Origin: a phage
Strand: one strand, 5' to 3'
Sequence record: PZ386973.1
DNA: 64,000 bases
In this document: one piece after another, positions 1-64,000 of the stretch
Position numbering within the stretch: position 1 is the first letter of the stretch
Layout of the letters: every line of letters begins with the position of its first letter
Made by a program: the position numbers and the translations under genes
The notes under the pieces: generated by a model
What the model was told of the DNA's origin: nothing
Seen by the model: the letters and a program-made list of their open reading frames with translations, nothing else
Databases searched by the model: none

Positions 1-58
1 CAATAATCCCAAAGTTCATCATCGGGCTTGAAATAGGCTTTATTAGATATAACAACCT

Positions 59-556
59 TCATAATTTTATTCTAAGTCTAGGAATTTCAGGCTCCTCTTG
101 ATGGACTTGATAAATAACAGGGCTATTATTTACCAGAATATAGCTTATATAAGCTGGAACATAGGATAATACAAATGGATAAGGGACTTTAGCCACATAG
201 CATTGGTATTTTCCGTTATAAATTCTAGCTGAATGCAAAACTTTAGAGGTGACAACATCATAGAACGTAGTTTTCTTCCAGTTAATAAGATTTCCATCAG
301 AATCTATAAATTGGCTACGCTTTGACCCAACTAATTGAGACAACATTGATATTCTGCCCCTAATAGGATAGAGCTTGTAGGGTAATTCCTTCCGTTTCTC
401 AAATAGAATAAGCCTACGTTGAGAAAACGTGCCAGGCAACTTCCTGTTATCTAGCACATATTTATTATACCTTGTTGTAATTACGGAATAATCACCTTCT
501 TGCTCAATTGATACAAACGCCCGTAACGCATAGACGGGCAATTTGAAATTAAGCAC
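59..556 (-). CDS. hypothetical protein
   Basis: 165-aa ORF on the leftward strand directly downstream of the polymerase gene; no recognisable motif. Confidence 0.35.
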   Translation of the reverse strand: MLNFKLPVYALRAFVSIEQEGDYSVITTRYNKYVLDNRKLPGTFSQRRLILFEKRKELPYKLYPIRGRISMLSQLVGSKRSQFIDSDGNLINWKKTTFYDVVTSKVLHSARIYNGKYQCYVAKVPYPFVLSYVPAYISYILVNNSPVIYQVHQEEPEIPRLRIKL

Positions 557-3116
557 CGAGAATCCTTTTCACGTTATCCAGATCTTTACATACAGCAATA
601 AACTTATCATCCTTGTACTTGCTGTGATCTGGATGCTCTTTATCCATTGCAGCTAGTTTCTTATACTCGAACTCTGCATCAAGTAATACACCCTTGACAT
701 AACGAGTATATTCATCATCATCAATACAAGCGATTGATGGGTGCTGTTTCTTCATCTTACCACAAGAATAGTCACGAGAACCCCCAGCTTCAGAATCTGA
801 ATCAATACCAATCGGACAGCCAGGAATACTGATACCACGGTCTTTCTGAATATTACGAATCAGGATTTCATTGTATTGGTCGATCAAATCCTCACGAACA
901 ATAGCAACTACGGAGTCATGAACCAGCATAACAATCTTCATCTCTTGTTCTAAGCCAAGAGAAATGATCTCATTATCTGCATCTACAGCACCTAAAAGGA
1001 GACTATCAGAAGAAGCAGACTGAATGATTGCGTTAAATCCAGAACGAATTTCTTCACCCTGAACGCCACGGTCTTCGGAGTGGATATTATGCAGACGACG
1101 TTTACGACCAAAGTGACTATAGATAAATCCATGATTCTTGATCTGGTCGTGACACTTATCAATCCAACGCTTAAGCTGCGGGAACTGACCGAAGTAAGTT
1201 TCGATATAGTCCTTCGCATCCGCAACAGTACACTCAACAAACGGTTCTCCTGTCTTAGCAGCCTGTTCCAGAAGAGCTTCGTTAACAGAATGAGCTACTT
1301 TAGCTGGGCCAGAACCATACAGAATACCGAAGGTAATTGCTTTAGCTGCTTGACGCAGAGCTGGGAACAGCTTTTTAACATCACGGGGTTCGCACTGGAG
1401 CTTAAATACCATGTGTGCGATGTTAGAGTGGAAGTCCGGGTATTTATCAGGTTCATTTCTCATGTTGATAAATACCTGTTGCATATTTCTATCACCAGAT
1501 AGAACAGCAGCATAATAAACTTCCGCAGTTGTTAAGTCCCACGCGATTACACGATACCCCGGAGGAGCTACTACACAACCCTTGATAATAGATTCATCAC
1601 GAGGTAACTGCTGCAGGTTCAGTTTACCAGAAGAACTCAGACGACCGGAAGTAGTCATGTGTTCGTGGAAACCAGTACGAATGCAACCATCTGCATCAAT
1701 ACTCAGAAGAATTTTCTCAACATAAGTAGAGATTAGCTTAGTCAGCTTACGAATCTCTAGCAGAGTTTTAGCAATTGGATGCTGCGTAGCCAGTTCGTTC
1801 AGAGCTTCTGCATCTGTAGAATCTGCCCCAGTATCTGTCAGTTTACCTGTTGGAGTTAACCCAACATAATCAAACAGAAGAACACGTAGCTGCTTAACAG
1901 AGTTTGGGTTAAACGCTTCGTTCTGATCTTTTTCTAGCTGAACGACTTCTGGATAAGTATACAGTTTCTCACGGGCTTTATTCAGATTATGAGTTAACTG
2001 ATACTGAGCTTCTTTTAAACGATCAACAGAAATAGGTACACCACGATCTTCAACACGCTGTAGGAATACACAACCAGGCATTAGAACATCATAATACAGA
2101 CTGCAAAGTTTTTCATTCTTCTCAATTTTTGGTAAGAAGAAGTTGTGCAAACGTATGGTAGCATCTGTATCTTTCGCAGCGTAAGGCCACATAATATCAA
2201 ACGGAATTAAATCATAGGTGAAATCCTCTTTCTTGATTTTATGTGCTTTGCAATAATCATCCTTGAATTTATCTAGTTCGAAGTCATAGTCACCCATATC
2301 GGTGTACTTCATCGCTAGAGATTTCAAGCCATGAGTACCACGACGTTCATCTAGAACATAGTGCTGCAACATGGTATCATGGAGCCTGCGTTCTTTATGT
2401 GCTTTATCAAAAGTAAGTCCCAGATGGTACTTATAAAAGTGCATATCAAACTTCAAGTTGTGAAAAACAATGGTGTGGTTTTCACTATCCAGAATTTTCT
2501 GGAGATAATATACTGCAACCTCTGTGAGACAATCAGAATCGATATATACACCCTGATATTCTTGGTGAGACATAGAAACACCAAGCAGATAACCATCCCG
2601 ACAGTATAGTGCTGAGGTTTCGGAGTCGAATGCGACAGGTCCGATAACCATATTATACACCATCTTGATATATTCTTCCGCCTCATCAGGGTCAGTAATA
2701 GGACGGTAATCACCAGCTTTTGCAATCTTCTCACGACCATTGATAATATCGTGGATATTCTCTACTGTTGCATCAAAAACTGGTTTCATTTCAGGTTTAA
2801 AATGTAACTGGGCTGGGCTGATACTCGCAATCCAGTTAGCATACCCATTATACTCTACACGTTTACCGGTATAATCACCAATACCTTTCTTACCTGCAAA
2901 GTACAGGAAAGGTTCGGCACCTACCAGTATAACAAAATCATAATCATTCGGATCAAATGGGTTTTCTGGTGTTCCAATAGTAATGTGCTTTTTAAGCAAA
3001 CGACCAGATAACTTCTCGTTACACATATGGAATACATCAACTTCCTCGCCGTATAGCTGGAAATGTTTATCATAACGAGTGTTATTTAGAGCTTTATCAA
3101 CTACTGCGATTTTCAA
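549..3116 (-). CDS. DNA polymerase, family A, with 3'-5' exonuclease domain
   Basis: 855 aa; exonuclease motif FDSETS; Pol A motif B-like KAITFGILYG; probable TTG start behind an AGGAGA ribosome-binding site. Confidence 0.9.
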   Translation of the reverse strand: MKIAVVDKALNNTRYDKHFQLYGEEVDVFHMCNEKLSGRLLKKHITIGTPENPFDPNDYDFVILVGAEPFLYFAGKKGIGDYTGKRVEYNGYANWIASISPAQLHFKPEMKPVFDATVENIHDIINGREKIAKAGDYRPITDPDEAEEYIKMVYNMVIGPVAFDSETSALYCRDGYLLGVSMSHQEYQGVYIDSDCLTEVAVYYLQKILDSENHTIVFHNLKFDMHFYKYHLGLTFDKAHKERRLHDTMLQHYVLDERRGTHGLKSLAMKYTDMGDYDFELDKFKDDYCKAHKIKKEDFTYDLIPFDIMWPYAAKDTDATIRLHNFFLPKIEKNEKLCSLYYDVLMPGCVFLQRVEDRGVPISVDRLKEAQYQLTHNLNKAREKLYTYPEVVQLEKDQNEAFNPNSVKQLRVLLFDYVGLTPTGKLTDTGADSTDAEALNELATQHPIAKTLLEIRKLTKLISTYVEKILLSIDADGCIRTGFHEHMTTSGRLSSSGKLNLQQLPRDESIIKGCVVAPPGYRVIAWDLTTAEVYYAAVLSGDRNMQQVFINMRNEPDKYPDFHSNIAHMVFKLQCEPRDVKKLFPALRQAAKAITFGILYGSGPAKVAHSVNEALLEQAAKTGEPFVECTVADAKDYIETYFGQFPQLKRWIDKCHDQIKNHGFIYSHFGRKRRLHNIHSEDRGVQGEEIRSGFNAIIQSASSDSLLLGAVDADNEIISLGLEQEMKIVMLVHDSVVAIVREDLIDQYNEILIRNIQKDRGISIPGCPIGIDSDSEAGGSRDYSCGKMKKQHPSIACIDDDEYTRYVKGVLLDAEFEYKKLAAMDKEHPDHSKYKDDKFIAVCKDLDNVKRILGA

Positions 3117-3177
3117 ATTTAATCTCCTCTTGGTAAGTAAGTATAACTTCAGTGTTTCTTCTCTAACTTACCAATAT

Positions 3178-3206
3178 ATTATATCAAAATATTGGGATAA
3201 TAGCAA
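3178..3206 (-). promoter_or_regulatory. sigma70-type promoter (-35 TTGCTA, 17-bp spacer, -10 TATAAT) upstream of the polymerase gene
   Basis: Reverse complement reads TTGCTA-17 nt-TATAAT; same architecture as the other promoters in the window. Confidence 0.5.
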
Positions 3207-3209
3207 ATA

Positions 3210-3539
3210 CTATTTATAGGTGTGAAGTAATTTACGCATTTCATTGCGCTGCTTTTCTAGTACCCGAAATTCTTCATCTATACGCAGAAAAGCATCTAGC
3301 GCTTTCATAGATTGCTCAGTATTTTCTACAACAGCCCAATCATATGTTAGGTATACCTCTTGACCTGTATCTTTTACTTTAAAGTAAATATAAGATGCAG
3401 GTAATTTAGGATCACCAAATAAATGGAAATTCTTTCGTTTATTAAGGGACTCCAGTGTTGTAAACCGCTCTAGTTTAACCTCTTTGTGTGTTATACTATC
3501 ATACACTGGAACATCCGCATAAATATATACATATTCCAT
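3210..3539 (-). CDS. hypothetical protein
   Basis: 109-aa ORF between primase and polymerase, same strand. Confidence 0.4.
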   Translation of the reverse strand: MEYVYIYADVPVYDSITHKEVKLERFTTLESLNKRKNFHLFGDPKLPASYIYFKVKDTGQEVYLTYDWAVVENTEQSMKALDAFLRIDEEFRVLEKQRNEMRKLLHTYK

Positions 3540-3565
3540 AGTAGCTCCTCAGTTATTTAGGACTA

Positions 3566-4456
3566 TTATACCAAATCTTTAAGCGATTCAGCAACTAAAA
3601 TTTCAATACGTTTTGCTAACATATCAATTTCTTCTTTATTTAAGTCACCTGGGTCTTTACCTTCAGGCAGAAGAAAGTTAGCAACTACAGGTGTTAAACG
3701 CGTTTTTGTACGAATTAGCTTGGCCAGTGCTTGTGCAGCTTTATTACCAGAAGCATCATTATCTAGTAAGATAACAACAACTTTTACACCAGCAATAATA
3801 TAAGGACTAAACTTATCTGCAATGTTATCCGAAGTAAACTGATGTGTACCAAAGCAGCAAGAAGCATAGTCTATGCCATTATCCTCTAGGTTCAGCATAT
3901 CAAAGATACCTTCAACTAAAATAAGAACTGGAGTATTATATCGTACAGGAAAAATTGGCGGTGAAACTTGTTTTGGTTTTACTAAGTATTTAGGAGGGGC
4001 AGAACTGTTTATAGAACGACCCAAAAATAGGGTATTGCGTCCAACAGCATCTGTGATTGGGAATACAATTCTGCCTTCCCAGTCTGCTTGGTGTTGGAAA
4101 GCAAAATATTTCTTCAAGGTCTTAGAACTTATACCTCGGAAATCACCTTCGAAAAGGTAAGCAGATTCAGGAATTGCAAGATTCGTTGATCCATTCCTAA
4201 TCTCTGAAATCTTTTTACGTACTTGCGATAGCCTTGGAGACTGTCGGTACTGAGTCTCATTAAAATAATGGTAAATGCTCGGTATACCTTTACCGAAGCC
4301 ACAACTCAAGCAGTGCATAATACCTGTTTCAGGATCAATACGCAAACTTGGGTGTTTATCGTCATGATCTGGATTGAGACAACAGATGAGGATGTCCCCA
4401 CCTGTGTCTTTATATTCAATGCCTTTCAGATCAAGTAGTTCTGTTATTCTACTCAT
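3566..4456 (-). CDS. DNA primase (DnaG-like, zinc finger plus Toprim)
   Basis: CHC2-type zinc finger (CLNPDHDDKHPS...HCLSCGFG); Toprim E (LILVEG) and DxD (LLDNDASG); 4-bp overlap with helicase gene. Confidence 0.8.
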   Translation of the reverse strand: MSRITELLDLKGIEYKDTGGDILICCLNPDHDDKHPSLRIDPETGIMHCLSCGFGKGIPSIYHYFNETQYRQSPRLSQVRKKISEIRNGSTNLAIPESAYLFEGDFRGISSKTLKKYFAFQHQADWEGRIVFPITDAVGRNTLFLGRSINSSAPPKYLVKPKQVSPPIFPVRYNTPVLILVEGIFDMLNLEDNGIDYASCCFGTHQFTSDNIADKFSPYIIAGVKVVVILLDNDASGNKAAQALAKLIRTKTRLTPVVANFLLPEGKDPGDLNKEEIDMLAKRIEILVAESLKDLV

Positions 4457-5925
4457 ATATCGCTGGCCTGTTCACCTGTTGAATTTTCAGCTTTGTCTTT
4501 CTTAGCACGTTTAGGTTGAGCCGGCTTATCCTTCTCAATAGGGATAACGAACTCAGCTTCCATTTGAGATATATCTTCCATTGCTAGGTTGGTAGTGTTA
4601 TCCATCCGCAGGGTTTCCCAGTTCATCTTAGGCATAAACTTAACGCTATCAGAAGAACGAGTCTTAACGAAGTCAAACATAATAGCACCTTGACCATTAT
4701 CAGCTTTTGCAGCATTAAGATTAGCAGCCATGTCTGCGGAATCAAGAATCCCCTTTGACATACGTGTTCTACCATCTTGATCGATCTGGTAAGGAGCTAC
4801 GCCAGCCACGTTATGTTTCTGGCAGATAGATTTGAAAGACGAGCTAACAACCATCTGTTCTTTCCAGTCATACATATCAATGGTTTTAGAGTCTGGAAGT
4901 CGGGTTTGGTTAATATAGTCAAGTAGAGCTACTGTAACTTTATCACCATATCTAGCAACTAATTTATTTAATTCTACGTCAACTGTTGTAATAGACAACT
5001 CAGGGTCATAAACAATAATCATAGGAGTATGTAGCTCATACCCTTCTATTAGCCTACTCTCCATATCGTAGAAATCACTCATCTTAGCCATTGTGTACTG
5101 TTTAACGAAGCTATCAAAAAGCTCTTCGCCACCATTAAACATCCTAGCTCTAGTTCTGGCTAATCTCAACAGAGCTGCACCTTCTAGAGTATTATTACGC
5201 ATTGCTAGTGCTGATACACCAGCTAACATGGCTAGATTACGTCTAAATACTTCATGTTCTTTCATCTCAATTGAGAAGTATGGAGCAATATCTCCATTCA
5301 AATATTGCTGAACCTGTATGTTTGAACAGATAATGGATTTACCAGTACCACGCCAACCACCAAGCAGTAACGTTTCTGTGCGAGCTAAACCAATTTGAGC
5401 GTCGAACTCATTACAAATACCAAGAGCGATTAAGTTCAGTTTGGTATCTTCTTCTCTCTGGAAAATACGCATGTTATCTGCGTTGAATACTTTTCCAGTA
5501 TTCGTTACTTTCTCTTCTAATTTTAAGTGAAGGGAGGCAACTCGGTTGAGAATTTCTCCCTGATCCAGCATTGTTAAATCTTGAAGCACGTCTGTTTCTA
5601 GAAGCTTCAGGAATAAATCCTGTGTATACTCGGCCTCTAGGACTTCAAGTGCCTGTTCCATGCTCACTTCTGGAATTTGAGTGTTAGCTAAGACGACTAG
5701 GGCTTGAGAAAGGCGGGCGTTCCTATTAGCTTCAAGCATAAGTGCGTCAATGGACGGCATTGTGTTATATTTTTTATAATAATTCTGGACGGCTTGGTAA
5801 ATTGAGGAGAAAGCGTCATTAAAATGATCTTTATGCAGTTTTGAGAATGTTTCCAATGCTATTTGCTTCTGTTCGGAAGCTAGAAGCATCTTCAACACTA
5901 CAGCTTGCACGTTAAACAAGGTCAT
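4453..5925 (-). CDS. DnaB-like replicative helicase
   Basis: Walker A GGWRGTGKS; start moved to the ATG at 5925, which has an AAGGAGA ribosome-binding site; track ORF extends to 5976. Confidence 0.7.
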   Translation of the reverse strand: MTLFNVQAVVLKMLLASEQKQIALETFSKLHKDHFNDAFSSIYQAVQNYYKKYNTMPSIDALMLEANRNARLSQALVVLANTQIPEVSMEQALEVLEAEYTQDLFLKLLETDVLQDLTMLDQGEILNRVASLHLKLEEKVTNTGKVFNADNMRIFQREEDTKLNLIALGICNEFDAQIGLARTETLLLGGWRGTGKSIICSNIQVQQYLNGDIAPYFSIEMKEHEVFRRNLAMLAGVSALAMRNNTLEGAALLRLARTRARMFNGGEELFDSFVKQYTMAKMSDFYDMESRLIEGYELHTPMIIVYDPELSITTVDVELNKLVARYGDKVTVALLDYINQTRLPDSKTIDMYDWKEQMVVSSSFKSICQKHNVAGVAPYQIDQDGRTRMSKGILDSADMAANLNAAKADNGQGAIMFDFVKTRSSDSVKFMPKMNWETLRMDNTTNLAMEDISQMEAEFVIPIEKDKPAQPKRAKKDKAENSTGEQASDI

Positions 5926-5957
5926 TCTCCTTTGCACGCTTTCGTGCCTTCTAAATG

Positions 5958-5992
5958 CAAAAAGGGGAAGGAGCATAGCCCCCTCCCCTTAG
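5958..5992 (-). terminator. rho-independent terminator candidate
   Basis: GC-rich hairpin (GGGGAGG...CCTTCCCC) followed by a T-run on the minus strand, just downstream of the 6008-6775 gene. Confidence 0.5.
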
Positions 5993-6007
5993 GTTTAATT
6001 TACCAGA

Positions 6008-6775
6008 TTATTCAGCAGCCGCAGCTTTTGCATCCAGTTTAGCACGCTTAGCGGCACCATCATAGTCCTTAGCAACCAGACCACGACGAGACAGCATAGA
6101 TTTAACACCGCGCTCAGACTTACCAGTTTTCTCAGCGATCTCAGCAACAGTCATGTTAACCAGATCCAGGCCTTCTAACAGATCTTCACGAGTTTTAGCA
6201 CTTGAGGTTTCCTGTACCGGCATAGCAGCGATACGACCTTCACGAAGCAGGCTCAGAGCTTTACCACGGATCTGCTTGATATTACGACCGAAGTGAGCAG
6301 CGATAGCTTCAATAGTAGCACCAGCAACAACCTGATTAACAAAATCAGTTTCTTCATCCGGAGTGAAGGAACGAACAGCGGCGGCTTTTTCGGTTGGTTT
6401 AACAGAAGCGGTCATTTCCAGGCTCAGAATTTTACCCTGTACCTGTTTAGCACCGAACTGACCACCAGCTACAGCAGCAGCGATTTCAGCATAAGTATAC
6501 TGACCAGCATGAGCGTTCAGGAAATCAACCAGTTCAGCTTCCTGCTCAGGAGTCCACGGGGATTTCTGTACTTCGTTAGCTTTCTGTACTTCGAAACCTT
6601 CTTTACGCAGCTTAGAGCCAACAGAGCGAGCGGTAACGTCTTTGCCAGTTTCAGCAGCCAGTTCAGCGGCGATAGCAGCTACTTGTTCTTGAGAGATTAC
6701 AGAAACACCCAGAGCAGTGGCTTTTGCTTTCAGAGACTCGGTTACACCTTCTACGTTCCAGTTCAGTTTAGACAT
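6008..6775 (-). CDS. hypothetical alanine-rich protein
   Basis: 255-aa ORF with internal repeated Ala/Lys-rich segments; position between helicase and ligase genes; function not readable from sequence. Confidence 0.45.
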   Translation of the reverse strand: MSKLNWNVEGVTESLKAKATALGVSVISQEQVAAIAAELAAETGKDVTARSVGSKLRKEGFEVQKANEVQKSPWTPEQEAELVDFLNAHAGQYTYAEIAAAVAGGQFGAKQVQGKILSLEMTASVKPTEKAAAVRSFTPDEETDFVNQVVAGATIEAIAAHFGRNIKQIRGKALSLLREGRIAAMPVQETSSAKTREDLLEGLDLVNMTVAEIAEKTGKSERGVKSMLSRRGLVAKDYDGAAKRAKLDAKAAAAE

Positions 6776-7550
6776 TATTATTTTTCTCCAATAGTTCTTT
6801 AATCGACAGGATTTCTATCCCATTCGTTTCGGCTTTCTTATAAGATGAGGAAGAACGTTTTGATTCATCCTCACAGATTAGGTATTTGACGTCTTTAGTA
6901 ACGGATTTCTTAACCGTATACCCTAGACTTTCTAAATAGTTTGTTGCATCCGTTCTATTTGCAAAATCTTGCAAAGATCCGGTAATACATACCGCGATTC
7001 CATTTGGCTGGGCAACTAATTCATCTGCAATGATGATGTCAGCTTTAGCACCCTTAATACCATTTGAGAATTTCCACGGTAATTCAATAACATCCTTGCC
7101 TTGTGGGGAATTTAGCCAGGCTTTATAATTTTCTCCAGCTTTGCCGTCAGCTCTCACATCTTGAAAACTGGTGCAATTTTGGGATAATTTCTTTGCTGCA
7201 ACCTCTCCAATTAGGGGGATTCCTAAAGAACCGAGAACTGAACCAAAGTCAATGTCTCCGCGAACTTTAGTATTTAATTCGCTAGTTAACTTAGCGGCAA
7301 CCTTGCTACCCACGGCTCTAACCAAATCTTCTTCGGTTAGGTAAAATAGTTCTGAAATCTTCGTCAGCTCCAGCTTCTCAATAGTTTTTGGGCCAAAACC
7401 CTTTAACTTCATCTTTGTACAGAAGTTCTCGATTAACTTACTTGATTGCGCTGGACAGTTGGACTTATTCCGACAGAATAATTGTCCGTTGACAAGATCT
7501 AGCTTAGAACCACAAGAGGGACATTGTGTTGGAATTTCGATTTTCATCAA
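6768..7550 (-). CDS. NAD-dependent DNA ligase, C-terminal part (zinc finger, helix-hairpin-helix, BRCT-like)
   Basis: Cys4 motif CPSCGSKLD...CRNKSNCP; separate ORF from the adjacent adenylation-domain ORF. Confidence 0.7.
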   Translation of the reverse strand: MMKIEIPTQCPSCGSKLDLVNGQLFCRNKSNCPAQSSKLIENFCTKMKLKGFGPKTIEKLELTKISELFYLTEEDLVRAVGSKVAAKLTSELNTKVRGDIDFGSVLGSLGIPLIGEVAAKKLSQNCTSFQDVRADGKAGENYKAWLNSPQGKDVIELPWKFSNGIKGAKADIIIADELVAQPNGIAVCITGSLQDFANRTDATNYLESLGYTVKKSVTKDVKYLICEDESKRSSSSYKKAETNGIEILSIKELLEKNNNV

Positions 7551-7577
7551 ATTTCTTCCTTATCAATTTATATAAAT

Positions 7578-7606
7578 ATTATAGCAAGTATTTAAGCATT
7601 TAGCAA
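7578..7606 (-). promoter_or_regulatory. sigma70-type promoter upstream of ligase C-terminal part
   Basis: Reverse complement TTGCTA-17 nt-TATAAT followed by the conserved ATAAATTGATA leader. Confidence 0.5.
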
Positions 7607-7749
7607 CTACAATTTTAACTAACTTTGCTTACCCTCGCCATAACTTTCTATCCCTCAACTGAATGATAATAGTATATACCTAAGCGGCGAAAATGTCAAT
7701 AACCACTTTATAATTCCGATATGGTAGATGGGTAGCAAAGGGTTATGTA

Positions 7750-8721
7750 TTAATCGTATACTCGCTCTACTATGCACGGGATTACACCACCAGCACGAAT
7801 CACTCGAATCTGGCAACCGATCTCTAGATCAAGAGAGTTAATATAATCAACGTTATTAAGAGTCGCTTTAACAATTGTAGCATCATCAATAATTACCGGT
7901 TCGAAATAACCAACTGGAGTTACTTTACCAGAAGCCCCTACCTGCCATTCAACTTTAGTAAGAGTTGTAATCTCGCCTTCTTCATCCTCTTTAATAGCGA
8001 ATGCTCCACGAGGGAATTTATTAGTCCAGCCTTCTCGGAAGAATTTGTTGTTGTCATTAATACGAACAACTTTACCGTCCGTCGGAATCCATTTAAAGAA
8101 GGAACGCACATTAACAACTGTTAAGAAGTTCTCATTCTCTAGCCAAAGCATATCTTTTAAATACGATTCTGTAATACCTACAGATTCAGTAGAGCACTGG
8201 ATACCGTATGCAACGAAGATTAAACCACCTTCCCCGATACGTTGTACGAAATCATCACTATCTTTGAGGTTAATAGCACCCGAGGCAAAGTTACGTTTAT
8301 TTTCTACTTCTTTTGTAATTAGAACTTCACCAGTGATTTGGGTTGGTACTTTTTGGGAAATCCTTTTAGGAATGTTCAGCAATCTTACGTTGCTTGTGAC
8401 ATCATTCCCTAGAATACCATTACCCCGAGTTAGTGCTTGAACAAATTCGCCATTAATATATAACAGAGAAATCGCACAACCATCTAACTTATCAGTTTCT
8501 ACCTGACCTAATGGGTTAAACGGAGGTTTATCTCCACGATTATAATAAACTTTCTGTAAAGAATACATACGATACAGATGTGGAATATCACCCTTAGGCC
8601 CGATCTCTTCTTCTAACGGAAATCTTTTAATCAGACGATCATATTCTTCGTCAGAGATTAAAGACATTCCCTGGTAATATGCTTCTTGGCAACGTTTAAT
8701 AAATTCTTTTACATTAGTCAT
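7750..8721 (-). CDS. NAD-dependent DNA ligase, N-terminal adenylation domain
   Basis: Adenylation motif KLDG (DKLDGCAI); 323 aa; lies directly upstream of the C-terminal part. Confidence 0.8.
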   Translation of the reverse strand: MTNVKEFIKRCQEAYYQGMSLISDEEYDRLIKRFPLEEEIGPKGDIPHLYRMYSLQKVYYNRGDKPPFNPLGQVETDKLDGCAISLLYINGEFVQALTRGNGILGNDVTSNVRLLNIPKRISQKVPTQITGEVLITKEVENKRNFASGAINLKDSDDFVQRIGEGGLIFVAYGIQCSTESVGITESYLKDMLWLENENFLTVVNVRSFFKWIPTDGKVVRINDNNKFFREGWTNKFPRGAFAIKEDEEGEITTLTKVEWQVGASGKVTPVGYFEPVIIDDATIVKATLNNVDYINSLDLEIGCQIRVIRAGGVIPCIVERVYD

Positions 8722-8752
8722 TTATTTGTATCTCTCATTAATTTATATAAAT

Positions 8753-8781
8753 ATTATATAACAAAACTGAGTTGAAAGCAA
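8753..8781 (-). promoter_or_regulatory. sigma70-type promoter upstream of ligase adenylation-domain gene
   Basis: Reverse complement TTGCTT-17 nt-TATAAT plus ATAAATTAATGAGAG leader. Confidence 0.5.
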
Positions 8782-8808
8782 ATACATTTATAAAGAAAAA
8801 GCCAAGAA

Positions 8809-9117
8809 CTAGGCATTCTTGGCTTTGAGTTCTTCAGCTCGTTTCTGTACTTCATGTAAAACCTCAGATTCGCTAAGAATCTGTGTAAACGCATAGAAAA
8901 GCTGTGATGTTGTTTCTAGAGTGTAAGGAAAAGAGAAGCCAGATTTCGTTGGAAACCATTCATCATTAATATCAAGAAGCCAGTAACGAATACCCATGTA
9001 TAGATTCCCACGAAATTCAGATACTGTTAATCTTACTTGTTCTCCCTCCTTCTCCCAAAGTATGATGGACTGGTCATCAACGTGTCCTTCATAGTTTTGA
9101 TTTACCTGTTCGCTCAT
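8809..9117 (-). CDS. hypothetical protein
   Basis: 102-aa ORF, leftward strand. Confidence 0.4.
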   Translation of the reverse strand: MSEQVNQNYEGHVDDQSIILWEKEGEQVRLTVSEFRGNLYMGIRYWLLDINDEWFPTKSGFSFPYTLETTSQLFYAFTQILSESEVLHEVQKRAEELKAKNA

Positions 9118-9167
9118 TTACATATCCCAAATACACAAAAAGCCCCATATAGGGGCTAATTGGTTTC

Positions 9168-9464
9168 TTATCGGCCTACTGGAGAAGCACGATCTAACTC
9201 TGATTGGAGGCTAGTCACACGACGGACTTTCTCGACAGGAATAAAACGGAAGCTATCATTAGTACGAGAGAAGACAAGGATTTCATCATCTTTCGCTTTA
9301 CGAATACGTTCACGTTTAATACGCTCAGCCAGATATTTATCCTGGGCTGGATCAAATTCCATCGTACCCTGAAGGTACGTGGTTCCTTTCTGACGAAGTT
9401 TCTCGTAATGAAGATAAAACTCACCAAATTTTTCACATTGTGCGATAATTTCAGCTTTGGTCAT
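9168..9464 (-). CDS. hypothetical protein
   Basis: 98-aa ORF, leftward strand. Confidence 0.4.
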   Translation of the reverse strand: MTKAEIIAQCEKFGEFYLHYEKLRQKGTTYLQGTMEFDPAQDKYLAERIKRERIRKAKDDEILVFSRTNDSFRFIPVEKVRRVTSLQSELDRASPVGR

Positions 9465-9500
9465 AACTGTGTTCCTTTTGTTGGTGGATTTATCTAAAAA

Positions 9501-9911
9501 TTACTTAGTGATAGCTCGGATTGCTTCTGCCAGATGAGCAGCTGCTTTACCGGTCAGTTTGTCGATAATTGCATCATCCAGAAAATCTGGTGCTAAGCCA
9601 GCATCAGAGAATGCTGAACGAAGATCGGCGTGGGCTTGGGCTTTGGAAGTACGAGAACCACCAGAAGCTTTTTCTCCGGTAGACGCGCTAGATTTAGAAG
9701 CAGAGCCAGCAGCTTTCTTGATATACAAACCTGCTTTAGTTAGCTTCATACGAAAACCGTTCGGAGTTACACCATTTTCCTGGGCAATTTCGCTAACAAT
9801 TTCCATGCTAACACCCGGACGTTCATCTTCTGGGAATTTCTCCATACGAGCAACATATTCGGAAGACATTTTTTCGAACAGTTCATCAGTCCACTGAGTT
9901 GGAGTAGTCAT
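9501..9911 (-). CDS. hypothetical protein
   Basis: 136-aa ORF with Ser/Ala/Gly-rich C-terminal half. Confidence 0.4.
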   Translation of the reverse strand: MTTPTQWTDELFEKMSSEYVARMEKFPEDERPGVSMEIVSEIAQENGVTPNGFRMKLTKAGLYIKKAAGSASKSSASTGEKASGGSRTSKAQAHADLRSAFSDAGLAPDFLDDAIIDKLTGKAAAHLAEAIRAITK

Positions 9912-10017
9912 ATTTTATATTTCCTTAATTAAGAATTAAACAGAATAGTTCTTTCAAACTATGAGAATATTATATCAAGAATTATAGGATTAAGCAACTG
10001 AAATTTTTCGGTAATTG

Positions 10018-10278
10018 CTACACATCTAGCTCAACAATCTCCCAATCATCCGCTAGAGCTTCGTCTAGTGTTAATTCAACTTCTTCATCACTAGGCAGTA
10101 GTGTAGTATCTGAAGGCATCCACACATATTGGCGTACAGTATTGCTGTCTACGTCAAATTTCAATAGTACAGTATATTCTTTATTATTTTCCCAGCAATC
10201 TCGCTGGAGATATTTTACGTCTCCAGCTTTCAGCAAATCAGTTAGCTTACTCACGGCGTTTTCCTTTTTCTTTATCAA
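10018..10278 (-). CDS. hypothetical acidic protein
   Basis: 86-aa ORF; overlaps the start of the next gene. Confidence 0.35.
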   Translation of the reverse strand: MIKKKENAVSKLTDLLKAGDVKYLQRDCWENNKEYTVLLKFDVDSNTVRQYVWMPSDTTLLPSDEEVELTLDEALADDWEIVELDV

Positions 10279-10951
10279 GTTTCAGGGCAGCCTTAACAGC
10301 TTCGTTAATCAATGTAATAATTTCTTCACGAGTCCACTTGTACCCAAGGGATTTTACGTCAACCCCTAACTTTTCCAGGTGTTTAACAGAAGCCAGCTCA
10401 TAATTCATATAATGAACGTTCTGTTGTTTGCCTTCCGATAGAAGCCATACGCGGTAACAACCAACAGGGTTATCCATTGCTTTTTTGATTTCACCGATAC
10501 ACTGATATCCAGGAACCCAGACAAGTTCTCCAACCTCAAATTCTTCTGCTACAGCATCATCAGGAATAATTGGTGGATTCAATGGATCTACAATATCATT
10601 CAAACGAAGCAGAGCGCCATAGCGTTCCAGAACAGATTTAACCATTGCTACAGAGCGGTAATTACGATCGGCAATTTCTTCAAAAGAATCACCAGACAAA
10701 TACTGCTCAATAACGTTAGCTAACTCAATGCCTTCAATGAGAGTGCCGCGTTTCTTTTTCTTCATTTCGGCAACTTGAATCTGGCGGTCTTGCCATTCTT
10801 CAATCATCCTTTCCATAGTTGGATTGGACGATACGCCGAGCATTTCACATGCTGCTTTCTTGGTACCACCGTTCTCCAGATGCTCTATAACCTTTTTAAA
10901 GACTTCATCAGGGATTTCATGGATATGTTTCTTTCTGCGAGAACCAGCCAT
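10247..10951 (-). CDS. hypothetical protein (possible DNA-binding regulator)
   Basis: 234-aa ORF; N-terminal helix-turn-helix-like segment (GGTKKAACEMLGVS); directly downstream of the PN25-like promoter. Confidence 0.45.
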   Translation of the reverse strand: MAGSRRKKHIHEIPDEVFKKVIEHLENGGTKKAACEMLGVSSNPTMERMIEEWQDRQIQVAEMKKKKRGTLIEGIELANVIEQYLSGDSFEEIADRNYRSVAMVKSVLERYGALLRLNDIVDPLNPPIIPDDAVAEEFEVGELVWVPGYQCIGEIKKAMDNPVGCYRVWLLSEGKQQNVHYMNYELASVKHLEKLGVDVKSLGYKWTREEIITLINEAVKAALKLDKEKGKRRE

Positions 10952-10982
10952 ATTTAAACTCCTCTCTCAAATTTATGAATCT

Positions 10983-11011
10983 ATTATACAGAAAAATTTT
11001 CCTGAAAGCAA
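10983..11011 (-). promoter_or_regulatory. strong early promoter matching the T5 PN25 sequence
   Basis: Reverse complement AAAAATTTATTTGCTTTCAGGAAAATTTTTCTGTATAATAGATTCATAAATTTGAGAGAGGAG matches the PN25 promoter as recalled from memory. Confidence 0.7.
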
Positions 11012-11019
11012 ATAAATTT

Positions 11020-11262
11020 TTACGATTCCTTGAGCAAAGAAGCAAGTTCAGCATAGACTTTATCTAACTCAAAGCCGATGCGAAGAGACACGTTTGTTTT
11101 CCGTTGTTTAAGTAACCACTCGGATATGTTAGGGATGCCAGCTAGTCTAGCAGGAACCACCCTACATAGCTTTTCCGAAGTGTCGTAAACAGGAACTTTA
11201 CGTTCTTTTACAGGGAACTTCCTTGTTTCCCATTTTTTATTCTTCACTGTCATTTCTAGCAC
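11020..11262 (-). CDS. hypothetical protein
   Basis: 80-aa ORF. Confidence 0.35.
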   Translation of the reverse strand: MLEMTVKNKKWETRKFPVKERKVPVYDTSEKLCRVVPARLAGIPNISEWLLKQRKTNVSLRIGFELDKVYAELASLLKES

Positions 11263-14104
11263 CTAGCTCTGCCATTGCTTCATCATGCATATGTTTTTCC
11301 TCATCAGTCATAAACTTATATGGAATTGGCATACACTCGATTTTACAATAGGTTCTGTACCAGTCTACAATATTTTCAGTGTTCATATCCTTACCAATAC
11401 CCATCATACCAAGATACATTCTCGCATATTTTGGGTTAGCACTCTGACCTGTTTTAAGGAAGAAATCTTTCTTCTTACCTTTCAGAGCTTCTATGAATGG
11501 TTTGATAGTGATATTTGAACACTTCTTAATATCCTCCCAGAACATCTCGTGCATCTTATGGAAGAATGCAGCTCGATCATTCGGTTTATCCTTGATATAT
11601 TGTTCGACATGCTCAACTGTTACATCTTTAATAGACTCAAGATGATAATAGCGAACAAGAAGTAGTTTAGCTTCATACGCATCTGCATGGCGTGGAGCAC
11701 AATAATCAGGAGTTGAATACAAAATAGCTTTGATTCGCTCTTCCGTATACTCTTTTCCTGCACCTTCGATAGTTCCCCAGCTTTCACTGAAAATATCAAT
11801 AGTTGCACCCTGATCAAGCAAGTAATAACGTAAAGTACTAGTATAGTTCCTAGACTCCAGCTCCCTACGACGTGTGTATAATTGCTGTGCTAACTCCAGC
11901 CAACCTTCATCAATGTTATATTGTTCAGAGCCTGCGGAGAATCCACTCGTAGATTTATCAATAAAATAATAAATGTTCTGAGCGCCACGGTCGCGCCTGA
12001 TTGCTTGAAAACGCATGTTTGGCGCTTGATTACTGGTTCTAGTAATAACGAATACGTTATCAAAATAGTTGAAGTCAACACCACTCGTTACGGATGGACT
12101 ACATAATAAGCAATCAATTTGTTGATCAATTAGCTCATTAGTTGTATAATCCAGGATACGTCGAATATCTACATCAGACGTAGAATTTGAGTGAATTTCC
12201 TTAACTAACGCACCCGTATTACGACGCAATGCCATGCCCTTCTCATTCAGTTCATCCGGTCCACAGTCAGATACTAGGATAGATTTCTCACCCATCTCTA
12301 GGGAAGTCTGAAGTGCAACCCAAATACTGGATTCATCAGGAAACTCATAAGCATGAGCTTTTGATAGCATTTTACGGTGATGATTATAAAATGCAACCGG
12401 TTTATCAAACTCAATCAAAGAACCATATGCTTCAATTGTTTCTGCACTAATATCCCCATCAGATAATATAATGATTTTTGCAGTTGCAAGAATATCCCGA
12501 AGAACCTGAATACATTCACGACGTTGTTTAACAACCGGGGCGAATAATAGGTCATTCATTACAGCATCACATTCATCGATAAAGATTGCATCAATTTGAC
12601 CAATAAAACTCTTGAACTTATGCAAAGAGTGAATAGTTGTGGACATACGGTCAATAGCACCACGCTTAAAATTAAGCATATCTACAGACTTATCATATTG
12701 TCCTGCACTAAATTTCTTAGCATTTGAAGATACCAGTGCTCGAGTATTGGTAATTGCTAAGAAATTACCATTAATAACTCCTGAATCTAACCAACGCACA
12801 ACCGCCGTAGTTTTACCTGTACCTAGACTTGCTTTTACAAAAGTCATATAACCTTCTGGTGGTACAGTATTTAATTTCAAGAAGTTATCAGTCTCTAAAG
12901 AGTTAGTTTCTAGCTTTTTAAGTGGAATACCTTTTAAAACATCCGGTATATCACGTTTAGAATTATTAACAAACGCTTTCAGAGCCTGTTTACGACCATT
13001 ATTAAAGTAGTCTTGAATATTACGACTATTATCTTTAGTTGCAATATATTCTGATAAGGCTGGACGAATTTCTTTTTCTAGCCATGCAAAATCAACACCA
13101 TCCTCTAAAGCCCTGTGATAGAGTTTAGGAATAATACGTAGATACACTCCATCCTCAGCTTCTTCTAGTTCGCTGATAGTTTCTTCTACTTTATCAGAGG
13201 CAGCTTTTTTACCCTTAATTTGGTCGAGTAAAGAGTAGAACTCTTCTTTAAACTCACCTCTAGTTGTTTCATAGTCAACCAGATTATTGGGTAAATTTAC
13301 TTTAGAACCCTTAACAAATACCAGACGTGAAGCACCCTCCGCTTTAAACGGATCTACTATACCATCAGTAAATAAAGGATCTGCAAAATAATGGAGCTGT
13401 ACGGAAGAGTAATAAGCTAAGTCGGCAATATCAAAGCCATACTTTTGTCTACTACTTTCGTTGATAGATGTAAATAAGAATTTGATTTGACCCTGAGTTA
13501 CTTTAACATTAGATTCTAGTATTAAGTGCATTCGGATACCTGGTTTTAGCCCAGCCGAAGACGATGCATGAGCGATAAACCCTGCATCAAGAGGAAACAT
13601 ATCCTCACTAATACTATTTAACATTCTAATAATATGTCGAGCCATGCCAACAAGATCAAACTTGTTACAACCACCTGTATCTACAATACCATCCACGTCC
13701 ATTGCAATTATATGGCTTGGATTAGATACATTAAAGTTGCCCTTCTTACGTCGCACATTATTTTTAGGTGCAAGACATCGACCTCGTACCGCAACGATAT
13801 GAGGGTCAGACGTTAAACGTCTCATAAGAGGAAGCATTTCTACTAGGGTTTGAGGATCAACTTCATCAATTACATCAAACTTGAAGGGCATTGAAGCTGG
13901 TTTACCTTCAGGATGCTTTGAGGAAAATCTTTTAGCAAAAAGATAATCTTCTGCTTTAACTTCTCGCCAATTGCCTGTGGCTAAATCGCGATGAAATCCT
14001 GCATGACCTTGTAGGATTGAGAACACAACAATACTCCTGTGTTGGAAATGAAATAAGTTTTCTTTAGGACTATTCAGAAAGAATAGAACAACTGTTACTG
14101 TCAA
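11237..14104 (-). CDS. large P-loop NTPase, helicase-like (possible origin-binding or replicative helicase)
   Basis: Walker A SLGTGKTTAV and Walker B-like IFIDECDAV; 955 aa; an alternative start at 13891 is possible. Confidence 0.5.
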   Translation of the reverse strand: MTVTVVLFFLNSPKENLFHFQHRSIVVFSILQGHAGFHRDLATGNWREVKAEDYLFAKRFSSKHPEGKPASMPFKFDVIDEVDPQTLVEMLPLMRRLTSDPHIVAVRGRCLAPKNNVRRKKGNFNVSNPSHIIAMDVDGIVDTGGCNKFDLVGMARHIIRMLNSISEDMFPLDAGFIAHASSSAGLKPGIRMHLILESNVKVTQGQIKFLFTSINESSRQKYGFDIADLAYYSSVQLHYFADPLFTDGIVDPFKAEGASRLVFVKGSKVNLPNNLVDYETTRGEFKEEFYSLLDQIKGKKAASDKVEETISELEEAEDGVYLRIIPKLYHRALEDGVDFAWLEKEIRPALSEYIATKDNSRNIQDYFNNGRKQALKAFVNNSKRDIPDVLKGIPLKKLETNSLETDNFLKLNTVPPEGYMTFVKASLGTGKTTAVVRWLDSGVINGNFLAITNTRALVSSNAKKFSAGQYDKSVDMLNFKRGAIDRMSTTIHSLHKFKSFIGQIDAIFIDECDAVMNDLLFAPVVKQRRECIQVLRDILATAKIIILSDGDISAETIEAYGSLIEFDKPVAFYNHHRKMLSKAHAYEFPDESSIWVALQTSLEMGEKSILVSDCGPDELNEKGMALRRNTGALVKEIHSNSTSDVDIRRILDYTTNELIDQQIDCLLCSPSVTSGVDFNYFDNVFVITRTSNQAPNMRFQAIRRDRGAQNIYYFIDKSTSGFSAGSEQYNIDEGWLELAQQLYTRRRELESRNYTSTLRYYLLDQGATIDIFSESWGTIEGAGKEYTEERIKAILYSTPDYCAPRHADAYEAKLLLVRYYHLESIKDVTVEHVEQYIKDKPNDRAAFFHKMHEMFWEDIKKCSNITIKPFIEALKGKKKDFFLKTGQSANPKYARMYLGMMGIGKDMNTENIVDWYRTYCKIECMPIPYKFMTDEEKHMHDEAMAELGARNDSEE

Positions 14105-14526
14105 TTTCTCAACAAATTAATCGCAAATACTGAAGTGGGGTGGCAACTTCCACTTTCACGCTGCGCTGCTGCCTCATTATACCGCACAAATCCTTGAGGA
14201 TGGCCGCTAAGCCAGATTTGCTCACCTAATGCTTCATATACTAGCTCATACTAGATGCAATATAACTTACAGAATCACGTCTCGGTAGTTTTTCACTCCT
14301 CCCATCTCACTTCACAACCACCTCATACTAGGTTGCTTCGAGGCCTTACCAGGGTTCCTATGGGACGCAGATCGCTAAGTATTCTATTAACTATTTGTTT
14401 AAAAACTAACACGTAACAGTTAAAACAACCCTTAATGGGGCAGCCTAACTGTTCCGTATCGCGGATTGTAAACAAGAAAAATTAGCAAAATCAATTTTTA
14501 CTAATGTCTCTCAATTCAATATAAAT

Positions 14527-14555
14527 ATTATATCAAGATTTTGGGCATCCTGCAA
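14527..14555 (-). promoter_or_regulatory. sigma70-type promoter (-35 TTGCAG, -10 TATAAT)
   Basis: Reverse complement TTGCAG-17 nt-TATAAT; about 400 nt upstream of the 955-aa gene. Confidence 0.4.
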
Positions 14556-14649
14556 GTAAAATTTTCCGGATGGTGCTATCATTGGTCTTGAGTACGGATA
14601 AAACCGAGCCAAAATGACTCGGTAATCAGAGTTCAGCTAATAAAAATCA

Positions 14650-15039
14650 TTAGTCATTTAGGCCAGGAACATAGATCCCAACACGGTTTAATTGTTCTTT
14701 AGCTTCTTTAAGAATATCTGGAGTGTACTCCCAAACATCATCTTCCACCTGTAAAAGATGGGGCGAACAACCATCATCCGGCACACGACATATGGCCAGA
14801 CCACGTGGATGGAACAAAGAGAAATTTAGGGCAACAATCAAGCCCATAGCAGACAATTCATTCCAATCCAATTCCCATTCCCCGGCATATCCAGACAGGA
14901 AAACACCAATGCAGGGATCATCTATTTGCTGCTCCGGAAAAGTGAAGGAGGCTTGTCTTACCCCCAACCAACGTTGTAGTAGCTTCTCCGCACGTCTCAC
15001 CAAACTAGGGTCAATCTGACGCCAATATACTTGTTCCAT
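14650..15039 (-). CDS. hypothetical protein, paralog of adjacent ORF
   Basis: 129 aa; shares GL(I/V)(V/F)ALN..LF.P and C-terminal PGL motifs with 15049-15477. Confidence 0.45.
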   Translation of the reverse strand: MEQVYWRQIDPSLVRRAEKLLQRWLGVRQASFTFPEQQIDDPCIGVFLSGYAGEWELDWNELSAMGLIVALNFSLFHPRGLAICRVPDDGCSPHLLQVEDDVWEYTPDILKEAKEQLNRVGIYVPGLND

Positions 15040-15048
15040 TCTGCCCCC

Positions 15049-15477
15049 TTAAGCAGTTAAACCTGGGATCATATACCCGAAACGTCGAAGTTTCTGAATC
15101 CCCTCATTTACTTCTTCCGGTGAGTAAGACCAACCATAACGTTCATTAACCTGAAAACCAGGGGATTCACTAGTCTTATAGTTAACAACGAGGCGATGCT
15201 TAGCAGGCATAAACAGCTTATAGTTTAACGCAAAAACTAAGCCCATTTCATCTAACTCTTTCCAGCCAACAATTTCTTCAAGACCCTCCTCTACCTGAAC
15301 AATTAAACCAATACAGAGGGCCTCATCAATATCATCTTTAAAAGCAAAGGAGATTTCGTTATTCTCACACCATATTTTCAAGGAATTAATAGCCTCATTA
15401 TACAGGCTAGCCGGGAGAGTACGCCAAAAGTTAACCAAAATTGGGTTAGCTTCTTTAGAGAATACATTATTGAACAT
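15049..15477 (-). CDS. hypothetical protein, paralog of adjacent ORF
   Basis: 142 aa; tandem duplicate of 14650-15039. Confidence 0.45.
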   Translation of the reverse strand: MFNNVFSKEANPILVNFWRTLPASLYNEAINSLKIWCENNEISFAFKDDIDEALCIGLIVQVEEGLEEIVGWKELDEMGLVFALNYKLFMPAKHRLVVNYKTSESPGFQVNERYGWSYSPEEVNEGIQKLRRFGYMIPGLTA

Positions 15478-15479
15478 AC

Positions 15480-15986
15480 TTACACCTTAAATTGTTGTAA
15501 GGATTTACACATTTCAAGATCCGGGCTAAATTCTAGCATATAGCTAACAGCTTTTAAATCTTGAAGATTTATCCCAGTCCTACCGTTGACTATAACTGTT
15601 GGATACTGATACATCATAGCACCAGCATCATCAAGCACACACCAATGTTTGAGCTTATGCTTTTCAACGAAGCGAAGAACAGAATTACCCCTAGATAATC
15701 CACCACCAGTAAAATCCGTTGTACCAAGAAAACGATCGATAAGACCTAATCCGGTCATAATTCGAACGTTCTCCATTTCATTTTTAACAGAAAACCACGA
15801 AGATACCCCAACAATCATTATTGAAGAGGGACGAATAAAATCCTGAAAAGCCTTGAGAAGTGGCTTAAAAACCCAATCACTTCCGAAGAAGATCTTTTCA
15901 TCATCCGGCGCATGGTGGTGCGAGATGCTCGAATTGAGCACCCCATCAATATCTAGAAAAATAACTGGAGTATTACTTATTTCCAT
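15480..15986 (-). CDS. HAD-superfamily hydrolase/phosphatase-like protein
   Basis: N-terminal HAD motif I FLDIDGVL; 168 aa. Confidence 0.55.
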   Translation of the reverse strand: MEISNTPVIFLDIDGVLNSSISHHHAPDDEKIFFGSDWVFKPLLKAFQDFIRPSSIMIVGVSSWFSVKNEMENVRIMTGLGLIDRFLGTTDFTGGGLSRGNSVLRFVEKHKLKHWCVLDDAGAMMYQYPTVIVNGRTGINLQDLKAVSYMLEFSPDLEMCKSLQQFKV

Positions 15987-16155
15987 TTTTGTTCCTTTCT
16001 AAGAACGTATCATACTCAACCGTATCAACATATATGACACCATAGTCATCGGATTTATAGTCCATTTCCCACAGCTCACAGCGATAACACCAACTACCAT
16101 CCGCCCATACAAATATATCATCGGGATGTGTATATACAGATTTAACTATAGACAT
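15973..16155 (-). CDS. hypothetical small protein
   Basis: 60-aa ORF overlapping both neighbours by a few bases. Confidence 0.3.
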   Translation of the reverse strand: MSIVKSVYTHPDDIFVWADGSWCYRCELWEMDYKSDDYGVIYVDTVEYDTFLERNKNGNK

Positions 16156-16970
16156 ATTTGTTTCCCTGGCATATAAGGTCTACCCTCTAAATGAGCTTCC
16201 ACACGAGCAATAAAATCAGGATCACTGAAAGCATCTACCGCACCTTTACTCCAGTAAGGGACCCCACGTTCTTCCAGCTGGTACATCTCACTACGAGTCA
16301 TACCTTGATAGCCGGGCTCCGCTGCTAGAGCACTATCATAGTAGTTAACAACCATAAGTTTCGCAGCAGTCAAATTAAGAACAGGAAATAATTCCCAGTA
16401 GAAGTTAATTACTTGGTTAGAGCAACCAACTACAATAATCATATCTTGACTGGTAATACTGTCAAAAACATTATACATTTCTGCGTATGCAGGAGCATGC
16501 TCTCCAAAGAAGATTACATTAGGTTTAGCCCATTTATAATCATCCGGATCGATAGAACTGTATCCTACATCAATAATCCGTTTATTGCTACTATTGTATC
16601 TATCAGCTACAACAACCTCTTTTAAATATCCGTGAATGTGCAGAATGTCACTATGTGGAACGCCAGCACGCTCAATAAGGTCATCAACGTTGGTAGTCAA
16701 GTTTACTACTTGACCAGGGTATTGTTTATGCCATTCACCAATACGCAAATGCGCAAGATTGGGTTCGACAGTTTTTAGCTCTTCACGACGCTTGTTATAA
16801 AACATATGGGTTTTATGGTAAAAATTACCACGAAAGGCATGAATATTACATACTTCTTCTAGATCATAATCATCCCACAATGCTTTACCACTAGCAGTAT
16901 CAGTACGAAAAGCTCGTACACCACTTTCAACGCTCAAACCTGCACCGCTAATAATAATTACTCTACGCAT
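16146..16970 (-). CDS. Sir2-like (sirtuin family) NAD-dependent protein
   Basis: Rossmann signature SGAGLSVESGVRAFR and HG motif (ILHIHGY); no Cys4 zinc-ribbon visible. Confidence 0.7.
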   Translation of the reverse strand: MRRVIIISGAGLSVESGVRAFRTDTASGKALWDDYDLEEVCNIHAFRGNFYHKTHMFYNKRREELKTVEPNLAHLRIGEWHKQYPGQVVNLTTNVDDLIERAGVPHSDILHIHGYLKEVVVADRYNSSNKRIIDVGYSSIDPDDYKWAKPNVIFFGEHAPAYAEMYNVFDSITSQDMIIVVGCSNQVINFYWELFPVLNLTAAKLMVVNYYDSALAAEPGYQGMTRSEMYQLEERGVPYWSKGAVDAFSDPDFIARVEAHLEGRPYMPGKQICL

Positions 16971-17184
16971 TTTTCACCTGTTCTCTGAAGTTTTGCCCAA
17001 TGCTGTCTAATAGCTCAGCTAATTCTTTATTGCCTTTCTCCATTAAGGTATTAGCAATAACTTCTAGCATAGTAGCACAGGATTCAACACCATCCTTATA
17101 GCCAGTTTCCCACTGCTGCATTAATGCATTTTCCAAAGCGGCATTTAAACCATTATCTGGTAGCATCGGCTTCGAGAATGCCAT
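16963..17184 (-). CDS. hypothetical small protein
   Basis: 73-aa ORF. Confidence 0.3.
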   Translation of the reverse strand: MAFSKPMLPDNGLNAALENALMQQWETGYKDGVESCATMLEVIANTLMEKGNKELAELLDSIGQNFREQVKNA

Positions 17185-17356
17185 AAAGTTTCTCCTCTAG
17201 TTCCATAACACGATTTTCATAAGAGGCACGCAACTTTTCAATTGCCAGCGCACGCACTGTAACCTCATTAGAATTAATAGCTAATTGGGCCAGGTCTTCT
17301 GTTTCCATACGTCCATTGTAAATTAAGCGATATTTAAGATGTTTTACGTTTTTCAT
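17153..17356 (-). CDS. hypothetical small protein
   Basis: 67-aa ORF. Confidence 0.3.
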   Translation of the reverse strand: MKNVKHLKYRLIYNGRMETEDLAQLAINSNEVTVRALAIEKLRASYENRVMELEEKLYGILEADATR

Positions 17357-17365
17357 TCTTGTTCC

Positions 17366-17647
17366 TTAGTTCTGTACTGTAAATTTATTCTTATCACAGT
17401 AAGCATAATAATACCCATACATACGATAAATTTTCACAGCCTTAGTAGACCCCTTCGATTCTTCATAATCAATCCAGAGCCACTTGTCTTTACCTACATA
17501 ATGTACCCGAAACTTCTTAACTTTCTTATCATTCCATGTTGCAACAACACGACGATAATCAAATCCGCCCAACCAATCTAGAGCCTTACGTTCTTCACTA
17601 GGCTCTCCAAGATGGGAGACATCTACTTTAGGAAGCAATTCGCTCAT
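17366..17647 (-). CDS. hypothetical protein
   Basis: 93-aa ORF downstream of a minus-strand promoter. Confidence 0.4.
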   Translation of the reverse strand: MSELLPKVDVSHLGEPSEERKALDWLGGFDYRRVVATWNDKKVKKFRVHYVGKDKWLWIDYEESKGSTKAVKIYRMYGYYYAYCDKNKFTVQN

Positions 17648-17675
17648 AGCTTTCTCCTCTCAAATTTATAAATCT

Positions 17676-17704
17676 ATTATATATAAATTTTTGGCTGAAA
17701 GCAA
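17676..17704 (-). promoter_or_regulatory. sigma70-type promoter
   Basis: Reverse complement TTGCTT-17 nt-TATAAT plus ATAAATTTGAGAGGAG leader. Confidence 0.5.
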
Positions 17705-17746
17705 ATAAAATAAAAGCCAGGTCGACTAGCAACCCGGCTGATTAGC

Positions 17747-19624
17747 TTATTTAGCTCGAATATCCTGATGTTTCACTCTGCCCATCACCTCGTGCTGTTT
17801 GCCGGGGTTAAATGGACGAGCACCTGGATTTCCAAGATACCCACAAACTCGACGAGTTACTTCAAGAGTTTCGGGGTCATGATTACCACAGATAGGGCAC
17901 TTAAATCCATCTTCGGATGCTATTGTTTCACCTAAGAATCCACATTTACCACAAGAATCCACTGGAGTATTAATACCGAAGTAATGAACCTTACTAGCAG
18001 CATAATTAATAACCCATTCCAGTGCATCTGGGAATCGTTTCATATCCGGTAGTTCCACATAGGAAATGCATCCACCAGAAGCAATCGGCGTAAAATTAGA
18101 TTCATAGTCGAACTTCACGTTTGGAGCAACCTTACGCTCCACATCTAGGTGGTGCGAGTTAGTGTAGTAACCTTTACTAAGAATATCTTCATGCTCCGGG
18201 AAATATTCACGATCTAAACGGCAGAAACGATCACATAAGGATTCAGATGGTGTAGCATACAGACTATAGCCTAACTGAGTCTCTTCCTTCTTCTGATCCA
18301 CTCTATCCCGCATATATTGTAGAACACGTTGTACAAACTTAATACAGGTCTCGGACATTGTATCTACATCTTTGCCAAACATAAATTGTAGCATCTCATG
18401 GCAACCAATATATCCCAGAGATACAGAAGCACGGTTATAGAAATGATCAAATACATATTCATCAGGCCCCAAGCGTAGTCCAAAGGCTCCTGACATATAG
18501 AGGATGGGTGCGGCTTTAGCTTGAATGTATTTTAAGCGATCAACTCTCCACTCCAGTGCTTTAAGCGCGGTATCCACACGTAGCTCAAGCAAATCAAAGA
18601 ATAGATCAATGTTCCCTTCAGCTTCGATAGCAATTCTAGGCAAGTTTACAGAAACAACACCTAAGTTATTACGACCGGCAGTTTCTCCATCTTCTGCAGC
18701 AGCTAGGAACGAACGGCAGCCCATAGAAACTTTATAGTCACCAGTAACTTCCACAACCTTATCATAGCTGATGTAATCAGGATACATACGTTCAGCAGTA
18801 CATTTCATAGCTAACTTCTTGATGTCATAATTAACATCCCCTGGTTTCATATTTACGCCATCACGAAGTACAAATACCAGTTTCGGGAAGATAGCTGTAC
18901 GTTTATTGATACCTAAACCATCCATGCGTACTTTCAGTATTGCTTTCTGTACTAGACGTGCTTCCCAAGAAGTTCCTAGACCAAAACCAAAGGTAATAAA
19001 TGGACTCTGACCATTAGAGTTGAACATGGTATTGATTTCATATTCTAAACCCTGACAAGCGTCATAGACTTCTTTTTCAGTCATCTCCGTAGCCATTACG
19101 GATGCTTTAGCTTCATCCTTAGTCCAACGTTTTGCAAACGCATGATTTTTGTCATAGGATTTACGAACATAAGGGGCTAATACTTCATCAAGGCGATCTA
19201 CAGAAGTACCACCATACTGATGGGAGCTAACCTGAGTAATAATTTGAGCAGTAATAGCCGCCGCAGTAGTGATAGAGTTTGGAGTGCTAATTTCAGCATT
19301 ACCAACTTTCATACCATTCTTCAACATATCTTCCAGAGCTACCAGACAACAGTTAGTCATGCCTAATGCAGCATAATCAGCATCATGGAAATGAATATCC
19401 CCAATCATATGAGCATTTCGAATCTGAATTGGCATTTCTTCTAGAATTAGATACTTACTCAATTCACCTGCAAGCATATCCCTTTGTGTAGGGAAACGTT
19501 CTGAGGGTTTATTGGCATTATTAAATAGCAGTTCTTCATCTGCTGACCCTTCGATAATCTCTTTGCAGTTTCTAATTAACGCCTGCATTTCTTTATATTT
19601 TAGTTCTTCATTACGATTCATCAC
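17747..19624 (-). CDS. nrdD: anaerobic ribonucleoside-triphosphate reductase (class III)
   Basis: 625 aa; C-terminal glycyl-radical motif RRVCGYLG and zinc ribbon CGKCGF...CPICG. Confidence 0.85.
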   Translation of the reverse strand: MMNRNEELKYKEMQALIRNCKEIIEGSADEELLFNNANKPSERFPTQRDMLAGELSKYLILEEMPIQIRNAHMIGDIHFHDADYAALGMTNCCLVALEDMLKNGMKVGNAEISTPNSITTAAAITAQIITQVSSHQYGGTSVDRLDEVLAPYVRKSYDKNHAFAKRWTKDEAKASVMATEMTEKEVYDACQGLEYEINTMFNSNGQSPFITFGFGLGTSWEARLVQKAILKVRMDGLGINKRTAIFPKLVFVLRDGVNMKPGDVNYDIKKLAMKCTAERMYPDYISYDKVVEVTGDYKVSMGCRSFLAAAEDGETAGRNNLGVVSVNLPRIAIEAEGNIDLFFDLLELRVDTALKALEWRVDRLKYIQAKAAPILYMSGAFGLRLGPDEYVFDHFYNRASVSLGYIGCHEMLQFMFGKDVDTMSETCIKFVQRVLQYMRDRVDQKKEETQLGYSLYATPSESLCDRFCRLDREYFPEHEDILSKGYYTNSHHLDVERKVAPNVKFDYESNFTPIASGGCISYVELPDMKRFPDALEWVINYAASKVHYFGINTPVDSCGKCGFLGETIASEDGFKCPICGNHDPETLEVTRRVCGYLGNPGARPFNPGKQHEVMGRVKHQDIRAK

Positions 19625-19871
19625 ACCCTCCTTCTCTAACTAAGACTACTATTATAACTCATTCGAGGGCGGATGTCAACAATATTTTACTATAAAGTTC
19701 TGTAACATGATCTGAGTCAAAAAATTTTATTTGCCAACCTCTATTAAAAATTGTATAATCACGCACTCGTGTATGCGATATAAAATGATTGTCTAGTATC
19801 ACACATCTACCATTAAAAGCAAGCAAATTTTTTATTTAAATGCAATATCATAGGCTTATTTAAAATTGTAG

Positions 19872-19900
19872 TTGCTTTTTACTGTATATATTGGTATAAT
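19872..19900 (+). promoter_or_regulatory. sigma70-type promoter upstream of the PhoH-like gene
   Basis: TTGCTT-17 nt-TATAAT; a second candidate (TTTGCC...TGTATAAT) lies at about 19728-19765. Confidence 0.5.
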
Positions 19901-19973
19901 ATATTTGTAAGTTGATAAACAAGATCTTTTTGTTGATCCTCTGTTAGCGAAGTACACTATAGGAGTGTTATTT

Positions 19974-20726
19974 ATGGGAAAAGCACGTCAAAAAAGAGAG
20001 AACCGCAATGGTTCAAGAAAGCGTGGCAACAAATATGAGAATAACGTAATTCAGGCTGATTTTTCTAATGATTACGCTAACCCAGTTGCTAAATCCCTAG
20101 TAGGTAAAAACCGCGAGCAAAAATCATATATCAATATGATCAAGAACAACACAGTGACTGTGGGTATCGGTGAGCCAGGTACTGGTAAAACCTTTATTCC
20201 GTCTGTTCTTGCAGCTCAGGAACTCGTAGACATTCACTCAGATATTGAGCAAGTGATTCTCGTACGTCCTAATGAACCTCTAGGTAAGTCTCTTGGTATG
20301 CTTCCTGGTGATCTAGCGGAAAAGCTAGAGCCTTGGTTGGAGCCAATAGCTGATGGTATGAAATGGGCCATCGGCGACCATGCATATAAAGGATATGTCG
20401 AACGTCAGAAAATTAAATTTTTGGCTATCGAACATGCTCGTGGCAGAACTTTCAACAACTCCTATGTAATTGTCGATGAAGCTCAGAATATTTCCGTTGA
20501 GGCAATGATTTGTCTCCTAACTCGTGTAGGACAAGATTGCCGTTTAATTATCTGCGGAGATATAGCTCAGAAAGACATTAAAGGTGACTCAGGTCTAGCA
20601 CTACTTATGGAAGTCTATGAGAAATACGAAAATGCCCCATTCTCAATGATCGAATTGATTGATAACGTTCGTTCTGTTGAGTCTAAAGCATTCTATGATA
20701 TTTTTAAAGACATGGGGAAGGTGTAA
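19974..20726 (+). CDS. phoH: PhoH-like ATPase
   Basis: Walker A GIGEPGTGKTF; start set at the ATG behind an AGGAG ribosome-binding site (track start 19965 is GTG). Confidence 0.8.
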   Translation: MGKARQKRENRNGSRKRGNKYENNVIQADFSNDYANPVAKSLVGKNREQKSYINMIKNNTVTVGIGEPGTGKTFIPSVLAAQELVDIHSDIEQVILVRPNEPLGKSLGMLPGDLAEKLEPWLEPIADGMKWAIGDHAYKGYVERQKIKFLAIEHARGRTFNNSYVIVDEAQNISVEAMICLLTRVGQDCRLIICGDIAQKDIKGDSGLALLMEVYEKYENAPFSMIELIDNVRSVESKAFYDIFKDMGKV

Positions 20727-20727
20727 T

Positions 20728-20949
20728 ATGGGAAACGTCGTTCATCTGAGCCGTAAAACTAAAATACATCGTACTTCACTGAGTGCTGCTAATATGATTA
20801 CACGTAGGGAAGGGGAAGAAAGTCCTAAGACAACCCTAGCGTGGAAAATTGTAACCTCAAATCCAAATAAACCATTCAATTATAACGAGCTGAGCACCTC
20901 CATAGATATTCTATTAAAAGAAGTAGCTAGAGCTAAAGTAATTGAATAA
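20728..20949 (+). CDS. hypothetical small protein
   Basis: 73 aa from the ATG at 20728, overlapping the PhoH stop. Confidence 0.35.
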   Translation: MGNVVHLSRKTKIHRTSLSAANMITRREGEESPKTTLAWKIVTSNPNKPFNYNELSTSIDILLKEVARAKVIE

Positions 20950-21091
20950 GCTAAAAAGCTAGACTGACAACACAGAAGGCCTGGGTATGAAAATACTCGG
21001 GCCTTTTCTATCAGAAAATTTTATTTGCCTAATGACCGATAATAAAGTAGAATATTTCCTAAATCCTGATAACTATAAAAAGGAAAACCAA

Positions 21092-23422
21092 ATGAGCCAT
21101 CGTATTGAAAAAGTAATTAAACGTGACGGTACTGTAGAAGACTTTGCTCCTGAAAAAATCAATGGTTGGGCAGAGTATGGTTGCAAAACAGTTGATGTAA
21201 GTTGGTCAGCCATTACTATGGCTGCTCAAAAAACTCTGCCTAAAGGGGTTGTAGATTCCGACACTCTGATGGACGCATTAATTAAAGCTGCTGAAAGTCT
21301 TATCAAAGATAACCCAGCATACGACGTGCCGGCAAAGGAATTACGTCTTGCGCAAATGCGTAAACGCCTCTATGATTCCTTCGAACCGCCTTCTCTGCGC
21401 TTCTTCCATGACCATATGGTTAGCGTAGGTGCATGGGAAGACATGAGTGCATGGATTACCGATGAGCAATTTGAAGCTCTGAATCAGGTTATCGACCATG
21501 ATCGTGATCGTCTTTTTACTAGTGGTGGACTGAAGCAGTTCTTTGATAAGTATTCCCGTCGTAATATAGCCACTGGTGAAATTTATGAAACCCCGCAATT
21601 TGCCTACATGGGTATGGCAATGGCGATGCTATCTCAACCTAACTGGACAATTCTAGATGCAATCGACCTCTACAACGCAATGTCGCTCCACAAAATCAAC
21701 GTTCCTACGCCGCCACTGGTTGGTCTGCGCTCTAGTGACCGCGGATTTGCTAGTTGCTGCCTCGTGGATTCCACTGACACATTGGATTCAATCGACACCG
21801 CCGAGCACATCGTCTTCAAAATGGTCGCAGCCAGAGCGGGAATCGGGTATCATCTTGAAAGCCGATCAATTGCTGATCCGGTGCGAAATGGGGCATTCCC
21901 GCATTCCGGAAAACTGCCATATTATCGACACATTGATCGATCAGTAAAAGCGAACACTCAGCAAACCCGTGGTGGTTCTGCTACTGTATCTTACCCGTAC
22001 TTCGATCCTGAAATCATTCAGTTGATGCAGGTTAAGCAACAACGTGCTACAGACGAGAATAAAATCGACAAGATGGATTATTCTCTGAGCTTCAATAATC
22101 TTTTGTTAAAACGTTATCTGAAAAACGAAGATATTACGCTAATGTCGTACTTCTATGCCCCAGAAGTTCATGAAGCGTTTTATAGTGATGACGAGGCTAA
22201 ATTTGAAGAAATCTATGTGGCAGCGGAGAAACGTGTGGCATCTCTTACAAAGATCGACCACGAAGGAAAAACAGTTCCAGCAGCTCCTAAAGTCTCTGCA
22301 AAAGAAATCCTAGATACCTGGCTGCGTATCCGAATGGAAACAGGACGTATGTATGCTCATCACATTGGGGAATCTAATCGTCATGGTAACTTCCTTGATC
22401 CGATCCGTATGACAAACCTTTGTGTTGAAATTACTCAGCCTACACGCCCGTTCCACCATATCACAGAACTGTATAAGACAAAAGAGCAGCTTGATCAAAT
22501 GAAGCCAGAGGATATTGGTGAAGTATCTCTGTGTAACTTAGGCGGTGTTGTACTTGGACGCATGGAATCTCTGGCTGAGTGGGAAAAGACTTGCTATATT
22601 CTTCTGAAATTCGTTGATACCATCATTGAAATTCAGGATTATCCATTCCCAACTATGGAATATACGGCTAAGAAACGTCGTAACGTTGGTATTGGTCTGA
22701 TGAACGCAGCAGGTGCAATGGCAGCGGAAGGTTTGGCTTATGAAGGCGTTGAAGCGCGTAACTGGATTCATCGTGAAGCTGAAAAACTGTCCTACTTCCT
22801 GCATAAAGCCTCTGTACGCCTAGCCAAAGAGCAAGGTGCATGTGAATGGTTTGACCGTACTAAACCGTCTAAAGGAATACTGGTAATCGACACGTACAAG
22901 AAAACTGTTGATGAACTGGTATCAGTAGGTCTAGAAATGGATTGGGAATCTCTACGTGCAGATATTCTGAAATATGGTATGCGTAACTCTGTTCTGACTG
23001 CTCAGATGCCTGGAGAAAGTTCTTCTGTACTGTTGGGTGTTACTAACTCTATCGAACCGCCTCGTAAGATTGTATCTATCAAGGGTAGTGCGGTGAATAA
23101 AGTAATTGCAATTGCTCCAGGTGCAACCGATTGGGAAACGTTAATGAGCTATAAACTGGCTTATGATGTAGATCGTATCGAGTGGATCAAATGGGTAGCA
23201 ACTATGCAGAAATTCTTCAGTCAGTCTATCAGTACGAATATGTACTATGACTACACCAAGTTTGAGAATGAAATCATTCCTGGCCCAGTAGTAGTTCGTG
23301 ATTTCATGACTGCTGTTAAGTATGGGTGGAAAACTTGGTATTATGCTAACTTCAACACTGCAAATGGTGGAGGTGCTGGAGAAGAAGCAGCCGGTTGTGC
23401 ATCCGGTGGTTGTACTATTTAA
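21092..23422 (+). CDS. nrdA: ribonucleoside-diphosphate reductase alpha subunit (class I)
   Basis: ATP-cone start (MSHRIEKVIKRDG) and active-site NLCVEI; start moved from 20987 to the ATG behind an AAAGGAAAA ribosome-binding site. Confidence 0.9.
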   Translation: MSHRIEKVIKRDGTVEDFAPEKINGWAEYGCKTVDVSWSAITMAAQKTLPKGVVDSDTLMDALIKAAESLIKDNPAYDVPAKELRLAQMRKRLYDSFEPPSLRFFHDHMVSVGAWEDMSAWITDEQFEALNQVIDHDRDRLFTSGGLKQFFDKYSRRNIATGEIYETPQFAYMGMAMAMLSQPNWTILDAIDLYNAMSLHKINVPTPPLVGLRSSDRGFASCCLVDSTDTLDSIDTAEHIVFKMVAARAGIGYHLESRSIADPVRNGAFPHSGKLPYYRHIDRSVKANTQQTRGGSATVSYPYFDPEIIQLMQVKQQRATDENKIDKMDYSLSFNNLLLKRYLKNEDITLMSYFYAPEVHEAFYSDDEAKFEEIYVAAEKRVASLTKIDHEGKTVPAAPKVSAKEILDTWLRIRMETGRMYAHHIGESNRHGNFLDPIRMTNLCVEITQPTRPFHHITELYKTKEQLDQMKPEDIGEVSLCNLGGVVLGRMESLAEWEKTCYILLKFVDTIIEIQDYPFPTMEYTAKKRRNVGIGLMNAAGAMAAEGLAYEGVEARNWIHREAEKLSYFLHKASVRLAKEQGACEWFDRTKPSKGILVIDTYKKTVDELVSVGLEMDWESLRADILKYGMRNSVLTAQMPGESSSVLLGVTNSIEPPRKIVSIKGSAVNKVIAIAPGATDWETLMSYKLAYDVDRIEWIKWVATMQKFFSQSISTNMYYDYTKFENEIIPGPVVVRDFMTAVKYGWKTWYYANFNTANGGGAGEEAAGCASGGCTI

Positions 23423-23430
23423 TAAAAACA

Positions 23431-23456
23431 AGGAGATCTTCGGGTCTCCTTTTTCT
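23431..23456 (+). terminator. rho-independent terminator
   Basis: Hairpin GGAGA-TCTTCGGG-TCTCC followed by TTTTTCTTT. Confidence 0.6.
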
Positions 23457-23528
23457 TTGAAATTTTACTTGCTAATCTCTACCAGATTTGCTATAATATT
23501 CCTGAAATAGTGAGAAAGAGGAAAATCA

Positions 23529-24674
23529 ATGACTACTTTACTAAACCTGAATTGGGACCATACTAACGCTGACCTTTTCCTGGGAGATTCTCTCGGTGTC
23601 GCAGATTATGTACGCGTAGCACATCCAGAACTAGAACGTCTGGCACTTCTGCAACGCTCTCAATTTTGGACTGAAACTGAAATCAGTCTGGAAGCAGATA
23701 AGAAACAATGGCCTAATCTCCCACGTGAAATTCAGGAAATTACACTCCTGAACTTAGCATGGCAGACTCAAACTGATTCCTTTATCAGTCGTGCCCCTGA
23801 AGCAGCTATTATGCCGCTTGTAAGTCGTCCAGAATTGGAAGGAATGTTAAAGCAGTGGAGCTACTTCGAAGACCTGCATAGTCGTGCTTATAGTAATATT
23901 ATTCGTAATGTGTTGACTGACCCAGCAGAATTTATTGATTCTGTAACTAAAAACCAAGAAGCATTCGCACGAATCGCTGATTCTGTTGAACTATTCGATG
24001 AACTGTACCAGTTAGGTCAGTATTTCATTGCAGTACGCGATCATCGTGGCGACAATACTTATCCAGAAACTGAGTTCCCTGAAGTTAAACGTGAAACTCA
24101 GGCTAAACTATTAGACGCTTACTTTGCTATCTATGGTCTGGAAGCAATGCAGTTTTACGCATCATTTGCATGTACCTTTGCATTAGCAGAGAACGATATT
24201 CTGCAAGGTATTGCTAAAAATCTGCAATTAATCGCTAAAGATGAAGCTCTGCACACTCAGATGTCCAAAGCAATCATCCAGATTATGTTCCAGCAGTTTG
24301 ACAAAGACCTGGTGGATGAAGCAGTGGCTAAAGCACCAGCACAGCTCCTGAAAACTCTGAAAACTGAAATTGAATGGGGTCATTTCATTTTCAAAGGTCG
24401 TAGTCTGATTGGCTTGAATGCAGAACTTCTAGAAGAATATCTGTACTTTGTGGGGCGTAATGCATTTATGCACATCGGTGTAGAATGGCCTAGTCACTTA
24501 CCAGTAATCACCAAAAACCCTATTCCGTGGATCATGAACTGGTTGGATACTACTTCTCTACAGCCTGCTCCGCAAGAAATCCAGATTGGTGCAGCTTACC
24601 GTGTAGGTCAGGTAACTGAGACCTCTACGGATACCCTGAAAGATCTGGGTAATGAATTTGGAGATTTCTTATGA
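23529..24674 (+). CDS. nrdB: ribonucleoside-diphosphate reductase beta subunit
   Basis: 381-aa ORF directly downstream of nrdA with a ferritin-like profile; 4-bp overlap with the next gene. Confidence 0.8.
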   Translation: MTTLLNLNWDHTNADLFLGDSLGVADYVRVAHPELERLALLQRSQFWTETEISLEADKKQWPNLPREIQEITLLNLAWQTQTDSFISRAPEAAIMPLVSRPELEGMLKQWSYFEDLHSRAYSNIIRNVLTDPAEFIDSVTKNQEAFARIADSVELFDELYQLGQYFIAVRDHRGDNTYPETEFPEVKRETQAKLLDAYFAIYGLEAMQFYASFACTFALAENDILQGIAKNLQLIAKDEALHTQMSKAIIQIMFQQFDKDLVDEAVAKAPAQLLKTLKTEIEWGHFIFKGRSLIGLNAELLEEYLYFVGRNAFMHIGVEWPSHLPVITKNPIPWIMNWLDTTSLQPAPQEIQIGAAYRVGQVTETSTDTLKDLGNEFGDFL

Positions 24675-25204
24675 TTACAGCAATGTATGCAGTTGGGCCG
24701 AATGGGGAGTTCGGCCTCCGCGGTAAACTTCCATGGGGTTCTTTCAAAGAAGAACTAGATGCTTTCTATTCTCAACTGGACGTGTTGAATCCAGATAACA
24801 TCATTATTGGTGCGGGTACTTATTTAGCTCTTCCATACGCCGTTAGGGAACGTATGATTGGAGCCTCCGACCTATTTATTCGTGCAGATCGTCCACTGCC
24901 AGACGATATTACACATGATATTTACACCCCAATTTCTAGGATTGGGGATACATTGCCCACGTTCTTAAAAGATCAGCAAACAGTAGTTCTAGGCGGAGCT
25001 AATCTTCTTTTGGAAATGTACCAGCACGGGCACATAGAAAGTGCTTTTGTATCTACAATCTTTAGCGAACAGAAGCTAGAGGCAGATATACACCTAGATA
25101 GCACAATCCTGGATTATAATTATGAATCCACTAGATTAGTTTATGCAGTTGGCGCTAACAGTGATAACAGCCTGCGATTTGTACAGGAATTGGTTACTTA
25201 TTAA
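24671..25204 (+). CDS. dihydrofolate reductase
   Basis: N-terminal motif VGPNGEFGLRGKLPW; 177 aa; stop overlaps the thymidylate synthase start. Confidence 0.7.
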   Translation: MITAMYAVGPNGEFGLRGKLPWGSFKEELDAFYSQLDVLNPDNIIIGAGTYLALPYAVRERMIGASDLFIRADRPLPDDITHDIYTPISRIGDTLPTFLKDQQTVVLGGANLLLEMYQHGHIESAFVSTIFSEQKLEADIHLDSTILDYNYESTRLVYAVGANSDNSLRFVQELVTY

Positions 25205-26043
25205 TGCAACAATACTTAAAAATTCTAACAGATGTAATTTTATTGGGTGAACCACGTAACGATCGTACGGGAACAGGCACAGTTTCAATTTTCGATTCCT
25301 ATGCTAAGTTCGACCTACGTGAAGGATTCCCTGCCGTAACCACTAAACGTCTAGCTTGGAAATCGGTAGTTGGGGAACTCTTATGGTTTTTATCTGGATC
25401 TACAAATCTTCATGATCTACGTGTATTCACATTTGGTCGTGACGAAGGACAGTGGACCATCTGGACTCCAAATTATGAAGACCAAGCTATAAGTATGGGG
25501 TATGATAAGGGTAATCTAGGACCAGTATATGGTAAACAGTGGCGTAACTTTGGTGGACGAGATCAGATTCTAGAACTTATTGAGGGACTCAAGAATAATC
25601 CTCATGGCCGCAGACATCTAGTTTCTGCATGGAATGTTGCTGAACTTGATAAAATGGCATTACCACCCTGTCACTACGGCTTCCAGTGCTATGTAAGTAA
25701 CGATGGATACCTAGATCTTAAATGGACACAACGTTCTGTAGATTGTTTCCTCGGTTTACCTTTCAATATTGCTAGTTATGCTTTATTAACGCATATAATA
25801 GCAAAACTGACAGGATTAAAACCTCGTTATCTTATCTTTAGTGGCGGTGATACTCATATCTATAATGACCACATGGAACAGGTAGAAGAACAGGTAAAAC
25901 GTAAACCTCGTCCTTTACCGACTCTAGTAATGCCAGAATTTGTAGATCTTTACGACTTACTAGAAAATAATACGGCAGCTTGGTCATTCCATTTAGAGGG
26001 GTACGATCCTCACCCAGCTCTTAAAGCTAAGATGTCTTCTTAA
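25204..26043 (+). CDS. thyA: thymidylate synthase
   Basis: Active-site motif LPPCHYGFQCYV; 279 aa. Confidence 0.9.
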   Translation: MQQYLKILTDVILLGEPRNDRTGTGTVSIFDSYAKFDLREGFPAVTTKRLAWKSVVGELLWFLSGSTNLHDLRVFTFGRDEGQWTIWTPNYEDQAISMGYDKGNLGPVYGKQWRNFGGRDQILELIEGLKNNPHGRRHLVSAWNVAELDKMALPPCHYGFQCYVSNDGYLDLKWTQRSVDCFLGLPFNIASYALLTHIIAKLTGLKPRYLIFSGGDTHIYNDHMEQVEEQVKRKPRPLPTLVMPEFVDLYDLLENNTAAWSFHLEGYDPHPALKAKMSS

Positions 26044-26082
26044 CTCAAATAGCCCTTCGGGGCTATTATATCTAAATTTCAT

Positions 26083-26111
26083 TTGCTTACTGAGTGAAAT
26101 TTAGATATAAT
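26083..26111 (+). promoter_or_regulatory. sigma70-type promoter
   Basis: TTGCTT-17 nt-TATAAT. Confidence 0.5.
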
Positions 26112-26135
26112 ATATTTTATAAATCGGAGACAACT

Positions 26136-26390
26136 ATGGGACTCTTTAAAAAGAAAGTTTATTTAACACAAAGTCAAGAACGTAGGTTCTTAGCTCTGTC
26201 TCAGTATTATCACTTACCTTTCGATCATTTTGTAGAACGGGCGTTAGAACAATTCCTAGAAAAGGAATTAAAGGCAATTAGACCTGAACCGCCAAGAGTA
26301 CCAAATGATGCACAGAGAGGTCATCCATGTATTCCTCCTATGCCGCCAATTCCTCCAGCGACTAGGGTAATTATAGAAGGCGAAAACTAA
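26136..26390 (+). CDS. hypothetical protein with proline-rich C-terminus
   Basis: Start at the ATG behind a GGAGA ribosome-binding site; C-terminal PCIPPMPPIPP. Confidence 0.4.
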   Translation: MGLFKKKVYLTQSQERRFLALSQYYHLPFDHFVERALEQFLEKELKAIRPEPPRVPNDAQRGHPCIPPMPPIPPATRVIIEGEN

Positions 26391-26659
26391 TGTCTATTCT
26401 TTTATCTGCTTTAGAAGCAAAACAAAATACTATTGCTGTTATTAAACAGGAAGTACTTAATCTAGAGTCACTTATTGCCGTAGAGATTGATAAAGCAATC
26501 AAAGAAAAAGAATTTAACTGCCATATTCAGGGATTAACTGAATATTCAGAAAACGCCAGAAACAGCGTTATGCAACGACTCACTAAACTAGGCTATGTCG
26601 TAGAAGCTAAGTATGAGCAGCGTGAAGGTTTTTGGCTTGAAATTGACTGGAGCAAATAA
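26390..26659 (+). CDS. hypothetical protein
   Basis: 89-aa ORF, translationally coupled to both neighbours. Confidence 0.4.
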   Translation: MSILLSALEAKQNTIAVIKQEVLNLESLIAVEIDKAIKEKEFNCHIQGLTEYSENARNSVMQRLTKLGYVVEAKYEQREGFWLEIDWSK

Positions 26660-27135
26660 TGTCGGTTTTCCACATTTACACAGATGGTGCTTGTAAGTCT
26701 AACCCAGGTCCAGGTGCTTGGGGTTTTATTGTCTATGATGATAACGACGATCGTTTAGGTTCTAAATCGGGTTATAGTCCTAAAACTACAAATAATGAGA
26801 TGGAACTCACAGCTATTGTAGAAGCTCTACGTTGGTCTGTTAAAAAAGATAATAGACCAATTGCTATCTATACTGACTCTGCTTATTGCAAAAATGGCAT
26901 GGAAAGTTGGATGTTTTCTTGGCAAAGGAAAGGCTGGAAGAAAGCAGATGGTGAAGTTCCTCTTAATCTAGAACTTTGGCAGGAAGCATTTAGATTAACA
27001 CAGCAGTATATTAACTTTCATAATACTAACCCTACCTTTATTAAGGTTAAAGGACATTCTGGTATTAGTGGTAATGAAGCTGTAGATGCCTTATGTAATA
27101 CAGTTATTACTGAAGCTGAAATGGCTGAGATGTAA
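26659..27135 (+). CDS. ribonuclease H
   Basis: Motif YTDGACKSNPGPGAWG typical of RNase HI; 158 aa. Confidence 0.85.
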   Translation: MSVFHIYTDGACKSNPGPGAWGFIVYDDNDDRLGSKSGYSPKTTNNEMELTAIVEALRWSVKKDNRPIAIYTDSAYCKNGMESWMFSWQRKGWKKADGEVPLNLELWQEAFRLTQQYINFHNTNPTFIKVKGHSGISGNEAVDALCNTVITEAEMAEM

Positions 27136-27155
27136 TAAATAAATTAAAAATTCTC

Positions 27156-27184
27156 TTGCTTAAAGCTCTCTAATTTAGTATAAT
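27156..27184 (+). promoter_or_regulatory. sigma70-type promoter
   Basis: TTGCTT-17 nt-TATAAT. Confidence 0.5.
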
Positions 27185-27211
27185 ATTCGTATTGAAAGTG
27201 AGGAGGGCTTT

Positions 27212-27496
27212 ATGCGGATTTATAACTCAAATTCATTAGGATTTAAACCATTGAGAAAACGTGCACAATCACCTCGTCAAATAAGAAAGGCTAATATTGG
27301 TGAGCCAGAAACACGTCTTCCACCTCCTCCAGAACAACGTTTAGTTTATCTGGACGAAGAATTAGCTGAACGCGAAAGAAAAGCTCAAGAAGAGATTGAG
27401 CGTAAGAAAATGTGTACTGCTCCAGCCTACTCCAAGGGGGCTTATCAGTATATCTATACAGCCGAGGAGGCTAAAGATGCGGGGCGTAAAAAATGA
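27212..27496 (+). CDS. hypothetical protein
   Basis: 94-aa ORF; 4-bp overlap with the NADAR gene. Confidence 0.4.
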   Translation: MRIYNSNSLGFKPLRKRAQSPRQIRKANIGEPETRLPPPPEQRLVYLDEELAERERKAQEEIERKKMCTAPAYSKGAYQYIYTAEEAKDAGRKK

Positions 27497-27942
27497 AGAT
27501 TACTGAATTTAAAGGTACTTATAGTTTCTTATCTAACTTTTATTTATCACCAATTACTTTCGAATATCTAAATGAGATATGGCATGCTGATACTGTAGAA
27601 CATGCCTTTCAGGCTATGAAATCCGACCAAAAAGATGATGTAGCTCATGTACTGCGCTCCCTAAGTGCAGGAGTTGCCAAACGTAGGGGACGTAAATTAA
27701 CTCTGCGCTCTGACTGGGATAAGGTAAAAGATGATGTAATGCTAGAGCTTTTACGGTTAAAGTTTGCAATCCCTGATTTGAGAGACAAACTGTTAGCAAC
27801 AAAAAATGCAACTTTGGTCGAAGGAAATACCTGGGGAGATACATATTGGGGTGTTTGCCGAGGCATCGGGGATAATACTTTAGGAGTTCTTTTGATGCAG
27901 GTAAGGTCTGAAATTAAAAGAAGCTTACAGTTAATAAATTAA
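27493..27942 (+). CDS. NADAR-domain (YbiA-like) protein
   Basis: Motifs FLSNFY, VEHAFQAMK and WGVCRGIGDNTLGVLLMQVR match the NADAR/DUF1768 family. Confidence 0.75.
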   Translation: MKITEFKGTYSFLSNFYLSPITFEYLNEIWHADTVEHAFQAMKSDQKDDVAHVLRSLSAGVAKRRGRKLTLRSDWDKVKDDVMLELLRLKFAIPDLRDKLLATKNATLVEGNTWGDTYWGVCRGIGDNTLGVLLMQVRSEIKRSLQLIN

Positions 27943-27950
27943 AAATTCAT

Positions 27951-27979
27951 TTGCTAAACGCTTCAAATTCTCGTATAAT
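27951..27979 (+). promoter_or_regulatory. sigma70-type promoter
   Basis: AAAAATTCATTTGCTA...TCGTATAAT plus CATAAATTGATAAAC leader. Confidence 0.55.
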
Positions 27980-28017
27980 ATACTTCATAAATTGATAAAC
28001 AAAAAGGAAAATAAATA

Positions 28018-28533
28018 ATGGCTAAGCAGAAAAACGCAAAAACTCAAGCAGCTCCGGCAGTTAAAACTTTCCCTCAGACTGAGGCTAATCGCAAAGCTCG
28101 TCTGGAACGCCACCTGCGCAAGCATCCTACCGATGCTCAGGCTGCGCAAGCACTGAATAACCCGGCTCCGATTCGCCAGAAACCTAAGGCTAAGAATACT
28201 GCTCGTTCTGTAGCCCGCCTTGTAACCTATGTGCAGGGTTATGGTCACAAATCTGTTCCAGTAACACTGAGTTTCAATGCTGGGGCTGAATTGTTCCCTC
28301 GTAATGGCATGGCTATGAAAGACTATGAGAAGGCAGTTAACCAGAAGCGTAAACCAACGGCAGATGTACTTCGTGACACTCGTGGCCAGTTTGGTTCTGT
28401 TAAACCAAATATTTTTGGCGTAGAATATAGCAAAGATAACGTTCGTGCTCTGTGCTACGGTGTAGGAATTAAGTTCACCGGCGATTCTGCTCGTAAATCT
28501 GCTAAACCAGCTCGCAAGCGTAAAGCGAAGTAA
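28018..28533 (+). CDS. hypothetical basic protein
   Basis: 171 aa, Lys/Arg/Ala-rich termini. Confidence 0.45.
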   Translation: MAKQKNAKTQAAPAVKTFPQTEANRKARLERHLRKHPTDAQAAQALNNPAPIRQKPKAKNTARSVARLVTYVQGYGHKSVPVTLSFNAGAELFPRNGMAMKDYEKAVNQKRKPTADVLRDTRGQFGSVKPNIFGVEYSKDNVRALCYGVGIKFTGDSARKSAKPARKRKAK

Positions 28534-28596
28534 TAGATAAATAGGGGCAGAAGCCCCTACAATCTACTAATTCTCTAACTAATCAAGGATATTTTT

Positions 28597-28812
28597 ATGT
28601 TCTCTAAGAAACCACGTTCCGTTACTGAAATCGTTGCTTCCTTTACCACTATCACTGATGAGCTTCAAGCTCGTATTGAGGCTGATCAAAAAATTGCTGC
28701 GGATATTCAGAAACAGCAGGAAGAACTCGCTTTAAAGTTGGCTGAAACCAACAAGAGTGAAAAATCTGCCCAAACTATTATGGAAAATATCCTTAAACTG
28801 CTGGGCAAGTAA
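28597..28812 (+). CDS. hypothetical small protein
   Basis: 71-aa ORF flanked by GC hairpins. Confidence 0.35.
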   Translation: MFSKKPRSVTEIVASFTTITDELQARIEADQKIAADIQKQQEELALKLAETNKSEKSAQTIMENILKLLGK

Positions 28813-28853
28813 TTTAAATCAGGGGGCGAAAGCCCCTCTTATTTGGAGAAACT

Positions 28854-29090
28854 ATGCGTAATTTTGTAGCAAAGAATGATTTTAACCGTGCTAGCACCCA
28901 TAAGTCAGCTAGGGATTATACACGACTTTCTAGTCATGAGGTAATGGATACCTGTTATGAAGAGCTGGAAGGTAGCTGGAATGAATGGCCCGACTTCTCT
29001 ATGGAAGAGAACTGGGATGTCAGTGAGGATATGCTTCCTGGTTTTAAAGACCCCAAGAAGTGGGAGTCTATTAAAGAGACAGCTCTTTAA
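28854..29090 (+). CDS. hypothetical small protein
   Basis: 78-aa acidic ORF. Confidence 0.35.
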   Translation: MRNFVAKNDFNRASTHKSARDYTRLSSHEVMDTCYEELEGSWNEWPDFSMEENWDVSEDMLPGFKDPKKWESIKETAL

Positions 29091-29118
29091 TAGTTTTCTA
29101 CACAATAAAGGATAAGTT

Positions 29119-29820
29119 ATGAAAGTAAAACCATTTGGTATGCTAGATATTGAATCTCTAGGAACCCCTGGAGATTGTGGTACTACCCATATCGCAATGC
29201 CTTCATTCGCTTTTGTGGCTATGCATGGAATTGATAAAGACCCTGATCTAGTATTTGTTACTTTAGATGTACAAGATCAACTTAATTCTGGTGCCAAAGT
29301 TACAGCATCTACTCTAGCATTCTGGATGGATCAGGCTAAACATAGCCCGTCTGCTATTCACATTATGGAAGCTATGAAGGAACGTAATCCAAAACTGATT
29401 GCCTTCCAAAATGGTAAACATCATTGCACTAATAAATTAGGCTCAAACTATGCTGCCTTCTCTATGGCTCAAAATATTATGGAGTTGGCTCTAGGCGAAA
29501 ATGCTTTGTATTATGGCAATGGCCCAGAGTTTGATATGACTATCTACTCTGCAAACACGTTCCATGCTGGAACCAATGAAGAGGTAGTTCCGTGGAAATT
29601 CTGGAATTTGGGTAATGTTCGATCTCTTCGTAATCTCTGGATGCAAGCTGGATACAGTTATAAAGCTCTAGAGACAGAAGGTATTAGCTGGGCAATAGCT
29701 AAAATGGAGAAGATGGACACTATTCGTTATGGGATCTATCCGGTTAAGCATGATCCTGCATTTGATGCCTTAGTTGAAAGCTATTGTGTTGCAGCTATGA
29801 TCGAAAAAATGAAAATTTGA
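29119..29820 (+). CDS. putative DEDDh 3'-5' exonuclease (DnaQ-like)
   Basis: Exo I-like LDIESLG and Exo III-like HDPAFDALVESY; 233 aa. Confidence 0.5.
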   Translation: MKVKPFGMLDIESLGTPGDCGTTHIAMPSFAFVAMHGIDKDPDLVFVTLDVQDQLNSGAKVTASTLAFWMDQAKHSPSAIHIMEAMKERNPKLIAFQNGKHHCTNKLGSNYAAFSMAQNIMELALGENALYYGNGPEFDMTIYSANTFHAGTNEEVVPWKFWNLGNVRSLRNLWMQAGYSYKALETEGISWAIAKMEKMDTIRYGIYPVKHDPAFDALVESYCVAAMIEKMKI

Positions 29821-29821
29821 T

Positions 29822-29850
29822 TTGCCTCCGGCTCCAAAATTCTGTATAAT
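29822..29850 (+). promoter_or_regulatory. sigma70-type promoter
   Basis: TTGCCT-17 nt-TATAAT. Confidence 0.5.
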
Positions 29851-29890
29851 ATATTCATAAATTTGAGAAAACAATAAAAGGAAAACAAAT

Positions 29891-30073
29891 ATGCCAGTAT
29901 CTAAAAATGTTCGTAAAAATGGTAAGAAAGCTACTCGTAATCTGGGTATCCGTCGTATGGCTGAACGTCAATCAGGTGTCCAGAAAATCTTTGATCTGCT
30001 AAATCGTGCTAATCCTAAAATTGATAACAGTAACGATACTGTTCTACGCACTCTGCTGGCAATTGGTCTGTAA
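29891..30073 (+). CDS. hypothetical small basic protein
   Basis: 60-aa ORF behind a promoter and a GGAAAACAAAT leader. Confidence 0.35.
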   Translation: MPVSKNVRKNGKKATRNLGIRRMAERQSGVQKIFDLLNRANPKIDNSNDTVLRTLLAIGL

Positions 30074-30126
30074 TAGACCAAATTTAAACAAATTCAAATC
30101 TCAAACCTCATATAAGGAAGCAAATA

Positions 30127-30765
30127 ATGACTACTCGTATTTCTAAAACTCGCGCTCTGGCAACTATCAAATCTCTGGAAGCTAAAATCCGTAAAGCTAC
30201 TGAACAGCAGCTTCTGATCGCTGTTGGTGAAGGTAAGGATAAAAATAAGGTTGTAGTTGGCGCTGCAATCGAAGTAGACGATCTGTCTGCTCGTATTAAG
30301 GCAGATTTCCAATCTCTCCTGGATATGATGTCCCAGCGTGACCGTATCAAAGCTGCTCTGATTAAGAGCAATGCGGAAACAGTAGTTGAGATTGGTTCTC
30401 GTAAGATGACTGTTGCGGAAGCAATTGAAGCTAAACGTTCTATGGAGCTTAAAGCTCAGCTGCTGGCTAACATGCGTAAGCAGTTCCATGCCGCAACGGT
30501 TAAGTTTAATACCCAGAAAGCACAGTTTGATGCTAAATATGAGCGTTTGCAGGATAGCATGGCTACCCGCGATAAGAAAACTTCCGAAGATGAAGTTAAA
30601 ATGCAGCTCAACCTGCTGGAACTCAAGAATACCCCATTCTTGATTGATCCGCTGGAACTGGAGAAGCTGATTAAGCAGCATGACGAGGAATATCAGGACT
30701 TTGCAACAAATGTTGACTTTGTTCTGTCCGAGTCTAACGCCTCTACTTTCATTGAAGTAGAGTAA
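30127..30765 (+). CDS. hypothetical protein
   Basis: 212 aa, predicted coiled-coil-rich; ribosome-binding site AAGGAAG. Confidence 0.45.
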   Translation: MTTRISKTRALATIKSLEAKIRKATEQQLLIAVGEGKDKNKVVVGAAIEVDDLSARIKADFQSLLDMMSQRDRIKAALIKSNAETVVEIGSRKMTVAEAIEAKRSMELKAQLLANMRKQFHAATVKFNTQKAQFDAKYERLQDSMATRDKKTSEDEVKMQLNLLELKNTPFLIDPLELEKLIKQHDEEYQDFATNVDFVLSESNASTFIEVE

Positions 30766-31148
30766 TGATTTGAAAGCTAGTAAATCGGTAGACGAAAGCC
30801 CAAGCATCTTACCTCGCAGCAGCGGTTGAAATACGAGGTTAAATAAGACCGCTGACCATACTATAAAGTATAATCTATTGGAGATTATGTTTATTACACC
30901 AGCCTTTTAAGCTGACACGTAAGAACAAAGCGTCGTTGATATTACCGACACAACTTCAAAGATCAACATTTAAGTATGAAAGCTGAAAAGTTTAAAGAAC
31001 TCAAACTTCTAAACTTCTAAAGCTAAAAGATGCAAAGTATTCGTTGATGATTCAAACCCTAGATCAAAGGTACATGGCTCATAAGATATGGCCTGTGGCG
31101 CCTCTAGGCTGTTTATCGGTTTACTAGTTTCACAATTTAAAAATGTAT

Positions 31149-31177
31149 TTGCTAATTTATTAAGTTATCTGTATAAT
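31149..31177 (+). promoter_or_regulatory. sigma70-type promoter
   Basis: TTGCTA-17 nt-TATAAT. Confidence 0.5.
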
Positions 31178-31207
31178 ATATTTTTAAATTGATGAAACGA
31201 GGCTATT

Positions 31208-32029
31208 ATGGGTAAATTACAAAAACAAATACTACCATATATAGATTATATTCGAGAAATTATAGAGTATAATCCTTATACCGGTAAATTATTTTATAAG
31301 CCTAATAAATACAAGAATAAAACTTGGCACACCCTATATGCTGGGAGAGAAATATGTAGTAAGAACTCTGATGGGTACATCAGGGTTAGTTTGCTATTAG
31401 ATAATAAACCCACAATTATTTATGGACACCGAATAGCGTGGTTGCTCCATTATGGTGAAGAGCCGCCTTATATGATCGACCATATAAATACCATACCGTG
31501 GGATAACAGAATTATTAATCTAAGAGAGACAAATTTTAAGTTAAATAGGATTAATACTAGTAAAACCGTAGGTGTAGAACTCCTCCCCGAGGGTTTTGTG
31601 TATAGCATTACATTAGGTGGAAAGTTTTTCGTATCTCCTGGCTTCACCACTTTCGAACAAGCTAAAGTAGAAAGAGAAAAACTAGTAAATGGTTTATGTA
31701 ATGCAGAAATTGGGAAGCAGACCAATATTCTAATAGACGATGTTAGAGATTTACCTGAAATGTCCATTATTTGTCGTACAGTTATAGGTGCGCTGGAACT
31801 ATCAGATGTGTTTAGTTTTACAGGATCCTATTTATTTATGGACTCAGATTTAGGAGATCCAGAGGTACAAGGAAAAGATTTATTAGATCATATACTATCA
31901 TTAGGTCAAAGACCCCTAAAAGTGATTCTAGTAACATCTAATCCTGTTGACGCAGAGTACATGAGAGGTACTCTTACGTCTTATGGATACCGAGAAAATC
32001 CCAATAGATTAGAATATGATCTATTTTAA
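31208..32029 (+). CDS. HNH homing-endonuclease-like protein
   Basis: HNH motif GHRIAWLLHYGEEPPYMIDHINTIPWDNRIINL; 273 aa. Confidence 0.7.
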   Translation: MGKLQKQILPYIDYIREIIEYNPYTGKLFYKPNKYKNKTWHTLYAGREICSKNSDGYIRVSLLLDNKPTIIYGHRIAWLLHYGEEPPYMIDHINTIPWDNRIINLRETNFKLNRINTSKTVGVELLPEGFVYSITLGGKFFVSPGFTTFEQAKVEREKLVNGLCNAEIGKQTNILIDDVRDLPEMSIICRTVIGALELSDVFSFTGSYLFMDSDLGDPEVQGKDLLDHILSLGQRPLKVILVTSNPVDAEYMRGTLTSYGYRENPNRLEYDLF

Positions 32030-32041
32030 GGAGTAAAAAGA

Positions 32042-32491
32042 ATGAAGGCAGCTTTGCTTTTAGTAGCTGCCCTTACCTTTAGCTTTAGTAGTCAGGCATC
32101 GCACGATGCAAAAGAAATAGATTGCATTGCTAAAAATATCTATTTCGAAAGTCGTGGTGAGGGCATAAAGGGAATGACGGCGATTGCACACGTTACTAAA
32201 AACCGTGTAAACTCCGGTAAATTCCCAGATTCCTACTGTAAAGTAGTATATCAGTCTAACCAGTTCTCTTGGGTATCTAAGAGACCAAAAGTTGATAAAA
32301 CTGATGAGGCTTGGCAAACCGCCAAGAATTTAGCTAGAGTGATATACTACGTTGATTTACCACAAGATCCTACACATGGAGCTTTATACTTCCATAGTGG
32401 TAAAGATAAACCGTACTGGACAAAGAAGTTTAAGAAAACAACTAAGATTAAGGGACATACATTCTATAAACCTGTTGCCACTAAAACTTAA
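32042..32491 (+). CDS. SleB/CwlJ-like cell-wall hydrolase with signal peptide
   Basis: N-terminal signal peptide; motif NIYFESRGEGIKGMTAIAHVTKNRV typical of the SleB hydrolase domain. Confidence 0.7.
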   Translation: MKAALLLVAALTFSFSSQASHDAKEIDCIAKNIYFESRGEGIKGMTAIAHVTKNRVNSGKFPDSYCKVVYQSNQFSWVSKRPKVDKTDEAWQTAKNLARVIYYVDLPQDPTHGALYFHSGKDKPYWTKKFKKTTKIKGHTFYKPVATKT

Positions 32492-32499
32492 AAATTTAC

Positions 32500-32528
32500 T
32501 TGCTTAAATACTTAAATTTCCGTATAAT
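32500..32528 (+). promoter_or_regulatory. sigma70-type promoter
   Basis: TTGCTT-17 nt-TATAAT. Confidence 0.5.
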
Positions 32529-32559
32529 ACTTCCATAAATTAATGAGAGGAAGCGAAAT

Positions 32560-32730
32560 ATGAAATCAGTTGTAATTATTGGTGTTAACACTCGCGGTAT
32601 TCGTACTACGAAAACTGTTAAAACTTCTAACATTGCTGAAATCACTACGAACCCTAAAAAGTTTGATTTCGCCAAAGTCTCAGCAGTTATGACAGAACAA
32701 TCTTTTAACCAAGCATTGGGGATGAAATAA
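32560..32730 (+). CDS. hypothetical small protein
   Basis: 56-codon ORF not in the supplied track (below 60 aa); stop overlaps the next start (TAATG). Confidence 0.3.
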   Translation: MKSVVIIGVNTRGIRTTKTVKTSNIAEITTNPKKFDFAKVSAVMTEQSFNQALGMK

Positions 32731-33164
32731 TGGGTACGAACATGATTCGTGTACTACGAGAGTTGATTGAAGATGCTCGTAAACGTGGAGATACTGTATC
32801 GGTTAAGCACCTAAGTACGATTCTAGGTGACTTGCAACGTATTAACAAGGATTGCATAACTAAGCTGGAATTTACTAACTGGCTGAAATCCCAGTTCAAG
32901 GCAATTGAGAATACACAGACTGCTGCTGAAAAAGCAAATGTCGAATATATTCCTGATGATGAATATCTAGATCTTTTAGCAGGTTTAGAGTATGAATACG
33001 CTTTGCAACAGCTGACTGAAACCGAAATTCGTAAATACTTTGCAGAACTAGTTAAATTAAACCCAGGTATTACCAAAGCCCTACTAATGAAAACTATTAA
33101 GGCAGAGTTCCCAGGGCGTTATGATGGTAAAACAACTGCTTTGATTGCTAGTGAATTTTTCTAA
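32730..33164 (+). CDS. hypothetical protein
   Basis: 144-aa ORF. Confidence 0.45.
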   Translation: MGTNMIRVLRELIEDARKRGDTVSVKHLSTILGDLQRINKDCITKLEFTNWLKSQFKAIENTQTAAEKANVEYIPDDEYLDLLAGLEYEYALQQLTETEIRKYFAELVKLNPGITKALLMKTIKAEFPGRYDGKTTALIASEFF

Positions 33165-33172
33165 AAATTCAT

Positions 33173-33201
33173 TTGCTAAATGCTTATAAATTCTGTATAA
33201 T
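33173..33201 (+). promoter_or_regulatory. sigma70-type promoter reading into an ORF-free region
   Basis: TTGCTA-17 nt-TATAAT; no ORF of 60 aa or more for about 900 bp downstream. Confidence 0.5.
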
Positions 33202-34013
33202 ATATTCATAAATTAGAGAACAGCGAGCCGATTACGCTGAGTGCAGAATCCCAACCGGAGCGCATTGAATAGAGTCGGTGGGTTAGTTGTAAAACTAGTA
33301 CACAGGGGGCGGCAATCCCGGTTAGTGGCTAGAACGTGTAAAATGGGGCGTCTGAAACCTCTCCCTTAAACTCTTCTCTAATCTATAAATAGTGGGGTGT
33401 GGAAATCACTTATGTAGTAACACTGCCGTCCTAAGTTAATTGGTAGACTTCTGCACGCGGAGATTATATCTCCAGATGCGGAAAGTGCAGGTTCGAATCC
33501 TGCGGTCGGTAAGAACTGGATAACTGGTGCTTTTAACGTAAAAGCTTCCGAGGTTAGTTGCGCACTGCCTAAACCACGCGGTAGTTGGTTCCAGGCTAAC
33601 CAACCCGTCTGCTGAATAGTTTTATTACGATTTAGCTATGTCCAGGCTAAAGAAGAACTTTAGAAGGTATTCTAGGATAGTGAAGTTCTTTCTCCATATC
33701 GGAGTAGTTTTTCAGGCTATCCACAAAGTGGGAAATGCTGACATGAGAGATGTCACTAATGGTGCACAATAGCACAGGTAATTCGCGATAACTCCTGTTG
33801 AGTAGCAGCAAAAGGCGGGAAGTCATGACCCCAAGCCTAACCGAGTCCTCAATATACCGCAGGACATAACCACTAAGTCACCCTGACTTAAACTGGAAAA
33901 TAATAGACGTTACTGTATTTTGTCTTGAAATACTTAATGAGTGAGACTTATGACTCTCCCGGTATCGTCTGTATTTTTAAGAATTTTTACGAGAGTTCTT
34001 AAAAATACTTAAA

Positions 34014-34088
34014 CGGGGTGTAGTCTAAGGGAGAGGCAGGAGTCTTCTAAATTCCTTTATGCAGGTTCGAATCCTGTCACCTCGGCCA
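34014..34088 (+). tRNA. tRNA-Arg (anticodon TCT), read by eye
   Basis: Acceptor CGGGGTG/CACCTCG, T-arm GCAGG-TTCGAAT-CCTGT, anticodon loop CTTCTAA, encoded CCA. Confidence 0.55.
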
Positions 34089-34122
34089 ATTTTATTAACT
34101 GTAACTAAAACAAAGGAAATAT

Positions 34123-35070
34123 ATGTTTGCTACTAAAAATATGAAAGAACTGACTTCTGAGCAGAAAGTAATTCGTACTATTAAACGTTGGGGTATTGGT
34201 GCTGTAGTTGGTTTAGCAGGTTTAATCCTAGCTTTTAATTCATATACTATTGTTTCTGATGGTACGGTTAAAACCCAAACATTCCTGGGTAAAGTAGACC
34301 CTAATCCAGTATTGCCAGGTTTCCATCTTGTAAACCCGTTTGCATCTTTCGATACTTTTAGTACAAAAGATATTGCTGTAAAATTAGATAAACTTCAGGT
34401 TCCTAGTCAGGATAAGTTTAAATCCACTGTTGACCTGACTGTTATGTTGCAGTTTGATGGTTCTAAGGCACCTATTAACCGTATTAATGCGGGTACTCAG
34501 GATCAGGCACTAGACAAGTATGTAACTGAAAAATTACTATCTACTATTCGTGAGTTTGGTAAGTCTGTACCTAAAGCACAAGATTTGTTTGATGCTAAAA
34601 TTCAGGCTCAATTGCAAACTGCAATTCAACAGGAAGTTGAAGAGTATGCACGCCCATATGGTTACACAGTTAAGCAGGTGTTCCTTCAGGATATTACTTT
34701 GCCACCGGTAATCATGGAACAGGTACAGAATACCAAAGTTCGTGAAGAGCAAGTTAATGCTGCGAAAGCTGAACTGGCTCGTGTTGAACAGGAAGCACAG
34801 CAAAAAGTTAAACAAGCAGAAGCAGATCGTGAAGCTCGCAACAACCAAGCTATTGCTAATGAACGTGACGCAGATGCTAAACTGTACGCAGCTAAGAAAG
34901 AAGCTGAAGCTAACGCCGCATTGCAACGTACCATTACTCCTGAGATGATTCGCTGGAAGCAACTGGAAGTTGAAATGATTCGTGCTCAGAAATACCAAGG
35001 TGGTGTACCACAGACGGTAGTTGGTACTGGTTATGATGGCCAGATGATTATGGATATGCGTAACAAGTAA
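34123..35070 (+). CDS. SPFH/band-7 (prohibitin-like) membrane protein
   Basis: N-terminal transmembrane helix, band-7-like core, C-terminal coiled coil; 315 aa. Confidence 0.6.
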   Translation: MFATKNMKELTSEQKVIRTIKRWGIGAVVGLAGLILAFNSYTIVSDGTVKTQTFLGKVDPNPVLPGFHLVNPFASFDTFSTKDIAVKLDKLQVPSQDKFKSTVDLTVMLQFDGSKAPINRINAGTQDQALDKYVTEKLLSTIREFGKSVPKAQDLFDAKIQAQLQTAIQQEVEEYARPYGYTVKQVFLQDITLPPVIMEQVQNTKVREEQVNAAKAELARVEQEAQQKVKQAEADREARNNQAIANERDADAKLYAAKKEAEANAALQRTITPEMIRWKQLEVEMIRAQKYQGGVPQTVVGTGYDGQMIMDMRNK

Positions 35071-35139
35071 TAGTTACACGTAATCTTCGAACCAAGCCTG
35101 CGTTTCCCTCGAGAGCGCGGGCTTTTCTGTATTTAAGGC

Positions 35140-35186
35140 AAAAGAAAAAGCCCCTTACCTTTCGGCAGGGGCTTTTGTTTTTGGTT
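35140..35186. terminator. bidirectional rho-independent terminator
   Basis: Hairpin AGCCCCT...AGGGGCT flanked by an A-run and a T-run, between convergent genes. Confidence 0.7.
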
Positions 35187-35389
35187 TAGAACCACACTCT
35201 CGGTATACAGCAACCACCCATACGGGAGGCCAATCTTGACTGAAAATCTACTCTAGGGGGCAGGATAAGAGTAGGCTTAAAGGCAAACGGATTGAACGCC
35301 GGTATTTGCGTAAACATTGCTGGAGAGCAACAACGTGCTACAGGCATTGGGCAGCACGAAACAGATTTTCTGCAACACATAATTCCTCC

Positions 35390-35806
35390 TTAGGAGTTAT
35401 TACCGCTATTTTGAGCTTTTGCAATTTGGCTTTGGCAGAAGCTATTAAACTTACCCATAAGTGATACAAGCTGCCTCCCATCCTCTGTCTTTGCGAAGTC
35501 TTCGAAAAGGGCTAGTACTGCCTGTCCTTCCGCAGAAACCTGCGGTTGTTGGGTTTGCTGCTGAACTTGCTGCTGAGGCACCTGTTGCTGCATTTGTTGA
35601 GGCATTTGCGACTGCCCGCTCATTTGCTGCATCATTTGCATAGGACTTACACTTCCAGGGTTTTGCTGGAGTTGTTGCTGCATCTGTTGCGCTTCTGCTA
35701 AACGCTGTTGCAATTGTTGTAAGTAGGGGTTATCCAGACCCGGAATGGGCTGCTGGGAGCCCATACTTTGATTAAGTCCGTTATTTACAAAACCATATTT
35801 ACTCAT
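35390..35806 (-). CDS. hypothetical Gln-rich low-complexity protein
   Basis: 138 aa with long Q/M/P-rich tracts. Confidence 0.4.
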   Translation of the reverse strand: MSKYGFVNNGLNQSMGSQQPIPGLDNPYLQQLQQRLAEAQQMQQQLQQNPGSVSPMQMMQQMSGQSQMPQQMQQQVPQQQVQQQTQQPQVSAEGQAVLALFEDFAKTEDGRQLVSLMGKFNSFCQSQIAKAQNSGNNS

Positions 35807-35827
35807 AATGGGCTCCTCCCCTTAATA

Positions 35828-36814
35828 TTAAGCCGGCAGTTTAGCCTGCAGACCAGCCAGAGTCTGAGTGATCGCACCAAGACTTACAGCGATTTGATTA
35901 ATTACCTGACCATTAGCACCGTTACCCGCAGCGATTGCCTCACGTAGGCGACATGCATCTAACTCATCCTGAATACGCGCAGTAGTTACACCAGCGATCG
36001 CAGTCTGAAGTTCACAGCAACATTCAGAGATCTGACGTTCCAGAGAATTCTGGTTAGCACACATCTGAGCCTGAACAGCGGCAAACTGGTTATTAGTTTG
36101 TAAAGTCTGCTGGAAAGCGATCTGTGCAGAATCAAACTTATCTTGTGCACGAGCTATCTGGTTAGCTGCGAAAGATTGATCAATCTGGCGAGAAAGATCG
36201 AACTGACCCTGAATAACGTTGCGAGTTTCCTGGCAGATCTGATTAGACAGATTAGCACCTGTACCATAGATCGTAGTTAGTACAGACTGAGTATCACGGC
36301 TCTGGTTTTGGGATGTCTGGCTAAAACCATTGTTAACTGCGCTTAAAACAGCTCCAGTACCCTGGTTAGCTTCTGTACGAGTAGTGTTAATAGCTGCTAG
36401 AATACTAGCGGTATCTTGGTTCTGAAGTACTGCATCAACTGCGGTACCATCACCAACTACACCACGTCCACCGAATCCACCGAAACCACCGAATCCGCCT
36501 GTTAATAGAGCACCGATTAGGATAGCTCCGAATAGTCCCATACCTTCACCACCGAAAGCACCTGCGTTTGCTGGGTAACCACCCAGTAGGCCAGGGAGGC
36601 CACTAGTAAATACGTTTACTGGTTCTTGCATTTTATGTTTTCCATATTTATGACAATGTTCATCATCGTCATCTTCTTCATCATCGTGTTCACGATGCTT
36701 TTCTTCGTAGGCTCTGACCTTCTCCCACTTTTTCTTATCTGATTCCTCGTGACGGTGCAGTTCTGCTGCAACGCTAGCGACGGTCTCAGGACTCTTAGCT
36801 ACTTCTTCTGTCAT
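35828..36814 (-). CDS. hypothetical Gly-rich protein
   Basis: Start moved to the ATG with an AGGAGG ribosome-binding site (MTEEVAKS); acidic His-rich N-terminus, GGFGGFGGFGG tract, Q/N-rich C-terminal half. Confidence 0.45.
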   Translation of the reverse strand: MTEEVAKSPETVASVAAELHRHEESDKKKWEKVRAYEEKHREHDDEEDDDDEHCHKYGKHKMQEPVNVFTSGLPGLLGGYPANAGAFGGEGMGLFGAILIGALLTGGFGGFGGFGGRGVVGDGTAVDAVLQNQDTASILAAINTTRTEANQGTGAVLSAVNNGFSQTSQNQSRDTQSVLTTIYGTGANLSNQICQETRNVIQGQFDLSRQIDQSFAANQIARAQDKFDSAQIAFQQTLQTNNQFAAVQAQMCANQNSLERQISECCCELQTAIAGVTTARIQDELDACRLREAIAAGNGANGQVINQIAVSLGAITQTLAGLQAKLPA

Positions 36815-37021
36815 TTTTTGACACCTCCTAGTATATAGAAAATGTGTGTCTCTTTGATCACTCATCCATAACATATACTTTACACTACCCCAGCGAAAAT
36901 GTCAAGGGGTCTTTAAAAATTGCCCCCGGATTTTTAGTGGGGTCACAAATTTTGGTCCTCACCACTTATATGCTACCCTTAAGTGCCCTATGATTTTCCT
37001 CTAAAAAGTTAAAAAATTTGA

Positions 37022-37050
37022 TTGCTTGAATGCTAAATTCTCTGTATAAT
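37022..37050 (+). promoter_or_regulatory. sigma70-type promoter
   Basis: TTGCTT-17 nt-TATAAT. Confidence 0.5.
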
Positions 37051-37080
37051 GTATCTATAAATTTGAGAGAGGAACCAAAT

Positions 37081-37599
37081 ATGAATGTTGACGAGCTAAC
37101 ACAGCACCTCTTATCTAGAGGATTTGATACAGATAAATATCATTGCTGGTTAAGTCCGGAAGGATGGCTAACAGTCCCGTTGTATGATTTCTCTGGGATG
37201 TTGAGGGGCTATCAGACGTATAATCCTTCTGCTCCAAAAGGTCATGGTAAGTGCCCCTTTGAGGCTAAATATTTTACCTGCTCTACTACACAGTGTGTAT
37301 GGGGGCTAGAAACTCTCAATGGAGATGAAAAAGTAGTATTGATCGCTGAATCTGTATTTAAGGCAGTTGCGTTACACAACGCTGGTTATCCAGCCCTGGC
37401 AATGTTGGGTTCTTCTCCAGGAAAAGCGTTATTAAAGCAACTGAAATTATTACCTTTTAAATTGGTAGCTGTCGGAGATAATGATCCTGCGGGTGAAAAA
37501 TTTGCTAGAAAATTAAACGGCTTTGTTTCTCCCGTAGATGTGGATGAGATGTCTACCGAAAACTTGAAAAATTTTCTTGCTATGAAGCTAAATTTCTAA
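37081..37599 (+). CDS. Toprim-domain protein
   Basis: Toprim E (LIAES) and DxD (GDNDPAGE); start at the ATG behind a GAGAGAGG ribosome-binding site. Confidence 0.5.
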   Translation: MNVDELTQHLLSRGFDTDKYHCWLSPEGWLTVPLYDFSGMLRGYQTYNPSAPKGHGKCPFEAKYFTCSTTQCVWGLETLNGDEKVVLIAESVFKAVALHNAGYPALAMLGSSPGKALLKQLKLLPFKLVAVGDNDPAGEKFARKLNGFVSPVDVDEMSTENLKNFLAMKLNF

Positions 37600-37620
37600 T
37601 ATAATATATCTTATAAATTC

Positions 37621-37714
37621 GGAAGATTAACCCTAAAGGTAAGGGAGCTGTTTGCTAAACAGCCAGTAACTGTGGAAACATGGTGTGCCAGTTCGAGTCT
37701 GGCATCTTCCTCCA
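37621..37714 (+). tRNA. tRNA-Ser (anticodon GCT), long variable arm
   Basis: Perfect acceptor GGAAGAT/ATCTTCC, T-arm TGCCA-GTTCGAGTC-TGGCA, anticodon loop TTGCTAA, encoded CCA. Confidence 0.65.
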
Positions 37715-37720
37715 GATTTT

Positions 37721-37798
37721 GGTTCTCAAGCTCATATGGTATGAGCACCCGGCTCATAACCGGAAGGTACGTAGGTTCGAATCCTCGGGGAGCCACCA
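37721..37798 (+). tRNA. tRNA with CAT anticodon (Met or Ile), read by eye
   Basis: Acceptor GGTTCTC/GGGAGCC, D-arm GCTC...GAGC, anticodon loop CTCATAA; T-stem weak. Confidence 0.45.
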
Positions 37799-37818
37799 AC
37801 TTAATTAGGGGATTACAA

Positions 37819-38007
37819 GTGGAATTATACATAGTTTATGTTGTGTTTATTCAAGATAGAGAATACCCGGATGAATATAAAAAAGGATATAGGTTAGCCA
37901 GAGCTACCTCTGAGGCCCAAGCTATGGATAAAGTGGCAGATTATATGATTATGGTAGAAAACGTATACTATATCGACTCCCTTGAAGCCTCAAAAGTAAT
38001 TGACTAA
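37819..38007 (+). CDS. hypothetical small protein
   Basis: GTG start after an AGGGGA ribosome-binding site; the track ORF 37672-38007 overlaps two tRNAs. Confidence 0.35.
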   Translation: MELYIVYVVFIQDREYPDEYKKGYRLARATSEAQAMDKVADYMIMVENVYYIDSLEASKVID

Positions 38008-38016
38008 GGAGACTAT

Positions 38017-38202
38017 ATGTCTAAGTTTCAAGAACTCAAGCAAGAGCTAGAAGAATGTGCCTGCCCTGAATGTAGGGGGATTGGTGAAAGTTCTGATGCA
38101 GAAGCAGGAGATACTTTTTGCAATATCTGGATTTGTTCAAATTGCAACGGTACAGGTATTAATCCTAACTGCGGTATTTCCCTAGATATTGAACGAGGAT
38201 AA
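38017..38202 (+). CDS. small zinc-ribbon-like protein
   Basis: 61 aa with CxxC pairs (CACPEC...CSNCNG). Confidence 0.4.
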   Translation: MSKFQELKQELEECACPECRGIGESSDAEAGDTFCNIWICSNCNGTGINPNCGISLDIERG

Positions 38203-38304
38203 TACCTGTGAAACTAAAAGATTATTATATTGGTTGGTTTGTGGGACTAGTAGTAGGATTTTCACTAGGCTATAATATGTATCAACTAATAAACTGATTA
38301 CATG

Positions 38305-38381
38305 GGGGGTGTAATCGAATTGGCATAGGTACTGGACTTAAAATTCAGGTTTTGTGGGTTCGAATCCCACCACCCCTACCA
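38305..38381 (+). tRNA. tRNA, anticodon read as TAA, short variable arm
   Basis: Acceptor GGGGGTG/CACCCCT, T-arm GTGGG-TTCGAAT-CCCAC, anticodon stem CTGGA/TTCAG, encoded CCA; identity needs software. Confidence 0.5.
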
Positions 38382-38556
38382 AATTAAGGAATTAAGATGT
38401 ATAGACCTCCTCCGCCACCAACACGTCGTTCTAGGGAAGTCATCCTTATGGAATTGACGAAAAACTTCAAGGCGACTCTTGAGGATAGAGACTTAGGCAC
38501 AGATGAAGACGTTGATTTCATTTGTAAACTATTAAAAATGAAACTGGAGAAACAAC

Positions 38557-38763
38557 ATGGCTAATCCTGAAATTACCATGCAACGACTCATGACTAAAGG
38601 CATGATAGCCGAGGCAGGTATTGAACAAGAAGTAAAAGGCTATTACGAACAGATTAAGACTATTATAGACTCTGCTAAAAACACCGGAGAAAAAGAACAC
38701 GGTGCAGCAATTATGGCTATAACTCTTATTAGTCTAGACTTGGCCGAAGAATCTGGAGTTTAG
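38557..38763 (+). CDS. hypothetical small protein
   Basis: 68-aa ORF with a GGAGA ribosome-binding site. Confidence 0.35.
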   Translation: MANPEITMQRLMTKGMIAEAGIEQEVKGYYEQIKTIIDSAKNTGEKEHGAAIMAITLISLDLAEESGV

Positions 38764-38793
38764 CTCCTCCAAACAGAATTTTTAAAAATGTAC

Positions 38794-38823
38794 TTGCTTT
38801 TTGTCTTAAATTTCTGATATAAT
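38794..38823 (+). promoter_or_regulatory. sigma70-type promoter
   Basis: TTGCTT-18 nt-TATAAT. Confidence 0.45.
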
Positions 38824-38853
38824 AGTCATATAAATTGATGAAGGAGTTAACTA

Positions 38854-39129
38854 ATGCAAAATCGTGTTGTAGCAACTGGTATTGAAAGTGCAATCTGTAA
38901 ATCCTGGGAAGGCTGGGAAGGTGAGATTGAATGGCTTTATTTCTACGATGTAGAACTCCTGCCGGAAGTTAAAGCTAAATGCGTTGAAGCTGGTATGGCT
39001 CCAGATGCAAAAGCTGATATTGATATTTCAATGTCTGAACTTAAAGGTCGTGTAGTTACCGTTAGTAATGAGGGGGAAGAAGTTTTTGAACTTCCGTTCT
39101 CCTTAGCTGTCACTCCTAAGTTCGACTAA
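38854..39129 (+). CDS. hypothetical protein
   Basis: 91-aa ORF with an AAGGAG ribosome-binding site. Confidence 0.45.
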   Translation: MQNRVVATGIESAICKSWEGWEGEIEWLYFYDVELLPEVKAKCVEAGMAPDAKADIDISMSELKGRVVTVSNEGEEVFELPFSLAVTPKFD

Positions 39130-39136
39130 CTAATAC

Positions 39137-39177
39137 AGCACTGAGCAAGTTCTTCAAAATCTGACTTGCTCAGTGCC
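39137..39177 (+). terminator. stable hairpin, terminator or processing-site candidate
   Basis: 13-14-bp perfect stem AGCACTGAGCAAGT...ACTTGCTCAGTGC; no clear T-run. Confidence 0.4.
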
Positions 39178-39257
39178 CTAAAACTTGATATAATAGTTAT
39201 CTAATTTGGAAACATATTTAAAAGTGTTTAAACAAGTATTTGAATGCTTCTAAATAT

Positions 39258-39345
39258 GGGCGTTTATTCCGTAAGTGGTAGCGGAGGGGATTGTAAATCC
39301 CTGGTCATTGCGACTCGAGTGGTTCGACTCCATTAACGCCCACCA
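39258..39345 (+). tRNA. tRNA-Tyr (anticodon GTA), long variable arm
   Basis: Acceptor GGGCGTT/AACGCCC, anticodon stem-loop GGGGA-TTGTAAA-TCCCT, encoded CCA. Confidence 0.65.
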
Positions 39346-39353
39346 AATTTAAT

Positions 39354-39428
39354 GCACCTATCGTCTAATGGCTAGGACATCAGGATTTCAATCTGAGAAT
39401 CGGAGTTCAATTCTCCGTGGGTGTACCA
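39354..39428 (+). tRNA. tRNA-Glu (anticodon TTC)
   Basis: Acceptor GCACCTA/TGGGTGT, anticodon stem-loop TCAGG-ATTTCAA-TCTGA, T-arm CGGAG-TTCAATT-CTCCG. Confidence 0.55.
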
Positions 39429-39435
39429 ATTTCTG

Positions 39436-39513
39436 CATTCCTAGAGTGTTACTGGACAGCATGTCGGTCTCCAAAACCGTACGGTCTAGGTTCGAGTCCT
39501 AGTGGGTTTGCCA
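39436..39513 (+). tRNA. tRNA-like element with Trp-type anticodon arm (CCA); acceptor stem not resolved
   Basis: Anticodon arm TCGGT-CTCCAAA-ACCGT and T-arm CTAGG-TTCGAGT-CCTAG present; 5' acceptor pairing not found by eye. Confidence 0.35.
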
Positions 39514-39519
39514 AAATTT

Positions 39520-39594
39520 GCACCTTTAGCTGAGATGGATTAGCGCTTGCCTGAAGAGCTTGAGAGGTTCGTTCGATTCGAACAGGGTGCACCA
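39520..39594 (+). tRNA. tRNA-Phe (anticodon GAA), read by eye
   Basis: Acceptor GCACCTT/AGGGTGC, T-arm GTTCG-TTCGATT-CGAAC, anticodon loop CTGAAGA; anticodon stem has two mismatches. Confidence 0.5.
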
Positions 39595-39611
39595 ATTTGA
39601 AGGAGATGCTG

Positions 39612-39884
39612 ATGCATCCTGAAAACTTCTTTATTTACTGCGCGGATAAGTCGCTGAAACGTAGAATTAACAAAGTCTATCATTATCGTGCTAGTCAACA
39701 GCCTTATATATACGCTTTTGACGGTGATCACATTCCACTAGAACAATTATCCTGTGATTACATGATATTGAAGAACTTTGACGAGACAAAGATCTCAAGC
39801 GTTCATAATCGACAGAATCCATTAACGTGGAAATATAAGAAGAAAAAGAAAGGCATCAAATTCTTAAAAAATGTAGTTGCTTAG
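39612..39884 (+). CDS. hypothetical protein
   Basis: Start at the ATG behind a GAAGGAG ribosome-binding site; track start 39597 is TTG. Confidence 0.4.
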   Translation: MHPENFFIYCADKSLKRRINKVYHYRASQQPYIYAFDGDHIPLEQLSCDYMILKNFDETKISSVHNRQNPLTWKYKKKKKGIKFLKNVVA

Positions 39885-39905
39885 TTTCCAAAAGTTCTGT
39901 ATAAT
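39877..39905 (+). promoter_or_regulatory. sigma70-type promoter upstream of tRNA genes
   Basis: TTGCTT-17 nt-TATAAT. Confidence 0.5.
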
Positions 39906-39953
39906 AATTACATAAATTGAACTGGAGAAGCAACATGACAGAACAAGATAAAT

Positions 39954-40029
39954 CGACCGTTGGCTGAATGGCTTAGGCGAAGGATTGCAAATCCTTTTTA
40001 TGTGAGTTCAAATCTCATGCGGTCGTCCA
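39954..40029 (+). tRNA. tRNA-Cys (anticodon GCA)
   Basis: Acceptor CGACCGT/GCGGTCG, anticodon stem-loop AAGGA-TTGCAAA-TCCTT, T-arm GTGAG-TTCAAAT-CTCAT. Confidence 0.65.
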
Positions 40030-40181
40030 ATTTGCTGAAAGAATTGTTAAATCAATTCAGGCACGCGTAGGAACACTGTCTCCGTAATTGAAAGATGAGA
40101 CACGGTTTGGAGAGGTATGCCGCTACACGCTACGGTGCTAACTCCGTCTAGGTGAAAATCCTAGTCAGCAATATAAATTTA

Positions 40182-40264
40182 GGGTCGTTAGCCAAGCGGT
40201 TTGGCGGTGGACTGTTAATCCATGTCGAAAGACAACGTAGGTTCGAATCCTACACGGCCCGCCA
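40182..40264 (+). tRNA. tRNA with long variable arm; anticodon read as GTT, identity uncertain
   Basis: Acceptor GGGTCGT/ACGGCCC, T-arm GTAGG-TTCGAAT-CCTAC, variable stem-loop GTC-GAAA-GAC. Confidence 0.5.
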
Positions 40265-40366
40265 AATTCTGTGTAGAGTTAAGTAAACCGGTAGCCAACC
40301 AGCTATCATTGCTGACATCGAATTCAGCCACAGATACCATTTTCATTAATAACTGAGGAAACAAGC

Positions 40367-40552
40367 ATGTCCAAGAATGTAATTGCGCAGCTAGAAGTTC
40401 ATCGTGATAGCACTATCAATAATATTGAAGTTGAGAAGAAATACATCGAAGAACTTAAACATGATATACTAGTAAGTCTCAACCGTCTTAATGTACGAAA
40501 AGAGTTTCTTAAAGAACTTAATGCAGCTATTGAAAAACTCAAAGCTGAGTAA
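40367..40552 (+). CDS. hypothetical small coiled-coil protein
   Basis: 61-aa ORF with a GAGGAAACAAGC ribosome-binding site. Confidence 0.35.
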   Translation: MSKNVIAQLEVHRDSTINNIEVEKKYIEELKHDILVSLNRLNVRKEFLKELNAAIEKLKAE

Positions 40553-40561
40553 ATAAATTAT

Positions 40562-40638
40562 GCGACCGGGGCTGGCTTGGTAATGGTACTCCCCTGTCAC
40601 GGGAGAGAATGTGGGTTCAAATCCCATCGGTCGCGCCA
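40562..40638 (+). tRNA. tRNA-Asp (anticodon GTC)
   Basis: Perfect acceptor GCGACCG/CGGTCGC, anticodon stem-loop CTCCC-CTGTCAC-GGGAG. Confidence 0.7.
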
Positions 40639-40655
40639 AATAAGGTAGGTTAGCT

Positions 40656-40808
40656 ATGGAACGTAGGGAGTTTACTCCAGAAGAGATAGAGCAGATAAAA
40701 GAATCTGCTATGAAAAATGCTAGAATATCTCTGTCACTGGAAGGTATCATTATTAGTGACGTAAACTTTGAAAAAATCAAAGCCATAGCTGATGAACTGG
40801 AAAAAGTA
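40656..40808 (+). CDS. hypothetical 50-aa protein with S-x3-E-G motif
   Basis: ATG behind an AAGGTAGG ribosome-binding site; sequence RISLSLEG fits the [S/T]xxxE[G/N] motif of FicA/VbhA-type Fic inhibitors. Confidence 0.3.
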
Positions 40809-40814
40809 ATTTAA

Positions 40815-40890
40815 TACATCCATAGCTCAATGGTTAGAGCTACCGCCTCTTAAGCGGAGGGTTCTAGGTTCAAGTCCTAGTGGGTGTACC
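40815..40890 (+). tRNA. tRNA-Lys (anticodon CTT), read by eye
   Basis: Acceptor ACATCCA/TGGGTGT, D-arm GCTCAATGGTTAGAGC, anticodon loop CTCTTAA, T-arm CTAGG-TTCAAGT-CCTAG. Confidence 0.55.
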
Positions 40891-40917
40891 AAATTAAACT
40901 AGCACGAGAAATATGCT

Positions 40918-41265
40918 ATGATTAATGCTAAAGAAGAGTTGTTACTTGCCCTAAAGAATACTAAGTCTGAAGTTAAGTGTATTAAGATAGAATTCGGTTA
41001 TTATGGGGATAAAGAAGTTTGGGTATTACCCGTAGGTTATACAGAAAAAGATATTGAAGATTTTCTAGATAATCTAGACTTTAAATATGATTCTGGTTTC
41101 GGCGGACAACTGCTTTATGGTAACGTATGGTTTACTGATGGAACTTGGTTAGAACGTGGTGAATATGATGGTTCTGAATGGTGGGAATATAAGACTACAC
41201 CAGCAATCCCAGAAGAATGCCGAACAATTAATGGTGAAGTAGATCGTACTTTACTATTAAATTAA
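40918..41265 (+). CDS. hypothetical protein
   Basis: 115-aa ORF. Confidence 0.45.
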   Translation: MINAKEELLLALKNTKSEVKCIKIEFGYYGDKEVWVLPVGYTEKDIEDFLDNLDFKYDSGFGGQLLYGNVWFTDGTWLERGEYDGSEWWEYKTTPAIPEECRTINGEVDRTLLLN

Positions 41266-41657
41266 CAAAATTTCAGTGCAGAACACGGAGCTAGCAATTC
41301 GGAAGTGCTGACTCATGATAAGCTGCCTATGTACTTGCGAAGCGGTCGTGTCCAAGACTCGGACTCTTGCACTGAAAACAATCAAACATTCTAGCGTGGT
41401 TGATGGGGAAACCAGCTTGGCTAGGGCAGAAGCTCGTTCGATTCGAGTGGAAGAATGGTTCTCGTAAGTCCGCACAAGTGATAACAGGTTCGAGTCCTGT
41501 CTAGAATGACACTATAAAGTTTACTTATTGAGTAGGTTCCGATAGATCGGCGGGTCTATTCTGGCATTTAAGAGAGGTCTCGCAAACTTCTTTGTCAGCC
41601 GTGGGGTTCATAGCCTCCAGGTGGCCTACACAATAAGTAAATTTATTAAAAATTCAT

Positions 41658-41686
41658 TTGCTATTCTGCTTAATTATCTGTATAAT
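41658..41686 (+). promoter_or_regulatory. sigma70-type promoter
   Basis: TTGCTA-17 nt-TATAAT. Confidence 0.5.
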
Positions 41687-41718
41687 ATATTTTATAAAGT
41701 GAAGAGAAGGAAAGCAAA

Positions 41719-41877
41719 ATGAAACACAAGATAGCTCAAGTTTTTATGGCATTATGGTGTATGCCAATAGCTATAACAGCATTTAATCTAGATACTCTTA
41801 CTATAGAAGAAAAATGTATCGGATTAGTTAGCGGCTTTAGTATGCTGGGCTTATCTTTGCTGTGGTTAAAGAAATAA
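41719..41877 (+). CDS. hypothetical small membrane peptide
   Basis: 52-codon ORF with a GGAAAG ribosome-binding site; two hydrophobic segments. Confidence 0.3.
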   Translation: MKHKIAQVFMALWCMPIAITAFNLDTLTIEEKCIGLVSGFSMLGLSLLWLKK

Positions 41878-41881
41878 TATT

Positions 41882-41959
41882 CTCCGTGTAGCTCAGTTTG
41901 GCCAGAGCGTTTCGTTTGGGGCGATAGGGTCGGGGGTTCAAATCCTCCCACGGAGACCA
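41882..41959 (+). tRNA. tRNA-Pro (anticodon TGG)
   Basis: Perfect acceptor CTCCGTG/CACGGAG, D-arm GCTCAGTTTGGCCAGAGC, anticodon loop TTTGGGG. Confidence 0.6.
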
Positions 41960-41965
41960 AACAAT

Positions 41966-42043
41966 TGCGGGTTAGATCTCTGGTAGAGATCGCTAGTCTC
42001 ATAAGCTAGAAAGAGGTAGGTTCGATTCCTGCACCCGCTTCCA
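41966..42043 (+). tRNA. tRNA with CAT anticodon (Met or Ile); 1-72 mismatch
   Basis: Acceptor TGCGGGT/ACCCGCT with T-T at 1-72, anticodon stem-loop CTAGT-CTCATAA-GCTAG, T-arm GTAGG-TTCGATT-CCTGC. Confidence 0.5.
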
Positions 42044-42063
42044 TTTTAATAGAGGATTTCGAA

Positions 42064-42231
42064 ATGAAAGTATTTCGATTAGTAGTAAGTGATAAACGTT
42101 TAGGTAAGAATACATCAAAATCCTTACTCGCTCATTACGGTAAAAATTGGGATGAAGTAATGGTAGAGTTTAGTACTAATCACCCTTACCTGAAAGTTCA
42201 CTCTATTAAAGAAGTATACAATGGTTACTAA
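42064..42231 (+). CDS. hypothetical small protein
   Basis: 55-codon ORF with an AGAGGA ribosome-binding site between two tRNAs. Confidence 0.3.
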   Translation: MKVFRLVVSDKRLGKNTSKSLLAHYGKNWDEVMVEFSTNHPYLKVHSIKEVYNGY

Positions 42232-42232
42232 T

Positions 42233-42311
42233 AGATCGCTAGCTCAATAGGTTTAGTAGCATCCGACTTTTAATCGGAAGGTTCTGGGTTCAAGTCCCAG
42301 GCGATCTACCA
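42233..42311 (+). tRNA. tRNA-Lys (anticodon TTT)
   Basis: Perfect acceptor AGATCGC/GCGATCT, anticodon stem-loop TCCGA-CTTTTAA-TCGGA, T-arm CTGGG-TTCAAGT-CCCAG. Confidence 0.7.
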
Positions 42312-42329
42312 ATTTCAAGAAAAACGCAG

Positions 42330-42358
42330 TTGCTTGATGCTTAATTTCTTGTTATAAT
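42330..42358 (+). promoter_or_regulatory. sigma70-type promoter
   Basis: TTGCTT-17 nt-TATAAT. Confidence 0.5.
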
Positions 42359-42596
42359 ATTTATATAAATTGATGAGGATTTCTCCTCATCATAGTTCAC
42401 TAAGGTATTAGCTCGACCTAGGACTGGCTGCCAAAAAGCACGATCCCTACGATTCGGGAGAAGTTCTAGATTAGTCCACTAGATTCAGCGGCAACTGAAT
42501 AGTGTATCGGGTTTGCGAGATGACGTAGTTCCTTCCGCTCGAAGCGAAGGTGCTGTAGTTACGCCGAGCTAATAGCCTTAGTAAATTAAAGAATTT

Positions 42597-42675
42597 GGGG
42601 GATGGGTCTGCTAGGAGTGGACACCTCGCTTGCACCGAGGACATCAGAACGATTCGAATTCGTTATCCTCCACCA
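42597..42675 (+). tRNA. tRNA-Ala (anticodon TGC)
   Basis: Acceptor GGGGGAT/ATCCTCC, anticodon stem-loop CCTCG-CTTGCAC-CGAGG, T-arm AACGA-TTCGAAT-TCGTT. Confidence 0.6.
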
Positions 42676-42680
42676 AATAC

Positions 42681-42757
42681 GCGTGATTGATGGAATGGGC
42701 ATACATACCGTCCTTAGAAGTCGGGTTTTGAGGGTTCGAATCCCTTGTCACGCACCA
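42681..42757 (+). tRNA. tRNA, anticodon read as TAG, short variable arm
   Basis: Acceptor GCGTGAT/GTCACGC, T-arm GAGGG-TTCGAAT-CCCTT; identity needs software. Confidence 0.5.
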
Positions 42758-42869
42758 AATTTGATGGTCAGAGTAAATTAAACCTACTATCTCGGTTGAG
42801 CTGTTTTAATGGGTTCGAATCCCAGCGAGGCGTAACTGCCTGGCGTGATAGAGGCATCATCTTATTATT

Positions 42870-42960
42870 GGAAGAGCAAATCGAATTGGCGACGAAAACC
42901 GCTTGGAAAGTGGCTGACTGGTAAAACGGCTTGAGAGTTCAAATCTCTTCTCTTCCGCCA
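42870..42960 (+). tRNA. tRNA-Ser (anticodon GGA), long variable arm
   Basis: Perfect acceptor GGAAGAG/CTCTTCC, anticodon loop TTGGAAA, T-arm GAGAG-TTCAAAT-CTCTT. Confidence 0.55.
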
Positions 42961-42972
42961 AACAATTTATAT

Positions 42973-43067
42973 GGTAGGTCAATCCAAAGGCTGGCGCTGG
43001 ACTCCGACTTGAAATCGGTTGATCGTAGTGATACGGTGTAAGGGTTCGATCCCCTTACCTACCTCCA
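42973..43067 (+). tRNA. tRNA-Ser (anticodon TGA), long variable arm
   Basis: Perfect acceptor GGTAGGT/ACCTACC, anticodon loop CTTGAAA, T-arm AAGGG-TTCGATC-CCCTT. Confidence 0.55.
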
Positions 43068-43432
43068 AATCTTGGAATATGCCGGAATTAGTAGACGGGA
43101 CTGCCGAATAGGTTTACTAGGAACATCCACTCCTAGAAATATACCTTAAAGGCGGTTGAGATAAATGGTCTATCTCGTGAAGGTTCAAGTCCTTCTATTC
43201 CTTGATACATCAATGGCTCAAAGTGTAACGGTGCTATTTGATGCTCTTGGAAAGACTTTCCCGACAGGCGTTCGGGGGTAAGCTTCTGAGGCTAGAATAG
43301 AAGAGTTTCTGAGAGCCGCCACAATTGAAAATTCGTACTCGTCTTGAGCTGCGTGCAATAGGAGATAACTTGATTAGTATTCTAGAACATGCTAATTGAG
43401 GATGGTTTCGCTAACCCTGCGAGTTTTCAATT

Positions 43433-43509
43433 GTGGCTATATCATAATTGGTTAATGATCCTGATTGTGAATCAGGCCTATGTGGATTCGAATTCCACTA
43501 GCCACCCCA
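43433..43509 (+). tRNA. tRNA-His (anticodon GTG)
   Basis: Perfect acceptor GTGGCTA/TAGCCAC, anticodon stem-loop CCTGA-TTGTGAA-TCAGG, T-arm GTGGA-TTCGAAT-TCCAC. Confidence 0.7.
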
Positions 43510-43534
43510 AATTAACTTAAATAGGAAATAAAAT

Positions 43535-43732
43535 ATGGCTGATTTCTGCAAACAATGCTCTATTGATATGTGGGGCAGAGATACTGGTGATCTTTCTGGT
43601 TTGATTACAGAAGCCGAAGTTAAAGAAGGTTATGGTGCAGTTGTGATTTGCGAAGGATGCGGAGTTATTCGAGTGGATCATGAAGGCAAACGTTTAGAAG
43701 AGCAGGAAAATTTAGGAGAAACAAATGAGTAA
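43535..43732 (+). CDS. small zinc-ribbon-like protein
   Basis: 65 aa with CKQC...CEGCG pairs. Confidence 0.4.
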   Translation: MADFCKQCSIDMWGRDTGDLSGLITEAEVKEGYGAVVICEGCGVIRVDHEGKRLEEQENLGETNE

Positions 43733-43961
43733 TGCCTTAATTAGTGAAATTATGTTAACACGTCTTGCAGAATTACAAACTCTTCGAGATGAATCTCAGA
43801 ATAACTTAGCCTACCATAAACAGATGGTAGATACTCTTACTACTCGTATTGAAACTTACGAGCGCGATATTGCAGCATTACAAGCCCTTTTCTCTGTGTC
43901 AGCACCCGATACGTTAGAACAGCCTCCTGTGTCTCAGCCGGTAGAAACAGCATCTAGTTAA
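43725..43961 (+). CDS. hypothetical small coiled-coil protein
   Basis: 78-aa ORF overlapping the previous stop. Confidence 0.35.
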   Translation: MSNALISEIMLTRLAELQTLRDESQNNLAYHKQMVDTLTTRIETYERDIAALQALFSVSAPDTLEQPPVSQPVETASS

Positions 43962-43970
43962 TAGCATTCT

Positions 43971-44046
43971 TGGAGTGTAGATCAATTGGCAGATCGTCGG
44001 CCTCTGACTCCGAAGGTTCCTGGTTCGATCCCAGGCACTCCAGCCA
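43971..44046 (+). tRNA. tRNA-Gln (anticodon CTG)
   Basis: Perfect acceptor TGGAGTG/CACTCCA, anticodon loop CTCTGAC, T-arm CCTGG-TTCGATC-CCAGG. Confidence 0.6.
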
Positions 44047-44052
44047 AACAAT

Positions 44053-44128
44053 TGGAGAGTAGTGTAACGGTTAGCACAACGGCCTTTGACTCCGTTAATG
44101 GTAGGTTCGATTCCTCCTTCTCCAGCCA
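44053..44128 (+). tRNA. tRNA-Gln (anticodon TTG)
   Basis: Acceptor TGGAGAG/TTCTCCA, anticodon loop CTTTGAC, T-loop TTCGATT. Confidence 0.55.
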
Positions 44129-44136
44129 AATAATAG

Positions 44137-44212
44137 GCGGTTAAGCACACGGGTTGTGTCGCAGGCCTTCCAAGCCTCGCTGAGTAGGGTTCGATTCCCT
44201 CTAGCCGCTCCA
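44137..44212 (+). tRNA. tRNA-Gly (anticodon TCC)
   Basis: Acceptor GCGGTTA/TAGCCGC, anticodon loop CTTCCAA, T-arm TAGGG-TTCGATT-CCCTC. Confidence 0.55.
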
Positions 44213-44228
44213 ACTTTAAGGAAACGTT

Positions 44229-44480
44229 ATGCACGTTTTTGAGTTTCGTAATAAAAGTACCGATAAACGAGTTATTGTTATTGGAGAAACATACCGAGCA
44301 TACGAACAAACTGACGGCTCTGTTATCCTGAATGATGAGAAAGGAGGTTTTAGCTTTTATCCAGAAGAACCTTATGAAGAGTTTCGAAAACAATTTAACC
44401 TAGACTGGAGAAAGCATTTAAACACTGTTGCTTCATCTGTAGTATTGCCAACTACCAGTACTGTACCCCCTAATGGCTGA
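44229..44480 (+). CDS. hypothetical protein
   Basis: 83-aa ORF with an AAGGAAACG ribosome-binding site. Confidence 0.4.
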   Translation: MHVFEFRNKSTDKRVIVIGETYRAYEQTDGSVILNDEKGGFSFYPEEPYEEFRKQFNLDWRKHLNTVASSVVLPTTSTVPPNG

Positions 44481-44637
44481 CAACCTAAAAGTAAAGATCG
44501 ATAAACAAAAGAAACGTGTAGAAGTAGAGATTGGTGAAGAACGTGTAGCCTTCACCTTTGAATTTCTTCAGCAGTTGGCAATGACAGTTATGACTGATAA
44601 GTCTCCTGTTATTGAAAAAGAAATCCCGTTGAAATAA
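44473..44637 (+). CDS. hypothetical small protein
   Basis: 54-codon ORF overlapping the previous stop (ATGGCTGA). Confidence 0.3.
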   Translation: MADNLKVKIDKQKKRVEVEIGEERVAFTFEFLQQLAMTVMTDKSPVIEKEIPLK

Positions 44638-44645
44638 CGGGTTTT

Positions 44646-44720
44646 GCTCCTAAAGCATTGCTGGCGATGCAGTTGCCTTGTAAGCATCTGAACCGGGTTC
44701 GATTCCTGGTGGGAGCACCA
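44646..44720 (+). tRNA. tRNA-Thr (anticodon TGT)
   Basis: Acceptor GCTCCTA/TGGGAGC, D-arm GCAT...ATGC, anticodon loop CTTGTAA, T-arm CCGGG-TTCGATT-CCTGG. Confidence 0.6.
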
Positions 44721-44735
44721 AATTTAAAAATTCAT

Positions 44736-44764
44736 TTGCCTTCTCTCTTATTTATTGTTATAAT
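44736..44764 (+). promoter_or_regulatory. sigma70-type promoter
   Basis: TTGCCT-17 nt-TATAAT. Confidence 0.5.
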
Positions 44765-44794
44765 ATTTATATAAATTAATGAGAGGGAAACCAA

Positions 44795-45088
44795 ATGAAA
44801 CGTTATCTTTCTGTATTATTCCAAGCTGGTGGTCAACGCTATACTTACGAATTTCCTAGCTCTTGGAAAATAAAAGAAGGTGATCAAGTAGTAGTGTTAA
44901 CACCACGTGAAGGGTATAAAGTAGTAACGGTTAAACAAGTATTTCCAAAAGATCATGAACCGGCTAAAGGCATTCGCTATAAGATGATTCATGGTGTGGT
45001 TCGTCAAGTACCACGAGCGGAAGTAGAAATCAGAGTAGATAAAGATGGTAAACTTAAGTATACTTCTTGCTTAGATGAGTTACTATAA
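44795..45088 (+). CDS. hypothetical protein
   Basis: 97-aa ORF. Confidence 0.45.
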   Translation: MKRYLSVLFQAGGQRYTYEFPSSWKIKEGDQVVVLTPREGYKVVTVKQVFPKDHEPAKGIRYKMIHGVVRQVPRAEVEIRVDKDGKLKYTSCLDELL

Positions 45089-45294
45089 TGAGGATTACTT
45101 TCACAGAAAAGATCATGAGTAATGGTGTTATGATCATTACCGCATGGGATGGTAATCAGTGGTGTAGTGTTTCAGGTATTAAGCCCGAAGAACAAACACT
45201 AGAAAATATCTCAAAGATTAAGCGAAGAATGGCAGAACGTGCACGACTTCCAGGTGCGCCTAGAAATGGTAAACGTTCTGCAATTAAATGTTAA
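45088..45294 (+). CDS. hypothetical small protein
   Basis: 68-aa ORF, coupled start (TAATG). Confidence 0.35.
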   Translation: MRITFTEKIMSNGVMIITAWDGNQWCSVSGIKPEEQTLENISKIKRRMAERARLPGAPRNGKRSAIKC

Positions 45295-45295
45295 T

Positions 45296-45372
45296 GCTTC
45301 GGTAGCTTAGCGATCTAAAGCACTCGGCTGATAACCGAGAGATCGGGGGTTTAAATCCCTCCCGGAGTACCA
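45296..45372 (+). tRNA. tRNA-Ile (anticodon GAT)
   Basis: Acceptor GCTTCGG/CCGGAGT, anticodon stem-loop CTCGG-CTGATAA-CCGAG. Confidence 0.6.
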
Positions 45373-45468
45373 AATTTAGGAATTAAGACTATGCGTCCAG
45401 GAAAGTTTAAAAAAGCTAATTGGTCTAAAGAGTATAAAGAATACTTACTTAGTCTAATAAAACATAAT

Positions 45469-45544
45469 AGTTAGTTGGCAGAGTGGTTATGCACCTCCTT
45501 CATACGGAGCGACTACAGTGGTTCAAATCCACTACTAACTACCA
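45469..45544 (+). tRNA. tRNA with CAT anticodon (Met or Ile)
   Basis: Perfect acceptor AGTTAGT/ACTAACT, T-arm AGTGG-TTCAAAT-CCACT, anticodon loop TTCATAC. Confidence 0.55.
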
Positions 45545-45567
45545 AATTCTAACATCGGGGAGATCTA

Positions 45568-45936
45568 ATGAAAGCATATCAAAATCTTAAATCTGGCGTA
45601 ATTAACCTTGTTCATGAAAATCAGATTATTCAGCTATACTCCGACAACGGTGAACTTAAACAGAAAGTTCTAGTTGAAGATCTAGAAGGTATCACCCCAC
45701 AATTCGATCCTGAAGCCTTCCGTGAAGTCAAAGTGGAAGTCGCCCCTCAAATCGAAGGTGGTCAGCACCTAAATGTCAATGTGTTAAGCCGTGATCAGCT
45801 TTTGGATGCGCAGAAACATCCTGAAAAATATCCTCAGTTGACCATCCGTGTCTCTGGCTACGCTGTTCGATTTAACGCACTGACTCGTGAACAACAGAAC
45901 GACGTTATTAGTCGTACATTTACTCAGGCGATGTAA
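45568..45936 (+). CDS. GrcA/YfiD-like autonomous glycyl-radical cofactor protein
   Basis: C-terminal glycyl-radical signature [19 protein letters not shown]; 122 aa. Confidence 0.75.
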
Positions 45937-46017
45937 TGGGGTTTGGATACGATTTCTCCGAGCTACATGAGGTAGTCGAGCAAACTCCATTTATCTCCCA
46001 AGTTTTAGGAGAAATGT

Positions 46018-46323
46018 GTGGATCGAGCATTAAGACGCCATCACCGGCAACGTGTGAAGAACAACCGTAAGAAGTATTGGACAGTCTTTCCACATGAAGA
46101 AAGCCCTAAGCGGTTAGGTATTATCACTACTACTCCTTGCATCTGTTCTTGTTGGATGTGTGGGAACCCTCGCAAATATTATAAGAATAGTAAAGCAGGT
46201 ATGAAAACCTCGGAGATCAGGAAAATGGAAGCGATGATTGCGGACATCACCTATACTGGTGGTATTTCAAATGATGAATTTGATGGCTTCGTAGCGTTCG
46301 AAGATGAACGCCCCGATCTGTAA
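46018..46323 (+). CDS. hypothetical Cys-rich protein (CxxxCxxC)
   Basis: GTG start behind an AGGAG ribosome-binding site; motif C-ICS-C-WM-C; basic N-terminus. Confidence 0.4.
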   Translation: MDRALRRHHRQRVKNNRKKYWTVFPHEESPKRLGIITTTPCICSCWMCGNPRKYYKNSKAGMKTSEIRKMEAMIADITYTGGISNDEFDGFVAFEDERPDL

Positions 46324-46331
46324 TTAATAAC

Positions 46332-46367
46332 AAACCCCAGCTATTGAATAAGTAGTCTGGGGTTTTT
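46332..46367 (+). terminator. rho-independent terminator
   Basis: AAACCCCAG...CTGGGGTTTTTCTG. Confidence 0.6.
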
Positions 46368-46444
46368 CTGTATAAAGGTACATAATATATGTATAATAAA
46401 ATTCATCCACATTAGGTTAATTTAAAAGACTTAATGGAGGTAAT

Positions 46445-46792
46445 ATGAGCCGTACTTATCGTAAACAATCTGGTGATCAGTGGTGGAAGTCTAAAGAACA
46501 ATTCTCTCAAGAATATTCTTTCCTCAAAGAAAATGGCTACTGGATTCGTGTTATTTATGCCAAATCCTGGGACGACATCAAAAAAGAAATGAAGGAAGCA
46601 ACCATTCGTAATGAGAAAAAGGATGGTTATAACTGGAATTCTATTAGTAAGAATGTTAAGTGGCATTCTAATAAAATGGTTCGTCAAGGGAATCGTCAAG
46701 AACTCCACCGCGTGATGAAAGATCCAGAAAATTATGATTATAATCGCGATCATGACATGCGTAAACGTGGGTTATGGTGGTGCTATGACTAA
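46445..46792 (+). CDS. hypothetical Trp-rich protein
   Basis: 115-aa ORF with a GGAGG ribosome-binding site. Confidence 0.45.
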   Translation: MSRTYRKQSGDQWWKSKEQFSQEYSFLKENGYWIRVIYAKSWDDIKKEMKEATIRNEKKDGYNWNSISKNVKWHSNKMVRQGNRQELHRVMKDPENYDYNRDHDMRKRGLWWCYD

Positions 46793-46809
46793 ATTCTGAA
46801 ATAATTCAT

Positions 46810-46838
46810 TTGCTAAACCTCTCTTTTCTTGTTATAAT
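46810..46838 (+). promoter_or_regulatory. sigma70-type promoter
   Basis: TTGCTA-17 nt-TATAAT. Confidence 0.5.
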
Positions 46839-46868
46839 ATGTTTATAAATTGATGAGAGAGGTTTGAA

Positions 46869-47150
46869 ATGAAAACTCGTCTAGACTGTGCTGTTCATGT
46901 TCTTGAACATGATGTTGCGGGAACCTGTATGTCTTACCACGAAGCAGGTCGTTTAATTAAAGAACGTGTGGCAGATGTGTGCGGATTGAAGATTACTGCT
47001 GAGGAAGCTGATGATCTTTTAGGTCAAGCACTGGAGAAAACCGAAATGTTTCTCTGTGATTCTTGTTCTTGGTGGTGTGAAGCCCACGAACGTTCTTTCA
47101 ACGATTATGATGTATGTCGTGATTGTAGTGGGGAGGATGAAGATGAATAA
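46869..47150 (+). CDS. hypothetical Cys-rich acidic protein
   Basis: 93 aa; CDSCSWWC and CRDCSGEDEDE C-terminus. Confidence 0.4.
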   Translation: MKTRLDCAVHVLEHDVAGTCMSYHEAGRLIKERVADVCGLKITAEEADDLLGQALEKTEMFLCDSCSWWCEAHERSFNDYDVCRDCSGEDEDE

Positions 47151-47442
47151 GTTTATTATTGCACTGATGATCTCCGCAGTTAGTTTCGGTTCTCTGGCGT
47201 CTACCAAAGTTTCTATGAAAAATGGTAATGTTAAAGTCCAACAGAACGGCATTATTACCGAGTATGGTAAAGTTCGTGATGTTAAGGAACGTAATGGTAA
47301 AGTAGAAATATATACTAATAAAAACTTCTCTACTCCAGCCGTTACTATTAGCAAACGCGGTGAAATAACCACTCAACGTACTAATAGCTCCAGTTCTTTT
47401 ACTTGTCGTTATGATTGCGACTTTGAAGGTGAAGATGAATAA
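47143..47442 (+). CDS. hypothetical secreted protein
   Basis: Start at the ATG giving an N-terminal signal peptide (MNKFIIALMISAVSFGSLAS); C-terminus CRYDCDFEGEDE. Confidence 0.4.
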   Translation: MNKFIIALMISAVSFGSLASTKVSMKNGNVKVQQNGIITEYGKVRDVKERNGKVEIYTNKNFSTPAVTISKRGEITTQRTNSSSSFTCRYDCDFEGEDE

Positions 47443-47854
47443 TTTAGACCCTAGAATTAAATTTGCAATTACAGAAATCCAAGATCAAATTGATGAGGAC
47501 TTCACCGTTTGGTCAAGGTCTGGTAATGGAGAATATTGCCAGCTTTATAGCCTGAAAATGGGTATCTCAATTGAGCTTAATATCAACTCTGAAGGTAGAG
47601 TAGAGGCCCAACCCATGTTCAGTGTTCCAGGCTTCTCTGGATTTGTTGCAGGTATAAAATTGTGTCTACCAAATAACCATCTTCATCGAGTTATTTGTCA
47701 GTTAGAGACTATTAAGCATTTCTTGCCAGAAGGTAATATTAATGACTACTACCATGAAGTTGTAGCAGCTCATATGATGAAAGAAAGTAAACGTCGGAGA
47801 GAAGAACGTGAAAAGACTAAACATCAACAGCACAGTGCAGATTCCAGCAACTAA
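47411..47854 (+). CDS. hypothetical protein
   Basis: 147-aa ORF. Confidence 0.4.
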   Translation: MIATLKVKMNNLDPRIKFAITEIQDQIDEDFTVWSRSGNGEYCQLYSLKMGISIELNINSEGRVEAQPMFSVPGFSGFVAGIKLCLPNNHLHRVICQLETIKHFLPEGNINDYYHEVVAAHMMKESKRRREEREKTKHQQHSADSSN

Positions 47855-48104
47855 GGATGTTCTAACATTCCTACGTAGTGAGAATACCCAGTTTTGGCAT
47901 GACTATATTCAGGAAAATAAAAATAATCCAGATGTAGTTGCTTTTGCCAAAAAACGTATTGGTGAATATAAAGATCCAGAGATTAAAGATGGGATGATTA
48001 CCATGCAATTATGGATAGCTATGAAAACCTTTGGACCCACTATGAGTCTAGGATTTACTCCACTGTTTACTAATATTCTAGTTAATGAAAAGGATCTGAA
48101 ATGA
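47808..48104 (+). CDS. hypothetical protein
   Basis: 98-aa ORF. Confidence 0.35.
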   Translation: MKRLNINSTVQIPATKDVLTFLRSENTQFWHDYIQENKNNPDVVAFAKKRIGEYKDPEIKDGMITMQLWIAMKTFGPTMSLGFTPLFTNILVNEKDLK

Positions 48105-48385
48105 TTATCTCTCCATTTGCTCTTTGGTTCGTCATTGGATCTGTGGTTGCTATTTACAGCTTGATTGATGATCTGTATATTTCTAAGAATAAAGATGTAA
48201 TATTATACGTTATACATAAAACTCGACCGTTAGATCTGCCACCTCTTGATGATAAAACATTACTCAGATGTGCTAGATCTATGATATTTATTGTGGATAT
48301 TCTTCTAGGCCCAACATCTGTGTTTTTCTTTTATAGAAAAACTCGTAATATGAAAAAATTTAAAGCTGAAATGCAGAATACCTAA
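48101..48385 (+). CDS. hypothetical membrane protein
   Basis: 94 aa with an N-terminal hydrophobic helix. Confidence 0.4.
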   Translation: MIISPFALWFVIGSVVAIYSLIDDLYISKNKDVILYVIHKTRPLDLPPLDDKTLLRCARSMIFIVDILLGPTSVFFFYRKTRNMKKFKAEMQNT

Positions 48386-48459
48386 AGAACTCGCGTAGGA
48401 CCGAGTTGCGTCACCTGCAACTGTTACGGATAAGGGAGTCGTGCCCCTTAGTGCGGTAA

Positions 48460-48840
48460 GTGGTGAGGTGGCTGCTAGCCCTAACTGGAGATAATATGAC
48501 TATATTACTAATTCTTGTTACAACTTGGTTTTTAATTGGTGCTGGATATGCGATAGCTATTATTAGACATTTGGACGAATACTCTGCTGAATGGTTTGTT
48601 AAGTATCTACGTATTGATGATCAAGAGCAGAAGTTTAAAGATGAAAAGCAGAAAAAAGCAGTAAATAATATGACAGCCAAAGAATGCTTGTTCTACATGC
48701 GTATTGTAGGGTTCTTTGGACTATTAGTTGCTGGCCCAATTGGTTCTACCATTGCCCCATATAAAGAAACAGTTGCTGACATCAAATTGTGGAGAAATGC
48801 AGGGGTACTACGCAAAGCTAGAGAAACTAATATTACATAA
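48460..48840 (+). CDS. hypothetical membrane protein
   Basis: 126 aa with two hydrophobic helices. Confidence 0.4.
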   Translation: MVRWLLALTGDNMTILLILVTTWFLIGAGYAIAIIRHLDEYSAEWFVKYLRIDDQEQKFKDEKQKKAVNNMTAKECLFYMRIVGFFGLLVAGPIGSTIAPYKETVADIKLWRNAGVLRKARETNIT

Positions 48841-48883
48841 GATTGATGCTAAATCAACTTACTAGCAAAAGCAAATAATGACA

Positions 48884-48919
48884 AAGCCCAGCCTGCACTT
48901 TTGCGACTGGGCTATTTTT
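48884..48919 (+). terminator. rho-independent terminator
   Basis: AGCCCAG...CTGGGCT followed by ATTTTTA. Confidence 0.6.
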
Positions 48920-48934
48920 ATAATAAAATTTTAG

Positions 48935-48963
48935 TTGCTTAGATGCCCAAACTTTTGTATAAT
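48935..48963 (+). promoter_or_regulatory. sigma70-type promoter
   Basis: TTGCTT-17 nt-TATAAT. Confidence 0.5.
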
Positions 48964-48994
48964 ATGTTTATAGATTGAGGCAAGAGGATTAAAT

Positions 48995-49693
48995 ATGAGG
49001 ATTATTTCTAAGTTCGCCGATGTGTATGATTTGCAGAACAGTTTGTTCGACCCAGATCGTGTGTGGGAACGTAAAACTGAGGAGTTGCTGGTTAAAGTAA
49101 CCGATGACGCAGAAAAGAACATTGTGCATACTCGCCAGGTATTTCGTGATGGTTCGCTATCTTTCCGTGGTGATTTCGAATATTTTGTAAACCCACTATT
49201 TGTTGCAGGTGAGGTTTACTGGTTACACGAGCTGTACTGCTGGCATCCAGCATTTAGCTTCAAAACGTTTAATCTCGACACTATGTTTGATAAAATGGAA
49301 GAGATGGGATTACATGCTCGCTCTTACTTAATGGATAAGAGTCGCGGAGATGTTCGTGAAACAATGCGTGATTTGCTCGCTGAAGCAAAACCTAAAGCAG
49401 AACGTATCTTATCCGAACTGCGTGTACCGATTGCATATGTGAAAGGTATTAAAAAGAACGATAACGATGATGTTCGTAACTTCGTAATTCAGACTAACAT
49501 TCGTTTCCATCAGTCCGGTATTCCGTGGCAGGAAATTGAAAGTAACTTATACCGTTTACACCAAGTTCTCGAACAGTATATCTTCGGTGTACTAGGAACT
49601 GGTGAGCCTGATATGATTAAAGTATCAGATAAAGACAGGTTAGCAGCGCATGGATTTGATACAAAAACTTCTTTCAGGAATATGGCACGGTAA
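48995..49693 (+). CDS. hypothetical protein
   Basis: 232-aa ORF. Confidence 0.45.
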   Translation: MRIISKFADVYDLQNSLFDPDRVWERKTEELLVKVTDDAEKNIVHTRQVFRDGSLSFRGDFEYFVNPLFVAGEVYWLHELYCWHPAFSFKTFNLDTMFDKMEEMGLHARSYLMDKSRGDVRETMRDLLAEAKPKAERILSELRVPIAYVKGIKKNDNDDVRNFVIQTNIRFHQSGIPWQEIESNLYRLHQVLEQYIFGVLGTGEPDMIKVSDKDRLAAHGFDTKTSFRNMAR

Positions 49694-50099
49694 GTGGTAT
49701 ATCCTGGGAGCAGGTCTAGCGATAGGCATCGGATTCGGTGCTTATCACTTAGTAGATAAAGTGGAGACTTTAGCCGGAGATCTTGCGGTAGCTACTAAAA
49801 AGATCTCTTCTCTAGAAACTTCCCTTAATAAGGTGAAAGCTGAGAGCGAACTTCGTGAGACTAGAATGAATCAGTATTTCACAATGAATAATATTTCGCA
49901 AGCAGATCTAGACAAAAAGATTAAGCAGTTAGATAAAGCGCTTAGTCGCCAAGATATTATAGCTGCAAAGCCTGGATTGGTAACATTAATTGCTAAAAAG
50001 CAGAGTAAAGAGTTCGAGGAAAGATTAGCGTGTTTAACTGGAAACTTGGAATACTGCTCGCAGCCGCAATCACAATCACAGGCTGTGCAGAAGAAATAA
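49650..50099 (+). CDS. membrane-anchored coiled-coil protein, i-spanin candidate
   Basis: N-terminal transmembrane helix (WYILGAGLAIGIGFGAY) then a long helical region; overlaps the downstream lipoprotein ORF. Confidence 0.4.
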   Translation: MDLIQKLLSGIWHGKWYILGAGLAIGIGFGAYHLVDKVETLAGDLAVATKKISSLETSLNKVKAESELRETRMNQYFTMNNISQADLDKKIKQLDKALSRQDIIAAKPGLVTLIAKKQSKEFEERLACLTGNLEYCSQPQSQSQAVQKK

Positions 50100-50383
50100 A
50101 ACCAGAGCCATCTCATGAGTTAAAGCAAGCTCATGTAGACTGGCCTAAAGGACTTCAACCTTGTAGCTTTAACTTTAGGTTTGAAAAGAAATTAGCTACA
50201 AATGGAGAAGATGGCGTAGTAGTTGTTATACCATACAAAGATTGGAATGCAAAAGCAAAATGTGAGGAAGCAGTTTACTCTTACATTTCACGACTGACTG
50301 GTATGGTCTGCTTCTATCGTCAAGATTTACAAGAAAAACGTTGCTTAGTTTACTATCCACCCATTACAAATAGGAAAGATTAA
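50030..50383 (+). CDS. lipoprotein, o-spanin candidate
   Basis: Lipobox-like signal LLAAAITITGC; start embedded in the 3' end of the upstream ORF in a different frame. Confidence 0.4.
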   Translation: MFNWKLGILLAAAITITGCAEEIKPEPSHELKQAHVDWPKGLQPCSFNFRFEKKLATNGEDGVVVVIPYKDWNAKAKCEEAVYSYISRLTGMVCFYRQDLQEKRCLVYYPPITNRKD

Positions 50384-51135
50384 TGTCAGTATTAGTCGGT
50401 TTACATGGTGAAGCTGGTTCGGGAAAAGATACCGTTGCAAAATTAATTATCGATTGGTGTAGTGACACGTATCCAACGTGTTTATCCCGTCGTTACAGTT
50501 TTGCTAAGCCCGTTTATGAACTTGCATCCGTAATCCTCGGTGTAACTCCAGAGTTTCTAGGAGAGCGCAGGGGAAAAGAGATTGATCAATGGTTTACGGT
50601 CACACAATCTCAATTGGAGCGAGCCAGAGATGTGTGGTTTAAGTACGGTATCGATAAGTTTGAAGACTTCTCGTACGTTTGGCCTATTTTTGAGGAAAAA
50701 TATCTTAATCCTCAACAACTTATCTCAGAGAGTAAAGAAGACGGACTTTATAGTTTATTTATTTCTCCGAGAAAAATGTTACAGCTCGTAGGAACAGAGC
50801 TAGGAAGGCAGCTGGTGCATGAACGCATTTGGCTCATAATTCTGGAGCAATCCATCGCTAAAGACGACCCAGACGTCGCCATAATAACAGATGTTAGATT
50901 CCCCAATGAAGGAGAGCTACTCAGAGAAACAAACCATTTAGATATGGATTCTTTGATAGTAAATGTAGTACCCGCTGAGCAGAAGTTCACTATTAAATCA
51001 GATCATCCATCTGAAAGTGGTATTCCTGCAAAATATATTACTCACGAATTAGTTAATAAATTCGATGGTATCAATAACCTTAAACTAGAAGTTTATAACT
51101 TCTGTGACTTAGAGCTAGAACCACTAGTTGGATAA
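50383..51135 (+). CDS. deoxynucleoside monophosphate kinase-like P-loop protein
   Basis: Walker A GLHGEAGSGKDT; 250 aa; coupled start. Confidence 0.6.
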   Translation: MSVLVGLHGEAGSGKDTVAKLIIDWCSDTYPTCLSRRYSFAKPVYELASVILGVTPEFLGERRGKEIDQWFTVTQSQLERARDVWFKYGIDKFEDFSYVWPIFEEKYLNPQQLISESKEDGLYSLFISPRKMLQLVGTELGRQLVHERIWLIILEQSIAKDDPDVAIITDVRFPNEGELLRETNHLDMDSLIVNVVPAEQKFTIKSDHPSESGIPAKYITHELVNKFDGINNLKLEVYNFCDLELEPLVG

Positions 51136-51147
51136 TCAAGGATCGCT

Positions 51148-51747
51148 ATGACTAATAAAAAAGAAGAAAAGACTAACCTGTTTCACTCCATTCGCCAATC
51201 TAACGAGTATACCTTTTTCTTTGATGAAGAGTTAGGCCCGCCGGATGAATACCGTGATTTATCAATGGTACTTATGCAGGCACATGAGGACGACGAAATT
51301 AATCTGATGATTAATGGCCCGGGTGGTTATGTTGATACTGCTGCACAGTTATCTAACTTAATTGCTAATTGCCGTGGAACAGTTATAGGACACCTGATTG
51401 GTCCTAGTGCTTCTGCTTACTGCACAATTTTCCTATCCTGTCATGGATGGGTAGTACATCCACATGCTACGCTAATGGGACACACGTTCTCTGGCGGATT
51501 CTGTGAGAAGGGTCAAGAAATCAAGAAAGCCTATGAATCTTACAACAAGTTCGTAGAAGATATGATGCTAGATGTCTACTATCCGTTCTTCTCAATAGAC
51601 GAAATCGACGAGATGGTAAAAGACAACAAAAATATCTATCTAGATAGCAAAGAAATCCATAAGCGTATTGAAATCTTGGCAAAATATCGATCTGAGCAAT
51701 ATAATAAAGCCCAGTTACCTCAATCAGAGGAGCATAACGAAGAGTAA
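51148..51747 (+). CDS. ClpP-like serine peptidase
   Basis: INGPGG motif resembling ClpP INSPGG, and GPSASAY; 199 aa. Confidence 0.5.
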   Translation: MTNKKEEKTNLFHSIRQSNEYTFFFDEELGPPDEYRDLSMVLMQAHEDDEINLMINGPGGYVDTAAQLSNLIANCRGTVIGHLIGPSASAYCTIFLSCHGWVVHPHATLMGHTFSGGFCEKGQEIKKAYESYNKFVEDMMLDVYYPFFSIDEIDEMVKDNKNIYLDSKEIHKRIEILAKYRSEQYNKAQLPQSEEHNEE

Positions 51748-51757
51748 GTAATTTTAA

Positions 51758-51789
51758 GCCAGGGTTTAACGACCCTGGCTTTTCTTTTA
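51758..51789 (+). terminator. rho-independent terminator
   Basis: GCCAGGGT-TTAACG-ACCCTGGC followed by TTTTCTTTT. Confidence 0.65.
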
Positions 51790-51850
51790 TCTAAAATTCT
51801 TCTTGACAACGACAAAATTTTATGCTCCAGAAGTGATCTTTAAAAACACA

Positions 51851-51879
51851 TTGTAATTTTCCTCCAAAATTAGTATAAT
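51851..51879 (+). promoter_or_regulatory. sigma70-type promoter upstream of lysis genes
   Basis: TTGTAA-17 nt-TATAAT; a TTGACA hexamer lies 45 nt upstream. Confidence 0.45.
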
Positions 51880-51903
51880 GGTACTGGTTAGAGGAGGTTA
51901 CAA

Positions 51904-52560
51904 TTGGAAAAGTTCTTACAATTATTAACGGTACTGCTCCAAGAAGCGAAAGATCCAGCATCGCTTCTTAAACGTCTGCTAACTATCTTAGTTGCTGTCA
52001 TTATTTTCTTATTTGTTAGTAATACTAGCGAGGTGATGTCATTCTTAAAGACTTTCTCCACGTCTGCGGTTCTACAGGATGTTCAAACTCAAAGGATAGA
52101 TAACTTTCCTAATGTAGCTAGAGAAAAGAGCATGGTACTTTTTTCTCAAACGGGTGCGGATGCTGTTTTTGTCGTCAAGTATAAACCAGATGCTATTAAT
52201 GATTATTCTAACATTATTGCATGGGAAAGCAATGCGCAATTAGATAGGGCTGACTTGGCCGATAAAGCGGTAAATAAAACGTCTGAGCTATATAGACGTC
52301 ACTTGGAGGGCTTTAACTACGCATCGGATTTAAGTGTAAAAGTAAATAAATACATGGGGTTAAATATACCTGCGTTTAAGAACGTTACTTTTAATTACAT
52401 ATACACTTGTCCGTATTTCAATCTAAACAATATCTATGCTGGATATATTGGTATTGCTTGGAAAGATAACCCTGTAGATGCAGCCGATTCTGAGAAATTT
52501 AAGGAATATTTAACAAAGCTCTGTTCACCACAACAGAGATCTTTAGGTAGATCAATATGA
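51904..52560 (+). CDS. putative holin
   Basis: 218-aa protein with an N-terminal transmembrane segment directly upstream of the endolysin, 4-bp overlap; TTG start behind an AGAGGAGG ribosome-binding site. Confidence 0.5.
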   Translation: MEKFLQLLTVLLQEAKDPASLLKRLLTILVAVIIFLFVSNTSEVMSFLKTFSTSAVLQDVQTQRIDNFPNVAREKSMVLFSQTGADAVFVVKYKPDAINDYSNIIAWESNAQLDRADLADKAVNKTSELYRRHLEGFNYASDLSVKVNKYMGLNIPAFKNVTFNYIYTCPYFNLNNIYAGYIGIAWKDNPVDAADSEKFKEYLTKLCSPQQRSLGRSI

Positions 52561-52970
52561 GTTTTAAATTTGGTAAAAATAGCGAAAAACAATTAGCTAC
52601 CGTTAAGCCAGAGCTACAAAAAGTAGCTCGTAGAGCTTTAGAATTATCTCCATATGATTTCACGATCGTACAGGGTATTCGTACAGTAGCACAAAGTGCC
52701 CAGAATATTGCTAATGGTACTTCATTTTTAAAAGATCCTAGTAAAAGCAAGCATATTACTGGGGATGCCCTTGATTTTGCTCCATACATTAATGGCAAAA
52801 TTGATTGGAATGATTTAGAAGCATTTTGGGCAGTTAAAAAGGCTTTTGAACAAGCTGGTAAAGAACTGGGCATTAAACTTCGCTTTGGTGCTGATTGGAA
52901 TGCTTCGGGGGATTATCACGATGAAATAAAACGTGGTACCTATGATGGCGGTCATGTCGAACTAGTTTAA
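52557..52970 (+). CDS. endolysin, peptidase M15-like (L-alanyl-D-glutamate peptidase type)
   Basis: 137 aa; zinc-ligand-like H-x6-D (HITGDALD) and C-terminal GGHVE. Confidence 0.75.
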   Translation: MSFKFGKNSEKQLATVKPELQKVARRALELSPYDFTIVQGIRTVAQSAQNIANGTSFLKDPSKSKHITGDALDFAPYINGKIDWNDLEAFWAVKKAFEQAGKELGIKLRFGADWNASGDYHDEIKRGTYDGGHVELV

Positions 52971-52981
52971 TTAATAACTTA

Positions 52982-53004
52982 GGCGGGAATATTCCCGCCT
53001 TTTT
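52982..53004 (+). terminator. rho-independent terminator
   Basis: GGCGGGAAT/ATTCCCGCC hairpin followed by TTTTT. Confidence 0.7.
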
Positions 53005-53047
53005 AGGCAAAGGGGGCTTTAATAATTTTTGAAGATAGGAGAAAGCC

Positions 53048-53464
53048 ATGTTTGCAGAACTATTCACTATGATGCTGCTAGGTATCTGGAAAATAAGTCT
53101 AGTAGTATTCATTTTAATGATAGTCTTTACTATCATTGCATTAACTACCCGAAATAGCTTATTAATAAAGGTTATTCACGGACTAGAGTATATAATTATG
53201 GGTTCATTCGGCGTTTGTAAATGCAATTGCCATAGAGATACGAAATATTGTTGGTTATGGATGGAACTAGAGAATCCTATATCCATAGCTTTGGCTGTTT
53301 CATTCGGCATGATTCTTATGGCCCTTACTCTAGCATTAATACCTTTGATGTTAGCTGGGGGAGTTACAGCGTATTTCACCCTTTTCTCCCCGATACTTAT
53401 GTACTCAATTTACCCAATAACTATGTATCTAGTTAGGAAAAGATTTATACATGCAGTAGATTAA
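53048..53464 (+). CDS. hypothetical multi-pass membrane protein
   Basis: 138 aa, at least three hydrophobic helices. Confidence 0.45.
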   Translation: MFAELFTMMLLGIWKISLVVFILMIVFTIIALTTRNSLLIKVIHGLEYIIMGSFGVCKCNCHRDTKYCWLWMELENPISIALAVSFGMILMALTLALIPLMLAGGVTAYFTLFSPILMYSIYPITMYLVRKRFIHAVD

Positions 53465-53477
53465 GATAAAAAAGTAG

Positions 53478-53506
53478 TTGACTTTTAGCCCTAGTTATTA
53501 TATAAT
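53478..53506 (+). promoter_or_regulatory. sigma70-type promoter
   Basis: TTGACT-17 nt-TATAAT. Confidence 0.5.
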
Positions 53507-53539
53507 ATATACATAAATTAGTTAAGAGAGGTATATATT

Positions 53540-53971
53540 ATGTCTGATCGTTTCTATACTCAAATGGCGGAACATTTTCGTATACCACATTACGAGCTAA
53601 ACATTGCACTCCGTGATCATGACTCTCCTGAGTACAAAAAGCTCGAAAAGAAAGCGGAAAAATCTATTGATACAAAGGTAGGTGCATCTATGTCTAAGGG
53701 CAAAAAGTTAACTCGTCTTGATCTTAATAAAATTTTAACTGAACTTTTGGGTACTGATATTGAAGGTGCTAAATTACCGCTTCTTGTACTAGAGACTATG
53801 ATTAAAAAGGTCAAAAATAAAGAATATAAGAAAGTAGAAGTCCCAGAAGGCAGATTAAAGGCTCCTTATCAGGAAGCATTAACCGAGTGTTTGGGTGTAA
53901 ATCTTGATCTGAGCACCGCAACCGTAAAAACTATGAAAAACTTCTTAGAGGCCATTAATAACTATGAGTAA
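53540..53971 (+). CDS. hypothetical protein
   Basis: 143-aa ORF. Confidence 0.45.
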   Translation: MSDRFYTQMAEHFRIPHYELNIALRDHDSPEYKKLEKKAEKSIDTKVGASMSKGKKLTRLDLNKILTELLGTDIEGAKLPLLVLETMIKKVKNKEYKKVEVPEGRLKAPYQEALTECLGVNLDLSTATVKTMKNFLEAINNYE

Positions 53972-54254
53972 ACTAGTATATCTATTGAAAGGTTCCACTT
54001 GCAACCCTTGCAAAATGTTTGAGCCAGTATTTGATAAAGTAGTCAGTGACTATAATTTGGAAATCCATAAAGAGACTGATAATACAGAATTAATGCAGAA
54101 ATTTGGTGTACGCCAAGTTCCTGTAGTAGTTCTGGCGGATCGCTTACCTAATGGTCGAGTAGAAGCTAATCATATTCTGATTGGACGTCAGCTTCGTAAA
54201 GAAACTATGCACGAAGCTATTAAAAATTTCCTGGATGATAATCCAGAGGATTAA
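53964..54254 (+). CDS. thioredoxin/glutaredoxin-like protein
   Basis: CxxC active-site-like CNPC near the N-terminus; 96 aa. Confidence 0.5.
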   Translation: MSKLVYLLKGSTCNPCKMFEPVFDKVVSDYNLEIHKETDNTELMQKFGVRQVPVVVLADRLPNGRVEANHILIGRQLRKETMHEAIKNFLDDNPED

Positions 54255-54260
54255 TAAACC

Positions 54261-54289
54261 AAGCCTGATCTTAGCTGATCAGGCTTTTA
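54261..54289 (+). terminator. rho-independent terminator
   Basis: AAGCCTGATC...GATCAGGCTT followed by TTATTTT. Confidence 0.7.
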
Positions 54290-54295
54290 TTTTAC

Positions 54296-54324
54296 TTGCT
54301 TTTTGCTAAAAATTTTGGTATAAT
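54296..54324 (+). promoter_or_regulatory. sigma70-type promoter
   Basis: TTGCTT-17 nt-TATAAT. Confidence 0.5.
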
Positions 54325-54351
54325 ATTTATATAAATTGATTGGAGGATTAA

Positions 54352-54597
54352 ATGTTAGCGGAACAAGCAAAACGTTTAGCTAGGATAAATAGAGCTGCTC
54401 TTCTCAAGAGCAGAAAGAAGCCGTATAGATACGTTAAAAGGCGGATTCTAGCTTCTGTAGAGGCTGGGGGTTCTTTTATACAATTTAATCGTGATGAAAT
54501 TAGTTATGAAGCTATAAAAGCTCTTAATAAAGAGGGTTATACTCTAAAACTATCAAATAATTATGGTACAACTATTTTAAATGTTATTTGGGAATAA
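54352..54597 (+). CDS. hypothetical protein
   Basis: 81-aa ORF. Confidence 0.4.
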   Translation: MLAEQAKRLARINRAALLKSRKKPYRYVKRRILASVEAGGSFIQFNRDEISYEAIKALNKEGYTLKLSNNYGTTILNVIWE

Positions 54598-55463
54598 TTA
54601 TGAAAAAAGAATTTAATGTACATAAAACACTAGTAGTACCTGATGATGTTAACCTATTCTTTGTTGGTGATATTCATGGATGCAACGATTTACTAGAAGA
54701 TGCACTACAATTAGCTGCTTATAACGGCAAGAAAGATTGTGTTGTATGTGTGGGGGACTTAATTGACCGAGGCACACAAAACTTACAAGTTTTAGCCAAA
54801 TTCTTATATAACCCACGCTTTATCAGTGTCCGTGGAAACCATGACCAGTTTATGATTGTAGGGGATTGGGCTAACTGGATGTATAACGGTGGTATGTGGG
54901 CTATGAATGAGCTAGATTCTGATACCATTACTAATATAGCTAAGGATATGGCTGAAAAACTTCCAGTATTCCTGACCGTACTACATCGTGGTAAGAAATA
55001 TGGTGTTGTTCATGGTGGTGTACCTTTTACATACAAAGAATGTGGTAATGAAGTAGAAACCCCAGTATGGGATAATCTTATTGCACAAGTAGAAGCAGCC
55101 AAGGAAGACCCACGTGACCATCCTGGATACCATATTGAACCTTATTTATGGGATCGAGATGTAATCCAAGAAATAGGCTTCTACTTATCCAAAAATGGCG
55201 AGGAACATCCGTATTTCCAGCGTTATGCAGGATTTAAGGAAAAATATATGGTAGAAGTGCCAGAAGTTAAAGGGGTAGATTATGTGTTTCATGGGCATAC
55301 TGGAGTACCTTACCCGATTTTATACCAGAACCGTGTTTATCTTGATACTGGCGGTGTTTTCAACGGGCAGTTGACGGTTGCGCAAGTTAATGATGAAACT
55401 GGCAAAATCACCACATTTACCACGCTTCGAGAAGATAGCTGTGGTGTACAGAGGATTCTTTAA
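54588..55463 (+). CDS. Ser/Thr protein phosphatase (calcineurin-like metallophosphoesterase)
   Basis: Motifs GDIHG, GDLIDRG and GNHD; the true start may be the ATG at 54600. Confidence 0.8.
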   Translation: MGIIMKKEFNVHKTLVVPDDVNLFFVGDIHGCNDLLEDALQLAAYNGKKDCVVCVGDLIDRGTQNLQVLAKFLYNPRFISVRGNHDQFMIVGDWANWMYNGGMWAMNELDSDTITNIAKDMAEKLPVFLTVLHRGKKYGVVHGGVPFTYKECGNEVETPVWDNLIAQVEAAKEDPRDHPGYHIEPYLWDRDVIQEIGFYLSKNGEEHPYFQRYAGFKEKYMVEVPEVKGVDYVFHGHTGVPYPILYQNRVYLDTGGVFNGQLTVAQVNDETGKITTFTTLREDSCGVQRIL

Positions 55464-55750
55464 TGAATGATAGAATGAAAGAAGTACAAGAAGAATTACG
55501 AGCAATGCGTATTGATGCCCTTCGTTGGAGGGCATTAGTTAATGCTTTCGTCAAAGGAGATACCGGAGTAATATATTCTGGAATAGCAGTCAATTTTTGT
55601 TTTAATTCTCCTGCTGAAATAGAGATAGAAACAAGGCTTACTACCTACCTTAGTGAGGTAGACCTTAAGGAAGGAGAGACTTCCGAGGAGTTTAAAACTA
55701 GAGTATTAACTACCTGGGTTGATAATTTAATACAAAAAAGGAGTAAGTGA
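55463..55750 (+). CDS. hypothetical protein
   Basis: 95-aa ORF, coupled start. Confidence 0.4.
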   Translation: MNDRMKEVQEELRAMRIDALRWRALVNAFVKGDTGVIYSGIAVNFCFNSPAEIEIETRLTTYLSEVDLKEGETSEEFKTRVLTTWVDNLIQKRSK

Positions 55751-56340
55751 TGAAGGTTAAATTCTGGTCAGACTTGCACTTAGACCACCCTGGAGCACTA
55801 CGTTTCCGTCCGTGGTTTAAGAACATGAAAGAGCACGATGAGTATATTCTAGATACTTTATCCAAGCATATTGGTAAACGAACAAAACTTATTTTGCTAG
55901 GAGATATTGCAGTAGGTCGTGAAGGTCTGGCCAAATTAAAGTCGGTTATCCACAATGTCCCTAATCAACTCATTATGGGTAATCATGATGCGGAGCGTCA
56001 AGGACTGAGTATCAGGGACTTAGCGGAAGTTTATGACGATATTCAAGCTCTAGGCAAACAGACTGGAGGTGGCAAAAAGTTTTGGCTATCTCACTGCCCT
56101 TTGCACCCTAATGAACTTCGTGGCAAACTAAATATTCACGGACATGTACATACTACTTCTTTACGTGATCCACGTTATATTAATGTCTCATTTGAAATGA
56201 GTAGAACTCCAATTCCACTAGAGGATATTGTGTCTGGTAAGTTTACTAGTTACGATAGAGTGGTTAATTGTACTACCGGCGAGGTATTACAAATAGGAGA
56301 AGACGTAGCTGCTGTATTGCGTGGCGATATAAATGTCTAA
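55747..56340 (+). CDS. calcineurin-like metallophosphoesterase
   Basis: Motifs DLHLDHPG, LLGDI and GNHD; 197 aa. Confidence 0.65.
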   Translation: MMKVKFWSDLHLDHPGALRFRPWFKNMKEHDEYILDTLSKHIGKRTKLILLGDIAVGREGLAKLKSVIHNVPNQLIMGNHDAERQGLSIRDLAEVYDDIQALGKQTGGGKKFWLSHCPLHPNELRGKLNIHGHVHTTSLRDPRYINVSFEMSRTPIPLEDIVSGKFTSYDRVVNCTTGEVLQIGEDVAAVLRGDINV

Positions 56341-56448
56341 GTATATAGCTGAGGTTATTATTAAACGAATCATACAGGCGATAGCAATACTTATAATCAT
56401 TTGTATTGCTATTGGCACAGGATTAGGCATTTTAATTGAAAGTTTTAT

Positions 56449-56477
56449 TTGCTAAAATGCTTAAGTTTCTGTATAAT
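56449..56477 (+). promoter_or_regulatory. sigma70-type promoter
   Basis: TTGCTA-17 nt-TATAAT. Confidence 0.5.
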
Positions 56478-56507
56478 TACTTTATAAATTGATGAGAAGG
56501 AATCAAA

Positions 56508-56939
56508 ATGAACAAAGTTGATAAAGCTCTAGTTTTCGCAGCAGCAGATAAGTTTGAACAAGTTAAGGCAACTTTCCAAACCTTGTTCCAGTCTTACGTT
56601 CAAGATAAGTCTAATCCTATTTCTGAACGCTTAATGGTTTGGGAATGTCATGCTTGCAATGCCCTGCTAATTGCGGATTATCGTAGTGATATAGATAAAG
56701 ATCTCTGTGAAATCCTCATCCCTGAGGAAGCAGAACGTTATCAGCTAATCTCTTTTCAAGATTTGGCAGAGCATATTATTCCTGATGATCTTTGGGACAA
56801 GTATTACGGAGACCCTGAGGATGAGGGGATGACTCCAGAAGCATGTATTGAGTTAATCTGTAAGGATCATCCTGAAATTGCAGAAAAATTTGAAAAAGTT
56901 TTTGCTTCTGAGTTCTCTGGTGTTGTTAACGATTGGTAA
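56508..56939 (+). CDS. hypothetical acidic protein
   Basis: 143-aa ORF. Confidence 0.45.
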   Translation: MNKVDKALVFAAADKFEQVKATFQTLFQSYVQDKSNPISERLMVWECHACNALLIADYRSDIDKDLCEILIPEEAERYQLISFQDLAEHIIPDDLWDKYYGDPEDEGMTPEACIELICKDHPEIAEKFEKVFASEFSGVVNDW

Positions 56940-56957
56940 GTAATTAAAAAAATTCAG

Positions 56958-56986
56958 TTGCTTTAAGCCTTAAAATTCTGTATAAT
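56958..56986 (+). promoter_or_regulatory. sigma70-type promoter
   Basis: TTGCTT-17 nt-TATAAT. Confidence 0.5.
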
Positions 56987-57018
56987 AAGTTCATAAATTA
57001 ATGAGAGAGGAAATTCTA

Positions 57019-57270
57019 ATGGAAAACATGACTAAAAATGAAATGGCTAACGTTCTGGCAATTCTCCTCGACATGCAGGGTTTTGAGGGTCAGCTCATGA
57101 AGATGTCTATTCCGGCAATGAAAAAGATGTATGATTCTCTGAATAAGAATGCTATGGCATTCAACCTTGCAAAACAGGAAGCACGTTTTGCTAAAGAGCA
57201 TCAAGCGACTGCCGAGCGTCGTGCAGCATCTTTTGAGCGTGAAGTTAAGCAACTGAAAGGTAAGAAATAA
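57019..57270 (+). CDS. hypothetical protein
   Basis: Start moved to the ATG behind a GAGAGAGG ribosome-binding site; track start 57001 lies in the conserved leader. Confidence 0.4.
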   Translation: MENMTKNEMANVLAILLDMQGFEGQLMKMSIPAMKKMYDSLNKNAMAFNLAKQEARFAKEHQATAERRAASFEREVKQLKGKK

Positions 57271-57292
57271 GGACTAAGGGAGTATATAATTA

Positions 57293-57574
57293 ATGTTAAT
57301 TGAAATTCTCATTGGGTTGCTAGTGCTTATGACACTAGTAGCGATTGGTGGGGTTATTGGTATTGTAAGCATGCGAAAAAATATAGAGAGTATGCTTACT
57401 ACTAATAGTGGACTTCACTGCCGATTAATAGAACAAGAACAAGATATTGAACTAGCACAGAGACGCTCAGATATTCTAAAAGAAAAACTAAACAATATTG
57501 AAGCAATAGTTGGGAATAATAAATTACCTGCTAAAGTAATGCGTACACAGATAATCACGGAGATTAAAAAATGA
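57293..57574 (+). CDS. hypothetical membrane protein
   Basis: 93 aa with an N-terminal transmembrane helix. Confidence 0.4.
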   Translation: MLIEILIGLLVLMTLVAIGGVIGIVSMRKNIESMLTTNSGLHCRLIEQEQDIELAQRRSDILKEKLNNIEAIVGNNKLPAKVMRTQIITEIKK

Positions 57575-57816
57575 TGATGTTTATTCTAGCGTTTTATCTA
57601 ATTGTGGTTGGTGTACTGGTTACTAAGTATCACACATGGGCACCAAAGAATGTAGGTAAGGTAGCACTGTTTGTTATCCCAGTTCCGCTTATTATCTTTT
57701 CTATGTTACTGGTGATGTTAATTGGTAAAGTAACAAAAACTGATATTAAACGTATTGCTGATGAATTGCAACAGTCTTGTGATATGGTAGAGGATATTAT
57801 TAAAGATGAAGCTTAA
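57571..57816 (+). CDS. hypothetical membrane protein
   Basis: 81 aa with two hydrophobic helices. Confidence 0.4.
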   Translation: MMMFILAFYLIVVGVLVTKYHTWAPKNVGKVALFVIPVPLIIFSMLLVMLIGKVTKTDIKRIADELQQSCDMVEDIIKDEA

Positions 57817-58132
57817 TTTTAATGAATTAAATACCTTACATGAGATATTACAATTTGTGAATAATAATATTAGTATTCCAGATGATACTCTAGAAGTTCT
57901 CATGTTAATCGAGAAAAAGGTAGGAATTGAAATTGAGGACTCTTGGAAACCACTTTCTGTATTAACACCTCTTAATATGAAAGTGATTGTTAAAAATATT
58001 GATACTGGTGAAGAGTGTGAAATGATTCGTAAAGAACTAGCTAATAGCTATTCACCAAAGTCTGTAGTAATGTACCATGATGATACCGCTAAGACTCTAC
58101 AGACAGCTAATTACGTATGGCGTCTTCCATGA
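57806..58132 (+). CDS. hypothetical protein
   Basis: 108-aa ORF. Confidence 0.4.
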   Translation: MKLNFNELNTLHEILQFVNNNISIPDDTLEVLMLIEKKVGIEIEDSWKPLSVLTPLNMKVIVKNIDTGEECEMIRKELANSYSPKSVVMYHDDTAKTLQTANYVWRLP

Positions 58133-58231
58133 TTGATTTAGTACCAATTACTGCGGGGCTAATAGCACTATTAGTGCTTGCAGTTTTTATTATTGTGGAG
58201 CAGGCCAAAGTAATAAGGAGACTTAAAAACA

Positions 58232-58432
58232 ATGATAAAACGTCTTGTTTATCAAGCACCAAAGATTGTAACTGAGTATTTTGTATTACTGCCTCAGATT
58301 GTATTTCTAACAGCATTATTTAATATACTTTTCCGACATCTAGGAGTAACAGAAAACGTATTTTACACTTCTGAATTACTTCCTTTTATGTACGAAGGCA
58401 TTATCACGGCGTTTAATGGGGTTCGTAAATGA
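58232..58432 (+). CDS. hypothetical small membrane protein
   Basis: 66-aa ORF. Confidence 0.3.
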   Translation: MIKRLVYQAPKIVTEYFVLLPQIVFLTALFNILFRHLGVTENVFYTSELLPFMYEGIITAFNGVRK

Positions 58433-58890
58433 CAGCACTACAACAACTACAGAATTACTGGTTTGATAACCAATTTAATGATCTCTTCATCCAGTTGTTT
58501 GTCGAAACGAACGGGCGTTTTAACTACCGATTCTTTAATAAGTTTCATGAAACAAAATTCTCGCATACAGAAATTAACGCTGCAATTCAGGACTTAACAG
58601 GTTCTAAGGTAGTTCAGTATCGTGAAGTAGACTTTACACCAGATTGTTTTGGATTTGAATTGTTTAAGAAAGCGTATAAATTTGGCAAGTTTGAGGATGC
58701 TCGTCAATGGGTTCATGATTTCTGGTATAATACTGATATTGTTCCTAGTCGTGTGCTGATTCTTAACTGGATTGCTAAACAACACCCACCTAAAGCTCAA
58801 TCGTCCTTCTTACCAACTGACACAGGAAACCTTTACCATGACAGAAAAGAAAAATCCATTGCTGGAGCAGATGAAGGAATGGGAGAGTAA
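58429..58890 (+). CDS. hypothetical protein
   Basis: 153-aa ORF. Confidence 0.45.
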   Translation: MTALQQLQNYWFDNQFNDLFIQLFVETNGRFNYRFFNKFHETKFSHTEINAAIQDLTGSKVVQYREVDFTPDCFGFELFKKAYKFGKFEDARQWVHDFWYNTDIVPSRVLILNWIAKQHPPKAQSSFLPTDTGNLYHDRKEKSIAGADEGMGE

Positions 58891-59209
58891 TATTGAATCT
58901 GGTCTAGTAGACGGAGAAGATATTGTTAACTCTATGCTAGAAGTAACAGTGGATAATATTAACCCTATTTTGGCCGGAGAAACTTCAGATCTTATAGGAC
59001 TTTCTAGTACCTTCGATTCTTTGGCTAAATTAGCTTTAGACGATGAAGAGATAACCAAAGAAGATCTCGCTACAGCTATGAATATGGCTATTAACGCTTA
59101 CATTGGCAAACGTACCGATGAACTCGACAAACAAATCAAAAAGCGGGATACAACGTTAAATCTTATGGAAATGGCCACTATGTTAAGAAGTGGTAAACAA
59201 CTTCATTAA
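58838..59209 (+). CDS. hypothetical acidic protein
   Basis: Start at the internal ATG (MTEKKNPLL); track start is 58772. Confidence 0.4.
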   Translation: MTEKKNPLLEQMKEWESNIESGLVDGEDIVNSMLEVTVDNINPILAGETSDLIGLSSTFDSLAKLALDDEEITKEDLATAMNMAINAYIGKRTDELDKQIKKRDTTLNLMEMATMLRSGKQLH

Positions 59210-59216
59210 TTTTAGA

Positions 59217-59244
59217 GGCCAGGACTTAATTGTTCTGGCCTTTT
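59217..59244 (+). terminator. rho-independent terminator
   Basis: GGCCAG...CTGGCC followed by TTTTGTG. Confidence 0.55.
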
Positions 59245-59700
59245 GTGTATATTATGAGAGAAAAAGTAAATGAATTATTAATCGAGGAAGCTAACAACTT
59301 CCCAGTAAATAGATTCATCAAATCAGATGGATCTATTAATAGAACTAAGATTAAGCAGCTACATCCCGACTTTCAACAAGAAGCGCTAAACCTTATATTT
59401 ATCAAGAAAGCTGTTGCAGCTCATGGGGCTTTCTTTGGGTATGAGCGTGTAAATTATAAAACAATGCAACAGCAGGTTGAGATCTATTGTCCAGACCACG
59501 ATGGTTATTACTGGCAAACTGCTAGATCTCATTTAGAAGGGCATGGTTGTCGACTGTGCGCACACAAGGTTGTGCAGCGTGTCACGGATTATGGAACTTA
59601 TACCGTACCAGCATGTTATCATAAATTTGTAATTGACGATAATCATATAATTTGGTATAATAAGTTTTCAAAGTTAAGAATGGAGATAAATAGTGAGTAG
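59230..59700 (+). CDS. hypothetical protein
   Basis: 156-aa ORF; the true start may be the ATG at about 59245. Confidence 0.4.
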   Translation: MFWPFVYIMREKVNELLIEEANNFPVNRFIKSDGSINRTKIKQLHPDFQQEALNLIFIKKAVAAHGAFFGYERVNYKTMQQQVEIYCPDHDGYYWQTARSHLEGHGCRLCAHKVVQRVTDYGTYTVPACYHKFVIDDNHIIWYNKFSKLRMEINSE

Positions 59701-59986
59701 CTATATTGTATGGTCAAATCCATTAGCCGCACTTAGTAATAAACTATTTAAAACAGAATGGGGTAAAAACGAAATAGACTTAAGTAGTCGTCCAATACCA
59801 AACAAGCACCCATTAGTCCCTGAGCTATATAGGGTGGTTATAAATGACACAGAGTATTTGGTCGATAAATTTGATAGAAAACGTTTACTAGAGGGTATCT
59901 ATGATAATTCTACATCAATGGATGAATTAATAGAGCATGCCCAAATATATGATAAAAGCTGGATGTTAATATGGAGATCATACTAA
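59693..59986 (+). CDS. hypothetical protein
   Basis: 97-aa ORF. Confidence 0.4.
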   Translation: MSSYIVWSNPLAALSNKLFKTEWGKNEIDLSSRPIPNKHPLVPELYRVVINDTEYLVDKFDRKRLLEGIYDNSTSMDELIEHAQIYDKSWMLIWRSY

Positions 59987-60204
59987 TTATTTTAGGAGTT
60001 ATGCTATTTATTGTAGCATTTGTATATTTTGCTATTATGAGTAGAGCCAGAGAGTTAGAAAAAGATCTAACAAAATTACGAGGTGAGTTGGCAGCCCTTA
60101 AATTACAGCGTGAGGCTTTAAAGTTGTTTGTGGTTCAAGGTAGTGTAGAACATACACCAGAAGACTTCATTGCGTGTCTCAAACGTTATATGGGAATTAA
60201 ATAA
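59971..60204 (+). CDS. hypothetical membrane protein
   Basis: 77 aa with an N-terminal transmembrane helix then a coiled coil. Confidence 0.4.
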   Translation: MEIILIILGVMLFIVAFVYFAIMSRARELEKDLTKLRGELAALKLQREALKLFVVQGSVEHTPEDFIACLKRYMGIK

Positions 60205-60389
60205 TGGAAACACTTTTTCTTTTAATGCTCGTAGGTTCGTTAGTAGTTATATTAGCACTCCTATTAATCTGTAATATTCTTAATAATAAGAATTTAGGAC
60301 TAAAGTGTGAAAACCAAATCCTCAACCGTGAACTTAAACAATATAATCTAGCAGCACATAAGCTGCTAGACAAACTGGAGAATAAGTAA
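60204..60389 (+). CDS. hypothetical membrane protein
   Basis: 61 aa with an N-terminal transmembrane helix. Confidence 0.35.
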   Translation: METLFLLMLVGSLVVILALLLICNILNNKNLGLKCENQILNRELKQYNLAAHKLLDKLENK

Positions 60390-60994
60390 TGACTTTATAT
60401 GCACAACAACCTGTTCAAGTAGTACCAGACCATGAGTTAAATACTTGGGATTATAGCTTCAAAGATTTAACTGCTACTGTACAGTTCAAATCTATGAAAT
60501 TAACCTTTGCACATACTGATATTAAAGCATGTAAAGATTTTGAAGGTAAACTAAAAGAAGCTCGTAAGATTTTTGGCAGGGCTCGCATCCCAGCTGATAA
60601 TCTAATTAATACACTAATCGATGCTGGCTATAAACTCGTGAAGACCGAGGTGAACCGTCCTGATACTCCTATAACTGTTGGAGGTTACTGGGCTAAAAGT
60701 GGTATAGCATTTAATCCTAAAATAACGTCGGAAATGCACAATGTTCCATGCGGTGGCAATATAGAAAATAGTTCCTCATATCGAGTTGGTGAAGATTACG
60801 GCCCATCTGTACAGTTGAAACATACTCAAGAGGCTTTTGAATCTGACATGAAAAGCGTAGCACCTGCGGATACTAAAGGTTTTAGAAGTCCCATCTATGT
60901 TACTCACTTTAATAATCTTAGGCCTGGGAGTATAAATGATACTATCCTTGAAGCGTTGGGAGCTGCTCTTAATGAAGATAAGAGAGGTAGTTAA
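60389..60994 (+). CDS. hypothetical protein
   Basis: 201-aa ORF. Confidence 0.45.
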   Translation: MTLYAQQPVQVVPDHELNTWDYSFKDLTATVQFKSMKLTFAHTDIKACKDFEGKLKEARKIFGRARIPADNLINTLIDAGYKLVKTEVNRPDTPITVGGYWAKSGIAFNPKITSEMHNVPCGGNIENSSSYRVGEDYGPSVQLKHTQEAFESDMKSVAPADTKGFRSPIYVTHFNNLRPGSINDTILEALGAALNEDKRGS

Positions 60995-61725
60995 TGAAAG
61001 ATTTGGCTGTAAAGTTTAAGAATATTCTAGCCCTCGCTAAGGGGGCTGATCATCGCTGTTTCTCTGATTTAACCACTGAAGAGAAACATGCAGTAATGTT
61101 TGTTTGCGAAATGTTCCCAGCTAGATGGGAGGGTGGTAAGATTAAGTATGATAACAAAGCAGCAAAAGCTGACCTTGCTTATTCTTACGTTGATATGAAT
61201 AAACTCCTAAAGTCTTTAGACCCCACTGCTAAAGGTCACATGGGAAACTATATTCATGTTATCATTGATGAACCTCTCCCGGCTTATAGAGAAACATCCG
61301 CTAGAGAAGCATTAGAAGCATATCCAGAACAATTATACATTCCGCCTAAGAAATGTAAGTTCGATCATCTTCCAGCGTTAGCATTTGAAACTAGTATCAC
61401 GTTTGAAGATATTTATAGAACGATTGGAGCTGTAGTAGCACGGATTGCAGTGGCACATCATCGTGGCATAGAACTTACTACAGCGGAAGATTATATTCTA
61501 TACGCTATCCATGATGAAAAGGACTCCTTCAAACGTCTAATGGATGCTCTAGGATTAGGCAGTCTCACAGCGCTTGTGCTTAACCAGGCTCCTAGAACCA
61601 AGCGTTATGCAAAAGGATCTATTACTCTTGAAGAAACAGGGTCTACATCTTCATTCCTTGCTACATATATTTATTTAGCATCTAAAGGAATCTATCTAAA
61701 GGCTAGAAAGAATGTCACTATATAA
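60994..61725 (+). CDS. hypothetical protein
   Basis: 243-aa ORF. Confidence 0.45.
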   Translation: MKDLAVKFKNILALAKGADHRCFSDLTTEEKHAVMFVCEMFPARWEGGKIKYDNKAAKADLAYSYVDMNKLLKSLDPTAKGHMGNYIHVIIDEPLPAYRETSAREALEAYPEQLYIPPKKCKFDHLPALAFETSITFEDIYRTIGAVVARIAVAHHRGIELTTAEDYILYAIHDEKDSFKRLMDALGLGSLTALVLNQAPRTKRYAKGSITLEETGSTSSFLATYIYLASKGIYLKARKNVTI

Positions 61726-62068
61726 AGTATATATTCTTGCAAACAGGGATCTGACAAAGATCCCTAAGAGAACAAAGATCGGTATTAGCATGAATCCACA
61801 TAATAGGATTCAAACACTAAACTTAGATAAGATAGTCTATCGAGGTTTTGACGATTTATACGTGTATGGGGTCTATGAAACCCATAATCCTAGAGATCTA
61901 GAAGCCGCTGCTCATATCTACTTTAAGAAATACCGTTGTAATTTAAAGGGATTCGAAGGATGTACAGAGTTCTTTGATATTCACCCACAACTTGCAGAAC
62001 GATTCCTATTAAATACAGGAGCCAAGAAGATTTACGATCCCAATACCAATCTCGAAGGAGATGTATAA
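61712..62068 (+). CDS. GIY-YIG-like / T5orf172-domain-like protein
   Basis: N-terminal YKVYILAN...KIGIS...R pattern resembling the GIY-YIG-related T5orf172 domain; last plus-strand gene before the repeat region. Confidence 0.4.
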   Translation: MSLYKVYILANRDLTKIPKRTKIGISMNPHNRIQTLNLDKIVYRGFDDLYVYGVYETHNPRDLEAAAHIYFKKYRCNLKGFEGCTEFFDIHPQLAERFLLNTGAKKIYDPNTNLEGDV

Positions 62069-62085
62069 ACATTAACAAAATCTTC

Positions 62086-62115
62086 TTGACAACTCATTGC
62101 GGCACATGTTATAAT
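62086..62115 (+). promoter_or_regulatory. sigma70-type promoter reading into the non-coding repeat region
   Basis: Consensus TTGACA-18 nt-TATAAT with no ORF downstream. Confidence 0.45.
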
Positions 62116-62154
62116 AATCTCATAGATTAAAAACAACTCTTGTTTTGAACTCTA

Positions 62155-62253
62155 GGGGCGATGATTATTACACTTAGTATTACGTCTATACGTTGCGACA
62201 GCACGAGTATAGATCTAATTACTAAGTCTTCCGTAATACTCACGCGCCCCACG
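62155..62253. repeat. large imperfect palindrome
   Basis: GGGGCG...CGCCCC flanks with nested inverted repeats (CTTAGTATTACG/CGTAATACT, TCTATAC/GTATAGA). Confidence 0.5.
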
Positions 62254-62467
62254 AGTAAGCTCTCATGAAATGGGGGGACTATTTACTTTTAAAATATATG
62301 AAAATATTTAAAGGCAATATCTGTGTTCAAGATGGTACACCTGTTGCCGCTCTTCTGCTAGGATGGCACAACACTTTCTTCTAGACTCCTAAGTTTATCA
62401 CGAAATACCACACTTCTAGTGGGCGGTTCTCCTAAGTTTCTAGGAACATATACTAGGCGGTTAATAC

Positions 62468-62508
62468 AGGGCGGTTATAGGGAGGGCGGTTATAGGGAGG
62501 GCGGTTAT
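62468..62508. repeat. tandem direct repeats of GGGCGGTTAT(AGGGA), three copies
   Basis: GGGCGGTTATAGGGAGGGCGGTTATAGGGAGGGCGGTTAT read directly; a further GGCGGTT copy at 62456. Confidence 0.7.
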
Positions 62509-62550
62509 TTCTAGAAGACATTTTTTGAAAACACATTTCCAGAAATTACT

Positions 62551-63150
62551 GTCGGATTTGCACACTGCATTTCTAGAAATTTATGGTCGGATTTGCACAA
62601 ACGCCTAAGTTTTTAGGAACATATAATCTCTTGAAAATAGCAGCATTATTTCGGGCCGAAGGCCCATGATTGCCTGAGTTTTTAGAGCCACAGAAATTTT
62701 CCCTTGTCAAGCTATTTTGCCACATTTAGCTAATAAAATTTTACTTTTTCTGCACCTATCTCAAATCTTCTCCAATTATCTCAACTCTTCCCCAAAATCC
62801 CGGCAAATCTGGTGCTCCGCACCAACCATGCGCCCACATCCCTCTAGTCCCCAAAATTTCTTCGTTCTCTCAACTTCTCTCCAAACCTATACAATCACAC
62901 ACCCTCTAATCGAAGTCATAAAAATCTTGTCGGATTCGCACATCTTAATCCTAGAAAAACCGTGTCGGATTTGCACATACCCCACAGGATTCGAACGCAG
63001 TTCGTGATTGCTGGAGTTTTTGGGAAAATTCATTGTCGGATTCGCACACTATAAAAATTTTTAGGGTCGGATTTGCACACTACCAAAAATTGTCGGATTC
63101 GCACATACACGCCAGCACGTAACCCGTGGAGCAAATGTCGGATTTGCACA
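62551..63150 (+). repeat. iteron array: eight direct copies of GTCGGATT(T/C)GCACA
   Basis: Copies at 62551, 62586, 62929, 62964, 63035, 63066, 63092 and 63137, all same orientation, irregular spacing. Confidence 0.8.
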
Positions 63151-63157
63151 AAAGCGC

Positions 63158-63175
63158 AGGGCAATTGCCCTGCTA
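63158..63175. repeat. perfect 18-bp palindrome GCAGGGCAATTGCCCTGC
   Basis: Read directly; immediately follows the last iteron. Confidence 0.7.
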
Positions 63176-63193
63176 GTTTGAATGCGAATAAAA

Positions 63194-63328
63194 ATGAGAA
63201 TCATTATCATTTAAAAAGCGGAATGCGAATGAGAATCATTATCATTTACGAAAGGGAATGAGAACTATTCAGGAAGTGAAACGATTCTCATTTAGATAGT
63301 GAAATGCGAATGATAATGATTCGCATTT
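63194..63328. repeat. direct and inverted repeats of GAATGAGAATCATTATCATTT
   Basis: Two direct copies (63194, 63227), a partial copy (63257) and an inverted copy (AATGATAATGATTCGCATT, about 63304). Confidence 0.7.
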
Positions 63329-63360
63329 AAAAACGGAAGTGAGAAACACTGTTATTTAAG

Positions 63361-63453
63361 TTATCCACAGACTTATCAACAGCACGATTTGACTTGACAA
63401 AATCCTAGCCATTTTGAGGCGTTATTAACAGACTTATCCACAGCTTATCCTAC
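63361..63453 (+). promoter_or_regulatory. cluster of DnaA-box-like 9-mers
   Basis: TTATCCACA at 63361 and 63434 (consensus), TTATCAACA at 63373, TTATTAACA at 63422, within a direct repeat ACAGACTTATC(A/C)ACAGC. Confidence 0.6.
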
Positions 63454-63470
63454 TGTATAAATATACAGTA
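63451..63470. repeat. perfect palindrome TACTGTATAAATATACAGTA
   Basis: Read directly; adjacent to the DnaA-box-like cluster. Confidence 0.7.
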
Positions 63471-63720
63471 TTCCTACGCAGTGAATAGTTCTAATATAGC
63501 GTTAAAACGTCCTAGATCGCATTCTAACGCGTTTAATTTTGGTGGGGATACTAAAACAAGGGGGTATTTATCTGGAGGGAGAAAAACGGGGATCAGATCC
63601 CCGTCGATTATTAGAAAAGAGGGCAATTATCCCGCTTTGCCATTTCGCGCCACTCATCCTGATGCCTAGACTTGCGACGGCGTACTAAAAACCGTTTATA
63701 CCAGTGATTAAACCATCGTT

Positions 63721-63924
63721 TCATAAATCCTCCTCAGGTAGTCGATGCGTGATCTTCTCCTCTTCCCCATAGGAATCGACCAAATGTTGATAATAACCAT
63801 CGGCATCATAAATCACTTTATCATATTCGCCACGCTCGACCGCTTGCCGATTCTCAGGTGTATCCGGCACATAGAAAACATCAACCATTGTGGTAGTTTT
63901 GGTCACAATAATTTTATTGCTCAT
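63721..63924 (-). CDS. hypothetical small protein
   Basis: 67-aa ORF on the minus strand beyond the repeat region. Confidence 0.3.
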   Translation of the reverse strand: MSNKIIVTKTTTMVDVFYVPDTPENRQAVERGEYDKVIYDADGYYQHLVDSYGEEEKITHRLPEEDL

Positions 63925-64000
63925 AATAACGCTCCGTTATTAAAAATCCCCATATATTCCCGGCCAAATTTTACTAGTAACATAAGTTACTATCCCGGCA

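What the first reader, a model, noticed from the sequence alone, without database searches (positions are those of the whole stretch)
35390..36814. Convergently transcribed low-complexity proteins in the middle of the plus-strand block
Two minus-strand ORFs interrupt the plus-strand block: a Gly-rich protein with GGFGGFGG tracts, an acidic His-rich N-terminus and a Q/N-rich C-terminal half, and a Gln-rich 138-aa protein. They are isolated by a bidirectional terminator. Such composition suggests phase-separating or fibrous proteins.
Basis: seen in the sequence. Interest (0 to 1): 0.4.

Follow-up and report, generated by a model that had tools for sequence, protein, structure and literature searches.

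The report
Three-gene membrane-protein operon of T5
The two odd-looking reverse-strand genes are real, but they belong to an already annotated and dispensable three-gene operon of T5-like phages (T5.077, T5.078, T5.079) whose main product looks like a membrane-anchored helical protein, related to a very large uncharacterised protein family of gut crAss-like phages; its function is still unknown.

Summary
The window is a T5-like phage (96-98% identical to BB1, EC148 and T5). Both ORFs exist as described: a 328-aa Gly-, Q- and N-rich protein and a 138-aa protein with 27.5% Gln.

The unit corresponds to T5.077, T5.078 and T5.079. The T5 reference record already annotates its promoter (P12) and its bidirectional terminator. 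077 and 078 are under purifying selection (dN/dS 0.13-0.20). The three-gene order persists in cassettes only 36-48% identical. A published T5 CRISPRi-ART screen scores all three genes "Not Fit", and phage MSP1 has lost the cassette.

The "GGFGGFGG" tract is part of a hydrophobic, transmembrane-like segment, followed by about 200 predicted helical residues with an invariant Cys and a nearly invariant CCC motif. The poly-Q tract of 078 is a length-variable linker.

Profile searches link 077 to phrog_16490, with at least 5,870 "hypothetical" proteins, mostly in crAss-like phages near lysis and capsid genes.

No characterised family, fold or RNA match was found, so the function stays inferred: an accessory envelope-associated module. 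Phase separation is unsupported.

The parts
36877..36905 (-). Promoter of the operon (T5 'P12'): -35 TTGACA, 17-nt spacer, -10 TAAAGT
   Evidence: The consensus scan gives 10 of 12 matches. The equivalent position is annotated as promoter P12 in NC_005859. It is invariant in 22 unique T5-like sequences. It differs from the stereotyped early promoters of the surrounding tRNA region.
36815..36876 (-). 5' untranslated leader with the Shine-Dalgarno site AGGAGG; the transcription start was not mapped
   Evidence: It is 100% identical to T5, IrmaTschudi and STG2, and nearly every position is invariant in 22 unique sequences. No significant RNA fold was found (z=-1.3).
35828..36814 (-). Gene 1, orthologue of T5.077 (328 aa): predicted single-pass or membrane-inserting helical protein
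   Evidence: Supported by the ORF and its SD site, by a full-length match to phrog_8119 (E=2e-203), by dN/dS of 0.14-0.18, and by its presence in 223 phage records.
36581..36814 (-). 077 residues 1-78: acidic, His-rich N-terminal domain with a predicted helix at 12-39/42 and the motif ELxxHExxD
   Evidence: See the composition, the conserved motif in alignment A1, and the AF2 models, where helix 12-39/42 has the highest pLDDT (68-81). crAss-type relatives lack this domain.
36473..36541 (-). 077 residues 92-114: Gly-rich hydrophobic segment (MGLFGAILIGALLTGGFGGFGGF), a putative transmembrane helix
   Evidence: The Kyte-Doolittle 19-residue maximum is 1.72, at residues 93-112. L103, G110 and G112 are invariant, and G91, G93, G107 and F111 are nearly invariant.
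35843..36442 (-). 077 residues 125-324: long Q/N/A-rich alpha-helical domain
   Evidence: DSSP on both AF2 models gives helices at 125-168 and 175-324. Amphipathic periodicity of 3.67-3.75 residues is significant for residues 129-200 (p about 0.0005). The C-terminal NGQVINQIAVSLGAITQTLAxLQ is invariant in T5-type sequences.
36014..36022 (-). 077 Cys265-Cys266-Cys267 (CCC motif); Cys252 lies at 36059-36061
   Evidence: C252 is invariant and C265-267 are nearly invariant across 18 sequences. C252 is also invariant across 150 sequences that include crAss-type relatives. The CCCE/CCCD motif is present in remote relatives.
35390..35806 (-). Gene 2, orthologue of T5.078 (138 aa): N-terminal helix, variable Q/P/M-rich linker (about residues 46-88) and a conserved C-terminal domain of about 45 aa; no export signal
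   Evidence: Supported by the ORF and its SD site, a full-length match to phrog_7894 (E=1e-79), dN/dS of 0.13-0.20, alignment A5, and its presence in 223 phage records.
35186..35380 (-). Gene 3, orthologue of T5.079 (64 aa): starts MCC, has 8 Cys in four CC pairs and 9 Pro, and is basic.
   Evidence: The ORF has the SD site TAAGGAGG 5 nt before the ATG. It is annotated as T5.079 in NC_005859 and is present by tblastn in 222 records. An MCC-starting small ORF occupies the same position in distant cassettes L006, L009 and L010. Caveat: the substitution pattern among close relatives does not by itself prove coding.
35146..35176 (.). Bidirectional intrinsic terminator that closes the operon
   Evidence: The hairpin folds at -22.8 (minus strand) and -22.9 (plus strand) kcal/mol, with z-scores of -4.1 and -3.7, and has U-runs after it on both strands. 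T5 annotates it as an 'efficient bidirectional rho-independent transcription terminator'.

Best explanation
This is the T5.077-T5.078-T5.079 operon of a T5-like phage. It is a self-contained, non-essential accessory unit with its own sigma-70 promoter, an invariant leader, three tightly packed genes with strong ribosome-binding sites, and a bidirectional terminator.

Shown: the genes are real, conserved and co-inherited. Gene 1 carries a hydrophobic Gly-rich segment and a long predicted helical region with a conserved Cys/CCC motif. Genes 2 and 3 have no export signals.

Inferred mechanism: gp077 inserts into the inner membrane through the Gly-rich segment. Its variable acidic N-terminal domain faces the cytoplasm. 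Its conserved helical C-terminal domain of about 200 residues projects into the periplasm. There the conserved cysteines would lock it into a disulfide-linked oligomeric rod. A 150-residue helix is about 22 nm long, roughly the width of the periplasm.

gp078 and gp079 would be cytoplasmic partners of the N-terminal domain. All three features occur only in the T5-type branch of the family.

My best guess is that the module modulates a late envelope event, either lysis or outer-membrane disruption, or the state of the envelope after infection. It would give an advantage only under natural conditions.
For: Identity with T5.077-079, promoter P12 and the terminator.

Coding and purifying selection.

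Co-occurrence of all three genes in about 222 Tequintavirus and Epseptimavirus records.

The same three-gene order in cassettes only 36-48% identical (Pseudomonas phage RSP and two metagenomic T5-like contigs).

Hydrophobic segment with KD 1.72. Conserved Gly, Cys and CCC positions. All-helical prediction.

Dispensability: CRISPRi-ART scores all three genes 'Not Fit' (PMC11879866); the cassette is naturally deleted in MSP1 and gene 1 is annotated as split in SE11.

Late or envelope context of remote relatives: crAss-type homologues lie within 1-3 kb of holin and endolysin genes and near capsid genes in three lineages.

The N-terminal domain, 078 and 079 are confined to the T5-type branch. crAss-type relatives lack the N-terminal extension and are followed by unrelated PHROGs.

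Promoter P12 is unlike the neighbouring early promoters.
Against: Topology was not determined. Charge bias around the hydrophobic segment is weak, and the hydrophobic core is short (about 15-19 residues), so a re-entrant or peripheral insertion, or the opposite orientation, remains possible. If the Cys-rich domain is cytoplasmic, the disulfide-rod idea fails.

Both AlphaFold2 models have low confidence (pLDDT 52 and 49), and heptad periodicity is not significant.

There is no expression-timing or proteomic evidence for these genes.

The phage already has a canonical holin, endolysin and an overlapping i-spanin/o-spanin pair (window 49650-50383 and 51904-52970; PMC6813398, PMC4342426), so no lysis step is obviously missing.

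The proximity to lysis genes in crAss-like phages may only reflect the compact late module.

No characterised family, structure or defence model matches.
Confidence: 0.35

Rival explanations
1. Superinfection exclusion or viroporin-like function. gp077 oligomerises through its Gly-rich helix in the inner membrane and either forms a small channel or blocks the route of incoming phage DNA. This would protect the infected cell from secondary infection or alter its membrane potential. gp078 and gp079 would regulate it.
For: gp077 has a single hydrophobic Gly-rich segment with invariant glycines. The operon is dispensable in single-phage laboratory culture and lost in some isolates, as is typical of exclusion genes. 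It is an independently transcribed unit in a variable accessory region.
Against: Known exclusion proteins are small and unrelated. Nothing explains the conserved 200-residue helical domain or the CCC motif. There is no PADLOC or PHROG functional hit. The glycine spacing is not the classical GxxxG zipper.
Confidence: 0.2
2. Cytoplasm-facing thiol- or metal-binding complex. The Cys-rich helical domain of gp077, the eight cysteines of gp079 and the His-rich acidic N-terminus bind a metal (Zn, Cu or Fe-S) or act in thiol chemistry at the inner face of the membrane.
For: gp079 has four CC pairs and no export signal, so it should sit in the reducing cytoplasm. CCC and C252 are conserved in gp077. 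His-rich tracts, up to HHYHHHHHEHY, occur in many orthologues. All three genes are always together.
Against: The His-rich tract is lineage-specific and absent in distant T5-type and crAss-type proteins. In gp079 only the MCC start and one further CC pair are conserved across distant cassettes. No known metal-binding family matches.
Confidence: 0.15
3. One reading: soluble low-complexity proteins that phase-separate or form fibres or amyloid in the infected cell.
For: gp078 is 27.5% Gln, and the gp077 C-terminal half is Q/N/A-rich. A very long helix is predicted. The top PDB fold match, though not significant, is vimentin.
Against: The Q-rich tract is the least conserved and most length-variable part of gp078. 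The Gly-rich tract is hydrophobic and membrane-like. The conserved features are discrete motifs (MQEPVNVF, CCC, the C-terminal helix, the gp078 C-terminal domain) rather than bulk composition.
Confidence: 0.07
4. A second, non-canonical spanin-like device that links or fuses the inner and outer membranes at lysis.
For: gp077 combines a membrane anchor with a long helical domain and conserved Cys, as in Rz-type i-spanins. gp079 is small and Pro-rich like o-spanins. crAss-type relatives lie near holin and endolysin genes and end in a Gly/aromatic tail with a C-terminal Phe. A Q-rich 'spanin' family is reported in crAss-like lysis cassettes, but its identity with this family was not established (bioRxiv 10.1101/2021.08.26.457843).
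Against: The phage already has a canonical overlapping i-/o-spanin pair. The hydrophobic segment starts at residue 92, not at the N-terminus. gp079 has no signal peptide or lipobox. The operon is not in the lysis cassette. An HMM of crAss-type tails does not detect gp079.
Confidence: 0.08

Closest known systems
Escherichia phage T5 genes T5.077, T5.078 and T5.079, with promoter P12 and the bidirectional terminator (NC_005859 / AY543070)
   Same: These are orthologues with the same order, spacing, promoter and terminator. Protein identity to T5 is 89% (077), 94% (078) and 94% (079). PHROGs: phrog_8119, phrog_7894, and a singleton for 079.
   Different: Only strain-level differences were seen, for example a longer acidic tract and a different last few residues of gp079. 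All three are 'hypothetical protein' in every record. Some records wrongly name gp078 'cAMP-dependent protein kinase catalytic subunit', an artefact of its poly-Q tract.
phrog_16490, the uncharacterised ~310-335-aa proteins of crAss-like phages (annotated 'hypothetical', 'spike protein/glycoprotein' or 'outer capsid protein/viral fiber')
   Same: They share a Gly/aromatic-rich hydrophobic segment followed by GGFGG-type repeats, a long Q/N-rich helical region and a CCCE/CCCD motif. The T5-type profile hits them at E=5e-29 to 1e-10 over profile positions of about 61-316. They also hit phrog_8119 directly.
   Different: They lack the acidic N-terminal domain. They carry an extra C-terminal tail (KQPNTVPVQWPNL...GNGFGNNIVF or ...SFWG). 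They lie in the late structural and lysis block. They are followed by unrelated small genes rather than 078- or 079-like genes. Identity to gp077 is only about 15-27%.
Two-component spanins (lambda Rz/Rz1 type)
   Same: The resemblance is in general form: a membrane-anchored helical protein with conserved cysteines, plus a small Pro-rich protein encoded just downstream.
   Different: There is no sequence relationship. The anchor is not N-terminal, gp079 has no lipoprotein signal, and the operon is not in the lysis cassette. The phage has its own canonical pair at window 49650-50099 and 50030-50383.
T4 holin T with its antiholins RI and RIII (a class III holin system)
   Same: The proposed architecture is similar: cytoplasmic N-terminus, one membrane segment, a large C-terminal domain containing cysteines, and small partner proteins. 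This comparison rests on my own knowledge of the T4 system.
   Different: There is no sequence similarity. The window's actual T-like holin is a different gene (51904-52560, phrog_860). No lysis inhibition is documented for T5.
Fusion peptides of class I viral fusion proteins (influenza HA2 begins GLFGAIAGFIE)
   Same: The hexapeptide GLFGAI at gp077 residues 93-98 is identical to the start of the HA2 fusion peptide (recalled from memory), and a Gly-rich hydrophobic segment is followed by long helices.
   Different: A six-residue identity in a low-complexity hydrophobic context is expected by chance. No homology was detected. This is a resemblance only.

Membership tests
T5.077 orthologue group (phrog_8119) | Full-length match to the family profile | tested here: met
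   E=2.4e-203, residues 1-328 against profile positions 1-332 of 332. Identity to T5 gp077 is 89%.
T5.078 orthologue group (phrog_7894) | Full-length match to the family profile | tested here: met
   E=1.1e-79, residues 1-138 against profile positions 1-139 of 139. Identity to T5 gp078 is 94%.
T5.079 orthologues | A 64-aa MCCRK... ORF immediately after the 078 gene and before the terminator | tested here: met
   tblastn finds 222 records at 80% identity or more. It is annotated as T5.079 in NC_005859. There is no PHROG family.
Superfamily joining phrog_8119 and phrog_16490 (crAss-type) | Significant profile-to-sequence matches covering the hydrophobic segment, the helical region and the CCC motif | tested here: met
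   The profile search gives 332 clusters at E<=1e-3 and 36 at E<=1e-10. Remote hits belong to phrog_16490, and several also hit phrog_8119 at E=1e-6 to 1e-7. C252 is invariant in the 150-sequence alignment. Compositional bias could inflate the scores.
Two-component spanin, i-spanin component | N-terminal transmembrane domain followed directly by a periplasmic coiled-coil domain | tested here: not met
   The hydrophobic segment lies at residues 92-114, after a 90-residue charged domain. Heptad periodicity is not significant.
Two-component spanin, o-spanin component | Signal peptide with a lipobox Cys | tested here: not met
   gp079 begins MCCRKSVSCCP, with no hydrophobic signal region or lipobox. 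The window's true o-spanin candidate does have one (LLAAAITITGC).
Two-component spanin, genomic context | Location in the lysis cassette of a phage that has no other spanin | tested here: not met
   The holin and endolysin lie at 51904-52970 and a canonical overlapping spanin pair at 49650-50383, about 13 kb from the operon. T5-like spanins are also reported in PMC6813398 and PMC4342426.
Any curated protein family (Pfam-A, NCBIfam, PADLOC) or solved structure | A match above the family threshold | tested here: not met
   Pfam gives only sub-threshold hits (RIFIN 15.9 bits against a cutoff of 32). NCBIfam and PADLOC give nothing significant. The PDB sequence profile search gives E>0.6. Foldseek against PDB gives E>6.
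Prion-like or phase-separating Q/N-rich proteins | A conserved Q/N-rich low-complexity domain that drives assembly | tested here: inconclusive
   The Q-rich tract is present (27.5% Q), but its length and sequence are not conserved, whereas the flanking domains are. No assembly assay is possible with these tools.
Integral membrane protein (bitopic) | One hydrophobic segment long enough to span the bilayer, and membrane localisation | tested here: inconclusive
   The KD 19-residue mean of 1.72 exceeds the usual 1.6 threshold, but the core is short and Gly-rich, and AF2 confidence there is low. Localisation and topology cannot be tested here.

The most novel reading that the evidence does not exclude
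gp077 and its crAss-type relatives (at least 5,870 proteins) could be a new class of phage envelope proteins. They would be inner-membrane-anchored, cysteine-locked helical rods that span the periplasm and act on the outer membrane or on lysis timing, independently of known holins, spanins and disruptins. In T5-like phages the rod would be controlled from the cytoplasm by two dedicated small proteins (078 and 079). T5 would then be the first genetically tractable model for one of the most abundant uncharacterised protein families of the human gut virome.
Probability: 0.15. Interest if true: 0.65.

Novelty: already known. Interest (0 to 1): 0.3.

Why it matters
As sequence features, the genes, their promoter and their terminator have been annotated in T5 for two decades, and a genome-wide knock-down screen found them dispensable. 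The finding itself is therefore ordinary.

Two results add modest value. First, the cassette is a conserved three-gene module, including an almost always unannotated 64-aa Cys-rich gene. Second, its main protein belongs to a very large family with no Pfam domain that is otherwise found mostly in crAss-like gut phages, where nothing can easily be tested genetically.

If the family has a defined envelope function, T5 offers a simple system to find it, using deletion, complementation and topology mapping in E. coli K-12.

Tried and rejected
Family searches. Pfam, NCBIfam, PADLOC and PDB sequence searches gave no meaningful hit.

Structure. Two AlphaFold2 runs, with an 18-sequence and then a 150-sequence alignment, both gave low confidence (pLDDT 52 and 49). 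Foldseek against PDB gave nothing significant. Further fold searches were judged pointless.

Gene fission. I tested whether gp079 is the detached C-terminal tail of crAss-type proteins. An HMM of 94 tails does not detect any 079 variant above background among 1,475 ORFs, so the idea was rejected.

Canonical coiled coil. Power at period 3.5 is not significant. Only amphipathic periodicity of 3.67-3.75 in residues 129-200 is significant.

RNA element. To explain the extreme nucleotide conservation of the 079 region and the leader, I searched Rfam, which returned only terminator-like sub-threshold hits. Fold z-scores were -1.7 and -1.3.

Spanin reading. Rejected for membership; see the membership tests.

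Bacterial homologues. A scan of one genome per species found none. Two earlier attempts failed because the alignments were too divergent. IMG/VR returned only known isolates.

Literature. Searches by gene names, accession numbers and PHROG ids gave no functional study. The hits were prefix matches to unrelated accessions. No per-gene T5 expression data were found.

Failed calls. One search was a query-syntax error and a script path error; neither has scientific content.
Full report
What the window is. A 4-kb stretch around the finding is 96-98% identical to Escherichia phage BB1, EC148, T5_ev212 and many other Tequintavirus genomes. The window runs in the reverse orientation to the T5 reference. 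The region lies in the tRNA-rich early region: 22 tRNA genes, all on the plus strand. It sits between an SPFH/Band-7 gene (34123-35070, T5.080) and a Toprim gene (37030-37599, T5.076).

Checking the observation. Both minus-strand ORFs exist at the stated coordinates.
- Residues 1-78 are acidic and His-rich (21 D/E, 7 His).
- Residues 79-128 are 38% Gly and contain GGFGGFGGFGG.
- Residues 129-328 are rich in Q, A, T and N.
- The 138-aa product is 27.5% Gln.

A hairpin at 35146-35176 folds equally well on both strands (-22.8 and -22.9 kcal/mol) and has U-tracts on both, so it is a bidirectional terminator.

Directly after the 138-aa gene comes TAAGGAGGAATTATG and a 64-aa ORF at 35186-35380: MCCRKSVSCCPMPVARCCSP...GGCCIPRVWF. 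It has 8 Cys in four CC pairs and 9 Pro, and it is basic.

The unit has its own promoter, TTGACA-17-TAAAGT at 36905-36877. The T5 reference record already annotates exactly this arrangement: promoter P12, T5.077, T5.078, T5.079 and an 'efficient bidirectional rho-independent transcription terminator'.

Are the genes real?
- Among 28 T5-like genomes, 63% (077) and 58% (078) of variable nucleotides are at third codon positions (p=3e-27 and 2e-8).
- Pairwise dN/dS is 0.13-0.20 at dS of 0.15-1.06.
- All three genes are found together in 222-223 phage records from Tequintavirus and Epseptimavirus.
- The same three-gene order recurs in cassettes only 36-48% identical: 'Pseudomonas phage RSP' (a GC-rich, unverified record) and two metagenomic T5-like contigs of about 110 kb.
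- In each distant cassette the third ORF again starts with MCC, has a second CC pair and is Pro-rich.

One oddity remains. Within Tequintavirus and Epseptimavirus the 079 segment is much more conserved at the nucleotide level than its neighbours: 30% of codons vary, against 71% and 57%. Third-position enrichment there is not significant (p=0.09). No RNA family or stable fold explains this.

The P12 promoter and the whole leader of about 62 nt are also invariant in 22 unique sequences. P12 looks nothing like the stereotyped early promoters that surround it.

Anatomy of the proteins.

gp077 has four parts:
- A variable acidic N-terminal domain with a predicted helix and a conserved ELxxHExxD motif.
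- A conserved MQEPVNVF(T)NG motif.
- The most hydrophobic stretch of the protein, LFGAILIGALLTGGFGGFG (KD 1.72), with invariant and nearly invariant glycines.
- About 200 predicted helical residues with invariant C252, nearly invariant C265-C267 and an invariant C-terminal helix.

The hydrophobic periodicity is amphipathic (3.67-3.75 residues) in residues 129-200. It does not show a significant heptad pattern.

gp078 has a conserved N-terminal helix and a conserved C-terminal domain of about 45 residues. A Q/P/M-rich linker joins them, and its length varies about five-fold between lineages. The poly-Q tract is therefore probably a spacer rather than the functional part.

Neither gp078 nor gp079 has an export signal.

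Relatives. No curated family, defence model or solved structure matches. Both AlphaFold2 runs gave low confidence, and Foldseek found nothing.

A profile of T5-type gp077 sequences, searched against 1.84 billion representatives, found 332 clusters at E<=1e-3. The remote ones are proteins of 250-340 aa that lack the acidic N-terminus. They share the Gly/aromatic hydrophobic segment, the helical Q/N-rich region and a CCCE motif. They belong to phrog_16490.

These relatives come from crAss-like phages, where they are annotated 'hypothetical', 'spike protein/glycoprotein' or 'outer capsid protein/viral fiber'. A search with a mixed alignment returned at least 5,870 proteins at E<=1e-5; the 120 best listed carry no Pfam domain and no informative name, and many sit on contigs of about 100 kb.

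In three crAss lineages the gene lies in the late block, 1-3 kb from holin and endolysin genes and a few kb from the capsid gene. It is followed by a conserved set of small genes unrelated to 078 and 079.

The crAss-type proteins carry an extra tail (KQPNTVPVQWPNL...GNGFGNNIVF). Of 117 tails, 63 end in Phe. An HMM of these tails does not detect gp079, so the gene-fission idea was dropped.

What is known experimentally. [quoted passage not shown]

Nature has done the same experiment. Phage MSP1 retains only the 3' half of 079, next to a homing endonuclease gene, and SE11 has gene 1 annotated in two pieces.

I found no paper that addresses the function or expression timing of these genes.

Mechanism. 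The following are shown: an autonomous, conserved, dispensable three-gene operon; a protein with a membrane-like segment and a long helical Cys-marked domain; and two small partners without export signals.

The following are inferred:
- gp077 is anchored in the inner membrane. The part conserved across the whole superfamily (hydrophobic segment plus helical domain) lies outside the cytoplasm.
- The lineage-specific N-terminal domain lies inside the cytoplasm.
- The conserved cysteines form disulfides.
- gp078 and gp079, which occur only where the N-terminal domain occurs, bind that domain.
- A continuous 150-residue helix would be about 22 nm long, comparable to the width of the periplasm.
- Together with the late, lysis-proximal position of the crAss-type relatives, this points to an accessory role in a late envelope event. 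I give this about 0.35.

The phage has a complete canonical lysis set: a holin at 51904-52560, an endolysin at 52557-52970 and an overlapping i-/o-spanin pair at 49650-50383 (PMC6813398, PMC4342426). The operon is therefore not 'the' spanin and fails the spanin membership tests.

Verdict. The feature itself is already annotated in T5.

The added value is the recognition of the conserved third gene and the link to a very large uncharacterised crAss-phage family, for which T5 could serve as a model. Interest is modest.

Noticed in passing
window 35186-35380 (minus strand): The 079 segment is far more conserved at the nucleotide level than the adjacent genes among 28 T5-like genomes: 30% of codons vary, against 71% (077) and 57% (078), and only 7 of 64 codons show purely synonymous variation. 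This suggests a constraint on the nucleic acid itself. No Rfam hit or stable fold was found.
   Followed up: partly
window 36815-36945 (minus strand): Promoter P12 and the whole 5' leader of 077 are invariant in 22 unique sequences, so they are more conserved than the coding regions. P12 (TTGACA/TAAAGT with a GC-rich spacer) is unlike the stereotyped early promoters of the tRNA region (TTGCT...TATAAT ATATT.ATAAATT). This hints at a different temporal or regulatory class.
   Followed up: partly
window 35094-35124 (plus strand), GCGC at 35115-35118: A second terminator hairpin serves the SPFH gene. By coordinate transfer it contains the site that the T5 record annotates as a 'major DNA single-chain interruption' (nick; consensus Pu-pGCGC), which lies about 32.6% of the way along the T5 genome.
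   Followed up: partly
window 37030-37599 (plus strand): The neighbouring Toprim protein (T5.076) is listed in the CRISPRi-ART re-annotation as anti-defence ('subverts retron-mediated defense') and scored 'Semi-Fit'. In Epseptimavirus this flank is replaced by NadR/PnuC-type genes, while the cassette and the SPFH gene stay together.
   Followed up: no
window 49650-50099 and 50030-50383 (plus strand): This looks like a canonical overlapping spanin pair. The first is a 149-aa protein with an N-terminal transmembrane segment and a coiled-coil-like domain. The second is a 117-aa lipoprotein (lipobox ITGC). They lie about 1.5 kb upstream of the holin (51904-52560) and endolysin (52557-52970).
   Followed up: partly
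L013 (Phage MSP1, MT989367) 1711-2554; L014 (Salmonella phage SE11) 367-1353: The cassette has been lost naturally. MSP1 keeps only the 3' half of 079, next to a homing endonuclease gene. SE11 has the 077 gene annotated as two fragments, from either a frameshift or a sequencing error.
   Followed up: partly
GenBank records JLBYU40, ESCO30, HMD-P4, Sepoy, Seabear: The 078 orthologue is annotated 'cAMP-dependent protein kinase catalytic subunit' in several records. There is no kinase domain (Pfam gives nothing). The name is almost certainly propagated from a poly-Q BLAST artefact.
   Followed up: yes
L005 (crAss-like phage cr273_1) 5001-5900, codon at 5751-5753: The crAss-type homologue contains an in-frame stop codon inside the annotated CDS, consistent with the stop-codon recoding of late genes reported for crAss-like phages.
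   Followed up: no
L006 (MK443266, 'UNVERIFIED Pseudomonas phage RSP') 3518-5118: A GC-rich 63-kb record carries the complete three-gene cassette at 40-48% protein identity. The module therefore exists outside the AT-rich enterobacterial T5-like genomes. The nature of this phage was not examined.
   Followed up: no
L015-L017 (crAss-like contigs), about 1-3 kb downstream of the 077-like gene: The crAss-type gene heads a conserved run of small genes of about 112, 130-154, 70, 131 (DUF7841) and 131 aa, all of unknown function. In L017 a holin-like gene and a DUF5675 gene follow.
   Followed up: partly

What the first reader, a model, noticed from the sequence alone, without database searches (positions are those of the whole stretch)
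40030..43432. Further ORF-free tRNA-like or structured segments inside the tRNA cluster
Segments 40030-40181, 41266-41640, 42380-42596, 42758-42869 and 43068-43432 contain T-loop-like motifs or hairpins but no tRNA that I could complete and no plausible ORF. They may be unusual tRNAs, processing leaders, or small stable RNAs co-transcribed with the tRNAs.
Basis: seen in the sequence. Interest (0 to 1): 0.45.

Follow-up and report, generated by a model that had tools for sequence, protein, structure and literature searches.

The report
T5-type stable tRNA-like RNA genes
The ORF-free stretches between the tRNA genes of this T5-like phage are genes for small, highly structured and partly tRNA-shaped RNAs; six are the 'stable RNAs of unknown function' already annotated in the T5 and BF23 records, and three more are unannotated elements of the same kind, so the finding is real but mostly not new.

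Summary
The window is the tRNA cluster of a Tequintavirus (T5/BF23-like phage). No tool finds a canonical tRNA or a conserved ORF in any of the five segments, and the T-loop motifs and hairpins are real.

Three segments hold six RNAs already annotated in the curated T5 st0 and BF23 records:
- RNA2 and RNAIV lie in 41266-41640.
- RNA 2H lies in 42380-42596.
- RNA1, RNAI and RNAIII lie in 43068-43432.

They are 96-100% identical to the BF23 features, which carry the notes 'stable' or 'tRNA-like RNA with unknown functions'.

Three elements are unannotated in every record I inspected:
- E1 (40032-40171) is a cloverleaf-like RNA. It also occurs in Sugarlandvirus and in unrelated Mydovirus myophages.
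- E4 (42762-42859) carries a T-loop hairpin.
- E2a (41271-41377) is nearly invariant.

Compensatory base changes across genera support the folds of E1, RNA1, RNA2, RNA 2H, RNAIV, RNAI and E4.

E1, RNA1 and RNA2 are tRNA chassis (acceptor, D and T arms) in which a conserved 40-63-nt structured insert replaces the anticodon loop. They cannot decode.

They are most likely cut from polycistronic tRNA precursors by host tRNA-processing enzymes. Their function remains unknown. The finding is mostly already known, with E1, E4 and E2a as new members of a known kind.

The parts
40032..40171 (+). E1, an unannotated tRNA-like RNA. Its parts are a 7-bp acceptor-like stem (40032-38 with 40165-71), a D-like hairpin (40041-58), a 10-bp long arm (40060-70 with 40130-39) enclosing two hairpins, and a T arm (40148-64). 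It starts 2 nt after the CCA of tRNA-Cys and ends 10 nt before tRNA-Asn.
   Evidence: On 9 sequences from Tequintavirus, Sugarlandvirus, phage KKP_3711 and Mydovirus, 37 pairs are 98.8% paired and 14 pairs show compensatory change. Slid controls give 27-43% paired and at most 2 such pairs. ARAGORN calls it a tRNA with a 63-nt insert only at a relaxed threshold.
40267..40339 (+). Ortholog of BF23 RNA3 ('tRNA-like RNA with unknown functions'). It ends in ACCA. It lies inside the finding's envelope but outside the five listed sub-segments.
   Evidence: 98.6% identical to the BF23 rna3 feature. Folding z-score -3.0.
41271..41377 (+). E2a, an unannotated and nearly invariant non-coding element. The predicted fold is an 11-bp closing stem with a branched interior.
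   Evidence: 97-99% identical even in Epseptimavirus, while the adjacent ORF is about 88% identical among Tequintavirus genomes. There is no variation with which to test the fold. Folding z-score is only -1.4. It is not annotated in T5 or BF23.
41387..41511 (+). RNA2, annotated in T5 and BF23 as a 'tRNA-like RNA with unknown functions'. It has an 8-bp acceptor stem, a D arm, a 5-bp anticodon-like stem enclosing about 60 nt that includes a second T-like hairpin, and a T arm ACAGG-UUCGAGU-CCUGU. It has no CCA.
   Evidence: 96.8% identical to BF23 rna2. 16 of 34 predicted pairs show compensatory change. The scaffold passes default ARAGORN once the insert is replaced by a 7-nt loop.
41530..41632 (+). 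RNAIV, annotated in T5 and BF23 as a 'stable RNA with unknown functions'. It is a four-way junction. The precursor duplex extends to 41522-41640.
   Evidence: 96% identical to BF23 rnaIV. Folding z-score -4.5. 10 of 44 predicted pairs show compensatory change.
41639..41702 (+). Early promoter P13a (TTGCTA-17-TATAAAT-type), which starts the next transcription unit.
   Evidence: 98% identical to the BF23 P13a feature. It is the best promoter-like site in the scan, at 41658-41686.
42311..42392 (+). Promoter P13b (42311-42378), followed by a 9-bp hairpin (42371-42392) at the 5' end of the transcript.
   Evidence: 94% identical to the BF23 P13b feature. The hairpin is visible in the sequence and in the terminator-like scan.
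42406..42577 (+). RNA 2H, annotated in T5 and BF23 as a 'stable RNA with unknown functions'. It is a multi-branch RNA closed by a duplex of about 22 bp that extends to roughly 42394-42588.
   Evidence: 98.3% identical to BF23 rna2H. 19 of 45 predicted pairs show compensatory change in sequences from Markadamsvirinae, Hongcheonvirus and Sugarlandvirus. Folding z-score -2.8.
42762..42859 (+). E4, an unannotated structured RNA. P1 is 42762-66 with 42855-59. P2 is 42783-92 with 42846-54. The T-loop hairpin P3 is 42810-24. Hairpin P4 is 42825-44. It always directly follows tRNA-Leu(UAG) and precedes tRNA-Ser.
   Evidence: It is conserved in Hongcheonvirus and Sugarlandvirus. Compensatory changes occur at 3 pairs of P2b, 2 of P3 and 1 of P4. 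BF23 leaves this 112-nt gap unannotated. T5 has an HNH endonuclease gene there instead.
43071..43214 (+). RNA1, annotated in T5 and BF23 as a 'tRNA-like RNA with unknown functions'. It is a tRNA-Leu-type chassis: U8-G9, D arm CCG-GAAUUAGUAGA-CGG, a long variable arm and T arm GAAGG-UUCAAGU-CCUUC. An insert of about 45 nt replaces the anticodon loop, with an invariant apical loop ACAUCCAC. It has no CCA.
   Evidence: 96.5% identical to BF23 rna1. 34 pairs are 96.6% paired and 16 show compensatory change on 14 sequences. It is closest to the type-II tRNA-Leu genes of T5 and Sugarlandvirus.
43215..43321 (+). RNAI, annotated in T5 and BF23 as a 'stable RNA with unknown functions'. It is 107 nt and rod-like. 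The 5' GGCUC pairs with GAGCC and is followed by G-CCA at the 3' end.
   Evidence: 99% identical to BF23 rnaI. The terminal stem and the apical hairpin covary. N-CCA is kept in 10 of 11 divergent homologs.
43326..43431 (+). RNAIII, annotated in T5 and BF23 as a 'stable RNA with unknown functions'. It has a 12-bp closing stem and three hairpins, and abuts tRNA-His.
   Evidence: 100% identical to BF23 rnaIII. Folding z-score -2.85. Only 5 near-identical variants were found, so the fold cannot be tested by covariation.

Best explanation
The five segments are genes for non-coding, highly structured small RNAs that form part of the phage's tRNA operons.

Transcription and processing:
- They are transcribed from early sigma-70 promoters (P13a, P13b and upstream ones) in the same polycistronic precursors as the tRNAs.
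- They lie head-to-tail with the tRNAs, 0-20 nt apart, and are cut out to give stable RNAs.
- Three of them (E1, RNA2, RNA1) are tRNA chassis. They keep a 7-8-bp acceptor-like stem stacked on a 5-bp T arm, plus a D arm.
- In these three, a conserved 40-63-nt structured insert replaces the anticodon loop. They cannot read codons.
- The chassis most likely serves to recruit RNase P and the 3'-trimming enzymes and to protect the RNA. The insert would be the working part. This is a natural counterpart of the engineered 'tRNA scaffold'.
- RNAI is a rod with tRNA-like ends (GGCUC/GAGCC-G-CCA).
- RNAIV and RNA 2H have long terminal duplexes. Their annotated ends lie opposite each other with a 2-3-nt 3' overhang, which fits RNase III cleavage.

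Shown here: orthology to the annotated T5/BF23 RNAs; the conserved folds; the absence of an anticodon loop and of a coding frame; and the spread across genera, and for E1 across phage families.

Inferred: the processing enzymes and any trans-acting role.

My preferred guess for function is tRNA mimicry that titrates or blocks a host tRNA-binding factor, for example a tRNA-directed defence nuclease. It is only a guess, at about 0.2.
For: Prior annotation:
- The T5 st0 record annotates rna2, RNAIV, RNA2H, RNA1, RNAI and RNAIII in these gaps.
- The BF23 tRNA-region record gives the same, with the notes 'stable RNA' or 'tRNA-like RNA with unknown functions'.
- Those features map to the window at 96-100% identity.

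Folds kept through compensatory change:
- E1: 14 of 37 pairs, 98.8% paired, against 27-43% in slid controls.
- RNA1: 16 of 34 pairs.
- RNA2: 16 of 34.
- RNA 2H: 19 of 45.
- RNAIV: 10 of 44.
- RNAI: 6 of 20.
- E4: 6 pairs.

tRNA chassis:
- The RNA1 and RNA2 scaffolds pass as tRNAs once the insert is replaced by a 7-nt loop.

Conservation and context:
- The RNAs are as conserved as the tRNAs and usually more conserved than the neighbouring small ORFs.
- No conserved ORF was found.
- No internal promoter or terminator exceeds chance, apart from P13a and P13b.
- E1 occurs in tRNA clusters of Sugarlandvirus and of Vequintavirinae/Mydovirus.
Against: - No expression or end-mapping data were available here. 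'Stable RNA' rests on the depositors' annotation.
- E1, E4 and E2a have never been shown to accumulate as RNAs.
- The thermodynamic z-scores of RNA2, E4, RNAI and E2a are unremarkable, from -0.6 to -1.4.
- The covariation evidence comes from few independent clades: three for E1 and three for E4.
- E2a and RNAIII show too little variation to test.
- No target was found for the conserved loops. The complement of the RNA1 loop occurs in the window at chance level only.
- The T5 tRNA region (del-1) can be deleted in the laboratory (PMC12483538), so any function is conditional.
Confidence: 0.8

Rival explanations
1. The elements are decayed tRNA gene duplicates or spacers with no function of their own. 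On this reading they are kept only because they lie inside tRNA operons, and their stems merely help processing of the neighbouring tRNAs in cis.
For: - The RNA1 scaffold is closest to the type-II tRNA-Leu genes.
- RNA3 and RNA2 look like degraded tRNAs. One GenBank record annotates part of the RNA2 homolog as tRNA-Arg(ccg).
- The slots are polymorphic. E1 is absent from T5, BF23 and AKFV33, and E4 is absent from T5.
- The tRNA region is dispensable in the laboratory.
Against: - Sequence identity equals that of the tRNAs and exceeds that of the flanking ORFs.
- The inserts, not only the chassis, carry invariant loops and covarying stems across genera.
- E1 is kept in an unrelated myovirus lineage with fully compensated stems.
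- Neutral relics would not keep 97-99% paired cells.
Confidence: 0.12
2. E1, RNA1 and RNA2 are functional tRNAs with short introns that are spliced to give decoding tRNAs, for example tRNA-Leu(UAA) from RNA1.
For: At 90% threshold it calls E1 and RNA2 as intron-containing tRNAs.
Against: - The residues that would form the anticodon loop after removal differ between homologs: CUUAAAG, UCAUAAA, CGAAAAC, UCGACGG (alignment A5). No anticodon is conserved.
- In contrast, the 'intron' apical loop is invariant.
- Inserts of 40-63 nt are too short for group I introns, the only tRNA introns known in bacteria and phages (established knowledge).
- RNA1 and RNA2 lack an encoded CCA, unlike the phage's tRNAs.
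- The BF23 depositors annotate RNA1 as a 144-nt species.
Confidence: 0.03
3. The segments encode small proteins, as some GenBank records annotate ('hypothetical protein' over RNAI in EscoHU1 and DU_PP_V). A variant of this idea is a 12-codon micro-ORF inside E1 (40117-40155).
For: - ORFs of 38-72 aa exist in the segments.
- CDS features overlap the homologous stretches in several records.
- The E1 micro-ORF, preceded by a GAGG motif, has the same length and stop codon in Tequintavirus and Mydovirus (read from alignment A3).
Against: - The 72-, 57- and 50-aa ORFs are broken in 40-47% of near-identical relatives. Control ORFs are open in all relatives.
- Homologs differ by indels that are not multiples of three.
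- The substitutions in E1 are the compensatory changes of its stems, and 19 nt of the micro-ORF are invariant at the nucleotide level.
- The GAGG motif abuts the AUG with no spacer.
Confidence: 0.03

Closest known systems
Stable and tRNA-like RNAs of phages T5 and BF23 (RNAI, RNAIII, RNAIV, RNA 2H; RNA1, RNA2, RNA3), annotated in AY692264 and NC_042564
   Same: Six of the nine elements are the orthologs. They have the same order, the same neighbours and 96-100% identity. E1, E4 and E2a share the setting and the design: a closed multi-branch fold, T-loop hairpins, and tight packing between tRNAs.
   Different: E1 lies in a slot that T5 and BF23 fill with a T5orf172-domain (putative nuclease) ORF, so it is absent from both model phages. 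E4 and E2a are present in BF23 but unannotated there. None of the three has been shown to accumulate as an RNA.
Phage T4 species 1 and species 2 RNAs (rnaC, rnaD), small stable RNAs at the end of the T4 tRNA cluster
   Same: The concept is the same. They are non-coding RNAs of 119-139 nt, co-located with phage tRNAs, and stable. That their function is still unknown is from my own knowledge. rnaC carries a canonical T arm next to its closing stem.
   Different: No sequence homology is detectable beyond the T-arm motif (best nhmmer E = 0.002, on the T arm only). The phage family is different.
Engineered 'tRNA scaffold' for recombinant RNA expression (Ponchon and Dardel; from my own knowledge, not checked here)
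   Same: A cargo RNA is inserted into the anticodon stem of a tRNA. Acceptor, D and T arms then drive processing and protect the RNA. E1, RNA1 and RNA2 have exactly this layout.
   Different: These are natural and conserved, and the role of the cargo is unknown. RNA1 and RNA2 lack CCA and carry 3' extensions.
Bacterial and phage Y-RNA-like tRNA mimics (YrlA) and other tRNA-like structures (from my own knowledge)
   Same: They are non-coding RNAs that imitate the tRNA elbow (T and D arms) without decoding. Some are encoded by phages.
   Different: No Rfam family other than tRNA matches the segments even at E<=10. No Ro-binding stem motif was noticed, but it was not specifically searched for.
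Canonical and intron-containing tRNAs
   Same: Acceptor, D and T arms have tRNA-like spacing. The RNA1 D arm is of tRNA-Leu type.
   Different: There is no 7-nt anticodon loop, no conserved anticodon and no Rfam tRNA hit.

Membership tests
T5/BF23 stable and tRNA-like RNAs | Sequence orthology and synteny with the annotated misc_RNA features | tested here: met
   RNA2, RNAIV, RNA 2H, RNA1, RNAI and RNAIII (and RNA3) map at 96-100% identity, in the same order between the same tRNAs. E1, E4 and E2a have no annotated counterpart.
T5/BF23 stable and tRNA-like RNAs | Accumulation as a discrete stable RNA in infected cells | not testable with these tools
   This rests on the depositors' notes ('stable RNA with unknown functions'). 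No expression data were available.
T5/BF23 stable and tRNA-like RNAs | Conserved secondary structure | tested here: met
   Compensatory changes were found in E1, RNA1, RNA2, RNA 2H, RNAIV, RNAI and E4. The test is inconclusive for E2a and RNAIII because they show too little variation.
Canonical tRNA (Rfam RF00005) | Score at or above the gathering threshold, or an ARAGORN default call | tested here: not met
   No hit in any of the five segments.
Canonical tRNA (Rfam RF00005) | A 7-nt anticodon loop on a 5-bp stem | tested here: not met
   In E1, RNA1 and RNA2 the loop is replaced by structured inserts of 40-63 nt.
Intron-containing tRNA | A conserved anticodon loop once the insert is removed | tested here: not met
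   The would-be loop residues differ between homologs, while the insert's apical loop is invariant (alignment A5).
Intron-containing tRNA | An intron of a known self-splicing or enzyme-spliced class | tested here: inconclusive
   There was no Rfam intron hit, and the inserts are too short for group I introns. A bulge-helix-bulge motif was not systematically searched for.
tmRNA | A tRNA-like domain plus a tag reading frame | tested here: not met
   ARAGORN reported only tRNA genes and no tmRNA in the window.
Protein-coding gene | A reading frame kept open in relatives | tested here: not met
   The main ORFs are interrupted in 40-47% of close relatives, against 0% for control ORFs. The test is uninformative for four shorter ORFs in segments 4 and 5, which stay open in most or all close relatives.
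T4 rnaC/rnaD | Sequence homology | tested here: not met
   nhmmer profiles of all nine elements against the T4 tRNA region find only T-arm-level similarity.

The most novel reading that the evidence does not exclude
E1, RNA1 and RNA2 are natural 'tRNA-scaffolded' effector RNAs.

- The tRNA chassis gets them processed and stabilised.
- The conserved cargo acts in trans on a host factor. Candidate cargo features are the invariant RNA1 loop ACAUCCAC and the purine-rich GGAGAGG loop in E1's near-invariant core.
- The most plausible role is as a decoy or inhibitor of a tRNA-directed defence nuclease, or of a ribosomal or tRNA-handling component.
- Such modules move horizontally between tRNA clusters of unrelated phages, as E1 appears to have done between T5-like siphoviruses and Mydovirus myoviruses.
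Probability: 0.2. Interest if true: 0.7.

Novelty: new member of a known kind. Interest (0 to 1): 0.3.

Why it matters
- Present-day annotation pipelines ignore them. Of the records inspected, only T5 st0 and the BF23 tRNA-region record mark them. Several others place spurious 'hypothetical proteins' or a false tRNA over them.
- The T5 tRNA region has recently become a focus of defence and counter-defence work: a T5 tRNA neutralising PARIS (PMC11464382), T5 tRNA-Tyr counteracting retron Eco7 (as cited in PMC10644984 and PMC11464382), and DRT9 escape deletions in the del-1 region (PMC12483538). tRNA-shaped RNAs without an anticodon are therefore obvious untested candidates.
- What this analysis adds is limited. 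It gives a shared design for three of them (a tRNA chassis with a conserved insert). It also gives covariation-supported folds, two or three unannotated members, and the presence of E1 in an unrelated phage family.

Tried and rejected
- Rfam at E<=10 over 39900-43600 gave only tRNAs, a sub-threshold tRNA-Sec hit on the tRNA-Ser genes, and noise.
- A 14-mer scan of IMG/VR for E4 (AATTTGATGGTCAG) was non-specific. It produced about 120 mostly irrelevant loci and only four real ones.
- A 26-nt E1 core pattern found five phage-like metagenome contigs, all Tequintavirus or Sugarlandvirus type, and nothing in 185,579 bacterial and archaeal genomes. No new clades and no cellular homolog were found.
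- A search for targets complementary to the invariant RNA1 loop within the window was at chance level.
- Profiles of the nine elements do not hit each other, so they are not detectable paralogs. They also do not hit the T4 rnaC/rnaD region.
- The spliced-tRNA reading was rejected because the anticodon-loop residues are not conserved.
- The coding reading was rejected.
- Literature searches found no paper in the held library that discusses these RNAs. The older primary papers are not in the library, so the prior art is cited from the GenBank annotations.
- MAFFT misaligned parts of E1 and E4. E1 was realigned with flanks. E4 was parsed by hand.
- No covariance models were built.

Full report
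**What the window is.** The region 40030-43432 is 92-98% identical to many Tequintavirus genomes (T5-like phages of Escherichia and Salmonella). It lies in their tRNA cluster. ARAGORN finds 22 tRNAs in the window and Rfam finds 22 tRNA matches at gathering score. None of them lies in the five segments of the finding. A permissive Rfam scan of 39900-43600 (E<=10) adds only sub-threshold tRNA-Sec hits on two tRNA-Ser genes and some noise.

**Observation check.**
- The T-loop motif GGTTCRANYCC occurs 22 times in the window against 0.31 expected. Three copies lie in the segments and outside tRNAs, at 41487, 42812 and 43182.
- The longest ORFs inside the segments (72, 57 and 50 aa) are interrupted in 40-47% of near-identical relatives. 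Three neighbouring genuine small ORFs are open in every relative.
- Four shorter ORFs in segments 4 and 5 stay open in most or all close relatives, so the ORF test is decisive only for segments 2 and 3.

**What is already known.** The T5 st0 record AY692264 annotates misc_RNA features exactly in three of these gaps:
- rna2 and RNAIV lie after the ORF homologous to 40918-41265.
- RNA2H lies after promoter P13b.
- RNA1, RNAI and RNAIII lie directly upstream of tRNA-His.

The curated BF23 tRNA-region record NC_042564 gives the same features.

Mapping the BF23 features onto the window gives these coordinates, at 96-100% identity:

| Feature | Window coordinates |
|---|---|
| RNA3 | 40267-40339 |
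| RNA2 | 41387-41511 |
| RNAIV | 41530-41632 |
| Promoter P13a | 41639-41702 |
| Promoter P13b | 42311-42378 |
| RNA 2H | 42406-42577 |
| RNA1 | 43071-43214 |
| RNAI | 43215-43321 |
| RNAIII | 43326-43431 |

Most other GenBank records leave these stretches blank, or place 'hypothetical protein' CDS or a false tRNA on them.

**What is not annotated in any record inspected.** Three elements remain.
- *E1 (segment 40030-40181).* It is absent from T5 and BF23, where the Cys-Asn gap holds a 172-aa ORF with a T5orf172/MUG113 domain. It is also absent from AKFV33, where the two tRNAs are 6 nt apart. It is present in 220 phage records.
- *E4 (segment 42758-42869).* It is present but unannotated in BF23. 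T5 has an HNH endonuclease gene in its place.
- *E2a (41266-41386).* It is present in T5 and BF23 but unannotated there.

**Structure of E1.** Homologs occur in several lineages:
- Sugarlandvirus, between tRNA-Asn and tRNA-Cys.
- Enterobacter phage KKP_3711.
- Unexpectedly, the tRNA clusters of Mydovirus (Vequintavirinae) myophages, between two tRNA-Ser genes.

I tested a cloverleaf-like model on nine sequences. The model has a 7-bp acceptor-like stem, a D-like hairpin, a 10-bp arm that branches into two hairpins, a single-stranded variable stretch, and a 5-bp T arm with a 7-nt loop. Cells are 98.8% paired and 14 of 37 pairs show compensatory changes. Sliding the partners gives 27-43% paired and at most 2 such pairs. 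E1 was found only in phage contigs, not in 185,579 bacterial and archaeal genomes.

**Structure of the annotated RNAs.**
- *RNA1.* Cells are 96.6% paired and 16 of 34 pairs are compensated across 14 sequences from at least four lineages.
  - Its 5' part reads U8-G9, CCG-GAAUUAGUAGA-CGG, the D arm typical of type-II tRNA-Leu.
  - Its scaffold aligns best to the long-arm tRNA-Leu genes of T5 and Sugarlandvirus.
- *RNA2.* 16 of 34 predicted pairs are compensated. Its insert contains a second T-like hairpin.
- *RNA 2H.* 19 of 45 pairs are compensated. It has a closing duplex of about 22 bp.
- *RNAIV.* 10 of 44 pairs are compensated, and the folding z-score is -4.5.
- *RNAI.* The terminal stem covaries (GGCUC/GAGCC against GGCCC/GGGCC), as does the apical hairpin. 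N-CCA at the 3' end is kept in 10 of 11 homologs.
- *E4.* It has four helices. Compensated pairs lie in P2b (3), the T-loop hairpin P3 (2) and P4 (1), but only three clades are available.
- *E2a and RNAIII.* They vary too little to test. E2a is 97-99% identical even where the adjacent ORF is about 88% identical.
- *Overall.* The RNAs are conserved like the tRNAs and usually more than the small ORFs between them.

**A common design.**
- With introns allowed, ARAGORN at its default threshold calls RNA1 a tRNA-Leu with a 40-nt insert.
- At 90% threshold it also calls E1 (63-nt insert) and RNA2 (48-nt insert).
- Replacing the insert with a 7-nt loop makes the RNA1 and RNA2 scaffolds pass as ordinary tRNAs.
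- These three are therefore tRNA chassis whose anticodon loop is replaced by a structured, conserved insert.
- They are not spliced tRNAs. The residues that would become the anticodon loop differ between homologs, while the insert's apical loop (ACAUCCAC in RNA1) is invariant.
- RNA1 and RNA2 also lack the CCA that the phage's tRNAs encode.

**How it most likely works.** The following is inference.
- The run from P13b to tRNA-His contains, in order, RNA 2H, tRNA-Ala, tRNA-Leu, E4, two tRNA-Ser, RNA1, RNAI, RNAIII and tRNA-His. Spacers are 0-20 nt, and no internal promoter or terminator exceeds chance.
- This is the layout of a polycistronic tRNA precursor.
- Acceptor plus T-arm stacks of 12-13 bp are what RNase P recognises (established knowledge). 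They would define the 5' ends of E1, RNA1, RNA2 and RNAI.
- The annotated ends of RNA 2H and RNAIV lie opposite each other inside long duplexes with a 2-3-nt 3' overhang, as RNase III would leave.
- The chassis or closing stems give stability, and the conserved inserts are the candidates for function.
- No target was found. The complement of the RNA1 loop occurs in the window only at chance level.
- The elements are not detectable paralogs of each other.
- The T5 tRNA region tolerates deletions in the laboratory (PMC12483538), so any role is conditional.

**Comparison with known systems.**
- The closest analogues outside T5 are the T4 species 1 and 2 RNAs (rnaC, rnaD). They are also stable tRNA-cluster RNAs, and as far as I know their function is still unknown. 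rnaC has a T arm, but no homology is detectable.
- The layout of E1, RNA1 and RNA2 matches the engineered tRNA scaffold used to express recombinant RNAs (my own knowledge).

**Verdict.** Six of the nine elements are already annotated. E1, E4 and probably E2a are new members of the same kind. Function remains unknown. Interest is modest (0.3). It would rise if the tRNA-mimic or counter-defence idea were shown.

Noticed in passing
window 33215-34013: Ortholog (93.5% identical) of BF23 'RNAX', a 784-nt 'stable RNA with unknown functions'. It runs from promoter P16-17 (33153-33227) to tRNA-Arg. It contains a tRNA-like stretch at 33424-33512 (Rfam tRNA 42 bits; ARAGORN only at a relaxed threshold).
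   Followed up: partly
window 42870-42960, 42977-43067, 44137-44212, 37721-37798: Default ARAGORN misses several tRNA genes that relatives annotate: tRNA-Ser(GGA), tRNA-Ser(UGA), tRNA-Gly(UCC) and a CAU tRNA. They appear at -ps80. At the two Ser genes Rfam gives only sub-threshold tRNA-Sec hits.
   Followed up: partly
window 42681-42757 and 38305-38381: Both tRNA-Leu genes (UAG and UAA) are only 77 nt and lack the long variable arm expected of bacterial-type tRNA-Leu. T5 has an 85-nt tRNA-Leu at the position of the UAG gene. The BF23 record notes that a CUA-anticodon version of this short tRNA is an effective amber suppressor.
   Followed up: no
window 40030-40181 and 42758-42869, compared with L003/L004/L044/L001: The inter-tRNA slots are polymorphic. 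The Cys-Asn gap holds E1 here, a T5orf172/MUG113-domain (putative nuclease) ORF in T5 and BF23, and nothing in AKFV33. The Leu-Ser gap holds E4 here and in BF23, but an HNH endonuclease gene in T5.
   Followed up: partly
window 40117-40155 (inside E1): A 12-codon frame (AUG CCG CUA CAC GCU ACG GUG CUA ACU CCG UCU AGG UGA), directly preceded by GGAGAGGU, has the same length and stop codon in the Mydovirus copies. The differences between clades are the compensatory changes of the RNA stems, so it is probably coincidental.
   Followed up: partly
L062 1253-1322, L005 6146-6325, L006 6110-6286, L063 7097-7303: Public records mis-annotate these RNAs. In Enterobacter phage KKP_3711 part of the RNA2 homolog is annotated as tRNA-Arg(ccg). 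In EscoHU1, DU_PP_V and AKM_HA2021_32, 'hypothetical protein' CDS are laid over the RNA1/RNAI homologs.
   Followed up: no
window 43090-43094: The D loop of RNA1 in this window reads AAUUAGUAGA. Twelve of the 13 aligned relatives have a G at the third-from-last U-A-G position (for example AAUUGGUAGA), so the position equivalent to G18 of tRNA is changed to A in this phage.
   Followed up: no
L018 4365-4519 and L054: One IMG/VR Tequintavirus genome carries an E1 copy whose 5' third is replaced by unrelated sequence, while the 3' 100 nt are intact. This suggests recombination inside the element.
   Followed up: no

What the first reader, a model, noticed from the sequence alone, without database searches (positions are those of the whole stretch)
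49650..50383. Candidate two-component spanin: membrane-anchored coiled-coil protein with an embedded lipoprotein gene
ORF 49650-50099 has an N-terminal transmembrane helix followed by a long helical domain. ORF 50030-50383 starts inside its 3' end in another frame and encodes a lipobox-like signal (LLAAAITITGC). This overlapping arrangement is the classic Rz/Rz1-type i-spanin/o-spanin layout, here about 1.8 kb upstream of the holin-endolysin pair. The o-spanin candidate is longer than usual, so an unrelated lipoprotein is an alternative.
Basis: inference. Interest (0 to 1): 0.45.

Follow-up and report, generated by a model that had tools for sequence, protein, structure and literature searches.

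The report
Phage T5-type overlapped spanin gene pair

Summary
The window is a T5-like phage (Tequintavirus, up to 98.7% DNA identity to sequenced relatives). Both ORFs exist exactly as described. ORF 49650-50099 (149 aa) has an N-terminal transmembrane helix and a helical periplasmic domain. ORF 50030-50383 (117 aa, GTG start) has a lipoprotein signal ending ITG|C.

They are 93% and 89% identical to T5.045 and T5.044. They match PHROG 739 and PHROG 812 (E 2e-37 and 5.5e-30). T4 PseT.3 and PseT.2 fall in these same two families, and those T4 proteins were shown to complement a lambda Rz/Rz1 defect.

Kongari et al. 2018 already list a "T5 family" of i- and o-spanins with "overlapped" architecture and a 70-bp overlap. 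The overlap here is exactly 70 nt.

The pair sits in the same place, upstream of the dNMP kinase gene, in all ten Demerecviridae relatives I compared. The lipobox Cys is invariant, and so are the two C-terminal o-spanin cysteines that are essential in T4.

- The layout is overlapped, not embedded.
- The proteins are homologues of T4 PseT.3/PseT.2, not of lambda Rz/Rz1.
- The o-spanin length is normal for this family.

I found no direct experiment on T5 spanins, so the function rests on homology. Novelty: already known.

The parts
49650..50099 (+). i-spanin gene (149 aa), homologue of T5.045 and T4 PseT.3
   Evidence: ORF list. PHROG 739 'Rz-like spanin', E 2.2e-37. 93% identical to T5.045. 28% identical to T4 PseT.3, E 5e-6, and T4 PseT.3 hits the same PHROG. 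Annotated i-spanin in OK272480, MZ501058 and OR083247.
49698..49754 (+). N-terminal transmembrane domain of the i-spanin (residues 17-35, YILGAGLAIGIGFGAYHLV)
   Evidence: Highest Kyte-Doolittle 19-mer, 1.55. A hydrophobic N-terminal segment is present in all 12 aligned homologues, with H 1.56-2.75.
49965..49985 (+). AAKPGLV motif of the i-spanin (residues 106-112), the most conserved stretch shared with T4 PseT.3
   Evidence: P108 is invariant; K107 and L110 are nearly invariant in 12 sequences including T4 and PM2. Visible in the pairwise alignment.
50031..50057 (+). C-terminal CX7C motif of the i-spanin (Cys128...Cys136). Present in Demerecviridae, absent in T4-likes.
   Evidence: Cys positions. 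Conserved in all 10 Demerecviridae i-spanins and missing in T4 and PM2.
50016..50020 (+). GAGGA Shine-Dalgarno motif, 9 nt upstream of the o-spanin start
   Evidence: Sequence. Conserved in the 7 aligned Tequintavirus sequences.
50030..50383 (+). o-spanin gene (117 aa precursor, GTG start), homologue of T5.044 and T4 PseT.2
   Evidence: PHROG 812 'Rz-like spanin', E 5.5e-30. 89% identical to T5.044. 28% identical to T4 PseT.2, E 8e-7, and T4 PseT.2 hits the same PHROG. 556 phage records hold a homologue.
50030..50099 (+). 70-nt dual-coding overlap: the o-spanin signal peptide, lipobox and first four mature residues in one frame, the i-spanin C-terminal tail in the other
   Evidence: Coordinates. 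Same 70 nt in T5, BF23, Gostya9 and JLBYU40 and as published. Only one variable site in 50047-50089 among 7 phages.
50075..50086 (+). Lipobox I-T-G-C (Cys19 is the lipidated residue; Ala at +2)
   Evidence: Regex match. G18 and C19 invariant in 12 homologues.
50309..50344 (+). Conserved C-terminal cysteine pair of the o-spanin (Cys94, Cys105), aligned with T4 PseT.2 C87 and C98
   Evidence: Invariant in the alignment. Aligned to T4. Both are essential in T4 according to Kongari 2018.
48901..48929 (+). Promoter-like site upstream of the ORF that precedes the i-spanin; the likely start of the transcription unit that holds the spanin genes
   Evidence: Consensus scan, 9/12. T5 and BF23 records annotate a promoter at the equivalent place. 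Consensus match only.
51756..51781 (+). Intrinsic terminator-like hairpin that ends the spanin/dnk/protease unit
   Evidence: 11-bp stem with 6 GC pairs, followed by a T-run. An equivalent terminator is annotated in T5 and BF23.
51851..51879 (+). Promoter-like site for the holin-endolysin operon
   Evidence: TTGTAA-17-TATAAT, 10/12. A promoter is annotated at the same place in T5.
51904..52560 (+). Holin (T4 gpt-type, class III), a functional partner in lysis
   Evidence: Pfam Phage_holin_T, E 8e-114. PHROG 860.
52557..52970 (+). Endolysin (M15 peptidase, T5 Lys type), a functional partner in lysis
   Evidence: PHROG 465 endolysin, E 2e-54. Pfam Peptidase_M15_4, E 1e-4, just below the curated cutoff. 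Annotated endolysin in relatives.

Best explanation
The two ORFs are the two-component spanin of a T5-like phage.

The 149-aa product is the i-spanin. It is a type II inner-membrane protein, N-in, anchored by one N-terminal transmembrane helix, with a mostly helical periplasmic domain. The 117-aa product is the o-spanin precursor. It would be exported by Sec, lipidated on Cys19, cleaved by signal peptidase II, and carried by Lol to the inner leaflet of the outer membrane, because residue +2 is Ala rather than Asp.

The C-terminal parts of the two proteins would bind each other across the periplasm, threading the peptidoglycan mesh. Periplasmic cysteines would form disulfide-linked dimers. Once the gpt-type holin (51904-52560) has released the M15 endolysin (52557-52970) and the murein is degraded, the freed complexes would undergo a conformational change that fuses or disrupts the outer membrane and completes lysis.

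What is shown here: the gene anatomy, the sequence signals, purifying selection in both frames, and homology to T5.045/T5.044 and to T4 PseT.3/PseT.2. What is inferred from the lambda and T4 work: topology, lipidation, complex formation, the disulfides and the membrane-fusion step.
For: - Origin. The region is up to 98.7% identical to Tequintavirus genomes, with 454 matching records.
- Family. PHROG 739 and 812, 'Rz-like spanin', E 2e-37 and 5.5e-30. T4 PseT.3 and PseT.2 hit the same two PHROGs, E 1e-37 and 5e-42.
- Identity. 93% and 89% to T5.045 and T5.044. The T5 RefSeq notes already cite similarity to T4 PseT.2/PseT.3.
- Direct alignment to T4. 28% identity for each protein, E 5e-6 and 8e-7. 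The AxKPGLV motif and the CxYRQxLxExxC cysteine pair are shared.
- Literature (PMC6139136). The T5 family of i- and o-spanins is 'overlapped', 'T5 spanins overlap by 70 bp'. T4 pseT.3/pseT.2 complement lambda RzamRz1am, and both PseT.2 cysteines are essential.
- Signals. Transmembrane helix, lipobox ITGC, Ala at +2 and a Shine-Dalgarno motif.
- Conservation. The pair, its order and its position upstream of dnk are kept in ten other Demerecviridae genomes from hosts in 8 genera (Escherichia, Salmonella, Shigella, Klebsiella, Enterobacter, Pectobacterium, Proteus, Citrobacter), with overlaps of 34-88 nt.
- Selection. Third-position excess in both frames and a nearly invariant dual-coding core.
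- Secondary structure. Single-sequence models give long helices for the i protein and a beta-alpha-beta pattern for the o protein, matching the published description of the T4 pair.
Against: - Two full-text searches found no experiment on the T5-family proteins themselves, so the function rests on roughly 28%-identity homology to T4 and on sequence signals.
- The transmembrane helix is Gly-rich and only borderline by hydropathy (1.55).
- The coiled-coil heptad signal is weak (83 of 1000 shuffles).
- Both AlphaFold models are low confidence (pLDDT 64 and 56).
- The genes are not next to the holin-endolysin pair. They sit in a separate upstream transcription unit with dNMP kinase. The same is true of the validated T4 pair.
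Confidence: 0.93

Rival explanations
1. The 117-aa ORF is an unrelated lipoprotein that merely overlaps a membrane protein gene, for example a superinfection-exclusion or receptor-blocking lipoprotein like T5 Llp.
For: Its mature length of 99 aa is much longer than lambda Rz1 (own knowledge: 40 aa mature). It lies about 1.5-1.9 kb from the holin-endolysin pair, in a different transcription unit. A lipobox by itself occurs about once per 64 kb in shuffles.
Against: It is homologous over its full length to T4 PseT.2, including both essential cysteines. It falls in the same PHROG 812 as PseT.2. It is always paired with the PseT.3 homologue in the same order. It is already classified as an o-spanin. 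The T4 o-spanin is of similar size (83 aa mature).
Confidence: 0.03
2. The pair is a conserved early-expressed envelope complex whose main job is something other than outer-membrane disruption, such as envelope remodelling or exclusion during infection. On this view the spanin label has simply been carried over from T4.
For: The genes share a predicted transcription unit with dnk, an early metabolic gene. It is separated by a terminator and a promoter from the holin-endolysin operon. No experiment on T5 spanins was found.
Against: The T4 homologues are also located away from the t and e genes, yet they work as spanins in a lambda complementation test. Every sequence feature a spanin needs is present. 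No other spanin candidate was seen: this was the only coding-strand lipoprotein-signal ORF in the 64-kb window.
Confidence: 0.03
3. One or both ORFs are chance open frames, or decayed and non-functional.
For: Several GenBank records leave the o-ORF unannotated. Its start codon here is GTG.
Against: Both frames are intact in every relative examined. Both show a third-position substitution excess. Both give HMM E-values of 1e-30 or better. The GTG/ATG polymorphism at the o start is synonymous in the i frame (GCG/GCA Ala127), and a Shine-Dalgarno motif is retained.
Confidence: 0.01

Closest known systems
Phage T5 spanins T5.045 (i-spanin) and T5.044 (o-spanin): the 'T5 family' of Kongari et al. 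2018
   Same: 93% and 89% amino-acid identity. The same 70-nt overlap in the same relative frame. The same downstream neighbours: dnk, a Clp-like protease, a terminator and promoter, then holin and endolysin. The same lipobox ITGC and the same six periplasmic cysteines.
   Different: The o-spanin starts with GTG here and ATG in T5. T5 carries the HNH homing endonuclease gene hegF immediately upstream of the i-spanin; this window does not. The first ~12 residues of the i-spanin differ accordingly.
Phage T4 PseT.3 / PseT.2 two-component spanin (experimentally validated)
   Same: Homologous: same PHROGs 739 and 812, and 28% identity in both proteins. Shared N-terminal transmembrane helix, helical domain and AxKPGLV motif in the i-spanin. 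Shared lipobox, HxxWP motif and the C-terminal CxYR...C cysteine pair, essential in T4, in the o-spanin. Both pairs lie away from the holin and endolysin genes. T5-like phages also share the gpt-type holin with T4.
   Different: The T4 genes overlap by only 4 nt (ATGA) and are classed as 'separated', against 70 nt 'overlapped' here. T4 PseT.3 has no cysteine and lacks the C-terminal CX7C tail. T4 PseT.2 lacks the two extra cysteines, Cys45 and Cys78. The proteins here are longer: 149 against 117 aa, and 117 against 99 aa.
Phage lambda Rz / Rz1
   Same: The same functional class and the same topological plan: a type II inner-membrane protein with a helical periplasmic domain, an outer-membrane lipoprotein, periplasmic cysteines, and genes that share DNA in different frames.
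   Different: No detectable sequence relationship: no Pfam hit at E<=0.1, and a different PHROG. Rz1 is entirely embedded within Rz, whereas here only the first 70 nt of the o gene overlap the i gene. Lambda Rz1 is short, proline-rich and unstructured; this o-spanin is predicted to be a folded beta-alpha-beta domain. The lambda genes lie within the lysis cassette.
Shigella phage SHSML-45 (with Shivani and phiR201): 'separated' members of the T5 family
   Same: Nearly identical i- and o-spanin periplasmic domains.
   Different: A homing-endonuclease gene of about 700 bp lies between the two genes. The i-spanin tail and the o-spanin N-terminus (MHKIKLG...) are therefore different, and there is no overlap.

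Membership tests
Two-component spanin (functional class, as defined by Kongari et al. 2018) | The i-spanin is an integral inner-membrane protein with one N-terminal transmembrane domain and a periplasmic, largely alpha-helical or coiled-coil domain. | tested here: met
   A hydrophobic segment at residues 17-35, preceded by lysines and conserved in 12 homologues. Helices 2-79 and 84-101 in a low-confidence AlphaFold2 model. The coiled-coil heptad signal is weak. Actual membrane insertion was not testable.
Two-component spanin (functional class, as defined by Kongari et al. 2018) | The o-spanin carries an outer-membrane lipoprotein signal: signal peptide, lipobox, Cys, and no inner-membrane retention residue at +2. 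| tested here: met
   MFNWKLGILLAAAITITG|C with Ala at +2. G18 and C19 are invariant in 12 homologues. Lipidation itself is not testable with these tools.
Two-component spanin (functional class, as defined by Kongari et al. 2018) | The i gene is followed directly by the o gene in an embedded, overlapped or separated arrangement. | tested here: met
   Overlapped by 70 nt, with the o frame at +2 relative to the i frame. The order is kept in all relatives.
Two-component spanin (functional class, as defined by Kongari et al. 2018) | At least one periplasmic cysteine is available for homotypic intermolecular disulfide bonds. | tested here: met
   Two cysteines in the i-spanin (C128, C136) and four in the mature o-spanin (C45, C78, C94, C105). 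All are conserved in Demerecviridae. Disulfide formation is not testable.
Two-component spanin (functional class, as defined by Kongari et al. 2018) | The two subunits bind each other through their C-termini, and the pair is required for outer-membrane disruption at lysis. | not testable with these tools
   This needs pull-down and genetic experiments. No published test on T5-family proteins was found. It has been shown only for the T4 and lambda pairs.
T5 spanin family (T5.045 / T5.044) | Sequence membership in both the i- and the o-spanin family of T5. | tested here: met
   93% and 89% identity over the full length.
T5 spanin family (T5.045 / T5.044) | Overlapped architecture with a 70-bp shared region. 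| tested here: met
   50030-50099 is 70 nt. The published value is 70 bp.
T4 PseT.3 / PseT.2 superfamily (PHROG 739 / PHROG 812) | A profile match of both proteins to the same families as the T4 proteins. | tested here: met
   Window proteins: E 2.2e-37 and 5.5e-30. T4 proteins: E 1.3e-37 and 5e-42 to the same PHROGs.
T4 PseT.3 / PseT.2 superfamily (PHROG 739 / PHROG 812) | The two C-terminal o-spanin cysteines that are essential in T4 (C87, C98). | tested here: met
   C94 and C105 align with them and are invariant in 12 sequences. Their essentiality in T4 comes from PMC6139136.
Lambda Rz / Rz1 sequence families (Pfam Phage_lysis / Rz1) | A significant match to the lambda-type Rz and Rz1 profiles. 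| tested here: not met
   The Pfam-A scan returned only sub-threshold, unrelated hits at E>=0.017 for both proteins. NCBIfam gave nothing relevant.
Lambda Rz / Rz1 sequence families (Pfam Phage_lysis / Rz1) | The o gene is wholly embedded within the i gene. | tested here: not met
   Only 70 of the 354 nt of the o gene lie inside the i gene.

The most novel reading that the evidence does not exclude
Demerecviridae spanins carry four cysteines that the T4 homologues lack: a CX7C motif at the i-spanin C-terminus, plus Cys45 and Cys78 in the o-spanin. These always occur together. The most novel reading not excluded is that some of them form a heterotypic disulfide between the i- and o-spanin, covalently locking the periplasm-spanning complex. 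In both systems studied so far, lambda and T4, only homotypic linkages are described. The more likely alternative is ordinary: an intramolecular C45-C78 bond and homotypic i-i bonds as in lambda Rz.
Probability: 0.08. Interest if true: 0.35.

Novelty: already known. Interest (0 to 1): 0.08.

Why it matters
It matters little beyond getting the annotation right. The pair is the known T5-family spanin, listed in the 2018 spanin census and labelled in RefSeq.

Two practical points remain:
- The o-spanin CDS is missing or called 'hypothetical' in many GenBank records of T5-like phages, including close relatives of this window. A GTG start inside another gene is easy for gene callers to miss.
- The searches run here found no direct experiment on T5-type spanins. 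Their extra cysteines and the overlapped-versus-separated variants created by homing endonucleases would make a tidy system for studying spanin disulfide chemistry and the evolution of gene overlap.

Tried and rejected
- Pfam and NCBIfam scans of both proteins returned only sub-threshold, irrelevant hits, so these libraries give no support for lambda Rz/Rz1 membership or for any other domain.
- A PDB sequence search with the o-spanin found no solved relative (best E 0.78).
- Single-sequence AlphaFold2 models of both proteins had low confidence (pLDDT 64 and 56). I used them only for secondary-structure trends. I ran no fold search because the matches would be meaningless.
- A home-made heptad score for coiled-coil propensity was not significant (83 of 1000 shuffles). 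I therefore call the periplasmic domain helical and leave 'coiled coil' as plausible by analogy with T4 alpha-1.
- I looked for experimental work on T5 spanins in the full-text library and found none. Summer et al. 2007 is not held.
- I did not run the large protein-database searches or metagenome scans. The phage collection, PHROGs and the literature already settle the identity.
- The 'unrelated lipoprotein' and 'chance ORF' readings were considered and rejected on homology and selection evidence.
Full report
**What the window is.** A megablast of 49000-53000 finds 454 phage records, 420 of them covering at least 80% of the query. The best is 98.7% identical (Salmonella phage MET_P1_100_107). 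All the close hits are T5-like siphophages of the genus Tequintavirus, family Demerecviridae. Gene order in this stretch matches T5:
- a protein of unknown function at 48995-49693
- the two ORFs of the finding
- dNMP kinase at 50383-51135
- a Clp-like protease at 51148-51747
- a terminator-like hairpin at 51756-51781 and a promoter-like site at 51851-51879
- a gpt-type holin at 51904-52560
- an M15 endolysin at 52557-52970

.

**Checking the observation.** Both ORFs exist at the stated coordinates.

ORF 49650-50099 encodes 149 aa. Its most hydrophobic segment is residues 17-35, YILGAGLAIGIGFGAYHLV, preceded by K6 and K15. The Kyte-Doolittle mean of 1.55 is borderline because the helix is glycine-rich. 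An N-terminal hydrophobic segment is present in all 12 homologues aligned, with values up to 2.75. A single-sequence AlphaFold2 model (pLDDT 64, low) makes residues 2-79 and 84-101 helical. My crude heptad score peaks at residues 36-78 but is not significant: 83 of 1000 shuffles reach it.

ORF 50030-50383 starts with GTG, 9 nt after a GAGGA motif. It encodes MFNWKLGILLAAAITITG|CAEE.... This has a basic N-region, a hydrophobic core, the lipobox I-T-G-C, and Ala at +2, which fits sorting to the outer membrane.

The overlap is 70 nt, and the o frame is +2 relative to the i frame.

A lipobox alone is not rare. A permissive six-frame scan of the 64-kb window finds four loci, against about 0.8 per shuffle. 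This is the only one on the coding strand. The same scan finds exactly one candidate, the homologue, in each of 15 related loci.

Among seven Tequintavirus sequences, variable sites concentrate at third codon positions in both genes: 50/116 against 19/117 and 9/117 in the i-only part, and 39/94 against 11/93 and 12/94 in the o-only part. The dual-coding core 50047-50089 has a single variable site. Both frames are therefore under purifying selection.

**What it is.** The two proteins match PHROG 739 and PHROG 812, both labelled 'Rz-like spanin' in the lysis category, at E 2.2e-37 and 5.5e-30. They are 93% and 89% identical to T5.045 and T5.044. RefSeq names these 'Rz-like spanin', and the original T5 notes already record similarity to the T4 PseT.2/PseT.3 proteins.

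Kongari et al. 2018 (PMC6139136) list a T5 family in both the i-spanin and the o-spanin tables: T5, EPS7, Stitch, SPC35, AKFV33, FFH1, DT57C, My1, phiR201 and Shivani. They state that 'the T5 spanins overlap by 70 bp', which is the overlap found here. Several GenBank records annotate the same pair as i-spanin and o-spanin, including JLBYU40, DaisyDussoix, IrmaTschudi, BF23 and Shiner.

**Link to an experimentally validated system.** T4 PseT.3 and PseT.2 hit the same two PHROGs, at E 1.3e-37 and 5e-42. They align directly to the window proteins at 28% identity, with pairwise E 5e-6 and 8e-7.

In a 12-sequence alignment spanning Demerecviridae and two T4-like phages, the o-spanin invariants are M1, G18, C19 (lipobox), P39, C94, Y96, E102 and C105. 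C94 and C105 align with T4 PseT.2 C87 and C98. Kongari et al. showed that both of these are essential, and that pseT.3/pseT.2 complement a lambda RzamRz1am lysis defect. The i-spanins share the A-x-K-P-G-L-V motif, with P108 invariant.

The low-confidence model of the o-spanin has strands, then a helix at 72-86, then a beta hairpin. This matches the beta-alpha-beta organisation described for PseT.2.

The mature protein is 99 aa, against 83 for T4. The extra residues lie in the N-terminal linker and in a C-terminal LVYYPPITNRKD tail.

**Conservation of the arrangement.** I examined Tequintavirus relatives (T5, BF23, Gostya9, JLBYU40, FGS009, Sen-E22), Klebsiella Sugarlandvirus phages (SEL21, Shiner), Pectobacterium phages (DU_PP_V, My1), Enterobacter phage KKP_3711 and Proteus phage PL1. 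In every case the i gene is followed by the o gene in the +2 frame, with overlaps of 34, 43, 70 or 88 nt, directly upstream of dnk. In SHSML-45 an endonuclease gene separates the two by 666 nt. This is the 'separated' variant already described for Shivani and phiR201. In T4 and PM2 the overlap is the 4-nt ATGA.

**How it most likely works.** The mechanism is inferred from the lambda and T4 literature summarised in PMC6139136 and from general knowledge of spanins.
1. The i-spanin inserts N-in and C-out into the inner membrane.
2. The o-spanin is lipidated at Cys19, cleaved, and carried by Lol to the outer membrane.
3. Their C-terminal regions associate through the murein mesh.
4. Disulfide-linked dimers form.
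5. After the holin and endolysin have destroyed the cell wall, the complexes are free to drive inner- and outer-membrane fusion or disruption.

The sequence signals and the homology are shown here. Every biochemical step is inferred. Two full-text searches found no direct experiment on T5-family spanins.

**How it differs from its relatives.**
- Against T5: the o start codon is GTG rather than ATG. The polymorphic base is the third position of Ala127 (GCG/GCA) in the i frame, so the change is silent there. T5's hegF homing endonuclease gene, immediately upstream of the i-spanin, is absent, and the i-spanin's first dozen residues differ.
- Against T4: the i-spanin has a C-terminal extension bearing a conserved C-x-x-G-x-x-x-x-C motif, and the o-spanin has two further conserved cysteines (C45, C78). 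All four are present in all ten Demerecviridae sequences and absent from both T4-like ones.
- Against lambda: no sequence relationship is detectable, and the architecture is overlapped rather than embedded.

**Transcription context.** The spanin genes share a predicted unit with the upstream unknown ORF, dnk and the protease gene. This unit is bounded by a promoter-like site at 48901-48929 and a strong hairpin terminator at 51756-51781. The holin-endolysin pair has its own promoter-like site. The T5 and BF23 records annotate equivalent signals. As in T4, the spanin genes are therefore not part of the holin-endolysin operon.

**Verdict.** The feature is the known T5-family two-component spanin, a homologue of T4 PseT.3/PseT.2. 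It is already known, and interest is low. The only mildly open points are the lack of direct experiments on this family and the role of the four Demerecviridae-specific cysteines.

Noticed in passing
window 50030-50032; L003 (MT311645), L016 (NC_047979), L011 (NC_031022): The o-spanin start is GTG here, and also in FGS009 and Sen-E22, but ATG in T5, JLBYU40, BF23 and Gostya9. The o-spanin CDS is simply absent from several GenBank and RefSeq annotations of close relatives, and it is 'hypothetical' or 'none' in many tblastn hits. This is a systematic annotation gap for the overlapped gene.
   Followed up: partly
window 49650-49693, compared with L004 (T5) 3246-3743: T5 has the HNH homing endonuclease gene hegF (F-TflVI) between the T5.047 homologue and the i-spanin. 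This window lacks it. Instead, the upstream ORF 48995-49693 overlaps the i-spanin start by 44 nt. The i-spanin N-terminus (first ~12 aa) differs between phages exactly at this junction.
   Followed up: partly
L011 (Shigella phage SHSML-45) 1115-1813: An endonuclease gene of about 700 bp lies between the i- and o-spanin genes. It converts the overlapped layout to a separated one and replaces both the i-spanin tail and the first residues of the o-spanin signal peptide. The same kind of event was published for Shivani and phiR201. The o-spanin is unannotated in this record.
   Followed up: partly
window 50031-50057 (i-spanin C128, C136) and 50162-50164, 50261-50263 (o-spanin C45, C78): Four cysteines are conserved in all ten Demerecviridae spanin pairs and absent from the T4-like homologues. 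They always occur together. Their disulfide partners are unknown.
   Followed up: partly
window 50561-50573 (inside dnk): The sequence at T5's annotated major single-strand interruption (nick) site, GAGA|GCGCAGGGG, is conserved here at the equivalent position of the dNMP kinase gene. GCGC is under-represented in the window: 53 observed against about 95 expected from base composition.
   Followed up: partly
window 48995-49693: This 232-aa ORF immediately upstream of the i-spanin is annotated 'DNA polymerase III subunit epsilon' in some records (JLBYU40, DU_PP_V). It has no Pfam hit here and belongs to the unknown-function PHROG 4243, so that name looks unsupported.
   Followed up: partly
window 51148-51747: A ClpP-like protease gene (Pfam CLP_protease E 1e-7; PHROG 1827) lies between the spanin/dnk genes and the holin. 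It is conserved across Demerecviridae, and its role is unclear.
   Followed up: no
window 53048-53464: A 138-aa ORF with several hydrophobic segments sits directly downstream of the endolysin. It is annotated 'putative membrane protein' in JLBYU40 (PHROG 5944, unknown). Its position next to the lysis genes could hint at a lysis-regulatory role.
   Followed up: no
window 34014-45544: A cluster of 22 tRNA genes, all on the + strand, typical of the T5 tRNA region.
   Followed up: no
window 48101-48385 and 48460-48840: Two small ORFs with predicted transmembrane segments lie upstream of the spanin unit. They are the T5.049 and T5.048 homologues, annotated 'contains two transmembrane domains'. Function unknown.
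   Followed up: no
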